DNA from: Amoebophrya sp. A120
Lineage: Eukaryota; Protista; Dinoflagellata
Assembly: GCA_905178155.1 (NCBI GenBank)
Contig: CAJINV010000001.1
Coordinates: forward strand, 7,410,612 to 7,474,611
Direction of reading: 5' to 3'
DNA: 64,000 bases
The position numbers and the translations under genes are program-made. A model generated the notes under the pieces. It was given only the letters and a program-made list of their open reading frames with translations. It searched no databases and was not told where the DNA came from. Shown piece by piece: positions 1 to 64,000 of this stretch. Within the stretch, counting starts at the first letter, position 1, and the number at the start of each line of letters is the position of its first letter.

Positions 1-1686
1 CACGACCTTCTCCAGACTCCACCCCCTCCGCCACGCGCTGCCGGTGCGGAATTTCGCCTGACCCGTGGTGCACCACTTTGCGTCGGCAGGTGCACCAGAA
101 GTCGGGGCACCGCTGCCGACTACCCTCGAACCCGAGGAGGAAGAGGAGGAGGTTGTGGGCTGCACCGAAGAAAGTAAACGAGCGAGATGCTCCTGGTTCG
201 CCGCGAGGCTCTCTTCCACGGTTCGCAGCAGCTCCTCCGACTGCTTCCCATGTTGCTGCCGGAGCGTGATGTGCTGCTGCAGCATGTGGTGAATGCTATT
301 CAGCAGCTCTTGCATGCGTTCCGGCTGGTACTTCGATCCTCGCGAGGAAGCATTGCTCGAAGCGCTACCCGCCGAATTCGCAGTGCCCGAAGCGGAGGTT
401 GACGAAGACACGGTTGTTGACGTTGACACGCCGGGCGTGCCGGCACTGAAGAAGGGCTTGCTGCTATGGCAAGTTGTTGCGGATTGTCCAGCTCCTGCTC
501 CACCCGTACAACTCGATAATGCTCCTGCGATGTTGCTGGTTGCGCAACTACCTGTCGTGCTGGAAGTAGTTCCTAGCTTACTCGTCGTGACTACTCCTGC
601 ACTAGTGGTGGATAAATGGCCAACGCCGCTTATACTAGCGGGCCTGCTGCCCCCGTCGCCAGTGCTGGGTGCGCGTTCGACGGCAGTAGCAAACAGCTTC
701 GACGCAACGCCCGCCGTTGGCTCCGTCGTGCCCCCGGCAGAGCCCGCCCCCTCCTGCGGCAACGAATCAGCCCCCGGGCAAGGAAGCGTTTGGGAACGCA
801 TGGAAATTCTGCTGAGGCCCGGGCCGGCCGACGAAGCAGTCGCAGAAGAGGATCCTGCTTGTGCAGCTAAAGCGGTCGAGGATCCTGCCGCCGTCGGCTT
901 CGCACTGAAGTTCAGCGACAAGCTCGGCATCATTTTCTGAAACGTCGGCGTTGGCTGCTGCACTATTTTGTTCGCAGCTGCAAGAGCGTTCGCCCCCGAA
1001 ACAGTTGCCGAAGACGTGCAACTCGCTGGGCCGCCAATTGCTGCACCCGTCGTTGTGGTAGAAGGTGACGATATGCTCAGCCGCGAAGGCTTCGCCCGCA
1101 CCGACGTGGTGGTTTGCTGGAGTGGTGGGCTCGCGGGTGGCGATTTGCTACGGCTCGCCGTACAATTCCCGACGACCAGCTTGCTGCACGGGACAGGTTC
1201 TGGTCCCTTTGGTGCTGCGCCGGCAATTTTTGTTGAACTCGCTTCCGCGGAAGTTCGCGGCGACAGACTGGCACGCTCTAGAAGTGTCGTGATCGGTAGT
1301 TGCTCGCCCAGCGTTTGCGTTGGCAATCCCAGGTTATTCGGCGCCCGCGGAGCGGCTTGAGGCTTAGCACCCTGGGCCGGTACCGTTCCCGCTATTTTGC
1401 AACTACTGGAGGACGAAGATGCTGCGACAGTGCTACCGGTGATTGCGGCCTTTGCGTGACTCGCTAGAACACTCGTCTGGAGTACCGGCGACCGCGGTTT
1501 TGGAGGTTCTGGCACGCGGGGGAGCGTGGGAGATGCGAGGGAGGCCATTGAGGGCATGGCCATCATTGGAAATGTCGGCTCCCACGTAGGCGGGCCTGTT
1601 GTGTGACAGCAAAAATTTGACTCGAGTATGGACTGCGACTGGCTCGTCTGGCACGACGTCACATTACATTTACAACCCACGGTCAT
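1..1686 (-). CDS. Hypothetical Ser/Thr/Ala/Gly-rich low-complexity protein, running off the left edge (3'-partial)
   Basis: Manual translation of the minus strand from the ATG at 1686 (MTVGCKCN...PTLPRVPEPPKPRSP...MQELLNSIHHMLQQH...) finds no stop down to base 1. It is absent from the ORF track because it has no stop in the window. The + strand ORFs here are its antisense shadows. Confidence 0.6.
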   Translation of the reverse strand, partial: MTVGCKCNVTSCQTSQSQSILESNFCCHTTGPPTWEPTFPMMAMPSMASLASPTLPRVPEPPKPRSPVLQTSVLASHAKAAITGSTVAASSSSSSCKIAGTVPAQGAKPQAAPRAPNNLGLPTQTLGEQLPITTLLERASLSPRTSAEASSTKIAGAAPKGPEPVPCSKLVVGNCTASRSKSPPASPPLQQTTTSVRAKPSRLSISSPSTTTTGAAIGGPASCTSSATVSGANALAAANKIVQQPTPTFQKMMPSLSLNFSAKPTAAGSSTALAAQAGSSSATASSAGPGLSRISMRSQTLPCPGADSLPQEGAGSAGGTTEPTAGVASKLFATAVERAPSTGDGGSRPASISGVGHLSTTSAGVVTTSKLGTTSSTTGSCATSNIAGALSSCTGGAGAGQSATTCHSSKPFFSAGTPGVSTSTTVSSSTSASGTANSAGSASSNASSRGSKYQPERMQELLNSIHHMLQQHITLRQQHGKQSEELLRTVEESLAANQEHLARLLSSVQPTTSSSSSSGSRVVGSGAPTSGAPADAKWCTTGQAKFRTGSAWRRGWSLEKVV

Positions 1687-2190
1687 GTTACTCTTCTTAC
1701 TTGAACGATATGAAGTGGATGAATGAGGCATACGTACAGCTGCAATTCTTTGCAAAAAGTACGCAATTGCGGTTGCTGCCTACTGTAGCTATGGGAGCGA
1801 GTGTCCAAGGCCAACGCTGGAAACGGCGGAAGTGCGAAATTCTTCGTCTGGAGTGGCTGAAACGCACTGCTGGCGCCGGAATGCTGCGGAAAATAGTTGC
1901 CAGCAACGTGTTGTGTTGCCACTTCTGGGGGCTCAACTGCAGTCACCTGTTCCGTCAAGTGAAATTGATGCGAGCCCGCGGAGCACGTGGAAACGGCTGG
2001 GGAAAGCAGCCCGGATCGCGACCTGGCATTTTTGTTCGCGAATAAGTAACTAGCTTATACGCAAAAGGAACAAAATGAAGTCTGGAATTGGATAAGGAAA
2101 AGAACAAGCGTCACTTCTATATTGCCGAACTTCATTCATGAGCAGAGTTTGGAGCTAAACCTAGCAACATCGTAGAGAACTCTGCTGTTT

Positions 2191-5100
2191 TTACCGGCAC
2201 GAGAGCAGCATGCCATCCACTTCCATTCGGTTCCGGGCCATGTAGGGATCCTCCAGGCGCAGCCGTATCTCCTCAAGCACGTTTTCGAAAGAATCATTTT
2301 CCACCACTTCGCCAGAGTCGCCCGCCTGCCTCTTCAGTGCTTCGTACAATTCGTTCCGCCCATACCTGTTTTCGTTTTGGATAAAAATGCGGCGCACAAG
2401 TGACAAAATGATGCTCGCGCGAGACAAAGATAAAAGATGGCTGTATCTTCAAAGACTCCAACAGCTCCAGAAAAATCTCCTTACACGTGCTGCCTGTGCA
2501 CCGGCCCGCGGTTGCTAGAGTAACCCTTCATGAAGGCGGAGAGACACTGCACGAAATCGGCATTCAGGAGCGCGACGAACTGCTGCGAGTTGCGATCCGC
2601 GCACTGGGCCACGGCAACAAGTTCGCTGTCGCTGTCATGTTCGCCTTTGCGCGGGTTCTTTCTTTCCCCAAAAACGTCGAACCAATCCCACGCGACCCGC
2701 TTCTGCGGCCTTCGAATCTGCGCGGCCTTATCAGCGGACTTCGAAGATGCTGGCCCGGCGGAACAGCTGGGCGTGCGCTTTTGCTTCGCTACCAGATAGG
2801 AAATACCTTCGTAAAGGAAAAAACTTTCCACGTACAATGAAAACGATCTACGTCGTCGTCGAGTAAGTAGCGCGTCGACCGCACACAAAAAGTACATACA
2901 TAGTTCTTGACGATGGATGAGAGAAACCACGCAGAGTTCATCTTGTAGTACCCCCGAAATCATGACAGAAAGCAAGTACATTGTTGCGCATCCGAGAAAG
3001 CGACCACGTGTAACACCAACTGCGAAAACTTTCGCTTCGTGCCCGCAGGTACCCGCACTGTGTTGCGCCTCAGTCTTCTTCCAAATTTGAAGCGCATTTC
3101 CACGTCCACGTACTGAGCGTTGTTGAGAGTGTCATCCTGCGGCTGCGCGTCCTCAGTTTCCGGCATCGAAACGAAATCGCACGTGCTCACAAAACACTGA
3201 TCCAGACGAGCCTCAATCTCAGCCACTGGCAGTGGGTCGACCACCATCAGAAGCTGCGTCTTCACCGTCGGCAATGAACTTGTTGTGTCAACAGGACCCT
3301 CGTCGTCAGGAGAACTGCTGCGCAATTGCTTCTTCTTTGATGTTTTACTATGTTCTTCGAGAGGACCATTTCCCTTCACAAGAAGCAGTTCGCGCATCGC
3401 ATCGACGAATGAGTCTTCCAATGTGAGGATCGGTTGCTCCTCCGACTCAAAAAATCCACCTTCTCCTACCGACGGCTGCGCGGAGGAAGTGCGGGAGAGA
3501 TTTGCTTGCTTGTTGTTCTTCTTGTTTTTTCTTCTTCCGGCTTTTGCGCTGCTGACACTGGGTGCGAGAGCTGCACCTTTCTCCTGCGATGAGGGAAGAG
3601 GCGGGTTCAGATGCTGGCCCTCGCCGCCGGTCGTTGGGCCTCCAACGGAGGAGCAGGTCAACACTTGCTCACTGGTCACGCTTTGCGTTGTGAGCGCCTC
3701 ACCGGGCGAAGAGGGCAGCACGTCCGGGCTCGCACCCGGAGAAGATTCTGGAATGGTGGTGCTATTGGACGGATTTGTGCTGTTGGACGACGGATTTGCG
3801 CTGCAGCCTTCGATTATCTCCGTGGCGAGCGCTTCGATGTTCCAGGGATTGTTTCGACTGAACTTATCGGCAATATTAGAGTTCCTGGAGGCCGACCCCC
3901 AATCCATGCCTGCCACTGGATCTGCCGATGCCACCAGTGCTCCTCCCAGAGTTCCCGCGACATCCTCTTTGCTCGTCGTTCGTGACAGCGTTATCTCGCT
4001 CGCTACGTCGCTCACCGTCCCGGCCGTTGCACCACAGTTGTTCGAATGCCGTTGCCGCCATTCCTGTGTATGGTTTTGCATGCACATCAGTCAGATCTGC
4101 ATCTGCGTCAGGGTCCACCTCCTCCTCCAGCTACGAGGATGTTTGATGTAACCTCCGCAATACAAATTTCCTATTTCTTGCGTTGTTGTATCAATATCAA
4201 CTTCTAGAGCTGTACCTTTTTGTAAACGACCAGCGAGCACAACGTGAGATGGCCACCGTCAAGACTAGCGGTCCGGATGTAATCGGACACCGGGGCACAC
4301 ATGCTTTCGTGCACGCACGCCAAGTACGATTGCTGTACGTGAGCGGGCTGCTGCTTGTTATTTCCGCCTCTCGACAAAGCGGCTTCATTCGAAGATGTCG
4401 CACTTGTTGCACCTCCCTTCCCGCCTGAAGATACTAGCCAGGAGTTTTGGTGTCCCTTTTTTCCGAGGTTGTTACTTTTCGTCCCTTTGTTGTGCGATGA
4501 ACGGCCGTGCGGCAATTGCGGTTCTTGCATAGAACTGTTGTTCCGAGTGGTCTTGCTGTTTCTGCGATTGCCCCCTCGTTGAGCGCCTTTATTTTCCTGC
4601 TGTTGTTCCACCAGGGCCTGCCTGCCGCTAGAAGAACTTCCCGCACTGTGGCAGCTCTTCTGTTTGTTCATCCACCTTAACAGGTTTTGTACCGTCCGGA
4701 ACTTCTTCAAGCGCAATCCGCACCCCTGGCAGAACTGGTTCAGCAGAATGCTCAGCGGATGCTCGGGAAAAAACGCCGCTCCGTCCAGCCACACAACACC
4801 GGCGAGGTTATGCGGATTCAAAACGAAATTTGCGGAGGATGTGGTCGACAACCGTCGGTCCGCGTGCTGCATCGACATCGTCGTGCAATCGCTCCAGCCG
4901 CAGTCGGAATCCGTCAGCATGCCGTAAGAGGAACTGTAGTCGATTTGCGGAAAGTGCGGCCGCTCCCCGCTTGGTATTGTTGTCGCCGCGTATTGTGCCC
5001 GAGGACCAGCACCAGAGCGATCATTTCTGGAGTGCTGTTGTGCGAAAAAATGCTGCGACACGAGACTAGATTGATCTTTCAATAATCTCATCCTGCGCTC

Positions 5101-6264
5101 GAGAAGATGCACCTTCTCCGTGTCAGATAACCGGTGGTACCAGGTGGACCACAGATTCGGCACGTCAATGTCCAGGTTCAGCGCCAAGCGGTCGATCATC
5201 TCTCGGTCCTGCGGAATGACGTGCTGCTGCGCGATTTCGCTGTGATAATCCACTGCTACTTTCCCGTTGTTCCGCGGCTGGTACGATTGATCATGCCGCT
5301 CTCCTTGGTCGTGGCCAGAGGTATTCATCGTGAGAGAACTGCTACAACTCTCACCGCCCTGTACAAGGTCCTCCATCATGAAGTTAAAACCCTCCGCCTG
5401 CTCCTGTGCCGCCGCACTGATTTCGCACATTCGCGCTGGTGGTGGGGGCGGAGGCGGCGGGGCGTGTGGCGGATGGTGCTTGTTATTTCCACTTTTTCGC
5501 ATACTAGCATGCTGGTGCAAAAACGCGCCTGCAGACCTGCCACCGCCGTGGTTCTGGCAGTGCTCACCAGGAGGAGTGGTCCCAAAGTGATTGCTCGAGA
5601 AGTTTTGTTTACCTTGCTCTCCTATCGAAGCACTTGAAGAACCGACAGCACTGGTATTGGCTGGTGCTGTGTAATTTTTACCCCAGGAACCTCCGTAGAA
5701 GTTGCGGTTGTAGTAGAAGCTAGCTGTCTTGTAATAATCGCCGTATTGCTGTTCCTGATAAAAATTCCTTTGGTTTTTGTAGCCCGAGTCACAATTATTT
5801 TTGTGGTTGTTTTTCTGCTCCAGCTGCTGAGCACGCGCGGTCGATTTATTGCGATTTAATGATGTGGTCGTGTTGGCTTTGGTATTTGCATCGTCCCTCT
5901 TCTCCCAGGCAGAGGCACCCCCCGTACTCGACGAAGAAGGGACGCAGCGGTACCGCTCTTGCTCCTCCGTGTGCGGACCTACGCTGCTTCCTGTGTCGTG
6001 CTCCGTCGCAGGGCCCGGGGGAGGTATCGGAGGCGGAGGCGGTGGCACGACCGCTTCTTGTGTCGACGAAGCCGTCGGGTTGGAGGATCCGGCAGAGGTG
6101 CTGCAAACAGTATTCTGCAGATCAACGCCGGTGCTGCTCACCGTCTGGATTACCACATCAATCTTGTCTATTTGTGTAGATGCCGCTTTCTGCAGAGTTT
6201 CATCACTTCGGTCGCCCTCCTCAGCCACGTCGACCACGTCGGCCCACCGCGCTTCTTTCAGCAT
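2191..6264 (-). CDS. Multi-exon hypothetical protein with Pro/Gln/Asn/Ser-rich low-complexity regions
   Basis: Co-oriented ORFs 4204-6264 (686 aa), 2960-4087 (375 aa), part of 2481-2981 and 2191-2427, separated by short AT-richer gaps that look like introns. No domain recognised and exon joins not fully resolved. Confidence 0.55.
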
Positions 6265-7457
6265 AGCTGCGCTCGTGCGGAAGCGGGAACCAAAAGAACG
6301 GCCACAGAAATTACATACTGGAGTTGATCTGTATTTTGTCTCCGAGGTGGCGACAAGAGCTAGTACTTTGACGAGTCAAGAAGACGCCTAGAGAGAATCA
6401 CAAAGGTCCGAATTCCGTTGCAGATCGCAACTACGAGTATCGAAAACAAGAAGCGCAACCTTGTCGCAACTGATATTCTACAAGTATGCGCACAAGATCA
6501 CCAAGCAACAGATTCTTCACACGTGCGCTTACGGTTTCCACTCGACAAACTAGAAGCATTCCAGTTGGTTCTAGACGACACAAACCCAAAATCAAATTAA
6601 AATTTGCATTCGCTACTCCACCAAAGTGTGTGAAGAAATAATGCACATGCTGGGTCACTTCTTCTTCTTCTCCGACAGCATGCTTTTTATCAGAGTATGA
6701 CTGATGTCGTTCCTGATGTGCAGTCTGGGAACAAGGGCTTCGCGTCGTGCTATCAACATATTTGGTTAAGTTGTCTGACCGCAAGCCACGAGGATGCAGC
6801 AAGAACACAGAAGGTGGAAACGAGTACTTGGCACAGTTATCCATCGGCGGACAACAGGTTAGTAGTTCGGCACAATACAACTCTCGTTGCCTCTTAATCT
6901 TCTGCTCCCTCCGACAAGTATTTTTACAAAATTGCTGTAGCAACGTCTGAGAAACGAAAATGGAGTCTTGCCGACGAGGCGCTTGTGTTTCTATTTATAG
7001 ACATAGTTTGCCTTTTTTTACTTTTCTTCCAACCTCTCTTTCAGCGCATGGTGTGCCGGTACTTAATGAGGTCCTCCGAATAGTCCTTGAAGTCGTCGCG
7101 TTTGAAGTAGTACCTGTTGACCACCAAGGGATTTTTTGCTTCAGCGTCCTTGCATCTTCTCAACTTTGTATTCATCTAGAAAGATTGGATCCTCGGTGAT
7201 ATTAGCAAAACAGACACTCGACACTGAACTAAAAACACGGGAAAATCACAAGACTTCACTTACGTCCTGTCGATGGCATCGGCGTCGTTGATGGGTTGGA
7301 ACTGCCGGGCTGTGGACGGTTCCTCTTCGCGCATTTTTGGCGTTTGGAACAGGTTGGCGACGTTGTCTCGTCGCATCCTTGTCTTCACCCAATTCTGCAG
7401 TCGAGCCTGCATTGTTGCGAAGTTTTCATTTTGTTTTATTGTCTGAGCTTCTCTTTC

Positions 7458-8842
7458 TATGAATGTCGCGCCCGGAGGGCGATATTGGTAACCAAATGCG
7501 TGCGCGAAAATCTAACCAGCGCGAAAGCCTAACCAGCCGCGCGGCGAAAGCGCGGTTGCCACCACCATTTCTTTTTAATTAGAGTCCCACTTTTTTTAAT
7601 TAGAATCCCACTGCTATCCCGGGTCATCGGAGGCTTCCGGATTCGCATTCAAAGCTTATCGCAGGAGCCTGCGGGCCGCCGCGGGCTCCACCACTTCCCC
7701 GCGGCCCTAAAGGGCCGCGGACAACTACTGTCGCCCGCGGCGGCCCGCAGGCTCCTGCGATAAGCNNNNNNNNNNNNNNNNNNNNNNNNNNNNNNNNNNN
7801 NNNNNNNNNNNNNNNNNNNNNNNNNNNNNNNNNNNNNNNNNNNNNNNNNNNNNNNNNNNNNNNNNNNNNNNNNNNNNNNNNNNNNNNNNNNNNNNNNNNN
7901 NNNNNNNNNNNNNNNNNNNNNNNNNNNNNNNNNNNNNNNNNNNNNNNNNNNNNNNNNNNNNNNNNNNNNNNNNNNNNNNNNNNNNNNNNNNNNNNNNNNN
8001 NNNNNNNNNNNNNNNNNNNNNNNNNNNNNNNNNNNNNNNNNNNNNNNNNNNNNNNNNNNNNNNNNNNNNNNNNNNNNNNNNNNNNNNNNNNNNNNNNNNN
8101 NNNNNNNNNNNNNNNNNNNNNNNNNNNNNNNNNNNNNNNNNNNNNNNNNNNNNNNNNNNNNNNNNNNNNNNNNNNNNNNNNNNNNNNNNNNNNNNNNNNN
8201 NNNNNNNNNNNNNNNNNNNNNNNNNNNNNNNNNNNNNNNNNNNNNNNNNNNNNNNNNNNNNNNNNNNNNNNNNNNNNNNNNNNNNNNNNNNNNNNNNNNN
8301 NNNNNNNNNNNNNNNNNNNNNNNNNNNNNNNNNNNNNNNNNNNNNNNNNNNNNNNNNNNNNNNNNNNNNNNNNNNNNNNNNNNNNNNNNNNNNNNNNNNN
8401 NNNNNNNNNNNNNNNNNNNNNNNNNNNNNNNNNNNNNNNNNNNNNNNNNNNNNNNNNNNNNNNNNNNNNNNNNNNNNNNNNNNNNNNNNNNNNNNNNNNN
8501 NNNNNNNNNNNNNNNNNNNNNNNNNNNNNNNNNNNNNNNNNNNNNNNNNNNNNNNNNNNNNNNNNNNNNNNNNNNNNNNNNNNNNNNNNNNNNNNNNNNN
8601 NNNNNNNNNNNNNNNNNNNNNNNNNNNNNNNNNNNNNNNNNNNNNNNNNNNNNNNNNNNNNNNCTTCATTTCTGGCCATTTCCCTGACCTTCACGCCTCC
8701 CGGCGGTTGCCCTATATGGTAACGGCAACTGCCTTCGCGCTGCGTTTGCTAAGCAATATCGCAAGCGCGCAGAGCGCGCGCGCCGGCTTCGTGGGCCGGC
8801 GCGCGCTCTGCGCGCGCGCGCGCACGCATTTGGTTACCAGAT
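7458..8842 (-). mobile_element. Non-autonomous Helentron/Helitron2-like element, copy 1 (interior is an assembly gap)
   Basis: Both sequenced ends match 50144-51519. It has a 21-bp asymmetric subterminal IR (TGGTAACCAAATGCGTGCGCG), a short CGCCC-GGA-GGGCG hairpin outside the IR at one end, and no long TSD. Confidence 0.7.
7766..8663. other. Assembly gap (898 N)
   Basis: N run beginning right after a long GC-rich hairpin. The equivalent interval in copy 2 (50452-51340) is 889 bp. Confidence 0.98.
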
Positions 8843-10332
8843 CACTCCAACTTTGGCATACTATGTTAAGCAAGAAGAAGAACAATCTAGCGATTTACTC
8901 AAAGACGAAGATATCGTACGTCGAGGTCGGCTGCTTCCTTGGCGTCGTCCTTTGGCAAAAATCTTCGCACCTCGGGATCGTTCACTATACTAGTGGACGA
9001 TGTTGCGGCTTTTTTCTTTCTCAGCTCGACGATTCTGTAGAAAATTTTTGCGTGGAAATAAACATAAAGTGTGTACGGTTTTATTAGAATTATTGCAGCA
9101 CGACGAAATGGGTGAGCACGCACGCAATGCCACTGAAAGTGTCCTTGTCTAAATTTTGCACGACTGAAAAACAAATGCAAGAATACTTGTCGACTTCCTT
9201 GTTCTGATTCGCACTGACCGTTGAGAAGCCATCATCGTTCGCCTTGTAAAAATCCAAGCTAAACTGCTTGCTGTTCTCGAACTTCTCGGTCATTGTAGAA
9301 GAGAGTAGCAACCCAAGGCGCGGTCGTTATTCACAACGTGCAGTGAGTAAGAGGCCGAGCCAGAGCAACTTACTGGAACCTCCAGAGCCACTTACTGGAA
9401 CCTGCAGATATTACTTTGGCCTTTCGATGATCCACGGTTGCCGTCCGGCTCCGAAGGTGGAAGGAAGTTGCAGGGACTCGGAAGTAGACCGGGCTGCGCT
9501 TTCAAGAAACTAGCAGAGATGTGCCAGTGTCACACTTGAGTTGCAAGAACTTCTAAGTTTAACAAAACGAAATTTTTGCAATGTAGTATTTTACAGGAGG
9601 AGTACACAAAAGATATCACGTTAGTGCTGTATGTTGCACCGTCAACAGTTCAGGTCCTGGGCTCGAATTTGAAATTCGATCGATGTTCAACTAATGGTGT
9701 ACAAAAGAAACTGCAGCGTCAAATAACCTGTCCTAGAATATTACCGCAAAAACGCATCTAAGATGGGACAGTCGTACTCGTAGTTCTTCACTGGGCTCGC
9801 AATATTGGAGTTCCGAATTTTAGACATGTTACGACTAGTGGACGTACGAAACGACAGCGCCCGTCTCTAAAAAAGTCACCTCGACGCGGTATCACTCACG
9901 ATGCAGTCACAGCTTCAGTTTCTATTCCGAGCGAACGAATCTTTCTCGACGACGTATTACGTGGCGCAGAACCAAAATTCCAAAACATCTACGAAAAAAA
10001 GGGAAACGCACGAGCCCGGTTGCGACGAACTGGCAAAAGTTTGCAAAAGTGATTGCACCTAGCACGCGAGGACGGACGCCTGGAAAAGTTCTTGCACACA
10101 TCAGTCGGACAGAAGACGGAAACGCGATGCATTTAAGTATGTCAATTTTCCAGTAAGCACGGTTGGACTGTTGACGCAGATTAGAACACATTTTTCTGTT
10201 AATCCGCAACCTGGGCGGTGCTTTCCAGCTGCTCAAAATAATCACCTCGCGAAACTGTCACAAGCAATCTCGGCGCACTATCGCGCTGTTTTTTAATGTT
10301 CACCACGACTGTCTAGCCCGTAAAAAAAATGC

Positions 10333-12789
10333 TTAGCTCGAACTTGAGTCTTGGTCTGAGTCTTCGGTGGATTTGTCTCTCCTGGAATCCTCAGACTCGT
10401 CGGAGTCGCTTATGTCGCTGCTCTGCTGCCGAGAGGATTGTTGCTGGGAGGATTGTTGCTGGGACGATTGTTGCTGGGAGGATCCCCTGCTGCGACTTTG
10501 GGAGTACTCAAGTAATTTCTTTTTGTTGGCTGCCCAGGCGGGGTTCTTGCCGTTCGCGTAGGCGTCGCTCTTCTTCGACGAAGTCTTGCGGTCTGTCGTG
10601 GAGCCCTGCTTCCTGCCCGCCGTCCAGGCCGGGTGTTTCGCCATCTCGCGGTCGTACTTCTTCTTCGGTTTGTCGCTGTCGTCCGAACTGCTCTTGTCCG
10701 GGTCGGACAGCGGGTGCCGCAGCCGGTGCGAGTTGTGCTCCAACGCGTCATCGATCTTCCGCCGCATGGTTGGGTCGGTGACCGTCAACCCCAGGTGGGA
10801 CAACGAGCGATTCTCCACTAAAGCGTTCATGAACGCGGTTTCGACCGCTTTGTATCGCCCCACCGCCCCCGGGTTTTCACTGAGGGACAGGCGCTCGATG
10901 TGCTCGTTGGTCCGGAGCCCCTCGGCGATGGCCATGCACGCGATGTGGTCGAACTGGTTGGCCTCCAAGTTCACTTCCCGCAAGCACTTGTTGTCCTTCA
11001 ACACGTTCCCGAAGGCTCGGCCGAACAGCGTCGGGAGCTCGCACCCGCCCAGCGACAAGAGCTCCAAGCTGGTGTTCCGATGCAGCGCCGCGATCATGTC
11101 CGGGAGAATGGAGGCCTGCGACGCGAGGGGGAGGGAGATGCCGTCCAGAACCAACCGGGTCAATGTCTCGTCGTTCAACTGCAGCCGCTTGATCTGGTAG
11201 TACACCCAGTCACCGGGCGTGGCCGCCTGCGAGGGCGGCGGGATCTGGTCCAGTTGCCGCATGTTCTTGCACGCCTCCAGACGGGCCTTCATCAGGTTCG
11301 AAGTGGTCGCGTGGAAGTCCGAGATCGAGAGGTGCTGGCCGCGGATGTAGGCCGTGATCTTACCACCGTGATCCTGCGCGTCGATCTGCTCCACGTCGCT
11401 CGGCGCCTCCAGGTCGTTGCTCCAACCGATGTGGTTGTAGTCCGTGTAATGGACGTCCGCCTTGCCCTCGTACCGCAGTTTCCGGTTGCTTTCGAACATC
11501 GGGATCCTGCGAAACGGGCCCAGCTTTTTCTTCTTCCTTTTGTTCCACTCCTTCGGATCCTCGGGGAGCTCCATGGCGTCGTCGCCGCGGCGCCGGACGT
11601 AGCGGCCCCGGAACCCCTCGTACTCGGCCTCCGACCCCATGTCGTCGGTGCCCTGCCGCGGCGCTCGCTCGCCCGGCAACTTCCAGTGCTTTGGCTTGCC
11701 CTTCATGCGCGCGCGCTCCGCGCGCCGCGTCTTCTCCTCTTCGGAAACATACAGGCCGAGCACGTGGGCCATGGTGAACTGCGGCTTCGGAAACGTGATC
11801 TCCGGGTGCCACCACTCGAAGCAGCCGGGCCGGGTCGGCAACTGCGGCGCGTCCAGTGCCTGGGAGACCCAAAAACGCGGGTCGGTGATCAGTTGCTGCG
11901 GGGCGGGGAGCGCCGGAAAGGGGCGGATGTCCCGCGCGTCCAGGGGCGCGGCAGTCCGGTTCTCATCGAGCATGCGCCGCAGCATTTCCCGCATGTCCTT
12001 CAGGCCGATCCGCGTCTGCTCGTGCAGCTGCGTGCTGGCCTTCGGCATGCCCTTCAGGTCGTCCTCCCAGTGCTGCGACCCCTTGACGCTGCGCAGCATG
12101 TTCTGGTCCGGGGCCATGAACGCCACGTTCCTGCCGGCGCAGTGCTCGTTGATCGTGTACCGAAGCAGAACCCCCCGGACGAACTTGTTTTCCGCAAAAA
12201 TCGCCTTTTCCAATTGCTCGCCGCACTGCATCTTGCGCACAATCTCGCATACCAGCTCGACCGTGGCGCGGCACTGCTTCCACCGGTAGTCGGTCAGCAC
12301 GCTGCGCCTACTGGCGAACGCCACGTTGTCTAACAGCGCGACGATGTGCGCCAGCCGGTGGCAGTCGCCGGCGAACACCCGCTCAAACACCGGCGGCGGG
12401 CGGTATCGGAGAAATTCCTCGATCAGGACGCGCACGAAATTCGTGTACTCCAGCACCAGGTCGAGCTTCTTCGTCTTCCCGGACTCCGGTACCTCCCGTC
12501 GATGTTCCGCGATGTATTGCGCCAGGGCCTCGTCGAAGTCCTGCAGAAGTTTATCAAAGTCCGAGACCAGCAATTCTTGCGTGAAGTGGATCACCCCGGG
12601 CTGCGGGTGCGGCTCATCCGGGTCTATGTCCGGGACTATCAAGCCAGCAGGAGCTCGATGCTTCGATATTCGGGACGGGAGCGGCTGCACGGATACCCGC
12701 TGTCTCGTTAAGCGCCCCTGCGTGGAGGAAAGCTCTACTTGCGAGTACAGCCCCGTGGGGCTCATCAGATGCGGCGTGCCCAGCGACAT
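10333..12789 (-). CDS. Tropomodulin-like (RNI-type) leucine-rich-repeat protein, 818+ aa; may have upstream exons
   Basis: C-terminal IKRLQLNDETLTRLVLDG...ALHRNTSLELLSLGGC...LKDNKCLREVNLEANQF...LRTNEHIERLSLSEN...VETAFMNALVENRSLSHLG...IDDALEHN matches the tropomodulin/leiomodin LRR pattern. SQQQS repeats lie at the tail, and the frame stays open upstream of 12789. Confidence 0.75.
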   Translation of the reverse strand: MSLGTPHLMSPTGLYSQVELSSTQGRLTRQRVSVQPLPSRISKHRAPAGLIVPDIDPDEPHPQPGVIHFTQELLVSDFDKLLQDFDEALAQYIAEHRREVPESGKTKKLDLVLEYTNFVRVLIEEFLRYRPPPVFERVFAGDCHRLAHIVALLDNVAFASRRSVLTDYRWKQCRATVELVCEIVRKMQCGEQLEKAIFAENKFVRGVLLRYTINEHCAGRNVAFMAPDQNMLRSVKGSQHWEDDLKGMPKASTQLHEQTRIGLKDMREMLRRMLDENRTAAPLDARDIRPFPALPAPQQLITDPRFWVSQALDAPQLPTRPGCFEWWHPEITFPKPQFTMAHVLGLYVSEEEKTRRAERARMKGKPKHWKLPGERAPRQGTDDMGSEAEYEGFRGRYVRRRGDDAMELPEDPKEWNKRKKKKLGPFRRIPMFESNRKLRYEGKADVHYTDYNHIGWSNDLEAPSDVEQIDAQDHGGKITAYIRGQHLSISDFHATTSNLMKARLEACKNMRQLDQIPPPSQAATPGDWVYYQIKRLQLNDETLTRLVLDGISLPLASQASILPDMIAALHRNTSLELLSLGGCELPTLFGRAFGNVLKDNKCLREVNLEANQFDHIACMAIAEGLRTNEHIERLSLSENPGAVGRYKAVETAFMNALVENRSLSHLGLTVTDPTMRRKIDDALEHNSHRLRHPLSDPDKSSSDDSDKPKKKYDREMAKHPAWTAGRKQGSTTDRKTSSKKSDAYANGKNPAWAANKKKLLEYSQSRSRGSSQQQSSQQQSSQQQSSRQQSSDISDSDESEDSRRDKSTEDSDQDSSSS

Positions 12790-13933
12790 TGTACCTGATC
12801 CAGTGACTATATTTGTCGGTCCGGCGAATTTTACTTGTTCCTCGGGTATGTTATGTCCGATGGAAGTTTTTCGTCATGTTGAGGTTATAATCGTCGGGAC
12901 ACGACATACTGCTTCCAAATATTACGTAAAGCGGAAATGTGAAACCTGAAAACGTCGCGACATCAGAAAGGGGTAGAAGTACTGCGTGGGGTGGTAGATC
13001 AGTGCAGCTGTGGTACACTTTACACAGACGCGGGGTACGCGCATAGTGTAGAGAACAGCAAGTGAGGTCCTGCGGACGAAAACAAATGATTTTGGAGAGG
13101 ATGTCAGACTAGTCACAGACGAGCTTCTGCTCACCGAGCAGTAGTGGTACTTGAGTTCACAATTACCGACGCAGTCGAGATGCACAATTCCAGTACCGAT
13201 ACAACATTGTGTCTTGAACGGGAACGAATCACTATAACGTGTACGATGGTGGCACCGATTTATTTGCACGCTTTGACTTTCGGCAATTCTGCTCTTCGTT
13301 ACTTAGTGGACGACAATGAACGAACTATTGCACAAGAAAGTGTGACATTCACGCAAAGACAAAGTGAAAGTGTACGAACGAGGTGACGGAAACACCAAAT
13401 AACATTCGGCTCTCCCGATCATCGCGAACTCGTCCTTCCGCGTGTGAGAAGCGCTTTTTTCTTTTCAGTCTAATCGCTGCGAAGTTTATAAAAATCTACG
13501 ATCGGTTCATGGAACGTCGGATGTTGTTCAGATCGAATTTAGGTTTTTTCCGATCCGTCCCAGAGATGCCATTTTTTGGACTTTGCTTAAGCTTGTAAAA
13601 AATGGACTACATGAGGTCGCTGATTAGCTATAAGATACTTGGTATGAGTTTTGTTCTGTGCTACTTTTGTTTACTATGCTGCCACGCAGACGGCAAAAGA
13701 ACTTCAAACACACGCAAGAAGTTCTTTGTTTCCGGGTGGATAATACCACTGCGTTGGTTGGGAAAATCGTCGTGTGGTTGCTTGTTGTCAAACACACTAC
13801 ACAAGTGAGATAGCAGGGGGGACCTGCAGCGAAAGGTATCAGATACAACAAACGAACTAAGTATCACCACCACGGTCTCTGCTCGGGGTCCGAACATAGC
13901 TAGAGTTGAAGTTCAGCGACATCGCCAGCCCGC

Positions 13934-16900
13934 CTACCCGGAGAAGAGGGGGTCGCGCGCGCGTCCGGCTGCCTTGGATCGCGCGTTCGCGTTGTCCCCA
14001 AACAGGCTGGCGTTTGGCGGCTTTCTGCCCGAAGACTGGCTGGGTCCGTCTTCGAACAGGTTGGCGCCGCCGCGGTTCGCCGCCGCCGGCGCGTTTCCGA
14101 ACAAAGTGTTTGCCGCACTTTGCGGCTTCCCGCCGCCGAACTGCTGTTGCTGCTGTGGCGGGGCACCAAACAGACCGCCCGCGGCTGCCTGTTGCTGCTG
14201 AGCCTGGAACTGCTGCTGCTGGTGCTGCTGTGCCTGGAACTGCTGCTGCTGCTGCGGCGGTGGCGGGGGGACCCCCGGCTGCTGCTGCCCGAACTGCGAC
14301 TGGTTCATCATCTGCCCTCCTCGGGGCATTGGGTCAAAGCCGCCACCGCCTCCCATAGGCTGCTGCATGTGCTGGTGCTGCGGTGCTCCCCCCGGCATGC
14401 CTCCGCGCGGTACACCGCCCATTGGAGGCGGAGCTGCGGCGGTTTGCGGCCCTGTGTAGGGGGACTGTCGCGCGTTCGCGCGGCCGAATAGCAGTTCCTG
14501 GTACAAAGAGTCGAGGCCCTGGTCCGCTTCGCCGAGCTGCATCTCGATGTCGCGCGACAGCACCTGGTGCGCCTTCTTATCAAAATGAAAAATCCCCCCT
14601 CCCCATATCAAAACGGAAATTTGTGATGCTGATTTGTGGCCACAAATCAGCTTTGTATTGCACAGAGGCACTGCGGCCAGATCCCCAGGCGAGGCAGGGC
14701 CGTATGGGTATAGTAGTTCAGCATGGCAAACGGCCCCCCTTTAGCCCGAACAGCATGACAAATCGCTTCCATAATGGGGCGGAAGCTTCTGCCCTTGTCT
14801 TCTTGCAAGACAGACGTGATTTGTGACCTCAAATCCGCAACACAAATTTCTGGAAACATACCTTTTCAATATGGGGAGGGGGGATTTTTCCTCTCAATAC
14901 TTCTTGATGATGGTTTTCTGCTCCATCAGCGACTTACGCTCGTCGCGGATGTATCAAATGTAAAAATGTCTGGGTCTGGAAGAATCCAACTTGTGATGCT
15001 GATTTTGGATTCTAAAAAAATCTGTATTGCATGAGCAGCAGAGAGTCCAAGTTTTGCTATACGGAAAGAGCATTTGTCATGCGGTATAGGCATCAGGAAG
15101 CCCTCACAAAATGTGTGATGCTAGGGCATGCATCACAGACATCAGGAGTCATGCAAAATGTGCATGACAAACCTGGCAATCTTCCAGACCCAGACATTTT
15201 TACAGTTGATAGGATGTGGGCGGGCTCGGACAAAATGTTGTCCAGGCTCTCGGAGCTCTGAAAGTTCTGCGTTAGCGTCAACTTCAACTTCTCTTGGAAA
15301 CTCCGCACTAGAAAACACCCAATCGCCTTCGGTACTGCCTCCCGCAACGAACGCACCACCTAAGCAGAACTTGAAATGGATGCGGCTATGCTTCTCTCAA
15401 GCGGCCCTATCAGATTTGATATCACAAGGGAGGACACGACAAAAACGATCAAATGCTGACATCTAGAGCAGCACAATAAAAACCTCGATCAAAATACCAG
15501 TTTGAAGTAGGCCTCCAGGCGGTTTCGGATGTCGCGAAGAAAGGCCTGACTGTACTTCGACTGGAAATTTTTGGTTTTGTTGCCGGTGAGGTAAGCTTTG
15601 GCCTCGGCATACTTCTGCGACATGTTGTCCTTCATTTTGTAGTACCCGCCCACGTTGGGATCTTCTGCTTCCTCCTGCATCTCTGCCGCCTGCCGATTTG
15701 CGATGTCCGCAGCGGTGCCGCCGCCCCCAGAACCGCCAGCCGTGGGTTGCATCGCACCGTGCGCGATCAGATACAGGTCGTCATTTGTGAAAAAATAACC
15801 TGTCGTGAGTGAATGGGTAAAGGTAAAGGTCTAGGAAAAAATCAAAAATTTGTCCTCCTGGTTTAAAAATATTTCACATCAAAACATACCTGTTGCGCTG
15901 TTGACCGCGTCCTCGACGATGGCTTTTGTCTTAAGCCGCTCCTCGTCAATAATCCGGTTGGAGAGCTCGAACACCTTCTCGCCCAGCTCGGGGAAGCGGT
16001 AAAAAACGAGCAGAGACACGCGGTGCGCCAGGCCCGACATGCACTGCACCGTGTCCGCCAGGCAGTCCAGCGAGGGTTGCAGCAGCTTGCTGAGGTGCGA
16101 CGAAATCAGCATCTCAAACGTATCGGGACTGGGAAACCCGGGGAGTGCGTCACCCTCCAGGTTGCGTAAACTCTGGTTGATGTCGTCATCTGGTTGCGAA
16201 TTTTTTGCTTAAAAACGCGTTTCCGGACTAGCAAACTCAAAGTTTGAGAATTCCTGATCGAACAACCACGCTGGCTTGCATGCGGTACGTGAAAAACATT
16301 CGCTCCTGCGTGAAGAAAGTTGGTGAAAAAACACATCATCGATCTTCGTGTTCGGAACTTTTCAGAATGAAAAAGCAAAGCATAAGCATTACTCTGGTAC
16401 TTACCTGTGAGGTCTTTTGTGATGTCCTCTTCGTAGATTTCCTCCAAGAACTTAGAAAACCTCCTTTTGACCTGGGCCCCCACGGATGGCGCCTCGTCGC
16501 TTTCTGATTGGTACTTCTCTATCAGGGCAGAGAGCTTCGGGTCATACTTACCTGTGTTTGTGTGCGACGCAGCAAAATCTCCTTCTTCATTCGTGCTGCG
16601 GCAAAAAAAAACATGGGACCACCCATACATGGATTCTTAGAGTTTACTTCGAAAGTGGTGTAATATCAGTCCGCTCCTTGTAGTCGGCGTGCCTCGTGCC
16701 ACCTCCGGCTACCCGTCAACAATAATCCTCTTACGTCTAAAATGCCTGCTGGGCCACATTCATCAATTCATTGTAGCGGAACTGAAATTTTATTGCCCGA
16801 TACCTTTTATGGAATTGTCTATCATCTCGCAGAAGGAGGCGATGTCGCGCCATACGAGCTGCGTCTTCACGTTAGAGTCTTCCGGAATCCCGTCCCCCAA

Positions 16901-18938
16901 CTCGGTCAGCCGCACGTCAATTTTGGAGCGCAGATCGAACACATCCCGCTTTATCTTCGGTAAGAACCAGCGAATGTGCACGGAAAGGACTCGCATCAGC
17001 CGCTCGATCAGTGCCTTGGTGCCAAAGTAACCCGGCTCTACCCGCCCGTAGGTGGGGTGCTCGGAAAACCACCGCTCCTCCATCTTCAAGGCCTCTGCGA
17101 CCGTCATGTTATCCATGATATCCTGCTTGGACCGGTTCTTCACGCCAATGAAGCCCAAGCGTAAATGCACCTCTTCACCCTTCACCATGCGAATGGCCTG
17201 ATGTAGTGGTTCCGGAGAACAATAAATCACTTTCTTACAATACGTACCCATAGCGTACTTTTTGTCGCCTTCTAAGGGTGAAGACACAGTCGACGCACCT
17301 ACGCGACACGCAAGAATCTAATGAATCGAAAAAAACGAAGAAAAACAGGTGAAGTGAAGTAAGTACATTGGTTCCTTGGTCCATGATGTCCAGCTTTGTC
17401 AGGACTCCGATAGTCCGCACGCCCTCGCGATCGAACACGCGAGCGTACTTTAGGCCTTCTGACGTAGTGATGTCCGCGTTTGCTGGGCTGACTGCCAACA
17501 CAATGGTTCGGTCGTCGCGGATATACCTGGTACGGTCCGTTGTTTTACACTGATACGCACACTCTTGTTCCACGACAACTTTTTTCCTTATCGCTTCGCG
17601 GCTGTGGACCGAATCAATTATATTACTTGATAAACATCTCCACAAGAACAATGATCGGGCACTAGTTCTTGGCGCTTCATCTCTTTCATACAGTTACAGC
17701 CAACCGCAACCAGTGTACTATCGCATGTCAACATCACCGCGGCAATGAACATAGCGCACATCATGATGTTTGTGATGCATTCTTCTTTTTTAATCACATC
17801 GGTACCTTTCAGTCATTTCTCGTGTCACACGCGCAATGTCGCCGGTCTGGTCACTGCCGGCGGCCGCGACTTTGGTCAGCCCCGGGAGATCGATCAGAGT
17901 GAGGTCCGGCACATTTTTTCCGTACACCGTTAGCGTGATCGGATCATCAATGATACCTTTCATGTTGATACGGTTTTCGGTGCATGCTCACAATCACACA
18001 AAGTTAGTGTCAACTACGGCGCAGATAGGACTGGAAAAGTACGAGAGCTGCCACTGCATCACACGCTTTTATGAATATCTTGCACGCAGTGCGCGCCTGC
18101 GCTCTAGCTCTTGTGGAGCAGAGCCACGCGCGTCTTCTTTCAACACTTCAAATTTCAATTTCTCGTGCTCATAGTGCCGCATAAATATCGCGATCCTGCA
18201 CGAAGCTACGCTGGAACGAAAGCTATACCTTTGTTCGTGCCGCATATTTTGTCGGTGAGCAGCTCTATGTGTTGCCGGACTTTGTCAAAGTCGTAAAATT
18301 TTGTGGGGTCCCCGCCAAACACAGCCCAGGCTGGGTACCCCTCTTCCGCCGCCACCGCATCGCTGATATGCACAAGACGGAGCTCCAGGGGCCGTCGCGT
18401 CACAACACCGTCTCCGCGCGGAAGAAAGTCGTACCCAACAATGCTTTCGAGTACAGAGGACTTTCCGGAAGAATGGTATGCAGAGGAAAAAAAACTGGGC
18501 CCATCCAGCCACGGATCCCCTCTTCTTGTTTATTTACTTTTAGCCTCACACCTGGCCTTGGTGCATCACAACAACTCCGCACTTGACAAAAAATAAAGTG
18601 CTTGTACAAATCTTACTGAATCAACCATGTGCATTTTCTTCCTTTTTTTCCTTGCAGAGGTCCCGCGCAGTTGTAGAGGTCACACTTACGACAAGCGACG
18701 ACCAGTAAGGAAAATGAATTCTTTTGCAAAATAAGTCTACTGCAAGCAAATCCATATCTTGTGGTCATCGGGATCAACAGTCGCGGGGTGCGTCAGAATC
18801 TTCTCAGCATAACTGCGAGCCGACAACGACAATGCGTGGCAGCGAGATGATTTGCTGCAGGCCCACATCCCGCAAGTCGTCCACTACATGGATCACGGAG
18901 GCCAGAGCCCCCGATCCGCCGGACAGCAGCGAACTCAT
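13934..18938 (-). CDS. Dynamin-related protein, alveolate DrpB/DYN1-like, about 11 exons
   Basis: Spliced translation: LRDVGLQQIISLPRIVVVGSQ|SSGKSSVLESIVGYDFLPRGDGVVTRRPLELRL, LTLIDLPGLTKV, RTIGVLTKLDIMDQG, GFIGVKNRS, a middle domain, GED (RLEAYFKLVVRSLREAVPKAIGCFLV...EPAHIRDERKSL...KKAHQVL) and a Q/G/P-rich tail. It has seven GT-AG introns and three TA...TA introner introns. Confidence 0.92.
14578..14899. mobile_element. Introner (MITE-like non-canonical intron), family B, DR CTTCT
   Basis: Long IR (AAAAATCCCCC(C)TCCCCATAT at both ends), TA termini, 5-bp direct repeat. Removal with one DR copy gives IIKK|AHQVL in dynamin. Confidence 0.9.
14952..15211. mobile_element. Introner, family A (TIR TATCAAATGTAAAAATGTCTGGGTCTGGAAG), DR GGATG
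   Basis: About 31-bp TIRs and a perfect 5-bp DR. Removal gives EPAHI|RDERKSL. Confidence 0.93.
18477..18811. mobile_element. Old degenerate introner forming dynamin intron 1
   Basis: Ends TATGCAGAG / TATGCTGAG (inverted), with a decayed DR (GCAGT vs CCATT on the minus strand). Removal restores the P-loop GSQSSGKSS. Confidence 0.8.
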
Positions 18939-20467
18939 TCGGAAATTGAGGCTAGCACAATAGGAAGGGCGTCCCGGCTAAACCCGCCTTGACGGCATGA
19001 TCATGGATTTCGGTCTCCTCAGAGGCCAGGGCTCATTGATGGAGAGGTGTAAGTGTAAGTGTAACTAGGAGTAGGGGCGAAATAGACAACATGGTACATA
19101 AATCGTTCTTGATCGAAATAATTTTATGCTCGGCCTCTGGATGAATAGACGAGAAACAGAGAGGAGGTCTGGCACTTACATGAACAGTACGGGCGACTCA
19201 GGGGTCGACCAAAAATCAGAAGAAGAGAGAGTGTCTCAAAATGGTGTCGCCTGCCAGTAGATCTTGTTCTTGCTTCCTACTTACTGAAATAAACGGGGCG
19301 ATGTCAAAGTTCGTTGCATTTTCGCGTTCTTGAACTGCAGAAGTAAGTCCTGATGCTGGTAATTTCTGCAGCTGCCGTTGATCCTGGTTATTTTTTTTCA
19401 CAGTTGTGTCTCGAATGTGGTCTAGAGGGAGACAACTTTCCAGTGCACAAAACCGTGACAACTAGTGCCTGCTGTCAACTTCATCCAGTTGTAGAAATTT
19501 CGTCCTATGCATGGTGTTGAATGTTGCACCAGCGGACACACAGGTTTGAGGAACTTGAACAGCTAATTTTCTTCCTGCAGGTGGTGACAGCGACGCGCGT
19601 CCACGGACGGCACCAATCAGCTCGCCAGGTGACTGTCCTGACTCTGAATCATACCCGTTGCAGTTTTTGAAACAGATGGCGCACTGTATCGGGAGGGTCT
19701 CTAATAGTCCTCAAGATTGTGCTTGGAAACTGAAAAACTGCATCTTCACCTTTGACTTGCGGCAACCGCCGCTCCGTCGAAAAACGAAAAGCCACCAGAC
19801 ATATCGAAGAATAGATTCATTGCTATCCCCCAGGCCTTCACTAGATTGCCGTTACCCAGGGTTCCAGCAAAAGAAAACAAGATTGAGAAAATAGTTGCAA
19901 ACTACGTGGCCACTAGATTTTGCTGGCGTGCGATGGTCTGTGTAACTGTAAACGACTTCTTGAAGTTGCATGTACAGATGCTTGGATAAGCCAACGCGGT
20001 TTTCTGGCGCGGCGCAGGTATTCTTCATTGATCTTCTTTAGGTTTTAGCTGCATTTCATGCGGATTCTTTCTCGTCAGGTATAACAATAAATAATACACG
20101 GAAAAACATAGTACAACGGTTCAAATAAAGCGATGCTTTGTCTGCCGGGTGAAACCTCCGAGAACTTCCTCTTCAAAAATGATTCGCTTCTTTAGATGGA
20201 TAAGGCTGTTTCAAAATGTAGGAAAAGAGGGGCCAGCATTCGCAAAAATACTAATAGAAAGAGCGGCGCGAAAGTGCAATCAATGTGCTAAAGCCTCGAC
20301 TGCGACGCCGACCTCCTCATCCCCATCAAAATGCGAGAAAAATGTTACTACCGTGAAAAATGATGTTATCGTTATCCATGTTAAAGATGGACTGTTCTTG
20401 TTCACAAGACTGAAACTGCAAGCCTTGTTTACTTATCTATGGGGCACTCGCGTCGTGCTGCGTTCGA

Positions 20468-23400
20468 TCATTTGCGACCTTTCCTGTCCGCCCTGGAACC
20501 TTGACCCGCTTGATACCGCCTGTCTCTGGAACCCTTTCCCTTTCCTTTTCCGTGTGACCCCGCTTCGGAAATTTGCTGCGAAGGGTTCTGCGGAGGACCA
20601 CCGAAGAAGGCACTCTGTCCCCAGCCACCATGCATCTGCATCATCGGGTGAGGCGGAACAGCATATGGGAACGCGTTTCCCCACCCTTGTTGCGGACTGA
20701 CCCCCCAATTTGTATACGGACCGATTTCCGCCGCGCCCCCCATATTTGGCATCTGCGCCTGGTACGCCTGCGGACTCGTCGGATCAAGTGGTCCATCCGG
20801 TATCGACCCCGGAATGAAGTACACCGGCGCGACGATCTGTGCTTCGCCGGCAGCGGGCGTTGATCCCGCACTGGTGCCGTGTGCTGCCTTCTTCGGCCGC
20901 GCGTTTAGACGGGTGCGCATCCAAGATTCGTCCGCGTGGCCCGTCCCCTCCTGGGCTGTACTCCTGCCCGAGCGCGCGGTGGCCCAGCTCTGTGCAGAGT
21001 GCGCCCCTGAGGACCCCGACTCTGGCCCCGCCGATCGCGTTTGCGGTGCCGGCGTGCTTTCTGGAGGCTGCGTTTGTGCAGGCGTCTCGGGAGCGGGTTC
21101 GAACGGATCGTCAGCCGTGTCGTCGGAGTCTGAAGCGGGGTCCGGAAGGGACAACCCCGGCGGCGGTCTGAAGGGGTGGCCCCCGGTATTTTGAGGAGAC
21201 ATCGGGTCTGACAAAATCGACACCGAGTCTTTGGAGGTCTGCCGGTCCGGGAGCTGCAATTCAGGATCGTCGACAGAACCGTTTCCAAGATCGTTCGAAG
21301 AAGCACCCGGAGCGCTGGCAGATTCGTCGACACTCTGCTCTGGAGTTCCTTCGTGTTCTTGCTCCAGCATCAAATCGTCAACGGACTTGCTGGACTGCGC
21401 GACAGTCGCAGTTGCGGGGGTCGTCTGCGACCCTTTTCTACCTTGTTTGCTACCCAGGAATGGAGACATCAAAGGTGGAAACTCTGTGGGATTGCTGGCT
21501 GCTCCACCTGCGGATTCGCGCGGTGGGGCAGCGGGTCTATCGTCCCACACCCCTAGCACATCTTTCATCACGGGTCCGTTATTCATAAGGACGACTCTTT
21601 CGTCTCCACTTTCACCTCCGGCGGAACCCGGCTGACCAGCGTTTGCTTCCTCGTCATCCGCTGGCAGTCCGGCAATAGGAGGTGGCGCTGGCGGCGATAC
21701 CCGTTGCAAATCTTTCCGCTTACGCCGTCTGCCCGGACAGGACGAGGCTTGCGACAGCGTCGGGCCCCAGTTGGCGTCTCCACTCAAGGCGCTGCCGCGG
21801 CTATCAGGGTTAGTTGTCTTCCAAACACTAAAATCGGAGGCGCCACTGCCGCTGGCGGGCCGGTCTGGGACGTCCCCGGAAAAGAACGGGGCCTCGACTC
21901 GAAGACCACCGGCCTGCTCAGCGATAGGCGACTGCAAAGGCGCAGGTGAATTCCGCAAGTTCTTCCTGCCAGAAATCGAGTTTGAAACACTTGCAGGTAG
22001 GGACAAGGGCTTCCCTGCATGCACCTCGTCACCAACTCGTATGCAAAGAAAATCTCGATGGTGAGTGATGGAAAGCTCTTTCGTTCGATCAGGTGTGGAC
22101 TTTCTGCAACACTGTGGCGTAAAAAAATTGAAACATCATGCGAAGAACTCCGTGCGTAACCTTCGTACTTCCAACATGCAAAGTACCCGGAGAGAGATTC
22201 ATGCTGCTCCTTGACGAGCGTATGATTAGATGATTCAATGGTACGAACAAAGTCGTCGTGCCGGCAAGAAACGCTACTGCTTGTATCAAGATGCCACAAC
22301 TACTCCACCGCTGATGAAGAGCAGAGCATCCAGCACCCCAGCACAATTCCTTCTGCAAATACATAACTCTCGCATGGTCGTCTGAACCGAGGTTCCCTCG
22401 CGGAGATGAATCATTACTTGCGGCCTGTCGTGCAGCATGGGACGTGTCCGTAACTGCCAGCTCGGCCATGGCATCCACGATCGATTTGACGCGAACAGCA
22501 CTGCCTTTCGCTGACTCCTGCAAATCCGCGACCTGTCGTTCAGGCGAGATCCCCGGAGGAAGCACCGGCGGCGGGCTACTAAGCATACCGCCGTACCTAT
22601 GCCTAGCCCACGGGGGCAGCGATTCGATCGGCAACGGCGAAATTCGCGGAGGATGCGACGGAGGCGGGTTACTGGGCACGCCGACGACCGGATTCTGAGG
22701 CACCGTCGCTGGTTCGCCACTGATGTGCAAATGACCTTCCGGACCCACAGGACCAGTTTCTCCGACAAGTCCCGGCGGTGGGCCCACCAACGTTGCTACG
22801 CCCCCGGGAGGTGGCGGCGGAGGGCTGTGCGCTGGAGGTGGCGGACGCGCGTCGATGCGGTGCTGCAAAGTCGCAGGTTGTCCGTCGATTCGTCGCCCCG
22901 GATGAGCGTCGGGTAGCTCCGTCGTGGCGGAAGCTGCTGCGCCGGCCTCGCCCGCCGCGGAGGGACTTGATGCGTGTTCTCCCCGGGGACCACCAGGAGA
23001 AGCGGTTTTTGGCGCATTACCTTGCAGCTGAGCCTCGTCGGTCATTTCGTACCAAAGCGGAAGCACCAGGCGGTGTGGCTGCCACGAGGTCGGCGTGAAC
23101 GGACCGAATCGGTTGACCACCTCCGGATGGTTGTCGTAGTGGTCCAAGAAGGCATGCCACACGTTGTTGTTTTGCGCCGGTTCGTTGCGAGTGGGGACCT
23201 GCTCCTGCTTTTGGCCTGCGCCGGCTCGCGGCACGTGCAGGTCTTTCGTCCCCGCGAGGCCGAGCACGTCGCAAACCACGATCACCAAGTTCTTCGCGCG
23301 CGTAATGGCGACGTTCAACCGCGACTCGTTGTTCAAAAAGTCCCGCACCGACTTAAGACCCCAAGGACGCGTGCGCGACACCTCCACGATAATGACTTTC

Positions 23401-26400
23401 TTTTCGCGGCCCTGAAACGCATCCACCGAGGACACCTCCACCGCGTCCCCGAGCGACGAGCTGCCCCCCGAGCTGGCACTCGCAGACTGCTGCCGCTGGT
23501 CCAAGTCGTCGTCAAAGTCGACGGACACGCCGCCATGGCTCGCCAGGCGTTCGCGCGCGGCACGCACCACGGCGCGCAACCCGGGCCCGAGAAACTCCGC
23601 AATGGAGGAGTGCGTGCGGTGCAGTTTCATGGCAAGCGAGGAGGACACGGGATCAGAGCTTCTGCCCGGCGCTGCGGCAACGAATTGTTCCTCGCTGGGA
23701 AGATGGCGCACCTTCACACCCGTCAGGGCGAAGAAGTCAGCGACACCGTTATGCGCGGCAAACTTGGGTCCAAAGCGGTTCACATCCGGCAGGCGTATTT
23801 TCAGTTGCATCCTTCCGGCAGCGTCCGCCCACGCCGTCAGTACCAGTGCGGGCTCCAGCGGCCGGTCCGGCTGCAGTCGCGTGGGCAACTCGAAAGACGA
23901 CAGGCTGCCGTCCGGCGAGGCGGTCCACTGGACCCACGCATCTCCTGCTTGCATTAGAGCCTCCGGCTCGCTGACTCCGGACGATCCGCCCAGGCGGTCC
24001 GGATCAGAGCCCGGCCCCTGCCCCGGTCCCCGCAGAAAATACTTGCGCGCGAAGTAGATCATGAAGGAACGCTTCTGCTGCGCGAGGTGCTGATCCTTCG
24101 ACAACCCCGCACCCTTCGTGGCGTAGTAGTAGCTGCTTCGCGGTGCGGATGCTTCAGCCTGCGCAGGGTCCAGCTTACGCAGTGCCTGCTTGTTCCCGCC
24201 ACGCTTACGCGCCTTTTCGTACTCCACAGCTGCGGCCGCGTCCACCTGCATGGGGAGGCTCTGCTGTCGCGTGAGCAGACCGGCGGCCAGCTGGGCGTAA
24301 ACCAGCTGCAGCAGTTGCGACCAAAGCGGACCTTCCCCCGAAGTAGATGGGTCCGCCTGCGCCGCGGCCAACTCCATTTGTGCCTTGTCATGAGCCTGAA
24401 ACAGCCACTCACCGGCCGGCGACAAGGACAGCATTCGCGCGATCTGTGCCCAGCGCGCGGTTGCGCCGGCATCTTCTAAGTACGGTGTTGTGACGGGCGA
24501 TCGCAGAGCAAAATGCCGGCCGTCGGCATTCTCCTTCAGAAACAACGCAATCCAATCGTCGAAACTTCGGCACGATGGCTCAGGCGGAGCTCCCGCGTCC
24601 ACGTCCATCGGGGCGGTGTAGCTTCTTCCACCTCTTCCCTGGGGTGATGCCGGTCGCGGCTCTCGCGGCTCCCCCGAAGCAAGGTCAAAATGCTCCACAA
24701 ATCTGCGAAGCGCACTGAGGGTTCTGTCCTCCTGGTCCGCCGCATATGCATACCCGACGCGCCGCTCCTCGTCTTTTAAAGCGCGGTTCGCAGGCGAGAT
24801 ACCTGTTTCGTCGGGAGACTTCTTCAAGTGCGCGTAAATTTTCACTTCATATCTTTGCTTCGGCACCAGGCCCGAGACCTCGACCTCAGCCCGTGGCGAC
24901 GACTCCGTGGGAATGTAGTCGGACATCTTCTTGTTCCGCAGCAGCACATCCGGATCTTCTGAATCCCTTTCGCCTTTTCCCGCAAACTTGTTTTTTTCGT
25001 ACCACGCGCGCATAAGCGAGCGACTCACGTCCAGCGGAACTCTGAGCCAGGGGCGTTCAGCCGCAGCCCCGCTCGTTGCCTCAAGTCCCCCGTTCAGAAT
25101 GCTACGCGCGGCCTCGCTCCAAATCTTTCCGTCCACGCGAAGAGCCGTAACCTGCGCAACAATCGCCTTTGCAAGAGTTCGGGAAACGAAAACGCACCCG
25201 ACCACCGGCCCAAACCGGACGTGCCGCGAAAGAAGATCCTCCTCCTGGAGGGGATGATGGCTGCTAGACGCCGGCGTGTCTGGCTGCCACTTGTAGCCGA
25301 AATTGTTCGGGAACAGACCGTCCAACCCCCCCGCGGCCCTGAAAAGATCCCGCAGGTGCTCATTCGAAGGCACGTGAAGCAGCTGAAACCCCGTAGACTT
25401 CGTCAACGTCGTGAAACCTCGGAAAGCATGAGTGACCCACACCGACGAGGAGGTGCCACTTCCGTCGGGGTGCCAATCCTCCGCAACGACGAGGTGGCTC
25501 GGCACGTGTAACTGCACACGGTCGGGAAAGGCGGCGTGTGTGCGCCCCTCATCCGCCACAATACTCTCTTGCAACCGTTGTTCCAGACTCAAAAGCGGTA
25601 CACGGACCGGCTCCTGATCGCGCCTCTCATCCGGCGGCGGGTCCTGCCCCGGCGCGCGCTGATCGGCGAGACGCGGCAGAATCCAGAGGCACCTCCGCAG
25701 CTTCTCCTGCACGCCGGTGCCGTCGGGCGGCGCGTTCTGCTTGCCCTGCATATAATTCCAGCACTCCTGCATTTCCGCGCGCGCCTGTGCCCCCTTCCTC
25801 TCCGCAAAGTGCGGCGAATACGCCCCACGGTCGATAATATGTTTTGCCAGTCCCCACGCAGTCACGCGTAGGTCCCAGGACGCGGAAAACACTTTTTGGT
25901 AGAAATTTTCGGCGTCGCCGTACTTTGCTTTGATTTTTTGGTCGACCGGTAGCGCCACGGAAAACCAGCTCTGAGCCTTCCCGGCGTCCGCCGTCCAGTC
26001 TGAGTAGAAGAAGCGGTCCAGCCACGCGCGTACATCTGGAAGCCGCTCGGTGAGCAACAGGTTCAGATCGGGGCCCAGAGGCGACGACGCCAGCGTCGGG
26101 GCCGCGGGGGCCGCCGCTTGATGGCGGTCCGCTTTTTGTTGTGCTTCTTCAACATGTACTGCTGGGTCGTTCGCCGCGGTGGAAGTTGCAGGTAGGTGCA
26201 GAAGCCACGGCCGGTCCTCGATCAGAGGCCGCAGCATCAGGTGGTCCACGCCCTGCATGAGATGGCGAAACGCACTGCTCTTCTCCTGGACTGCCATTTG
26301 CGCGACTACGTGGTTGTGCTGCTGCATGTGCTGGCTGATCATGATATCCCACGCGCGCTCAAAAAACTCAACTCGCGCTTGTGCCTGGTCCTCCGCAGAC

Positions 26401-29400
26401 ATCTTGGACCAGACCGAAAAGGGCTTGGCCACCAAATAGGCCGGCACTCCGCGGTCATAGTGGCGTTGCACGACCTTTCGCCTAGCCGCGTTCGCCAGGG
26501 GCGACGCAGAAGTCGTTCCTTGCTTTTTCCTATCAAATGTAAAAGTGTCTGGGTCTGGAAGAATGCAACTTGTCATGCTAGATCTGAACCTTCGCTACCT
26601 GCCATACTCTAAAGGAGTTTTTTTCTGGCTTGAGGACCCCCTCCCACCCCCCCGATCTCGGATGTGCGTGAGCCCATAAAAGTCGTGAGACTTGGACATG
26701 CAAACTTGCGTGGGTGCTGCAGAGTCGCATGAAAAACAAAAAACTCTGAGCGGGCTGCACCACACATGCACGACCGAACGAGTAGGAAGTAATCGACAAG
26801 AGGCTGGAGCTAGAGGTGTGCGGCACCTCAGGTAACTTGCATTGGCGACAAGAAGATGAAATAATTTTGTTTTTTTGAATTGTCAGACATTTGCGTATTA
26901 CGGTACAAAACAGGTCAGCACTACCTCGATTGCGGTGCTTGCAAAGCGAAGCGGTAGCTGTAAGATGGATTTTTTGTTTGTCATCATGGAGCTCTAGTAT
27001 GTCCACATGAGTGTCGCCGGATCTTAGGGCCCATCTATGCACCCGCCTGGTGGAGCACGCTGTGTGCTAGGAACGGGGCCGGGCATAAAAAGCGGGGTGC
27101 GGCCCCTTGAATTACGTGGACTTTTTTCATGTATGCAGCCAAAAACGTCGTGTGTATTGCGCGGGGTGAGTGGATGGAGTCCTTGGGTGCGGCCCGCTGG
27201 AAACCACCACAACACCCACCTTGGCGCTGGTAAACAGAAACTGGGCGCTTCCGGGTGCGGCCCTTCAGCAGGTAAATATGGCGGCTGCCTTCAAGAGTAG
27301 TAAAATGTAGGAGCTAAAAGCCAAGAAGTATCTGTCAAAAACCCACCCAGCTCAGCCCGTTGGCAAGACGGAAAAAAAAACATCTGCCCCTGCAACCAAC
27401 AAATGCGGGATCCGCCACCTAGCGCTACAAAGATTCCAGAAGTAAGCAAGACGACACGAGAGAAATAAAAGGGTAGAGACCTAGATCTACGTGGGAACAC
27501 GTGGGAACGCGGGGGGAGCAGGGGGAGCGGGGACTTCCGCTACCGACAGCATCGGCAGCGAGGCCTAACGCCCCTCTGGGTGTGAGAAACGAGGGAGGCA
27601 CCTATAGACAGTCAAAAGACCATCCAGGATTGAGGAAGTGAGATTGGTACAATAAAATGTGACCAGGAGCGACTTGTTAGGAACACTCCAACAACCTCTA
27701 CCTACCACTGCCCTCGATTTCACTAAAGAGAAAGCCGAAGCTGACTCACCCCGAGTACGCTTCCCGAAGTCAGCTCATCCGCCCGTTTCCAAGAGCTGAC
27801 AACGAGGCAATGTCCTGAGGGGCCGTTGCGAACCTCCCCAATCCTGAACGTCATGTGGTTTCAGCTCTTAGAAACCGGCTGACGAACGAAAACGCACATC
27901 TCTGTACCCAGTGGCAAGTACAAGAGAGGCAGGGACATAGGGAGCACCGAACCGCACATCCAACTCGACCCTAGGTAACCCAGAGATCCTAGTCCCGGGA
28001 ATCTTGGGGACCACGCAACAGACGAGCGGCAAAACAAGGAAGGAAGCCACCACCAGCCAAGCAGCACGAGAGCGACAGCGAGGGGGTCTTGGCCGAAGCC
28101 GCTGACCCGGGAGCACCTCGCATGAAGCTCACACACCACAAGTCCCGGAGCAAGCTCCGATGGCGCCACCAACCCGTCTACTCACCCGAACGTGCAGGGG
28201 GCGACGACGCCGACCAAGCGAGAGCCTCACACAACGGGAATTTCCCGCAAGGCCTAATCGTCGACCTCGCTCACTGAGATGGAGGCGAGAACGGTCTCGG
28301 TAGGTAATCCAAAATGCGACCAGAACCAACCAACCGGACGCGGGAAGCGGCGACGACACACGCACTACGACGGGCCCAACAGACACCTACCAGACTGACC
28401 TCCTCTATTTGGGAGTCCGCGCCAACTCTATTTGGTGGCGGTCGGGTCAGGGCTCAATTTGGCTCATCTGACTCAGTCTGGGGCGCGCTGTAGAAGGCAA
28501 GGCGCACATGCTAGATCTGAATTGAATTGAATTGAATTGAAGTAGCGACGCCCCCTGACGTGCCTCGGTAGCCGATCGCTCTCTGAAGCATGTAAAAATC
28601 TGTGTTGCATGATTACCAAAAGTCGTCCAGTTTTGACCAAATCGGGAGCGAGTTTCTCATGCAGGATAGGCATGAGAGGGATCGCGCAGAATCTGTCATG
28701 CGAGGTCCTGCGTTCCAGACCTCACGGGTCATGGAAAAGCTGCATGACAAATCGCGCATTCTTCCAGACCCAGACATTTTTGCATTTGATATTTCCACGA
28801 CTTCGATCCAACCATTTCCGCACTGAGCTGGGCGCCTCTGCGCTGCGACGCTGTGTAGTCCTGCACCGTTTTGGAGAACTCTAGCGCAAACTGCCACTGA
28901 CGCCCGTCGTTCGTCTGTGTCAGTTGGTATATTTGCTCGACCAAAATGCGGACGAGAGAAAGCAGAAAGCCGGTGCCTATAGTCCGCAGGTACTGCGCGC
29001 TATACGCCAGCCTCCAGGCAACACGGCGCTCCTCCGACCCGTCAACGGTAGTGGGAAGCAGAATCGATTTCAGGGAACCCGGAACCCCCTCGGGCGCTCC
29101 GACCGAAAGCACCCGCGCGACGTCGTGTAATTCAGAAAAAGTTTTCAGAGTGGTCTGGGCCTGGGGGACACTCGTTTGTTCTGCGTGGTCTCCACCACCA
29201 ATCACCCCAACGGGGTACTTGGGGACGATACCGCCTCGGCGTCGTAGTTCTTCATTCCCCTCCTGCTTTTTTGGTTCATATACGTGAGTCTTCACTACTT
29301 CCAGGAGATCCTCGGTCAAAACAAGTCCCGAGTTTCTCTGTACCACCGTGGGGTTTGCGTGTGCTTTGGCCCTTTCGTGGATGCAGTGGACAACCTATCC

Positions 29401-32400
29401 TCTGGAAGAGCCTTTCCCCCCTAGTTGTACGCTCAAGATTATTTCGATGCAACTTTGCGACAACTTCCGTGGGGAAGAATTTGGATGTAAAATCTTCCAC
29501 CCCCTACTTTGAGGCGTGCAAAAACTACTTCCCAGCGTGAGTTGCGGGAGTCGTAGACAGCCTAGTAAAACGTGGCCAAGATACTTCGGAAAATCGGTCG
29601 CATCGCGTCACCATATGTTTTTTTCGTCGTCGCAAATGCAGCACGGCCGCAATGCGGCATACTTCATCCCAGAAGTCAAAGAATAGATTGAAGAATGAAG
29701 TAGACCTTTTACATGCCGAGAGCCGAATTTCCGGCCACTACTTACAAGAATCGTCACACTTGCCGGTGCGTCAAGCACGCTGGCATACCCGACAAGCAAG
29801 AACATATCTTGGTGCGCACTTGAAAATAAGAATAGACACTGACAAATTACTTTCGCTATCTAGGGATCGGACAGCGTTCTCACAGAGGATATGATTGCTA
29901 AAGCGTGAGATTCCAGCCACTCATCTGCCATTCTCTCTCCGTATGCCCCGATGTTCATAAGCAGCGGGTCGGTCAGCAGTGCGGGACTCGTCAAAATCAA
30001 CTCCTGCTTGTAGCGATCTGGACGGCTGTCTCGGAAGGCGCGGTCATGCTTATAATCATGCATCCCGATGTAATCAGAAATATCAAATGTAAAAATGTCT
30101 GGGTCTGGAAGAATCCGAACTTGTGATGCTGCATTTGGAACCCTGATGCTGCATTTGGATTCTAAAAAAATCTGTAATGCATGAGTAGCAAAGGGAATGC
30201 AATTTTTGCTACGCGGATAGGGCATTTGTCATGCGCAATAGGCATCAAGAACCCCTCGAAAAAGCTGTGAAGCTACGGCATGCATCACAGACATCATGGC
30301 TCATGCAAAACGTGCATGAATCTTCCAGACCCAGATATTTTTGCATTTGATAAGAAACGGCGTACACCTTTATTCCCATGTCCTTTATAATTCCGGCACT
30401 CCACCAGTACCGGGCAGATAGACTGTCTGGCCAGGCTGCACCCGTTTCCGGGATCTCAAGCCGAATGTCATGGGTGTCGTTGGGACCTCCTCCGGGGCGT
30501 TCCCAATGCCACCGCTCATTCCATCGCGGCGTGCGAATGGCAGTCACGTGCTTCTCGTTCACGAGCACGTACGCTCCCCGTAGCAAGCCGTGATGAGGGC
30601 TACTCCACATCACGGGTGAGTGCCCGTCCATCATGTACAGCATTGCGTCCACTCTGACCTTGTAATGAAGCACTTTGCTCCTGCACGTCCTCGCATGACC
30701 TTCCACGGGATGATCTCGAAAGGTGCCGCCACCCGCTCCTGAAAACCGGCGATCGCGCGGAGCACGTTCGCACGAAGCTGCGATGTGGTCAAACGAGTCT
30801 TCGGTGCTGCCCTTTCCTTCTACATCGCAAAACCCGTCATCTTCTGCTTCTGGCGCAGCGTCGACGCACTCGTAGTGTGCCCCCACCACGGTGCCTACAA
30901 AATCGCTATCGGATTCCTTAAAAACTGATAGTGCGTTCCGCAGCTTGAAGGACGGTACGACGCCGCTATTCCGTGAAAATTAACCATCCCCATCCTTTTT
31001 GTGATGCAAAACATGGAGTTGGGTCCGCTTTTGTCACGCATGAGTACTCGACTGCACCACATTAAAAACCTTCCCACCGTCGCCGCAAGCAGCTACGGAC
31101 GCAGGAGATCGAGGGCCAGAACCGCGAAAAACATTGCGAGTATATCTACTTCATCCCCGGACGCTTTTATATCATTTTGTCCATCCCCGGTCGGCTTTTC
31201 TCATGCAAGAAGTGGACCTGCTCCCCTGCAAGAAATAGCAACTTACGCCACGACATCACCCACTCCGAAGAGCAACAAAACGGTCGAAGAACAACCCCTG
31301 ATTCCGAATCGGCGTCGCTCATGCAAAACGTCGATGGGGATGGTTACTTAATTTCCAGGGCATAACCGTAGACAGGGTGTGACTCCCACTCCAACTGCGA
31401 GGCTGCCGGCACCCTCTGCCCCTGGGCGGCGTGCGCGCTGCTCCCTCGCGTCGCGTCTATTCAGATGAAAAATGCCCCAAGCCCAGAACTTGGCAGCATT
31501 TGCATTCCGCAAACCTTTCCAATGGAAACATTCCCCGTCCTCCATATATCAGCATCACAAGTTTTCGATGCTGAATAGCTCAAATCTGTGTTGCAAAGGA
31601 ACCCAACCGTAGCCGGATCTGTTATGCAAAAGATACCGTGCAAAGATAGATTCTGCATCAGAAAGGCAAAGGCTTTCATTTGAAAACTTTGCATGAGAAA
31701 CACTTGTAAGTTCCGGGGTGGGAGCATTTTTCATTGTAATAGCGTCGTGCTGGTCTTCCTCCACCGCCGCTTCCGTGCGCGCAGCGGGAGATGAGGACGA
31801 CGCGGCTGCTGGCGATCCTCCACTTCTACTTGCCCCACCATCGTGACTCATGGGATAGACTTCAGGCAGAGCAGCAGCAGCAGCCGCGGGCGTCGAAGGC
31901 CATTGGCGAAAGTTGATCCGCGCAGGGACGTGCACACGCACCAGCGTCCTGTGAAACTGCATGCCCGGTATGTACTCGACGTCCAGTGTCCACAAGAAAA
32001 AGCAGGCAGGGCATACTTTTGGATGCGAAAAATAACGAAGCGCGAGCCGATAGCGTGCTGCTTCGGATATGCGCTTTACAGATTACACTTTTCCTGTGTA
32101 CTTATGATTTCATATGTTGGCAGCTAAGTAGGCCCTGCCTGCTTTTTTCTGTGGGATATCAAGGCCGCCACGGAGCACCCAGTCCGGTAGGGAATCCAGA
32201 AAAACGTCCCCCAGATGGGCCGCCCACCCCCGCTCCGCACTATTGGGGTGCATGAGATCGGTTTCCAATGGAACTCGTAACACGGCGTCGAGATGCAGGG
32301 CAAGTAGCCGGCAACCCACTGTAATGCGCGGGTGATTATAAAAGGGCGAGGACTTGTCGACACGGCGTATGGTCCCGTCCATTGTCAGCAGCACTCCAAG

Positions 32401-35400
32401 ATTTCGCTGCACCTTCCCCTGTGCGACGAAGGCCACGCGTTCCAACCGAGGCCGCAGAATGGGGAGAGTTGTCTCGTAGTCTTTCAATTCAGCGCCTCGC
32501 AAAACTTCTGCGGGCTCACGATCCAGGTTTCCACGCTCCGAAGCATCATACCCGCATAGTCGTGCGTCGCCCTGGAATCCAGGATCTGTAGGTTTACGTT
32601 ATGACATATAAAAATAGTAAACAGATGATCGAAACAAGAGAAAAAGCTGCCTGCAGACACACGTGGTGCAGTGACGCTTGTATTGTTCTTGTTCGGGGAA
32701 ATTATAGTAAATTGATGTGAAGCAGTATGCTTGAAAAGAGATAACGATCATTGCCAAACGGTACTGTTCCTCAGACTCCGAAGGTCGTCTATCAGGTCCG
32801 AACCACCAGCGAATCGGGCCAGTAGGCGCTCGGGCACTGCCATCAGTGCCTCCACCACGTGATGATCATGCTCAAGCGCTCGGGTGGGATGCGTAGCGGC
32901 TACCTCGTCTCCGTCTTCGGGCTCTTTGTCTACTGCCTCTGAGGGGGCCCTGCCCTTGCTGCGCCTACTTGCTCTGCGTCCTGCTTTCTCCCAAGCAGCT
33001 GCTGTTACCGGTGCAGGGGCCGCCTCCGGAACCGTCGGTGCAACCGCGACGTCGTTCCGTCTCCCCTCCGCCTGCTGCACGCCAGGCAAAAGATCCAGTT
33101 TGTGGTTGTGGGCAGCGTGAAGCAGCCACTGGCCTTGTCAAGTTGAAAACAGCTACCAACGCAGCTTTCTTTTAAAAAAATTAGTTGAACTTGATGCTGC
33201 AAAGAACCCGATCAAAAAGCCTCTGGTCTATATCTATTCTCTCGCTGGCGCATAATGTATAGAAGTGCGCAGCCAATACAAGAATCAAAGTGCAAATGGA
33301 CGCCTCGTGAATTACTACCGTTTCAGCTCGCTCCCGAGCTGCAGTCTCTTTGGAAATGGAGCAAGAAGAAAACTACAGCTAAGCACCTGCGATATCGGAC
33401 TTCCTTTCCAGCCTATCCGTATGGCGGGGTTGGGAGTTTTCAACTGGATAGGCGAGCCAACTTCACATGCGCCACTTCCAGGTCGTCGCCTGAAAGCAAA
33501 CTCGCATGGATCCAAAACCGGTCCACCGGATCGGCGTGCGCTGTTGGCGACGAACCACCTGGCGGGGGCACCCAATTCAGAAATTCGGCGTCCACCTCGA
33601 GAAATGGCCCCGCCTTGTATAGCTGTCGCACATGGTAACGCAACGACATGGCCACCCCCAGGTGGCTCCCCTCTCGTCCCGGAGTCGTGTGCATCTGTTT
33701 TGCCGAGGTTTCCACCGCTCGCTCCACTTCCTCCTGTGGCACAGCACGAAGCACCCCCCCGAGCAACGGTAGGGAGGGACCCAGCGGCCCCCACTCAATA
33801 GTCACGGGGACAAGATTCGACTCGGCCGCCTCGCGAAAGCCGTGCTCGCCTTCGAATTCACCCAGGGTCAACGGCGCGAAGAACCCTGGAGCATCCAGAA
33901 CTGCCTCCGGACCAGCAGCAGCAGGCTCCTCGTCCCCATGCGGAACCGACCGGAATACCCCCAGAAAGAATCCGTCAGGCAAGATGGGGTCGGCACCTTC
34001 GTGGTCTGCATCATCGTGCAGCACCCGCGGGAACAGATTTGCGAGGCGTACCTCGCTTCGCCGCAAGTCCAAAAAGCTCCTTTCGGGATGCACATTCCCG
34101 TCGTACTGCTGTCGCAACTCGTGATCCAGATAGACAGAATTCGCCTTGTCCTCCGGCCACCAGAGCCGGCCTCCAATCCACTCGGACCCTGGACTAGACA
34201 CCGACGACGGAAAACTTAATTCCGGCCTCGGATACGGCCACTGCATGATCTTGTCGTGCACAATTTCGAAGAGTTGTCCTGGTTGAGGCCGAGAACTCGC
34301 TCGCACCTGGGCAGCTGGAAGGTGGTGCAGGCTTTGTTCCCTCACTGCGTTGAAGTACTCATACCAGGCCCTCGGCAAGTGCTGCCACTCTTCACGAGGC
34401 AGAAATAACTGTTCCACCGCGAGTTCGATGCCAGTGCGTTCGCCGAGGCCAGTTTGTTCACCGTACAGAGGCTCTCGTGGTCCCGTCCTGGACATAGTGG
34501 CTTCGATTTCAGACAACGCATCCGAGATCTCATTGTAGAGAAATACAAACTCACTAGCCTGATTTCCTTTAACAAGCAAAAGGGAGCACTTCGAGGTCAT
34601 CAGAAAACCGTCGCTCTCCGGTAAATTGGCCACCGCGAGGTTTGCGTGGCTCAAGTAGCTGCTAGCTTTGCGCACGATGTTCGAGAAGTTCGAGTTATGC
34701 CATGCGGTAAACTTCAACAACAGCCGGGCCTTGAGTTTGGACAGCGCCGGCTCCACTTGCTTGGGGTTCTTTCGCGCGCTGCGTCGTGCCGTGGCCAGGT
34801 GCTGGCGCTCTTGCGCCTGGCGCTCTTGCTCCTGATACTGTTCCTGTCGGAACAGAGAACTGTAGACGGGGCCGGAGACCATGGCGGAAAGCATTCCCGG
34901 CACTCCGTGTTGCCTGTGCACGCGCACGAGGTCGGCATAGTTGACCTCTCGATCCGGGTGGAAGTGGAGCTCCCTAGTATCCGAGAAATTCGCTTCGACC
35001 CGGGCCTTCAGCTCTGCGAGGATGCGCTGCCGCTCGGACTCGTTCGCGATTTTGTCACGCAGAGCCAAGAGGGTAGCACTAGTCTTGCCCTCATCGTCGT
35101 TGGCGAAGAGCTCAAACACCAAAAAGTGGACCCAGTGACGCAGCGACGCGAGCGCTTCCCGGGTTCGCTGCGTGAGTGCCAGAAACGAGTTCCGGACCCG
35201 CAGCCGCCCTTCGTCGTCGGCAAATGCGACACCCTGCTGCACGTGCTCCAGAAAAGCTGCCACACGGTCTTGCCACGGACGAAGCACAATCTTCTGGAGG
35301 CGGGGAAAAACCGGCGCCAGCAGTTCCTTGGCAGCGAGCATCATATTATTTCGCTGCGTTTGCTCTCGAGGAAAAAGTTCGTCGAAGGCATCGGTCCAAC

Positions 35401-38400
35401 GCTTCTGGTATTGGTTGTCATTTTTAGCGTCCCAGACCCAGTCATCGACACGCGTGAGCACCGTGAGTAGGTACACTTCACGCATCACGAGCCCAAAGAG
35501 CCCCTTCAATGCCACGTACCAGTTAACAGCAGTGTGGCTTTTGTCTTTCGTCTTCAACTGAATTGCGTGTCCGTAGGGGAAAAGTGTGTGATCCACCCAC
35601 TCCAGCTCTGCGTTGCGCGCCGCGAGCTCCGCTTTTCCGACAGCGCGAAGGGCACGGAACTGCTTTTCCAGCGCTTCGGTGCCCGGTTCGCGCGGCTGCA
35701 GCAGGGCCCGCTGCGCCAGCCCGTCCCTGCTATCCGCACCTTCATAGCATCTCGCGTGGCTGTATGTGTAATAAACACTCGCAGATCTGGTTGTACCATG
35801 GGACGATACCGTCTCTTGCTTATGGCGCTCCAACAAAGTGCTTCTGGAGGTCGGCTGCTCCGCAGACGGTCTCCACACGCTCCAATAGGCGGTTTGCTTT
35901 TTGCCACCATTCTTCTTTCTGTTGGGCGTTGTCCAACTTCGCCCGCATGACCAGGCCCACCGCACTGGAGAACCGGGGCGCAGCACCACCGGAAGCGTTT
36001 CCCACACCTCCCGCAGGTACTGCAGCATTTTCTCTCGGGAGAAGACGTTGATAAGGTGATCCTGGATGTTCTGCTGCTGCGCCAGTGAGTGCCCGGGCTG
36101 CTGCTTAAAGAGCGCACGCCACATGTCTTGGAAGAAGCGGACGTGAACCTGCGGCTCCGTTGCGGGCTCGCTTTCGGTGTGCGCGTAAATGTCCAACCGG
36201 ACCTGGCGGTGGTCGATGTCCACGACGGGGACAGGTTCCAGTGGCCGCCTGCCTATTTGATTTCGCACGAAGTTCAACCGCTCCGCGTGATTGGTCTCGG
36301 CCTCGGTGCGCCGCGAAGCCTCCAGGTCCTCCAGTAGTCGCTCCATGCGCCGCAGCTGCACCCCCAGAAAGCAGACCGCCAGCAAAAAGTCGCCCCGTTC
36401 CATCTGCTGCGTCTTCCGGAGCCAGTCGCGCCCCGCCGCGTGCAGCTCGTATAAGGAGGCCCGCACCACCAGGATCAGATTGTCAAGTGGGTGCGACGCG
36501 TGGTCCGACGTGTGTTGCACGTTCCCGGGTACCTGCCAGCGCATCTCCGTCGCACGGGCTGCCGCGCGACCCGCCGGTAGTTGCTGCAGCTCCTGGAGCG
36601 AGTTCACCGGGTCTTTGGTTTCAAGGAGCGCCTCGATATCGTTAGGAAGCAGGGCCAAGTTCTTCTCAGCTGCGCCGACGACATCTTTATATGCGTGCGG
36701 GTACCGCTCGGCATCGGTTAAGGCCATAACCGCACTGCCCAGCTCCGCCGACACGGAGTGAGTGAGGACGAGCGCGGCCGCACGCACGTAGGGAACGCAG
36801 GGGCCCTCGCGCAGAAACGCATACTCCTGCGAAAAAGGCTCGAGAGTTTTGCGCCCCCGCGGGTCGGTCGCTGCCGACTCTGCTGGCCTGACCGCACTAG
36901 TCGCCGCTGCCTCGGTTGTCAGGGTAGAGAGGAAGGTTAAGATCGGCTCCCGTCCCGCTGGCGCAGTCTGCAGCAGTGCCACCACGTGGCCCGTCCGCGC
37001 CGCTAACGTCTCCTGCAAAGCGCGCACGAAGCCGGCGAGCCGCTCCTCGGACGCGAGTGGGGGCGTGCGCCCCGCTGCGGTGGAAGCCCCGGCCCGGCTG
37101 AGCAGGTATTCGAGCACCTGTGTCAACCGCCTTCCTTCCTGTGCACGCGCTTCCGCTTCTTTCACCCAATGACTATCCGTTTTGGAAAGCCCCCGCAGTT
37201 GCTCTTGAATCTTCTCTTTCTGGTCCTTGTACATAGGCAGTACTGCAATGTCTTCGGGACGGAGGGGACCTAATCAAGTGCAAATACATGAAATACCCCC
37301 GCGCGCAACGTCTCACGAACGCGGCACAAGACCATCAAACTTCAACATGCAAAAAGCCCCCTCTAAGCACGTATTACACTAGAAAAACTCCGTCGTGCTG
37401 CTTCCAGCAATCAAGTCTCTAGTAGCATCACATAGCGAATAAAGGCACGAAGGCGAATTATCGGTATGCGCGAGCGGCAGCTCAACTTCTGGTTTGATAG
37501 ATCCGTCACGTCCGAAGTGCCAGAAAGCAGTGTCTTGACGATCTGCACGACCATTTGCGCTGATGCCGGGTTGCTGTGCTGGTCCTCGGCCCCCCGGCGC
37601 TTTTTGCGGCCAGAGGCGTCTGATCTGGGTGCGCCCGCGGCGTGGTAGTACTTCCGCAGAGGGTTCACAACGTCTTGCTCCAACCGCAGCTCTCGCCTAC
37701 GCGCCCAGTCAACCGTCTTTTGGTTTATTCGCAAGTTGTGTTCAGAGCCCTGCACCTTCTCCGTCCAGCGATTGTCGTCCACGCGACCCCCGAACACGTC
37801 CTCGGTAAAGAGACCCGAGAAATGCTCCAGCAGCATCTTCTCGTAGCAGGAGTCGTAAATGGCCAAATTGTTGCCCCACTTGCGCTCTGCCGGCACGAGC
37901 TCTCTTACCTCCGAGGGTGCCCCCGTGTTTTTGGTTCCCTGCATTGTGCCCTCCCAGAGCTTCGGCGCTGGACCTCCCGAAGCGCCAAAACTGTACTCAA
38001 ACTTCTTCATGTTGTCATTCATCGCGAGCAGCCCTCGATATGCCGCGGGCCCCAGCGATTTGTCGATTCCGCGCATCGAGGCCCAGGACGGCATCACTGC
38101 GGGGCACTGGTTGCATTGCTCGGAGCCGGCCGTGGTTCCCCGGCGCAGCAATGCTTGTTTCAACACTCGGACTTGTTTCATCACGAACGGCGGCAGATCA
38201 AACCCAGCCGAGATCGTGGACTGCGCGGTCAACGTGGGGAAATAGACCTCCTCCGATTCTGTGGGCGTGCGAATGCGCTGTTCGTGCCTCGAAGTGCCGT
38301 TCTCGTCGTCGAGACCCCCCAGCTCGAACTGCCTCTCCTGCATCTGGACTGAATTTACGAGCGCGCGCCGGCCCAGCGTGAGCCCCAGGTCCACGACCTT

Positions 38401-41400
38401 AATGGGGATTTCCAGCCCGCTTTTGTCCCCTGGAGCGCCGGAGCTCAGGTCCGCGTGCTTCGCACTCCACACCGCCCCCAACGAACTTCCTTGCCGAATC
38501 AACCCCGCGGACGGACTTTCCCCCGCCTTCATTGCGCGGTCAAAGACGCTCCTATCAACTCTCAAGCGCTACACTCTCAGCTTTTTTTACATGAATTTGC
38601 GACGCAACAATAGCGCAAGCGAAACGAGGAAGCTCCTGCTCGGGAGTCCCCCCTTACAGATTCGGTACATAAATATTTCGCTGTTTAGCGCTTGAAGTAG
38701 AATTCGTCATGCCAAGTGGCTTGATCGTGTGAAGTCTGATAGGTCTTCTCCGTGAGAAAAATCACACAACAGCTAACAATGTAACGTTTGAGACTTCCAT
38801 ACCTGCGCTTCAAAGCGTTTACCTCCGCCTGGTCCTCTTCGTAGCGGGTGCTGTGGAAGTGTTTCTGCTTGTGGTTGAGGTCCGTCTCCAGCTCACCCCG
38901 GTAATAGCGGTGCTTGGAAAAGTGCGCAATCCACTCGTTCATGCGACGCTGTACCCGTAGCGTGTCGGCCGCAGAAGGGTACTTCGACACCAATTGCTCG
39001 AATAAGCTTTCCCGCATATCTACTTCGAAGTTTCCCTCGGTCGCGTGATCTTATCCAGCTTTGCAAAAATTATACAGCGCGTTGTGGGTTAAGAAGAAAA
39101 ATGAAAATCTCCGTCACGATGAACTTGTCCGATTTTGTTCGCAAAGGCAGACGATCAAAACGCGGATAGAGCTCATCTTGTCCAGCACAGCCGAGCATTG
39201 CATCAAGAAATTATGGTCTAGCTATCTCATAGTGAAAATGGAGTTCGTTATGACATGCAGCCTCATAGTTGTTCCTTACATTGGCAATTTTTCTCCCAAC
39301 CCCCGAGCTCCAACGCGCCGTGATTTCTATGCCTAGAAGTTGCACAAAAACGACGTTTCCGTCGTTGGTGCCATGCGGGACGCTGTGACGCTCGTACCTG
39401 ATGCTGGCATCCACTTCTGGACGATATCGGACGCCCCAGGGCATGCGGGAAATCGCAGGCACGCGGCTGTCCGCGGATGTGATCTTTTGTTTTTGATACA
39501 TCACTATCAAATGCAAATATGTCTGGATCCCCTTGAAAAATAAAGCTGTCACGCTAAAAATACGTCGTGATGAATGACGAAGTTGTGACTTCTAGAGTAC
39601 TCAGCCAAGCATAACAGGTTTTTGGACAATCCTGTGGTGGACGAGAAACTAACAGTGTTTTTGCCTGACAAAAAAGAAAAACCCGAGCTCTTGCGCAACA
39701 TGTGTTGGAGAGTATCTACGTATGGGAGTTCGGCATTACAAATGTTGCAGTCACGACAACCGGCCAAGACATATTTGCAGTTCATAATCACGTGCGAGGG
39801 CAGTTCCGAAGGTACGAACGGCTGCAGCTGGAACTCGTCGCCGACCAAAATCAGCCGACCTTTGAGCCTATGGATTGCAAATATGTCTGGGCCTGGAAGG
39901 ATGCAGCTTGTCATGCGAAGTCTCGACTACAAGAAAATCTGTGCTGCACTACCGCAAAAAGTTGCCCGCCACTTCTCGTTAGGCAAAAGGCGGTCTTCTC
40001 ATGCGAAAGAGGCGCGCGGCAAGTTTCGCGAAATCTGTGATCCTGCTGTGTGCATTCCAGACCGTGCGCGCGGTCCGCAAGATGCCTGGAAAATACTAAC
40101 CTTGCACTCTTCCAAACGAACCTAGACATGTACATATTTGCCTTTGATAAATCCGCCAATCAGCGAGGAACGCTTTCCGCAACTGTGCTTTGCGCTCTTT
40201 CTCCGTCAGCGCTTCCTCTAGGGGCAGTGTCGCTCGAGCGGACGCGCTCGCGGAGCCGCCTCTTAACTTCCCCAGAGCAGGGTCTGCGCCGCCGTCAAGC
40301 TCGTGATGCGCTCCCAAAATGGCGTCGAAAAGGGTCGGGTCCCGAAAGTGGTTGTTTTCGGTGTCCAGCAGGCTGATGGGCCGCAGCGCCGCGTTCGTGC
40401 CGATGCGAGAGCTCTCCTCCAGGATGACCACGGGAAATTGCCTGTTCGTGAGAGTGGTCGCTCCCGCGCACGTCGACAGGTACACGTCGGCCCCATCGAT
40501 CACAAAGTCCTTCAAATAGTTCTCGGCCATTTTTGCGATCCGGCCGCGATGGGTACTCCTGGCGCCGGGCAGCCTTCTTGCTTCCGACTTCCGCCCGCCT
40601 CCCGCGCCGTCGCCGTGCAGAATGCCGCCCGCCCGGAGAAGCGCGGTGATCGAAAACTCCGTGTCGCGGAGATATTCCATGAGCGCCTCCCCGTTCGGGT
40701 GATCCCGTTGGATCAGAATCGGGTGCTTAAAGTTCGCAGCGTCGGCGCCCTTGGTCGGTAGGAAGGTGACGCTCTGCTCCTGCTTGCCGGCCCCGTAAAA
40801 AAGCGTTTTCCGGAGCCGGTGGAGCGCCAGCTCGCCCCAGTCCAGCAGAAAGCGGTTGGTGACCGCCGCGTCTCCTGCTCCCCCGCCCGAGGTGCCGTCG
40901 TCCTCGGCGAGGGCTGCCGCCCGTACCTCGTCCTTGGCCAGTTCGTGCTTGAACTTCGTCCGCATTAAGTCGATCGTGTGGCCCTGCAGCTGGTGCCCAC
41001 TCTTGCCGTACTGTAGGTCCGCCTTGCCTGCGAACCCGTGCCGCAAAACGTTCAAGCCTTCGTGCAGGAGCTGTGTGCCCACGTGGTTCACAGCGTCGTT
41101 CGTTTCCGAGACGACGAGCATGGGGACCCGCCACGGCTGAAACAGGTCCGATAAGAGTAGCACGCTTTTCAGTAGTTCCGCTTTCAGGGCAGCCTCTTCC
41201 TGCTGCGACACCTCCTGGCCGTACAGAGTCCGGAGATCATTCTTCACCTGCTCGGTTGCCATCGGAACCCTTACCGCTATGCAGGTAAAAAAATGACTTT
41301 TCAAATGAGGTAAAAACGCCAGCTTGCATCACATTCACACCGCAGCTATGTTTCTACAAAAATAATGGCTGACAGGCCAAGTTGCGGGAACTCATCTTCT

Positions 41401-44400
41401 TCGAATGCACGTAGTGTCAGAGAGCAAAAAGCAACGCCTTCATTGTCCGTTGTTAGCTGCCCCTGATTCGCTTCAGCCAAATTAGCTCCATTTCGACGCG
41501 TGTTTTACAAAAATCAACGTAAGTACTTAATCACACACCGCAATTGAAAAGCCATCTTTCTTCCGTAGCTGCAGCTTGATAGGGTGCCGTACGGCGCGTG
41601 CTCTTTGAAGGAAAGCGCCGCACAATCGCTTCCGATACCTTCAGCTCCAAAAACCATGCGTGAATCATCCGCAAGTTGGGCAGCAGTATGTCCTTTTCTC
41701 GCTGCGAATAATTGGTTGTAAACCTCAGGTACAAAGCCTCCGCCACTCGATCCCAGTCGGCGGCAGTCAAAGCATAGTACGGATACACGCTTATGCAAAG
41801 GAAATGAGTGCTCTTTCACAATCGCACTCGCAGCGCCAAAGGTCGGATTATGACGCTTTTGCATCTCGCGAGTGCTTGTACTTTGTGTTGCTACCTTTAC
41901 CTGTCCAATTTTCCACCTAGAACTTCTGCGCGCATGCTGCAGCAGGAGTTTCTGAAACCTGCTACAGGTAGTGACACATATCTGCAAATAATAAATGAAA
42001 TGATCCTTGCATCCCGACAACCTCAGCTAACGCCGTTTGTACGTCGGCGACTTTTATACACTGAGTCTACACGAGCATGCTTGTCTGCAAGTACTTAGTC
42101 AGTAGAGGACTCGTTTTTATTTCGCGTAACGTATCGGCGATTCGCTTTACTTCGTTGTTGTTTCGCCTGTTCCGCCGTGATTCCTGCCGGCAGCTCTTCG
42201 ATTACAAGTTCTGGCTTTGTTTCCGCCGCACGGGCTCGCAATTCCGCTGGTTCGCACCCCGTGGGCGCAAAACCCTCCCCCCGGACCTCGGCTTCGCCAG
42301 CCCGGTGGTGTCCAGGGAGGTCTTCCGCGTCATGCTCCTCAAGAACGCGGGTCTGCCGCGCAACATTTTGCCTACGAAGGGCCCGGGTCTGCGCGACCGA
42401 AGCCTCCAGATGCCAAGGGCAGAAGTCCTCCTGAGCACCGCCCACCGATGTCAGCAGATGCGGTGACTGCTCGAGAATATGCTGCAACTTGACAGTGACG
42501 CGCGAAAGGCGGTACATGGTCTGGTAAATCATTTCCTCGAACCTTTTGGCGACAGCCTCCGCTCGCGCAAACGCCACCGGCTCGCTCGCCCCCTCGAAAT
42601 AATCTTTAATAAAACGTTTTGCCGAGTCCTTCACGCCCACCAACACGCCGTTGCTCTCGTCGTTCTCCGCGCTCCTGTCTGCACGCCGGTCTCGAAGTGC
42701 ACGAAGCAGGTCTTGGTGCGACATTTGTGCATCCGTCTGGTCCAACTGCACCTTCAGAAGGACAAAGATGGACCATGCAACATGCTCTTGCATAGACTGA
42801 CCATACCCCTCAGGCAGCTTGCCCATGCCGAGCAGCTTACCCATGCCGAGAGGCAGCATTAGCTCAGTCGCGCGTGTGCCATCGAAGTTGACAATGCGGC
42901 TCACCATACTAAGCGGCCCACTCAGCAAATCCTGCAAAACCACCGCGCCGAGCATGTCCAAGAGGTCCGCCGCTTGCCCCGCGCCCTCTTGCATCGCGCC
43001 CTTGAATGGCTGCCTCCACCGCACGCGGAGGGCAGTTGTGTGCGCTGCAAGCACGATCTGGAGAAGCTCGCGCTGGTGCGCCAAGGCGAGTTCCAAGGGA
43101 ACTGCGTCCTCCTCGCTGGCAAGTACCGCACGCACGCGCTGATAGAATTCATTTTCGTACTGTGAATCGCCGGGTGACACGGCAGGAGACACCAAGCGAG
43201 CCTCCAGACAGGGCGACAACATTTCTAGATCGTAGTGCTTGAAGAGGCTGCGCAGCCCGGGAATGGCGTTTGCAACGCTGACATCACGGACCGCGACCCT
43301 ATTCGTCGCTTCCCCGAATTCGCCGGCGTCCACATCCATGCGGTCTGCTGCCGCGGAGGGATCCACCCCTACCGCTGGTGGGCCTGGAGTTCCATCCTCC
43401 TGAGGTGCCACCTGCGCTTCGCCGGGCGCTGCGGTTCGGGCGGGCTGCAAATCCGGCGTCTCGCCAATCGCTTCCGCCGGAGTGAGCGCAAGGGAAAGGC
43501 CGTAGGAGGGACCCAGCTGCCGCTTTTTGATCTGCAATATCTGGTGCACGACCGTCTCTGCGAACCTGCGGAACTTCATCTTCAACTGGGTGGCGGCCAC
43601 GCGCGCCCGCTCGCGCTCCGCGAGGGCCATACCGACGATTGTGTAGGTTTTGCCCGTGCCCGGCGGACCACGCACGAGCGTTAGTGGCTGTATCAAAGAT
43701 TTCTCCACGATTGTGCGTTGGCTCTCGTCCATGTTCGCAAAGTATGCGCTCTCGGCAAGAGTGGGGCTCAGCTCGTACTTCGCGCGGTTATGGGTCCGAG
43801 CGTCGTGCAGCATCTCCTGCATCTGTTGGTCTGCCATATAGTGCTCCTGCTCGACCAGCAGGCGGCGCAAGCCTCCGTACAGGGTACCCCCCGTGCTGCG
43901 GAGCGACAATCGAGAGAAGATGCTGGCGGGTCGTCCGTCGGAGAGCGAAAAGAACATACGTGGCGGCGGCGTCGTGAAAAGGTCGAAAGAACGACCTGCT
44001 CCCGTTGTTGCGAGCGTCCTCGAAGCCCGGACTGTGTCCTCTACGTGAAAGGGCAGCACCACGTCCCAGAATTCGAGACTATCCGGCTCGCCCAGGAAGT
44101 ACTTTCTTACGAAGGACCAGACCGAGACGCTGATCTTCTTTTCCGATTTGAAGAACGTCTCGGCGGTGGGATGCTGTGCAAGCCCAGTCGCCCCTTTGCC
44201 CCGCAGATCCGTCCAGTTCAGGAACTCATCCCGAAATGTGAGTGCCCCCTTCCAGAAGCTGGAGTTGGACGCCACGCGGAGACGCTGCGTCTTGGCACGC
44301 AGCTCTTGCGCTTGCTCGGCCATCGACGTCGCGTCGAAGAAGGTATCGCTCACGAACCGGTGGCCCGCCGCAAACGCGGCTCGCTGTGCGTCCGCGCTCC

Positions 44401-47400
44401 CCCCCTCGTCAGGGGCCGCTAGGTGCTGCGAAGTAGCTCCCCCCTGCGCGATAGACACGTCGTCTGCCAATTTCTGCTCGGCTACCTGGACGACTGCCGC
44501 AAGTGCCTCTGCCGCATACTCGTCGAAGTGCGCGGGTGTGAAGGTGTGCTCGAGTTGTTCGCGGGTCTGCGCCATCGCATCTTGCAGGGCGAACAGGTCG
44601 GCCCAGTAGTCCACCCCGTTCTGGCGCCTCTCATCTCCAGCGTGCGGATCCAGCAGGGGCTTGACGTCCCTAGAAAGCAGTTCCCCGTTGTCCCAGTGCT
44701 GAAAAATCCAGTCGGTGTTGCTGCGCAAACGGTTTGTAAATTCGGTGTTGATCCAGCAATTTCTCCTTGCACAGAAACCATCTATGGTGGCGAGGAGGTG
44801 TTCCACCTCCTGCTCGCGCAGCACCTGCCGTTCCTGGTTCTGGTACTCCGCGTAGGTTATCAAGTGTAAAAATGTCTGGGTCTGGAAGAGTGCGCGATTT
44901 GTCATGCTAAACAGAAGTGCGGCACACTTTGCCTCCCCCTTTGTAAACGGCCGATTTGTCATGCTGCTTTTCCATGACCCATGAGGTCTGGAATGCCGGA
45001 GCTAGCATGACAGATTCTGCGAGACCTTTCTAATGCCTATCCTGCATGAGAAACTCTCTCCCGGCTTGGTCAAAACTGGACGACTTTTGGCAATCATGCA
45101 ACACAGAGTTTTGCATGCTGCAGATTCAGGATGACAAGTTGCAATCTTCCAGACCCAGACATTTTTACATTTGATATAGGTCATGCGCAGCCGATTCCAG
45201 AACTCTTCGCTGGGCACCTTCTCCATGCGCAGGTAGGCCAAAAGGAGGCGGCGGTTCGCGTCCGTGCCGAACCGCAGCTTCGAGTAGAACAGCTCGCGCT
45301 GCTCCTCCTTCTCCTGGCGGTAGGTCGAGGTGCCGTCGCTAGGGTTTCCCGCCATCTCATCCAGCATGTCCTTCTCTCGATCGGCGGAGTCCAAATCCAC
45401 GTCCTCGTCGAGCCGCCACAGCACGCCCGGCTGCGTCTCGTGCAGAGGAACATCCCCAGCTTGTCTTTCATCAGTGTCGGGGTTCAACTTCGCCTCCGTG
45501 TGCACAAGCATGTAGTCCTCGTTCACGGCGTGCACCGTCGCTTCAAACATGCGACCCCTGGCGAAACTTTTGGACGCGTGACACCGCTCCCAGCGACCGC
45601 TTTCTTCCCCCCACGTAAGGATCGGACCAAGGTTGGGCACGGTCGCGCAGAAGTCCTGGGGCCACCGTCCGTCCGTATTTCGCTTCTTGGGGGGGCGCGC
45701 CCAGGTGTTCAGCTCCGATAAGATGAGTTTTGCCCCGGGCGCCCAATTCACTCGGCCAAGCTTCGCCGTTATCCGCTGTTTTGCCTTTATCAACCCCAAA
45801 CCTGCGTGGGCGTTTTCCGACATCCGATCCGTGTTGAGCGCGTCTTCGATGGTCGTCCTCGGGAAAAGCTGCGCCCAGCTCGCCCGTTGCACTTTTAGCA
45901 TGGTCCGTGACAGGTACTGCCCGTGCCCGCCAAACCCAGGCGCGAGCGTGACGAACGCCGCTCGCACAAGATTGCCCTCTCTTTCTTGGGCCGCCTCCTC
46001 TTTCTTGTCTACGTCGCAGAACGCAGCCGCCAATGCTTTATCAAATGCAAAAATGTCTGGGTCTGGAAAAATGCCAGACTTGTCATGCAGATTTTACATG
46101 ACCCATAGTGCCTGTAATGGATAACCTGGCATCACAGATTCTTAGCGGGCTTTCTGATGCCTATCCCGCATGAGAAATGCCCTCCCCATGTAGCACAAAC
46201 TGGGCCCCTCTTCCTGATCATGCAATACAGATTTTTTTAGAATGCAGAGACAGCATCACAAGTTGCAATCTTCCAGACCCAGACATTTTTACATTTGATA
46301 TGCTTGGACCTTGTCCGATTCGATCATCTTCGTCTTTCGGTTGATCTTATGCACTGCAAAAGTATCGCGCTCGTATAAATGCATGACAAATTTCCTCAGC
46401 ATGAGAAATAAAATTTGCAATGCGGATTGACCTTAAGAAAAGGATTTGTAATGCATGATTTCCATACGAGTACGATACTTACTTTTGCACAGGATAGATC
46501 TTCGACCAGGCCTCGTGCCACAGGCTGAAGATGTCTCCCCCGGGATCCTCCTGAAAAGCGCTCCTTGCCCCATTCTTACCCATGCCCGCCGAGTAAAATT
46601 TTCAACGTGGAGGAGCGCAAATTTGTTGGTGTGCAAAAAGCCACCGCAGTCGGGGCTGCGCCTCGCGTCTGCAGGAGCAGATGAAGGAAAAATGATCTTC
46701 GTCCTTTTTATGCAAAAAGTCGTTCTCATTTTTTGGCAACGTTGCAACCTCACATGCCTATCGTACTTCGGGGGCAGGGACACTTTTCCCTCTGATATCC
46801 GGAGCCCTGTCCGCGCCCGGCTGCGATCGTGACCTCCCCCCCGCCGGCGCTAGCTGGAGTTGCGAGTGTTGGCCGGCCAGTATTCATTACGGACGAAGGG
46901 GCCCCGCCCCCCTTGGAAGACATGCCAGCAACCGAAGAGTCGGAGCGAAGCGGTCCGCTACCACGTCGAACCAAGCCGACGACCTTCGGACACAGTATCC
47001 ACGTGTAAGACAATCAAGAGGAGCACACTTGTATATAAATCTAGACGGACACTTTCTGCGACAAACAGACTCAGAGTCATAGAACTACATGAAAAAATTC
47101 TACAAGATTTTTACACAAAGCACAGACATTCCGCGCAAGCGCGCTTGGTGCCTCATCAAGCCCAACTTGATTGCAATGTGGATTGAAAACAGCTGTTCTT
47201 TCCGTGGATACCGAGTGGCTCCAGAAACATCTTTCCCCCCGGTGCGGTAGAAGTGGCACCTGAAATGCCCGAGTGGGAACTCGTGGCGTCACTTTGGAGC
47301 TGTTTGAGCCTCCGGTAATTGAATCGCCGATCGTGGTTCCTTTTATCATGTGCGCGTAGAGACTCGGCTAAGCCCAGGTTCCCGAAGCGACTGCTAGTTC

Positions 47401-50400
47401 TGCTCTTCCCGGACTTCACCGAGTGAACCGAGCTCCGCACCTCGTCTCCGCCGGTGTCGCCTTCGAACATCTCGTCGCGCAGGCTCCGCTCGAACAAGTT
47501 TACTGCGTCGCGCTCAGCTGGTTCTTCCGGTGCGACATTCAACGCGGTGGACGTCGGCGCGGCCGAGGGTTGCGCGACCACCTCCGTGCTGGGCAACGCG
47601 AACGTGAGCCCAGCCGCGTCGCCCGCGCCAATCTGCTGCGACATGAATTGAAAACGTTCCCAATCCGGGAACGGATTGGGACCCCTATCGGACAGCTCCC
47701 AATCCGCGTGGCGCACCACGACCTGTGCGCCTTTTCGCGGTACGAGGATGTACCTACCGGGCTTTGCAAAATACAAATCTCCGGCTCGGTCCTCCTCCTC
47801 CTCATCCTCCTCCACCACCGGCTCGAGCGTGCTAGTGCCGACGTCCATGCGCCGCGATGTTCGCTCGCGACCTCCTCCCATCTTCGGAAGCAGCAACTCC
47901 GGCAACGGGGCGGGCGCATCTGGGCCTGAAGTGCGCGCCGGGGGCTGCGAATTAAGAACTGTTTCGGCCTCCCGGTCGATCAGCAGGAAGCGGTCGTCGA
48001 TCCGCCGCAGCCACGCTTTTTTGCCGCTGGACCGGCGCGGAACGGCCGTACCCCCATAGGTGCCAACCAAAAGCATCAGATCCTTTTGTACGCTGCTTCG
48101 CATTACGGCCACTTCTGCTTCTTGGTGGCGCCCCTGGAGAAGATAGGTGGTCAGACAAAGAACGTCGTACAGGGTATCTCGGAGCGTCTCCGGAAGCTGG
48201 ACCTCGTCCACCGCCGCCAGAAACGGGAGCACCATGTCATTTATCGATCGTATCAGGTGTTCAGTCGGCGCGCCCCCGCGCAGGGCTGTTGTAATGTCTT
48301 CCCCCAAAAATGCAGGAAGCACGTCCACCAGCGCCACAGTGTCCGCGAGCCCCAGCTGCCTCTCCTCGTGGGGCCGCCACTCCTGCTCGGCTGCACCCGG
48401 CTCGCCTCGGTTCGCGTCGTCCCGGAGGAGCTCCTTCCGCAGGGCGCCGAGAAGGTTCGGGGGTTGGGCTGCGTCCGGCGCAGCCTCACGTCTTCGCGCG
48501 GCCTGGGCATTGGCGGTAGCTGCGACAACCACTGCATCCAGCGGGTCAAGCCGCTGAATGTCCTGCGGAGGAAAATTGGACCTGCGCGCATAGCGTATGC
48601 GCGGTGGAACTTGCAAATTTGCAGTCGATTCCACAAAAAACAGGATGACTTCGCGCGTACTGTTCCCGTCCGCGGGCTGCAGGTCGACCAACGGAATCTC
48701 TAGTGTTTGCGTGCCATGATCCCCGCAGTGCAGCGGCCCCTGCTGCTCGTGCGCTGGGATGGAAACATCCGTTTTGCTGTGCGGAATGAGGACTCGCACC
48801 AGGGTCCACTTTTCATCTGTTTCAAGTCCATCCTCGGGGCGAGGCATGCCGGAAATCGGATCCCAGACGTCCATGCGGTCCACCGGCAATGTCGCGCGGC
48901 CGTCGGAGGCGCGCAAAAACTTTTCCAACTGGGACCAGTCGTAAACGAACCTGTGCCGCGAGCTCCGCACCACGGTCGCCCCGTCGGGGGTGTCACGGGG
49001 GTGTATTGTAGCTTGGGCGTCTCTCGGAAATTCATCACCCTGAGGGGACTCGGGCAGGTCCAGCAGTTGCTTCAGCCAATCGGCAAACTTCTCACTCTCC
49101 ATGCTCCCGTCGTGCTGTCCACGCGCCGGAACTGTGGCCGTGCCGCCGTGTTCTTCCATAAACGACGCTGCGCTGTACACCTCCGGCAGTATGCGCGTGT
49201 CCAGCGGCCCCACGTGGCCGTGCACCTCTTCGCTAGGGTCATCAGTGCTGTCGACCTTAAACGCAAAAGTGAGCGCGTTCAAATCGGAGGGCGCTTCATT
49301 ATACCCCGCAGCTTCCTCCTCTAGTAGGATTGCGATTCTCTTGTAAGCAGGAAAGCCGTCACTCCGAACGTCCAAAACAAAATCATTCCAGTCACTCCGA
49401 ACGTCCAAAACAAAATCATTCCAGTCGCTTCGAGCCACGCGTTGTGGAAATCCATCCACCCCCAGCGAGGCAAAATCGGTAGGCGCGACGCCGAGGAACG
49501 TATTCCACACCTGATCATCCAGAACCCCCTGGCAAGTCCAGCCATAGGGCGCCCAAAACAACCTATGCGGGTGTTGGTGAACCCTCGTGCGTCCGGTCAT
49601 CCACTTTATTTGCCGTGCGACGAAGTCTTCCAAATCATCTTTCCTACGGCCGTCTTCTTCGTCATCGTCTTCATCTGCATCTGTGTAATCTTCGAATTCC
49701 CGGTTGAGCGCACGCAGAACCGCAAGCCGGAGCGGCGCAAGCCGCTCCAACTGAACTTCTTTCTCGTCGAGGTTCAATACTTCTTCGTGTTCCAACCCTC
49801 CATCTTTTTTTTCGTTACCGAGGAGCTTTCGTAGGCCCCTGCGAGCGGGGGATTCCAGGACCAGCTGGTCTCTCCAAAAGGCTTCGATACCGGACGCACC
49901 CTCCGCCGCCCGTGGCCCCGGCGGAAATTGGTCGCCTTGTTGCAGCTGAATGAGTCTCGTAGCGAAACGTGCTTGCATCGCATACCAACGTGTCTGTGTC
50001 TCTGAGGATTGCTACAGAAAAAATCTTTCATCGCGTCCTGCGGGTGGTCAGAGAAGGTGGCGAGTTAGTCCTAGGGGCATTCTTTCAAGTAGAACACCTC
50101 AGCCTAATGTCGATGAACCTTCGCGGCCCCGATGTTGCTTTAGTATGAATGTCGCGCCCGGAGGGCGATATTGGTAACCAAATGCGTGCGCGAAAATCTA
50201 ACCAGCGCGAAAGCCTAACCAGCCGCGCGGCGAAAGCGCGGTTGCCACCACCATTTCTTTTTAATTAGAGTCCCACTTTTTTTAATTAGAATCCCACTGC
50301 TATCCCGGGTCATCGGAGGCTTCCGGATTCGCATTCAAAGCTTATCGCAGGAGCCTGCGGGCCGCCGCGGGCTCCACCACTTCCCCGCGGCCCTAAAGGG

Positions 50401-52849
50401 CCGCGGACAACTACTGTCGCCCGCGGCGGCCCGCAGGCTCCTGCGATAAGCATTGAATGCGAAATCCGGTCTGCTAGCTCGCAGCGGGGCATCCTTTCTA
50501 GCCCCCTGCATGACAAACTGGCCCCCGGGCCCGGGAGGTATGTGGAAGGCCGAAAACCCGCAAACCCTTCCGGGCCACCAAAATCGGCCATTTCAGACCC
50601 GGGGAAGATGCCGAATTTCTGCTCAAAACCCAGGGCAAATGGGGATTTTGTGACATACCCCCGCCCGCTTCTAGTGCGGTTTTTTTTTCCCAATCGCGAT
50701 GGTACGGCGCAAGCGCGCGCCCGCCGGACCGCCCTTGGTGGCCAGTTTCTAAGCCTGCCGAGGGTTCTCGATTTCTTTTAATTTTCGCGTTTCTTTCTGG
50801 TTTCTAAGTGGCCCCAGCGACCTGCACATTTTTACCGCCCGCATCTGACGGGCAGTTTTGAAGCCTGCGGAGGGATTGCGCTTTTGCGCAATTTTTCATC
50901 TTTTTTCATTTTTCAAGTGGCCCGGGCGATCTGCACATTTTCACCGCCCCCACCTGGGTGGCAGTTTTGAAGCCTGCGGGGGGATTGCGCTTTTGCGCAA
51001 TTTTTCATCTTTTTTCATTTTTCAAGTGGCCCGGGCGATCTGCACAAAATCCGACGATTGCTTCCGCCCACGTTATGAAGCAATTTTTTGCCATTTTTTT
51101 CCAATTTTTTCCAGTTACGAAGCGGCCCAAGGCTTCCGGACAGGTCGCGGGCCTGCTTCTCCAACGCAGCTGGCCACCGGGCGGAGCAAAAAATAGTCCG
51201 TCTCTTTTTCAGATATCAAGTGGGCCAAACCGCAAAAGTGCGCTTTTTTCACCTTCTCCCGCTTGGTTTCTGCCGTTTTTGCGACATTTTTGACCTCCTG
51301 GCCATTTTCCCATCTGGTCCGCTTTTTTTCCCTTCTCCCGCTTCATTTCTGGCCATTTCCCTGACCTTCACGCCTCCCGGCGGTTGCCCTATATGGTAAC
51401 GGCAACTGCCTTCGCGCTGCGTTTGCTAAGCAATATCGCAAGCGCGCAGAGCGCGCGCGCCGGCTTCGTGGGCCGGCGCGCGCTCTGCGCGCGCGCGCGC
51501 ACGCATTTGGTTACCAGATGAGCAAAATGCAAAACAATGTTAGAATGAATTGATTTCTTCCTCTGGAGGTAGACATGCATATGCAATGCTTGCAGGTTTC
51601 CAGCGGGTAACGCCGAGCCAAGTGTTCTCCTGGCGGGCCAGGCGTCCTATCCATGCACGATCCCGTTCGTATGCAGATGAAAAGTGTCTCCTTGACAATA
51701 AAGAAAGGCAGCAGAAAAAAACACACCGGGCAGGACTGCTCGTTTCAAAAGTCGTTCGAAAACATCATCATGTCCGATTTTCGTGTGCGCAGACCTTGCA
51801 AACATTATGCATGCAGAACCTTTGCGGTGCGGTAACCGAAACAACAGGGCTGGCTGGTACTTCTACTAGCCTGCCTACTCATACTCTGAGATGCCAAGCA
51901 AGTGCGAGAGTACGAGTGAGTAGACAGATGCTAGGTAGCCGCTTTGCCGAAAATTATCCGGTCTTTCCGGTCGCGAGCCTGTTGCTCAAAGGAGAGTTTC
52001 CATCTGCATACCTCGGCGTCCAGATACACATAGGCGTCTTCCAAACTCTTCGTGAATGCGCCGGCCGAGCCCGGGACCACTTCCGCGGTACCTCCTTCGT
52101 CCATTTGACCCCCGATGTACTATCGCCCTCGAAATACAACACGCCTCACTGCTCTAGTTCAATAGACTAAAATCGTACCAAATGCGACGCAAACAAGCAG
52201 TATTGGCCCGGGCATGCCGCCCACAACCTTTCGTAGACGTCTTTTGCGCCGTGTCCTCGCATCAAGCAATCATAATTCCTGTCGAGTGCACGGAAAGTCG
52301 AAGTGTGACTTTGTCTTGCCGCTTTTGAAAACAACATCAGCTGATTGGTTGCACGACAGAATTTTTTTCCGTAGTAGATCATGCAAGACAGTCCGTCCCG
52401 GTAAAAAAATGCAATGAGGCGATGGGTTCTTTCGATCACGATATCATCGACCTGCTAAACTCCTGTAAAAGCTCTGCCGCTGCGGGGCCTGTCTCCCCCG
52501 GTGGCGGGGCGCCCGGGCTTTCGCCTCGTTCTCCTTGGTGAGGTTGTGCCGACGCCGGGGAGTCCCGCCCCGCCGCCTCCTCCTCCTCAAGAAAGTCAGC
52601 TAAATTCCCTACGTCTGCATCGTCACTAACACTGTCGTTCATGTCCACGTCACTGGCATTGCTATCTATATCCGCATCCGGCAGTGCAGCGCCGGCAGTT
52701 CCATCGACCGGTGCCGCGGCATTTCCACCGTCGGCCGGTTCCGGCGGAAAAGTCGGCGGCGCAGGCGCAGCTGCGTCCGCATAATAGAGTAGTCGCGACC
52801 AGGGCAGCAGGGCCCGCAAAGCGACTAGAGATCGAACGTGATGGCGCAT
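20468..52849 (-). CDS. Giant multi-exon Upf1/IGHMBP2-like superfamily 1B helicase, roughly 7,000 aa if it is a single gene
   Basis: Motifs in order: Q/Walker A MDESQ...LTLVRGPPGTGKT (~43660), Ia VVSETNDAVN (~41100), ADVYLSTCAGA, Walker B VILEESS (~40420), III LILVGDEFQLQPFV (~39840), SLFEQL, IV LRVQRRMNEWIAHF...YYRGEL (~38930), HSNPASAQMVVQIV (~37560), PEDIAVLPMYKDQ (~37240), V EVSSVDAFQGREK (~23420), VI RLNVAITRAK (~23305). Many exon joins were verified by introner removal. Joins near 29350-33440, 41280-42130 and 46590-47350 are unresolved. Confidence 0.72.
22040..22365. mobile_element. Degenerate introner, last intron of the helicase gene
   Basis: TA termini and DR AGAGT/CGAGT. Removal joins DHARV|GDEVHAGKP to ORF 20468-22024. 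Confidence 0.78.
26589..28506. mobile_element. Unclassified 1.9-kb insertion flanked by a 15-bp duplication CATGCTAGATCTGAA
   Basis: Direct repeat at 26574-26588 and 28507-28521. It interrupts the family-A consensus, and no protein is recognisable inside. Confidence 0.7.
28522..28581 (-). mobile_element. 60-bp insertion with a (TTCAA)4 tail, possibly a 5'-truncated non-LTR retroelement
   Basis: Flanked by a TCTGAA duplication (28516-28521 and 28582-28587), with a tandem pentamer at one end. Confidence 0.5.
30081..30352. mobile_element. Introner family A, DR AGAAA
   Basis: Family-A TIRs. Removal gives YAVS|DYIGMH. Confidence 0.92.
31460..31737. mobile_element. Degenerate introner (ends approximate)
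   Basis: Imperfect IR (ATGAAAATGCCCCAAGCCCAGAACTT vs ATGAAAAATGCTCCCACCCCGGAACTT). A plausible join is HDAI|DATRG. Confidence 0.6.
31987..32158. mobile_element. Introner family C, DR TCCAG/TCAAG
   Basis: About 32-bp IR containing AAAAAGCAGGCAGGGC(A/C)TACTT. Removal gives RGGLD|VEYIP. Confidence 0.85.
39505..39786. mobile_element. Introner, diverged family A, DR ATCAC
   Basis: TIR TATCAAATGCAAATATGTCT. Removal gives SHVM|YQKQK. Confidence 0.88.
39869..40149. mobile_element. Introner, diverged family A, decayed DR
   Basis: Degenerate TIR. Removal joins LADWR(I/L) to KGRLILVGDEFQL (helicase motif III). Confidence 0.8.
44858..45176. mobile_element. Introner family A, DR TAGGT
   Basis: Family-A TIRs. 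Removal gives RLRMTY|AEYQN. The interior resembles 28582-28791 in inverted orientation. Confidence 0.92.
46039..46300. mobile_element. Introner family A, DR TGCTT
   Basis: Family-A TIRs. Removal gives DKVQA|LAAAF. Confidence 0.92.
46348..46496. mobile_element. Short introner (149 bp), DR GATCT
   Basis: IR TATGCACTGCAAAAGTA / TATCCTGTGCAAAAGTA. Removal gives AWSKI|NRKTK. Confidence 0.85.
49358..49425 (-). repeat. In-frame 33-bp tandem duplication (RSDWNDFVLDV x2)
   Basis: Direct repeat GTCACTCCGAACGTCCAAAACAAAATCATTCCA. Confidence 0.9.
50144..51519 (-). mobile_element. Non-autonomous Helentron/Helitron2-like element, copy 2 (complete, 1,376 bp)
   Basis: Perfect 21-bp subterminal IRs at 50172-50192 and 51496-51516, a terminal mini-hairpin at 50155-50167, a long internal hairpin at 50323-50469, and ~109-bp internal tandem repeats at 50806-51045. 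No convincing ORF. Confidence 0.72.
51670..52010. mobile_element. Introner family D, DR CGAGG/CGAAC
   Basis: IR TATGCAGATG(A/G)AAA...TCTCCTT. Removal gives YLDAE(R/G)|DRAWIGR. Confidence 0.8.
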
Positions 52850-52986
52850 TTCGAAAAAGAGAAACACGAAGTAGTGCTTCTAGGAAAAATAAGGTGCGAC
52901 CCAAATAAATTATGCACTGTACACAAATATGACGAGATGAAGTCGCATCCAGTGATTGATAATACAGAAAAAGTATAACGTGACTC

Positions 52987-53061
52987 TATTCTCGATTAAG
53001 TCGTAATTTTACACGCAGTGCGACAAAAAGATTTATTCTCGATTAAGTCGTAATTTTACAA
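52987..53061. repeat. Short direct repeat TATTCTCGATTAAGTCGTAATTTTACA x2
   Basis: Two exact 27-bp copies about 47 bp apart, just upstream of the putative helicase start. Confidence 0.85.
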
Positions 53062-54303
53062 GAGTGCAACCAAATACAAAACGCGACTCTTTGCAAAACT
53101 TATGAGGCCGCTAAAAGGCACGATTACGTAAGTCTAGACAGCATAGCTTGTATTAATATTATCTTCACAAAAAGAAATGCAGTAAATCTATAATTTGTAG
53201 CAGAGTACAGGAATCTTCAAACAACTGTATATAAATCACAAGTCAGTGTCTGTTGTGGTGCAGGACACATAGGATTCCGACAGAGCATTGGGCTTTTCTT
53301 GTCATCATCTGTTTCTGTTCCGCCGAATGAACTATTGTCGATCAGTTTTCTGTTTCTACGTCAGTAACTTTGGAGAACTGCATCATCATCAGAATGCTCT
53401 GCAATGCCTCCGAGAGGGGGATCTAGAGTATAGGAGACCTTAGCGCAGTCATGTGGATCGCTATCACGGATCTGCAGATCCGACGGTAATACTTCCCAAC
53501 CGAGCTACAGAGTCCAAGCATCAGCGTCGCGAGTCACCAGGTGTGCATATGCGCGAAAGTAGTTGTGGTAGTGTCCAGGACAAATATTCAGTTCAGTGGA
53601 TCTTTTTTGGATCGTGTAGCATTGTGCAGTTCAAGATATTCATTCGTTACACTCACCCGACGAGGCGAGAGAGCTTATGAACCATCGCAAACCGCGGCGC
53701 AACGCACGGCATGGGAAAAGCATTCGACGCTGCCCCTCTGAGCGCCCTATTCCGTACCTACTTCACCCGAGGCCCACGCCGGCCGGCTAAAATCTGCGGA
53801 GAAGGAAAAGCTAAAGCTCCGTCATACCAGTCCCTTCTACAATACACGGCGCATCTCCTTCTCGCGGGTTCGTGAGAAGTCCGCACTCGCCCCCGGTGCG
53901 ACTTCTGTCCGGCTGCCCGGGCAATTACAGTAGTCGCGAAGTACAAGGCCGTAACTTTCAAGGCGTCACTGCGCCGGGCCGGGCCTTTCAAAAAATCGCG
54001 CGGCGGCACTTCTTTTACTATGTGGTTAGGCAAAAAAGGCGCTCGTGCCCCCCGCTCCATACGTAATTTCTGGAAATCCGAAAAACTTGCGGAAGCACAC
54101 CGCGCGGGCTCGGCTGACAAGGCCCCGGGGCCTGCTGAAAAATGCCGCAGCGGGGCGCTCGCTTATTATGGCTCCGCGCCCCCAAGACCGAAGCCGAGCA
54201 ATGCGGCCCCCGGCTGCATCTGTCGCCGCCGCACGCGAAGGATTTGCCGCGGTCGCCCGCCTGGGCCAACAGGGGCGGGACTCTCCCTGGCCCGACGAAA
54301 AAA

Positions 54304-54487
54304 GTGGGGGCGGGCCGGGTGGGTGGGTGGGTGAGGGGGGAAAGGATAGAAAGGGGCGGGGAGGGGAGAGGCAGGAAGGGGGACAGGGGGGAGGGCAAGG
54401 GGGGACAGGGAGGGGGTCCGGGAGTGGGGGGTGCAGGGAAAAGGGATGGGGGCAAAGAGGGGGGCAGGCGGGAGGCAGCACAGGGTA
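54304..54487 (+). repeat. G/purine-rich low-complexity tract with G-quadruplex potential
   Basis: More than 20 runs of GGG or longer on the + strand. Confidence 0.8.
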
Positions 54488-55013
54488 GAAAGACAATAAG
54501 GAGGGCTTAGTATAAGGTAAGATCATGAAGACCAGATGTGAAAGGGGGGGGTGGAATCCCTTAGATTTCCTAAATTCCCACAATTTCAAAGGTTTCACCA
54601 GTATGACGCCAAAAAGTGTCCGCATAAAGTTCAGCAGAATCATAAAAACACCCTAACAGGATAAAACTGTAAATCCGGGGCGCTTATTGCATTTTTAGCA
54701 TTTTTTTATTTTTTTTCATAAATTTTCCCTAAACGGAAAAGGTTGAGAATATGCACCAAATTGAAAAGCTTAGGCAGTTATAATGAAAAATAATGCCTGT
54801 GTCAACTTATATTGTTTATTTTTTTGGCATGTAATTCATGGGAGTGCATGACTTTTAGGAAAATTGATTTTTTCAAAAATTTTAAAAAATGCAGATTTGC
54901 TATTTTCTCATAATTATATTGAAACAAAATCACAACGAGCACAATTATGCAGAAAATAAATGCCAAGCATAGTCTTAAAAAGCATAAAGCTTGACACTAT
55001 TGGTATTACTTTC

Positions 55014-55354
55014 TGTTAGATCGATCCAGAACACAGGATAGACAACGAGCCACCCACGTAGCCACACGTGGGGCAGAGCCAGTGCAAATATAGTAGAAAC
55101 CAACCTAGAAGCAACCAAATACGTTCATCGTCAAGCTTAGCAGCATGGTGTTTGGTGCAGACAACGATCTACGCACCCACGACAGCAACGACGTACGATC
55201 TTACGAGCCTGGCGCTCTCCTCCTCTCCCTCTCTCCCCCTGGCGTTCTCTCAAGTGTCCGAGCCCGAGCCCTAGCGGCTGTAAATTCTACGAAATACAGG
55301 CGCACAATGGTGCAAATGTGCATGCTAGCGCATGCCATAGGCCCCAATTGTTAC
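55014..55354 (-). repeat. 3' LTR (341 bp, TGTAACA...CTAACA)
   Basis: TG...CA ends, preceded by the PPT. Its first 60 bp are repeated at 60280-60339. Confidence 0.8.
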
Positions 55355-56200
55355 AACCCCCTTTTTCAAAAATAGGTCTGTAGTCCCGTTACGAAAAAAG
55401 TAAAGTTGTAAACCGCTTGAGAGAAAGATGAAACTGTATGCAGGTGAACGAAGAGATTCGAACGGACACGACGCCAGGAGGGAGAGAGAACACGGACCAA
55501 CGCGAAATTTATACTCTGGCCAAATTGTACACAGGCGAGCTACCACCACTGGACCTAGTGTCCCCCTGCTGCTGTACGAAGGTTTGTAGTGGTGGTCGCG
55601 AAGAAAACGAAACGATTTATTTCTAGGAAGACAAAATAACGAAAACGGGGCAGAAGCTTTTGATACAAGATTGCATTTTGTAGACACGGAGCGAGAAACA
55701 GAAGAAGAAAATCATACATACGATACTACTTTTGGACGTCGAAACGAGAGAGAAATGCGAAACGTTTGAAACAGTTGTGAATTTTGCATGACAAACTATT
55801 TTGGTTATTTGGTTCAGCTCATAAAACTTGCTGTGTAATTTTCTAATTCTAAAATGTAAAAATAGAAACTTGCAATGCGAATTTGTTGAAGAGATGTAGA
55901 GATTTGTAATGCGGGAACGGAAATTCGATATGGATTTGCATTGCGAGAAACTAAAATCTTACACAGAAATCTCACAAAGGAGCGCAACTTGTAATGCTGA
56001 AATTTGTATTGCGAAAGCAGTGAAGTGAGAAACTAAAATCATACACGAACGTCTTGCCTAAAGGTGCGATCTGTAATGCTGAAACTGCGAAGCGCCCCGA
56101 TATTCCCCAACTTGTGGGGTTTGTCTCTTTACCCCCTTGGTCTTGCAGTAGCACCGGGGGAATGTGACCCGACCGCCCTCCGTCGTGTTTCCCCGTTTCC

Positions 56201-59200
56201 TCACGACTCCAACAGCGTAAGAGCCTCGGGAGGCAGCACAAATTTCGCATCTTGAAACTGCAAAAAGCCTCGCACCATGTCAAGATCGCACTTTGCCACT
56301 TCTTTCGTAAGTATATCGCTGGGGTTGTGTTTCCCCTTGATGTGGCAAAGGCAAAGATCGCCGTCTTCTACTAATCGCGATAGGTAGAAGTAATCTGCCC
56401 TGAGGTTTCGCTCGCTGGGCGACCTCGCTAGTGAATTTGTGCTGCTCCTCACCACGTTGTTGGAGTCGGAACAAACGATGAGAGGCTGGGCCGGAGAGGT
56501 AAGCCCGGATGCCACGCAGACGCCGCGGAAGTAAAGCAGCTCGCTAACCACGAGCCGCAGGGCGAGAAGTTCGGCCGAAGTGCTGGAACTAAAAACCCGG
56601 GCGGGCTTGGCGGAGTAGTGGGTGATAATGTTGTAGACCAATTTCTCATCCACCCCGCCCCCGCATGGTGTGCTTCCGCTTGTCGCTTGCTTCTTGTTGA
56701 CCAGGCACACCATAGCGCCGAGTCTAGGGACGAGACTTGCATCCACCAATCCCAGCAAAATGTCCTCCGTCTGCGCCGTCGGCTGGATGTGGATAACATC
56801 CTCCCCGTGCTGTTTCACCTGGTCGATGAGCTCATTGACCTCGGAAACCATTAATCCGTAGTCGTCGTCGCTGGCTTCGTCGTCAATTTGCCCCGCCAAG
56901 ATGCAAATATTTGCAACGAAAGCAATTTGCACCTTGGTCACCCAAAGCAACTCCCCCAAAGCCCGTCGCAGCGGCGACTTCCGCCGCCGGTTCTGCAGGA
57001 AGTGCTGCAGCTCGTGCTCCGATATAGGCTTCATATTTCGAATGAAGCTCTGCTGCCCGACCTTGAATCCTATTCCGCCCGCTGCTGCTGCCCGCGCGAC
57101 AAGCTTTCCGTCTTGGTAAAACTCAAATTGCTCCCGCTGGTCCGCTTCCACCGCTGCGTCGTGCTGCTCGCAGTGGATAGTCCTGCCGCAAAACGTGTCC
57201 GCCGTGCCAGGCAGCAGGCAGGTCCTGGATCCCGGTGGGAACTGCAGAAAAATTTTCTCCAGCGACCTGTGCGCCGCCGCGCTGCCACCGTAAAGCATGT
57301 CATCGACATGCACACCCAGAATCCCCTCGATTTCGTTGGATTCCAGGAGCGGGTCCTCGATGCTGGTCCGCAAAAGCGGATTTTGTGCGCGCCGCTCCTC
57401 GTCCCCGCTTGCTGCTGTTTCCTCTTCGTTGGTGCTGTTGCTTTCCCCCTGCTGCTGCTGCTCTGGTTTTTGTTTGGGGAAGTACCACAGGCAGGGGTCG
57501 TTGATGTCCTGTTTCCACCCAGCTTCGCGCAGGGCCTGAAACAGAACTTTTTGCCACGAAAGCGGAGCATCGGCCAGGCCGTAAAGGCACCGCTTCAAAC
57601 GGACGAAGCGATGGCCAAGGCCGAAGGCTGTGTTGCCCCTTATGCCCTCCGGAACCTCGAGCCAAACTGCGTCCTGCAGCTCCTTGCCGCGAAGAAAAGC
57701 CTGCGCAATGTCGGCAAGGTGGGCGTAGTGCTTGTTTTTCGCCAGCCAGTGCAGCACCACGAGGATGCTGCTATCTGCCACCGTGTGGCATCGTTTTTCT
57801 AACCCTTCCTCCAGCCGCCGATCCATGTAGCCCTTGGCGCACCACCGCATTTTGGCCTTGGTGAACTGCCCCGCCGAAAACTTCAGGGTGAAGACGATCC
57901 GGGACGACACCACGGAAACGTCTTCACCCTCCGGCCGCTCGTCCCGCTGGCTGGACAGGTCAAAAACGTCAAGGGCCTGGATTCCCTTGACCTCCGCCGC
58001 CCTTGCTTCGTCCACCAGGTGCCACAGGCCGTATTTGGCGATCTGCTGCAGCGTCAGCTCGACGCTGCACCCGTTCGGCGTGACTGCTTCCCAGTTCACG
58101 GCGGCGGGCTGCTCCACTTGCAAAAACAGATGATGGTCGTCGGGGCTGGGAATTTCGGTGGAGGGGTCAAAGACCTGAAATGCAGTTTTTGGCCCGACCC
58201 GAAACGCGATAGTGTGCTTGCCAAGCTGCCCCGGCACCCTGCAACCCCTGCGGAAAACTTTCGCCTCGACGACGTAGGCGCTGCCGTCGAATCCGCTTGC
58301 CGTGCCGCTTACTGGCTTGCCGTTGATCAACGTGTTGAGCTCTGTCACGATGGGGTCGCAGAAGGAGGAGCGAAATACGGTCTGGCGGCCCCGCTGCGCA
58401 ATCAGCTCCATCAAAAACTTGGAGTTGGTGTCGATGCTCCGCAGCTGCGTACGCCAGTCTTCCAGAGTCTCCAGAACTCTCTCTTGCCCGTCCTTTTCCG
58501 CTTCCGCAAGGTAAAGATGTGGCCCGTCCTCCACCAGTTGCGCGCACCGTGAAGTCGTCCCCGCGACAAAGTCCTGCACCGAAGTCGCCAGGGTTGCGAC
58601 CGTGTTCCCCGTGCTTTCCGCAATGTCGAAAGTGCTGTACGCCGCGCCGCGGTCGTCAATTGTAGCGAAGCTGTCGCTGGCCGCCCCTTTTGCAAAGAGG
58701 TCCGCGCTGCTGGTCAGGTAAAGCCGTCGTGCTTTCGTCGGAGGCTCGGTTGGTGGTTCCATCGGGATCGGCGAGCCAAAAATCTCGTCTTCCTCCCGAC
58801 GCGCTTGTGTGTCCAACTGCTCGCGGCGCAAAGGTGAAGCTGCGGCTTCAGGTTGTGGCAGGGATGGAAGGAGCGTTTCCTTCTGGTTACTTGAAGAAAC
58901 TGCTGGTGGGAGAACAGGCGGCCCCTGCTGATTCTTGGCCCCGTGGGGTTTTGTGCTTGGCGCCGCTGGGAGTGGTAAAAGGGGGAGAACAGTAGCCGCA
59001 GGTTTGGTTTTTCGCTGTTTCTTCTTGTTCTCTTCGCCCCTCACGATCTTCTTCGGCCTAGAAGGCGGGTTTTTGTCGTCAGGCAAGTCGGCAGCAGCGT
59101 CCGCGCGGTTCCGCAGTGCTGGCTTTGGGTTTTTCGGAGTGGGGACAAGCATCCCCGGTAGGGTTCGGAATTCTAGTGGCGCCGTCATGTACTCCGACAG

Positions 59201-60292
59201 CTGCACGCCGGGCTTGATGTCCGCCGCCGCAAAAACGAACTTCTTCACTTGTGGCGCCCGCAGCACCACAATCCTGTTACTCCCCGACGGTCTCACCATC
59301 GCCTCCTGTCGGTGTGTGTCTACGCCGACACAAGTCCCAACCTGCCGCCAGTTTGCTGTTCCCGCGTGCCAATGGTCAGAATTTTTGTCGTGCGTCCGTA
59401 AAATTCTGACCATTTCGCCCCGCTTGATGTCTTCCAGGCTAGTAAGCGACCGCGAAAGCTTGTAGCCCTTATTGAAGCGCCGGATCTTGTCCAAAATCTC
59501 CCGCCGCTGGACCTCCAAGGCAAGCCGTTTTTGTTCCTGCAGCAATTTTTCCATATGCCGCATGACTTGCTTCGTTGCCTTGCCGTCGTCGTTTTCGCAG
59601 TGGCCGTAGTGGCAGTTGTCCGCTGCGTAAACCGTTCCCCGCACGCCGGGGCATGTGTTCAAAAGCCCCTCGGTATACTGAAGGATCTTGTCCTTCAGCT
59701 CAAACTGGTCCGCGTCCAGTTTTCGGCAGTTGTAGATTACGTCCACCAGGTCCCGCACTGCGCCGCTGATGTTTCTCATCCCCACTATTTCCTCCAGGAG
59801 CGCCAGCTTCGTCCCGCCAGTGATGAGGAGCACCTTGTTGAGGGTTTTGTTGAATTTCGGATGTGCCCGCTCCTCCTTCCCCAAGCACCAGGGGGAGGCG
59901 TACGGCACCGGGACGCCCTGGACGTCGTTATTGGCGCAAAAATTCTCGACGTTCTGGTTGAGGTTGTCCGACTTTGGGTCGAACATGAAAAAGCGCGGAA
60001 GCCCGCCGGCCTTGGTCTTGAACGCGAGGAGAGCAGCCGGAACCTGGGGCGGAGGTGGTTCCGACTCCTTCCCGACCTTGTCCGGGAGGTGGTGGTCGAT
60101 CAGTGCTAGGCTACGCTTTTGCGACCCAAAATCGTAAAGGTGGTAGACGATCCCCATCGCCGTGTTGACCGAATCGCCGCCCCAAAGCACTCGCGGCTTG
60201 GCGCCGAACTGTGACCACCCGACCGGCCAAAGTATTTCGCGGCAGCGGTTGAAGCTTGCGCACTCGCTGCGCACGAATTTACAGGCGCACAA
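56201..60292 (-). CDS. pol: Copia-type Pol: integrase core, reverse transcriptase and RNase H
   Basis: IN: WGGDSV..YDFGSQK..FMFDPKS..FCANNDV..PYASPWCLGKEER. RT: KMRWCAKGY, ADIAQAFL, LKRCLYGLADAPLSW, DPCLW, VHVDDML. RH: LVDAS, SSTSAELLAL, CSDS, HIKGKHNPSDILTK. Confidence 0.93.
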   Translation of the reverse strand: MCACKFVRSECASFNRCREILWPVGWSQFGAKPRVLWGGDSVNTAMGIVYHLYDFGSQKRSLALIDHHLPDKVGKESEPPPPQVPAALLAFKTKAGGLPRFFMFDPKSDNLNQNVENFCANNDVQGVPVPYASPWCLGKEERAHPKFNKTLNKVLLITGGTKLALLEEIVGMRNISGAVRDLVDVIYNCRKLDADQFELKDKILQYTEGLLNTCPGVRGTVYAADNCHYGHCENDDGKATKQVMRHMEKLLQEQKRLALEVQRREILDKIRRFNKGYKLSRSLTSLEDIKRGEMVRILRTHDKNSDHWHAGTANWRQVGTCVGVDTHRQEAMVRPSGSNRIVVLRAPQVKKFVFAAADIKPGVQLSEYMTAPLEFRTLPGMLVPTPKNPKPALRNRADAAADLPDDKNPPSRPKKIVRGEENKKKQRKTKPAATVLPLLPLPAAPSTKPHGAKNQQGPPVLPPAVSSSNQKETLLPSLPQPEAAASPLRREQLDTQARREEDEIFGSPIPMEPPTEPPTKARRLYLTSSADLFAKGAASDSFATIDDRGAAYSTFDIAESTGNTVATLATSVQDFVAGTTSRCAQLVEDGPHLYLAEAEKDGQERVLETLEDWRTQLRSIDTNSKFLMELIAQRGRQTVFRSSFCDPIVTELNTLINGKPVSGTASGFDGSAYVVEAKVFRRGCRVPGQLGKHTIAFRVGPKTAFQVFDPSTEIPSPDDHHLFLQVEQPAAVNWEAVTPNGCSVELTLQQIAKYGLWHLVDEARAAEVKGIQALDVFDLSSQRDERPEGEDVSVVSSRIVFTLKFSAGQFTKAKMRWCAKGYMDRRLEEGLEKRCHTVADSSILVVLHWLAKNKHYAHLADIAQAFLRGKELQDAVWLEVPEGIRGNTAFGLGHRFVRLKRCLYGLADAPLSWQKVLFQALREAGWKQDINDPCLWYFPKQKPEQQQQGESNSTNEEETAASGDEERRAQNPLLRTSIEDPLLESNEIEGILGVHVDDMLYGGSAAAHRSLEKIFLQFPPGSRTCLLPGTADTFCGRTIHCEQHDAAVEADQREQFEFYQDGKLVARAAAAGGIGFKVGQQSFIRNMKPISEHELQHFLQNRRRKSPLRRALGELLWVTKVQIAFVANICILAGQIDDEASDDDYGLMVSEVNELIDQVKQHGEDVIHIQPTAQTEDILLGLVDASLVPRLGAMVCLVNKKQATSGSTPCGGGVDEKLVYNIITHYSAKPARVFSSSTSAELLALRLVVSELLYFRGVCVASGLTSPAQPLIVCSDSNNVVRSSTNSLARSPSERNLRADYFYLSRLVEDGDLCLCHIKGKHNPSDILTKEVAKCDLDMVRGFLQFQDAKFVLPPEALTLLES

Positions 60293-60339
60293 TGGTGCAA
60301 ATGTGCATGCTAGCGCATGCCATAGGCCCCAATTGTTAC
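60280..60339 (-). repeat. Truncated 5' LTR remnant (60 bp)
   Basis: Identical to 55294-55353. Confidence 0.85.
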
Positions 60340-60350
60340 TTTCCGCAGAT

Positions 60351-63300
60351 GACAGGGCGAAGCGGGTAGCTCAAGCGGATAACTGGGACGGTTTTCATTT
60401 TTTTTGAAAATATTCGGGGAAAAAAACTGGCCGCCCGACGCGCGAGAGTGCGCAAAATTGCAGCCCAAGCTCCGTTGTGGGGCTTGGGCTGCAATTTTGC
60501 GCTCTTGGCGGCTTGCTTCCTCCAAAGCACAAATTTGCGCTGCGCAGCGCAGATTTGTGCCACGCGCGCCACAAATCCGGCCGGCACGGAGCAAGTGCGA
60601 CTAGAAATGCACTGGCAATGCAAGTTCTGCCTTCTCAGTGAAATTCTCGCTGGGGGCGCGCTGGTGTCGCAAGCTAAAAGAGCGCGGGCAAGTATTGAAA
60701 TAACTTAAACCAATACTAATGGTCTTCGTTGTTTCAATACTTGCGCGGGTTCGGCTTGTCTCTGAGGCGGTGCCATCAACTTGGCGCCGCCTCAAAATCA
60801 AGCCGAGCCCGCATGGTGTGCTCAATCCAAAGGGAGGCCGGTGCCACGCACACGATAAAAAAAAAAGTAAATATATGCACGCTTTTTATTTTATTAAAAA
60901 ACCCAATGGCACCCAGAAGCGAAGGACGACGCTATGGTGGCGGTGCCACCCGGTGCCATCCGGGTGGCACCGGTTTGCTGAGTCGAGGCCTGTGACGCGA
61001 AACAGCACGCCACGGATGTGGTTTGCTGTGCCGGCGAGCCGGATTTCAATTTTGCGCGATGCGGCGCTCTTTTTTGCCTTTATGCGTGAGTGCGTCACAA
61101 CTCTGAAAATTTTGCAGCATAGAGGCCGTCGTAGCACGCTATGAGCGCTTCTTTGCTTCAGAATCTTGAAGCGGCCACGAGGTTCGCCAGACCCTTCTTC
61201 AGGCTCAAGAACGGAACGCAAGGGGGTAAAAGAGGAAAAGCGCGAAAAAGTATTAAAGTAGGCGAAGGGAATACTCATGGCGCCTCCGCCCCTCTTGGCG
61301 AATAAAAGGGGAAAGGGGCGCAGAACCACGGTGGGCGTGCGGCGTTGATATGCCGCCCTTGCCGGCGCGCGACCTCAAGATGCCTCCGCGGGCTTACTCA
61401 TTGCCGGCGCCTGGCCTTCTAGGCGCCCGACGTGCGCGAGACACGGCCCGCGCCACTAAGCCTCGCGCCAGCGCTCCGCGTGGCCCTTAGTATTGGTCGG
61501 CGCCATTTTAATACTTTGGCTTGCGTTCCTCTCGTTCTGCCTGCTTCGCCGCCTTGGTGCCAATCCCTCGGGGCCCCTGTCCCAATGTGGCAGCGGGCGG
61601 GCGGGGGAACGCAGCCTCCCCCACCTTCGGAGCACCCATCGGGGATCGCCTGCACCAATCGGAAAGCCCTGCAGTTCCTTGGCAGTGCGGTTTCACCTCC
61701 GCGGGGCCCCTGTCCCAATGAAGGCTCCCCCACGGCAGGGGACTCCTGGCGTCGCCACTTTCGGGTGGGAGCAGCATTGGGACAGGGGCCCCAAGGAATT
61801 GACACCGCGCAAAGAGATTCCCATGCGCGGCGATGTCGCCAGATCTCGCCTCCTGGCGGGCTGGGGAACGCAGCGCGCCCAAGCATGTGAGCCCGCATTG
61901 GAACAGGGGCCCCATCGCAATGGCACCGCCAAAGGCCAGAGCTGGGCTTGCGTTGCAGATCAGCAGCGCAGGGCTGGAGACCCCGCCGAGAATGCCTCTG
62001 CCGTGCGTTTCTACCTGGAAGCCCGGGCGTGGGAACGCATTGAGCAGGCATCCGCAGCGCATTACCAGCAGGAAATCCAGCGGGCGCCGCCTTTTCAGTG
62101 CGATTCTGGCCTTCAGGTCTGGACTTCGACTTGCGTTGCAACTTTGCAACGCAAGTCCGGATCTGGAGCAATTTGCGTTGCAGTTTGCAGTGCAGGGTGG
62201 ATCTGCAACGCAAGTTGTGCGCTGCCCTAAGTATTGACTTAATTTAAATCAATACTCATAACGCACGGCCGCCCTCCTGGCCACATTTCCAGCTGGATTC
62301 CCGGGCGGGAATCAAGCTGGGATGCTTTTCGCCGGCGTTTTCAGGTGGATTCCCAGGCGGGAATCCGATTGGGTATGCTCTTCGCCAGCGTTTCCATCTG
62401 GAAATCCAGCTGGAAACGCATTGGGCAGGCACCCGCAGCGCCCTTCCAGCTAGAATTGCATAGAGAGGGCGTCCTCAGCTGGAACTCCAGCTGAGGACGC
62501 CTCCTCAGTGCATTTCTAGCCGCAAATCCAGCCGGGAAGCCAACTGGTAACGCAGCCGAAAACGCCTGCACTGCCGGAAGAGTATTGATTTAGGTTAAAT
62601 CAATACTAAAGACGCGGACTGGATGACAGGGCGCGGAGCCTCGGCAGGTACAGAGCCAGGCGGAAGCTGCAGCACGTTTGTGCAGCAGGCTGACGCCGGC
62701 ACACGGGGAGGAGAATAGAGGCTGGGACCGCGTGTGAATTTGCAGAACAAGTCGGCCCCCGGGTGGATTTGTGCTGCAAGTTCCCGCGATGCAGATATGG
62801 TGACTTCCTGTCCCCAGTGTCAATTTGCAATGCAGGTGGCAGCCTGAAGCTGCAGCGCAAATTGCAGACGCCCAGGAGAGAGTCGCCGCAAGTCCATTTG
62901 CAGTGCAGTTTTGCAACGCAAGTCGACTCATCCTCCGGGTGTCGGGCGAAAACCGGAATGCCCGGTTGAAACAGAGCCAGGGCGAGGCTGCGGCACATTT
63001 GTGCTGCAGGTTCACGGTGGCACACTGGGAGGAGAATGACGGCTGGGATCCCGTGCGAATTTGCAGCACAAGTGAATCTGCCCCCGGGCAGATTTGTGTT
63101 GCAAATTCGCACGGGATACGCGTCTCAAGGTTTCCACTCGGGGAACGGGGTGCGCAGGGCCTTGCATTTCCTGGCTCTTTTATGTGCCGGACTGCAATTC
63201 GTTTCCGACTGAGTTCGGAAATGCATTGCAGTCCGGCACCTAAAAGAGCCAGGAGACGTTCTTTCAGAAGGACCAGTATTTCTGACAGCAAATTTGCAAT

Positions 63301-64000
63301 GCTGCATTGCAAATTTGCCCGTCAGATCTGGCGAGTTCCTGTTCCCGATTCGCGCTGCAGGATGGCCACTTTCGACGAAAGTGGCATCTTGCAGCGCAAA
63401 TTGCAGACGCCCAGGAGAGAGCCATCGCGAGTCCATTTGCAGTGCGATTTCGCACTGCAAATCGACTCGCCCCGCGGAAGCCCGGCTGCAACGGACGGGC
63501 ATTCCGTTTTTCGCGTTTTCAGCTCGATTTCCAGGCGATTCGTTTCAGTCTTCCGTTTCACCCCTGACAGGGTGAAACGGGTAACTGAAACGGATAGCTG
63601 GGACGGTTTTCATTTTTTTTGAAAATATTCGGGGAAAAAAACTGGCCGTCCGGCGCGCGAGAGTGCGCAAAATTGCAGCTCAAGCTCCGTTGTGGGGCTT
63701 GAGCTGCAATTTTGCGCTCTTGGCGGCTTGCTTCCTCCAAAGCACAAACTTGCGCTGCGCAGCGCAGATTTGTGCCACGCGCGCCACAAATCCGGCCGGC
63801 ACGGAGCAAGTGCGACTAGAAATGCACTGGCAAGGCAAATTCTGCCTTCTCAGTGAAATTCTCGCTGGAGGCGCGCTGGTGTCGCAAGCTAAAAGAGCGC
63901 GGGCAAGTATTGAAATAACTTAAACCAATACTAATGGTCTTCGTTGTTTCAATACTTGCGCGGGTTCGGCTTGTCTCTGAGGCGGTGCCATCAACTTGGC
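60351..64000. repeat. 3,215-bp period non-coding repeat: one unit plus the start of the next, modular and rich in internal sub-repeats
   Basis: 60351-60785 recurs at 63565-64000 with high identity. It could be a tandem macro-repeat or the direct termini of an element, and the window edge prevents distinguishing these. Confidence 0.85.
60691..63932. other. Six 27-bp palindromic sites AGTATT-N15-AATACT at 60691, 61249, 61489, 62230, 62581 and 63906
   Basis: Identical 6-bp outer arms and identical length. The 62581 site is a perfect 12-3-12 palindrome (AGTATTGATTTA GGT TAAATCAATACT). Confidence 0.85.

Follow-up and report, generated by a model that had tools for sequence, protein, structure and literature searches.

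A low-copy, non-coding TIR transposon family of Amoebophrya sp. A120 with an internal 27-bp palindromic motif

A 3.2-kb array of non-coding modules punctuated by 27-bp palindromes lies close to the end of the window, the whole stretch of 64,000 nucleotides analysed here. This array represents a single copy of a cut-and-paste transposon with terminal inverted repeats (TIRs) that is non-coding and low in copy number; a second copy follows it head-to-tail. The 27-bp motif is an internal hallmark of this TIR family and is unrelated to the element's own termini. The palindromes belong to the family as a conserved internal motif, probably serve as a protein-binding site, and are not the seams of recombinase-built cassettes. 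For the joint reading, a TIR element whose internal motifs are putative sites of a dimeric DNA-binding protein, we consider the chances to be roughly even.

Structure and insertion of the element

The element in the window consists of the following features, given with their coordinates and, where one applies, their strand.

60350..60352, TGA, the left copy of a putative 3-bp target duplication, the right flank of which falls outside the window; other copies have matching 3-bp flanks
60353..63566, plus strand, copy 1, a 3214-bp non-coding TIR element running from CAGGG to CCCTG, with colinear copies that have the same termini
60353..60383, plus strand, 5' terminal inverted repeat, mutated here at 3 of 31 positions; it includes two subterminal AA(A/G)CGG hexamers
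60680..60752, 73-nt palindrome that includes site 1 and a third half-site, CAATACT (60735-60741); DNA fold -20.9 kcal/mol, z -7.6
60691..60717, site 1, AGTATTG-N13-CAATACT, core not self-complementary
61249..61275, site 2, with A at arm position 7, core not self-complementary
61489..61515, site 3, core not self-complementary
62230..62256, site 4, at the position of "site E" of other copies
62581..62607, site 5, in the sole subrepeat copy present here; a near-perfect palindrome with a 12-bp stem
63534..63566, plus strand, 3' terminal inverted repeat, accompanied by subterminal CCGTTT/CGTTT repeats; its sequence is the same in 7 of the 9 3' ends of the genome
63567..63567, single A joining the 3' end of copy 1 to the start of copy 2; contig C288 has the same head-to-tail joint
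63568..64000, plus strand, start of copy 2, which reaches the window end; site 1 is repeated at 63906-63932

The head-to-tail copies follow each other with a period of 3215 bp and are 96-97% identical. Both ends carry the terminus CAGGG(G)TGAAACGG in inverted orientation, forming an imperfect TIR of ~30 bp with one indel, accompanied by subterminal AAACGG repeats; the 5' end CAGGGTGAAACGG matches the reverse complement of the 3' end, CAGGGGTGAAACGG. Genome-wide, 10 5' ends and 9 3' ends were found on at least 8 contigs (control patterns, 0), corresponding to about 10 copies in the 115.5-Mb genome of Amoebophrya sp. A120. Copies on contigs C14, C3, C2, C13 and C1 (5.76-5.77 Mb) are colinear from unit position 1-4 to 3215, where homology stops; the copy at C1:5,763,530-5,771,199 measures 7.7 kb.

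Insertion is documented by the flanks of these copies. The 3-bp target duplication is perfect in four of five (TCG, TGA, TGC and ATT), the fifth having ACA/ATA. The C3 copy interrupts a palindrome that is intact, with a single TGC, at 13 or more other places (control, 0), and the C4 copy represents a paralogous empty site for the C3 insertion, being 92% identical over 1219 bp past the insertion point. One copy is nested inside another family member. Transposable elements are abundant in the neighbourhood of the element. The long open reading frames of the window as far as position 60.3 kb lie mostly on the minus strand, and the GC skew changes sign near the element.

Internally, the modules differ in motif content from one inter-site segment to the next, as the initial annotation had described: GGTGCCAC-type motifs, GGGGCCCCTGTCCCAATG in both orientations, CCAGCTGG palindromes and TTGCA-rich duplicated blocks. 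The only module that changes in copy number is a subrepeat of 236-289 bp, present once in the window copy and three to four times in others. The lengths of indels between copies are not multiples of three. Furthermore, the element is packed with other, unrelated palindromes, the apices of which differ between copies yet stay palindromic.

Rfam searches, covering the whole window at the gathering threshold and positions 60200-64000 at an E-value threshold, returned only sub-threshold matches to generic miRNA-like hairpins. Scans for bacterial-type promoters and terminators yielded no excess over shuffled controls. No read of three RNA runs labelled as the same species fell on 58600-64000, nor on the neighbouring retrotransposon, so that these runs do not constitute a valid test.

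Distribution of the 27-bp motif

Six exact AGTATT-N15-AATACT sites with fixed spacing are present in the window, starting at 60691, 61249, 61489, 62230, 62581 and 63906, which confirms the positions first annotated; 100 dinucleotide-preserving shuffles of the window contained none. A scan of the A120 genome returned 40 exact sites against 1 for a reversed control pattern, and 59 against 1 when 7-mer arms with at most one mismatch were used. Nearly every genomic site lies inside a member of the TIR family, with 1-9 sites per copy. In the window, 11 copies of the 7-mer half-site fall within the 3.65 kb of element, against 4 in the remaining 60 kb. Several large contigs contain site clusters, in many cases one or two each; the large contigs C6-C8 and C10-C12 have none, while C1 and C3 have several. 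Contig C27 also has a cluster, at about 339-350 kb, with two identical sites at a distance of 9.26 kb. The degenerate, oppositely oriented site that had been annotated at 60715-60741 stands in so far as an overlapping half-site exists there (CAATACT at 60735), although it is better called a third half-site.

Other assignments of the motif were considered and set aside. It is not an ordinary transposon terminus, being internal and unlike the element's own ends. An introner-like mini-transposon (TAT...ATA ends, 5-bp duplication) conflicts with the AG and CT on either side of every site and with the absence of a duplication, and was rejected. Treating each inter-site module as a MITE of its own, bounded by half-sites and duplicating the 3-bp centre, is not supported, since the would-be tips are variable and no module has been gained or lost exactly at the sites. 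A metagenome scan for two sites 205-235 bp apart matched 11 contigs. We take these as chance matches and not as relatives, since in the one contig that was read (L047, AT-rich, with telomere-like repeat ends) the 27-mer lies within a ~78-bp repeat resembling a coding repeat.

Architecture and conservation of the sites

The motif consists of two inverted 7-bp half-sites, AGTATTG and CAATACT. Their spacing is 13 bp in all 40 pairs, and of 75 exact half-sites 68 belong to a pair. There is almost no variation at positions 1-7 and 21-27, and within the core T11 is found in 36 and A17 in 39 of 42 sites. The flanks fall into eight classes of context, at least six of which lack detectable mutual homology. 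Flank homology is common to site 1 and the subrepeat sites, and at least some sites are therefore paralogues. Part of the motifs stem from tandem amplification of the 236-289-bp subrepeat, each unit of which carries one motif and an AAACGG hexamer that begins 21 bp ahead of it.

Between orthologous sites, identity amounts to 0.93-1.00 in the arms, 0.51-0.92 in the cores and 0.63-0.93 in the flanks, the high value of the arms being partly an effect of ascertainment. A multiple alignment of every homologous row, misaligned ones included, gives difference fractions of 0.101 (arms), 0.144 (cores) and 0.127 (flanks); these values do not differ significantly. The cores are as AT-rich as the arms, yet change much more. 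Watson-Crick pairing at the inner positions equals the expectation from base frequencies, leaving no hairpin covariation. On DNA folding, three of the five window sites reach only -0.7 to -2.7 kcal/mol, and some sites form 12-bp stems.

Individual sites have diverged in several ways. Site 2 of the C3 copy has decayed, with three arm mismatches. A site ~300 bp from the 3' end, present on C14, C2 and C288, is lost from the window copy; on C288 its core is wholly different within flanks that are 93% identical. One core of the C14 copy has been replaced by sequence that lies, as its reverse complement, 23 bp downstream, and site 4 shares the left half of its core with site E of other copies but differs in the right half. 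In the C14 copy, each of the three leading subrepeat sites is preceded by an AAACGG that begins 21 bp upstream of it (1978, 2237 and 2486 versus 1999, 2258 and 2507).

Superfamily and comparison with known systems

The ends of the element resemble those of the maize hAT transposon Ac/Ds, whose terminal repeat reads CAGGG followed by TGAAA, and AAACGG is repeated in both subterminal regions. Transposons of the hAT superfamily make 8-bp target-site duplications and have a transposase with a C-terminal dimerisation domain. The element does not fit in its duplication, which is 3 bp instead of 8 bp, with no match between the 8-bp flanks of the two sides; Ac also lacks 27-bp internal palindromes. 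PMC13635294, citing Kunze and Starlinger 1989, gives AAACGG as the transposase-binding subterminal motif of maize Ac.

The 3-bp duplication is shared with En/Spm (CACTA), which likewise repeats a short motif many times, partly as inverted pairs. In En/Spm these are subterminal arrays of TnpA-binding motifs, bound by a protein that the element itself encodes; they occupy the subterminal 200-300 bp, whereas the 27-bp motifs extend over the whole element. CACTA/En-Spm (CMC) membership is not supported: the duplication fits, but the termini are CAGGG and not CACTA. PIF/Harbinger elements combine a TWA-type 3-bp duplication with a DDE_Tnp_4 transposase; the duplications TCG, TGA, TGC and ATT are not of this type, and PF13359 (DDE_Tnp_4) had no match in the A120 genome, in a search whose control gave matches; this assignment is not supported either.

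Searches of the A120 genome for Transposase_21 and for the hAT dimerisation domain PF05699 gave 0 matches, but the control of the former was silent and that of the latter was silent in every genome, so that neither search tests anything. Neither three Pfam families nor a short pattern of the TIR tip led to a larger partner element, and Farhat et al. (PMC7789003) report no transposase in A120.

Satellite-bearing MITE-like elements share the non-coding interior between TIRs, the variable internal subrepeat (here 236-289 bp, 1 to 4 copies) and the head-to-tail dimers; the element differs from them in keeping one short palindromic motif across otherwise unrelated modules. The introner elements of Amoebophrya, in turn, are non-autonomous, inverted-repeat-rich TIR elements whose transposase is not known (Farhat et al. 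2021, PMC7789003). The CAGGG family occurs in the same genome and is likewise non-autonomous, bounded by TIRs and rich in inverted repeats. In contrast to the introner read in the window, which has TAT...ATA ends and a 5-bp duplication, it has CAGGG...CCCTG ends and a 3-bp duplication, and it is ~10 times longer, with ~10 copies.

Interpretation of the motif

The sites combine conserved inverted half-sites with a fixed spacing and an unconstrained spacer, as expected of a binding site. From the sequence, a dimeric DNA-binding protein appears to fit this combination better than a nucleic acid structure does, because the cores vary freely, hairpin covariation is absent and the sites are often poor hairpins. 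The suggestion of the initial annotation that a dimeric protein binds here thus survives as a prediction. We postulate that a dimeric sequence-specific protein, most likely the transposase of the family or an accessory protein, would bind each pair of inverted 7-bp half-sites as double-stranded DNA, and that the motif may have been retained by selection in those element lineages that went on transposing. The variable cores would then be unconstrained spacer, changing by point mutation and by clustered events resembling template switching. Against a binder stand the negative outcome of the searches for a transposase or other binding protein, the spread of the motifs over the whole element, known transposase-binding sites lying in subterminal regions, the non-significant difference between arms, cores and flanks when all rows are aligned, the decay of site 2 in the C3 copy and the loss of the 3'-end site from the window copy.

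Alternative explanations

The motifs may have no protein partner at all and be remnants of amplified subrepeats in a genome prone to palindromes, kept and reshaped by template switching, by cruciform or hairpin formation and by a low mutation rate of AT-rich sequence. We regard this as somewhat unlikely. It would agree with the many unrelated palindromes that keep their symmetry while their apices change, with the C14 core taken from 23 bp downstream, with the exchanged C288 core between nearly identical flanks, with the flank homology of site 1 and the subrepeat sites, and with the outcome of the unbiased conservation test. It does not readily account for a spacing of exactly 13 bp in all 40 pairs despite many indels in the flanks and the rest of the element, or for cores that are as AT-rich as the arms and much more changed; moreover, homology-driven conversion would need arms longer than 7 bp, hairpin formation is poor in three of the five window sites, and the inner positions have no excess of pairing. 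The last two observations also bear on a function in RNA, in which short hairpins would indicate where a long non-coding transcript of the element is processed or terminated. Some sites do form 12-bp stems, and transposon-derived introns in this organism depend on inverted-repeat pairing (PMC7789003), but with inner stem positions that do not covary, a majority of window sites that barely fold, Rfam matches confined to generic sub-threshold hairpins and, though no valid test, no RNA reads on 58600-64000, we consider such a role very unlikely.

The initial annotation had interpreted the array as cassettes assembled by a site-specific recombinase. In dif, lox and FRT, 6-8 bp separate the cleavage points, and the two partners must agree in their overlap. 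The motif resembles dif, loxP, FRT and integron attC in its inverted arms, variable centre and several sites per locus; at least 12 proteins encoded in the genome exceed the Pfam cut-off for Phage_integrase, and two cores look block-exchanged (half of the core in site 4 versus site E, the whole core in the 3' site of C288). That a tyrosine-type recombinase acting in trans assembles or rearranges the array, or once did, is nevertheless highly improbable. The spacer is 13 bp long as opposed to 6-8 bp and differs between neighbouring sites, and among five full-length copies on different contigs neither the order nor the orientation of the modules varies. Of the indels between copies that measure at least 40 bp, not one is bounded by site centres at both edges, and contigs of a DNA run contain no joints at sites. 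The 13 tyrosine-recombinase matches all lie at least 0.64 Mb from any cluster, and no serine recombinase (resolvase) was found in the genome, in line with the annotated lack of a recombinase gene in the window. An invariant module order with no junctions at the sites is the outcome that the initial annotation had itself named as contradicting its cassette proposal. Its other suggestion, a chromosome-structural locus, gives way to a TIR transposon insertion with 3-bp target duplications. We see hardly any probability that the sites belong to a host chromosomal element (centromere-like, an origin or a strand-switch region) bound by a dimeric host protein and are not a transposon feature. The presence of clusters on several large contigs, often one or two each, would suit it, as would the minus-strand bias of the reading frames and the nearby change in GC skew; yet the clusters have TIRs and 3-bp target duplications, one of them with paralogous empty sites, many large contigs (C6-C8, C10-C12) lack a cluster while C1 and C3 have several, and one copy is nested in a family member in a neighbourhood rich in transposable elements.

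A further possibility, which we judge decidedly unlikely, is an undescribed TIR lineage with Ac-like ends and a 3-bp duplication, whose mobilisation would need a second dimeric DNA-binding or recombination protein at the internal 27-bp sites. Such a protein could bring the ends of the 3-kb element together by folding it, or resolve head-to-tail multimers; if it cuts within the site, the block-wise exchanged cores would be its traces.

Significance

Amoebophrya genomes contain transposon-derived introns, the mobilising enzymes of which have not been found (PMC7789003). The CAGGG family constitutes a second, unrelated type of TIR element in A120; its ends are clear, its duplication measures 3 bp and its insertion is proven. 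A supposed recombination cassette array thereby becomes an ordinary kind of object with one unexplained detail, the 27-bp motif. As a very specific candidate protein-binding site, this motif may serve as bait for a transposase or accessory protein.

Ends, copies and insertion of the 3.2-kb unit

Copies of the 3.2-kb non-coding unit follow one another at a period of 3215 bp, with 96% identity between 60350-60649 and 63565-63864; the second copy reaches the end of the window. The window, C1:7,410,612-7,474,611 of the assembly, is rich in transposable elements. The elements discussed here are the following.

26531-28791: introner-type element with TAT...ATA ends, a TTTCC direct repeat and TGTCATGC-like subterminal words
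approximately 55295-60339: copia-like retrotransposon directly left of the unit, whose 1363-aa minus-strand ORF carries an RVT_2 domain
60353-63566: first copy of the unit, followed by a single A and then by the start of the next copy

When the unit was searched against the genome, colinear copies were found on contigs C14 (91-93% identity), C2 and C13 (77-86%), C3 (74-94%) and at C1:5.76-5.77 Mb, with partial copies on C4, C5 and C288. Similarity begins at unit position 1-4 and ends at position 3215 in every copy. Several copies (C14, C13, C5) have 100-N assembly gaps inside or beside them, so their lengths and subrepeat numbers are uncertain. The 5' terminus is CAGGGTGAAACGG and the reverse-complemented 3' terminus is CAGGGGTGAAACGG; the inverted repeat that they form is about 30 bp long, allowing one indel, and AAACGG hexamers recur within it. 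Genome-wide, ten 5' ends and nine 3' ends were found, and none with control patterns. Of five copies, four have the same trinucleotide on both sides of the element (TCG, TGA, TGC and ATT), and the fifth is flanked by ACA and ATA.

The strongest evidence of insertion comes from the C3 copy. This copy splits a palindrome whose flanks, rejoined with a single TGC, give a 34-mer that is intact at at least 13 other genomic places (up to 3 mismatches; control 0). One intact 34-mer lies within the related C4 copy, where the downstream sequence shares 92% identity over 1219 bp with the DNA that follows the C3 insertion; the C3 copy is thus nested in another family member, with TGC duplicated on insertion. 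Taken together, the unit is very probably a non-autonomous transposon with terminal inverted repeats and a 3-bp target-site duplication. The host of the C3 copy (C3:9,936,330-9,940,204 and flanks) comes from a related 2.6-kb subfamily, the C4 type, and is truncated at its 5' end. The copy sits at the centre of the 34-bp palindrome, and the same palindrome is arrayed with 80-bp spacing at C2:11.259-11.262 Mb and C13:2.2025 Mb. Insertion at the palindrome centre may reflect a preference for palindromic targets.

At the head-to-tail joint of the window (63566-63568), the 3' end, one A and the 5' end follow one another, and the identical joint occurs in a different subfamily at C288:114-116. The joint is two bases shorter than expected from simple duplication across the TGA target repeat. 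Recurrent formation of a circle-type or microhomology joint could explain it. A contig assembled from a DNA run matches 61711-62880 with no differences; its depth is about 104 and that of the adjacent retrotransposon about 86, which makes a long tandem array unlikely.

Comparison with known families

The ends of the element resemble those of Ac/Ds, but its 3-bp duplication departs from the 8-bp hallmark of hAT. A 3-bp duplication fits both CACTA and Harbinger; however, the termini differ from those of CACTA, and the duplications are not of the TWA type of Harbinger. Domain searches of the genome, in which two controls were silent, found no matching transposase domain. Introners and the element family are different systems: unlike the element, the introner at 26531-28791 has TAT...ATA ends and a 5-bp duplication. 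The copia-like retrotransposon is bounded by two identical direct repeats of 60 nt, at a distance of 4985 bp; Gozashti et al. 2025 (PMC12130899) report copia/gypsy-like ORFs in A120 elements whose ends are nevertheless DNA-transposon-like.

Elsewhere in the window, two long minus-strand ORFs of 1495 and 955 aa (22089-26576 and 42095-44962) carry AAA_12 and AAA_11 helicase-type domains, respectively, and G+C falls sharply to 0.32 at 8001-10000, compared with 0.5-0.6 elsewhere. Pieces of 50-75 bp from the CCAGCTGG-rich module (62388-62460 and 62476-62535) have 81-90% matches at at least 12 other loci on C2, C3, C4, C7, C8, C12 and C15, often in pairs spaced about 150 bp; this pattern suggests that a further dispersed family of small repeats shares the hairpin.

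Distribution and anatomy of the 27-bp motif

The six AGTATT-N15-AATACT sites of the initial annotation (60691, 61249, 61489, 62230 and 62581, with the repeat of the first at 63906) are present; 100 shuffles of the window that preserve dinucleotides gave 0 matches to the pattern. Between sites, the segments do differ in their internal repeats, as had been noted, and contain many local palindromes. Across the 115,520,608-base assembly, 40 exact sites were found compared with 1 for a control pattern, nearly all of them inside element copies or their relatives on C3, C4 and C27, at 1 to 9 sites per copy. Within the window, 11 occurrences of the 7-bp half-site fall in the 3.65 kb of element sequence and 4 in the remaining 60 kb. 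The motif is an internal hallmark of the element family. At the gathering threshold, Rfam detected no RNA family in the window, and a looser threshold returned weak generic hairpin matches only. An AT-rich metagenome contig (L047) with telomere-like repeat ends contains the same 27-bp word in a tandem repeat of about 78 bp, adjoining an apparent kinase-like gene; we regard this as a chance match, unrelated to the element.

Among 42 sites, positions 1-7 and 21-27, which form the half-sites AGTATTG and CAATACT, are nearly invariant. Within the 13-bp core, 36 of the 42 have T11 and 39 have A17, and the other positions vary. With any spacing from 0 to 60 allowed, half-sites are 13 bp apart in 40 of 40 pairs, other values arising solely from a third half-site at site 1 (60691); 68 of 75 exact half-sites are paired. 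No hairpin covariation was detected, as inner Watson-Crick pairs match the base-frequency expectation (positions 9/19: 16 observed, 16.1 expected). Folded as single DNA strands, three of the five window sites reach only -0.7 to -2.7 kcal/mol, and two fold well (-4.5 and -8.1). The palindromic look of many cores is explained by a longer preferred half-site in the subrepeat copies, AGTATTGATTTA.

Flanks compared with the motif masked form eight classes, at least six of them without detectable mutual similarity; the flanks of site 1 cluster with those of the subrepeat sites. Identity among orthologous sites, which were selected by their arms, is 0.93-1.00 in arms, 0.51-0.92 in cores and 0.63-0.93 in flanks, and base composition does not account for the arm-core difference, since cores are as AT-rich as arms. 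In a less biased multiple-alignment count, diluted by misaligned rows, the difference fractions (arms 0.101, cores 0.144, flanks 0.127) do not differ significantly. Site 2 (61249) has decayed in the C3 copy. Given the arm-based selection and the non-significant count, the main argument for constraint is that the same arms recur with unchanged spacing across unrelated contexts; it does not rest on substitution counts.

Module order and core replacement

The initial annotation suggested that a site-specific recombinase may have built a cassette-like array at these sites. Cassette shuffling is absent: the five full copies share one order and one orientation of the modules. Copies vary in the number of a 236-289-bp subrepeat with one site each (one in the window; three to four in C14, C3, C2 and C288) and in a few other indels. 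In pairwise alignments, where gap placement inside tandem repeats is arbitrary, indels of at least 40 bp never have both edges close to the centre of a site; the nearest edges lie 17 and 30 bp away, and the opposite edge of each is at least 72 bp off. A 326-bp block restricted to C2 and C13 carries its own site, but no site lies within 295 bp of the block's left edge. Contigs assembled from a DNA run likewise contain no joints at sites. The genome has 13 Phage_integrase matches (12 above the Pfam cut-off), and no resolvase was found in it; the nearest Phage_integrase match is 0.64 Mb from any site cluster. This outcome is the first of those that the initial annotation had named as refuting its recombinase reading.

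Cores change in several ways. C288 differs throughout the core of the site that lies about 300 bp from the 3' end, with flanks 93% identical to C14 and C2, and site 4 of the window (62230) shares the left half-core but not the right with the same-position site of other copies. At C14:1,003,267, the left core of a subrepeat site has given way to the reverse complement of sequence lying 23 bp downstream, a change absent from the sister repeats. The change resembles a template switch and has the signature that such a switch would be expected to leave in a quasi-palindrome. Apices of other palindromes in the element also differ among copies, with palindromy kept.

Proposed function of the motif

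Half-site sequence and spacing are kept, and spacer and hairpin ability are not; on these grounds we tentatively propose, at somewhat less than even confidence, that a dimeric DNA-binding protein recognises the motif. The AAACGG word of the terminal repeats recurs in the C14 copy, where it begins 21 bp ahead of all three leading subrepeat sites. In maize Ac, the transposase binds this hexamer as a subterminal motif (PMC13635294). The subrepeats therefore look like arrays of protein-binding words, and by analogy with Ac, these putative arrays point to the transposition machinery.
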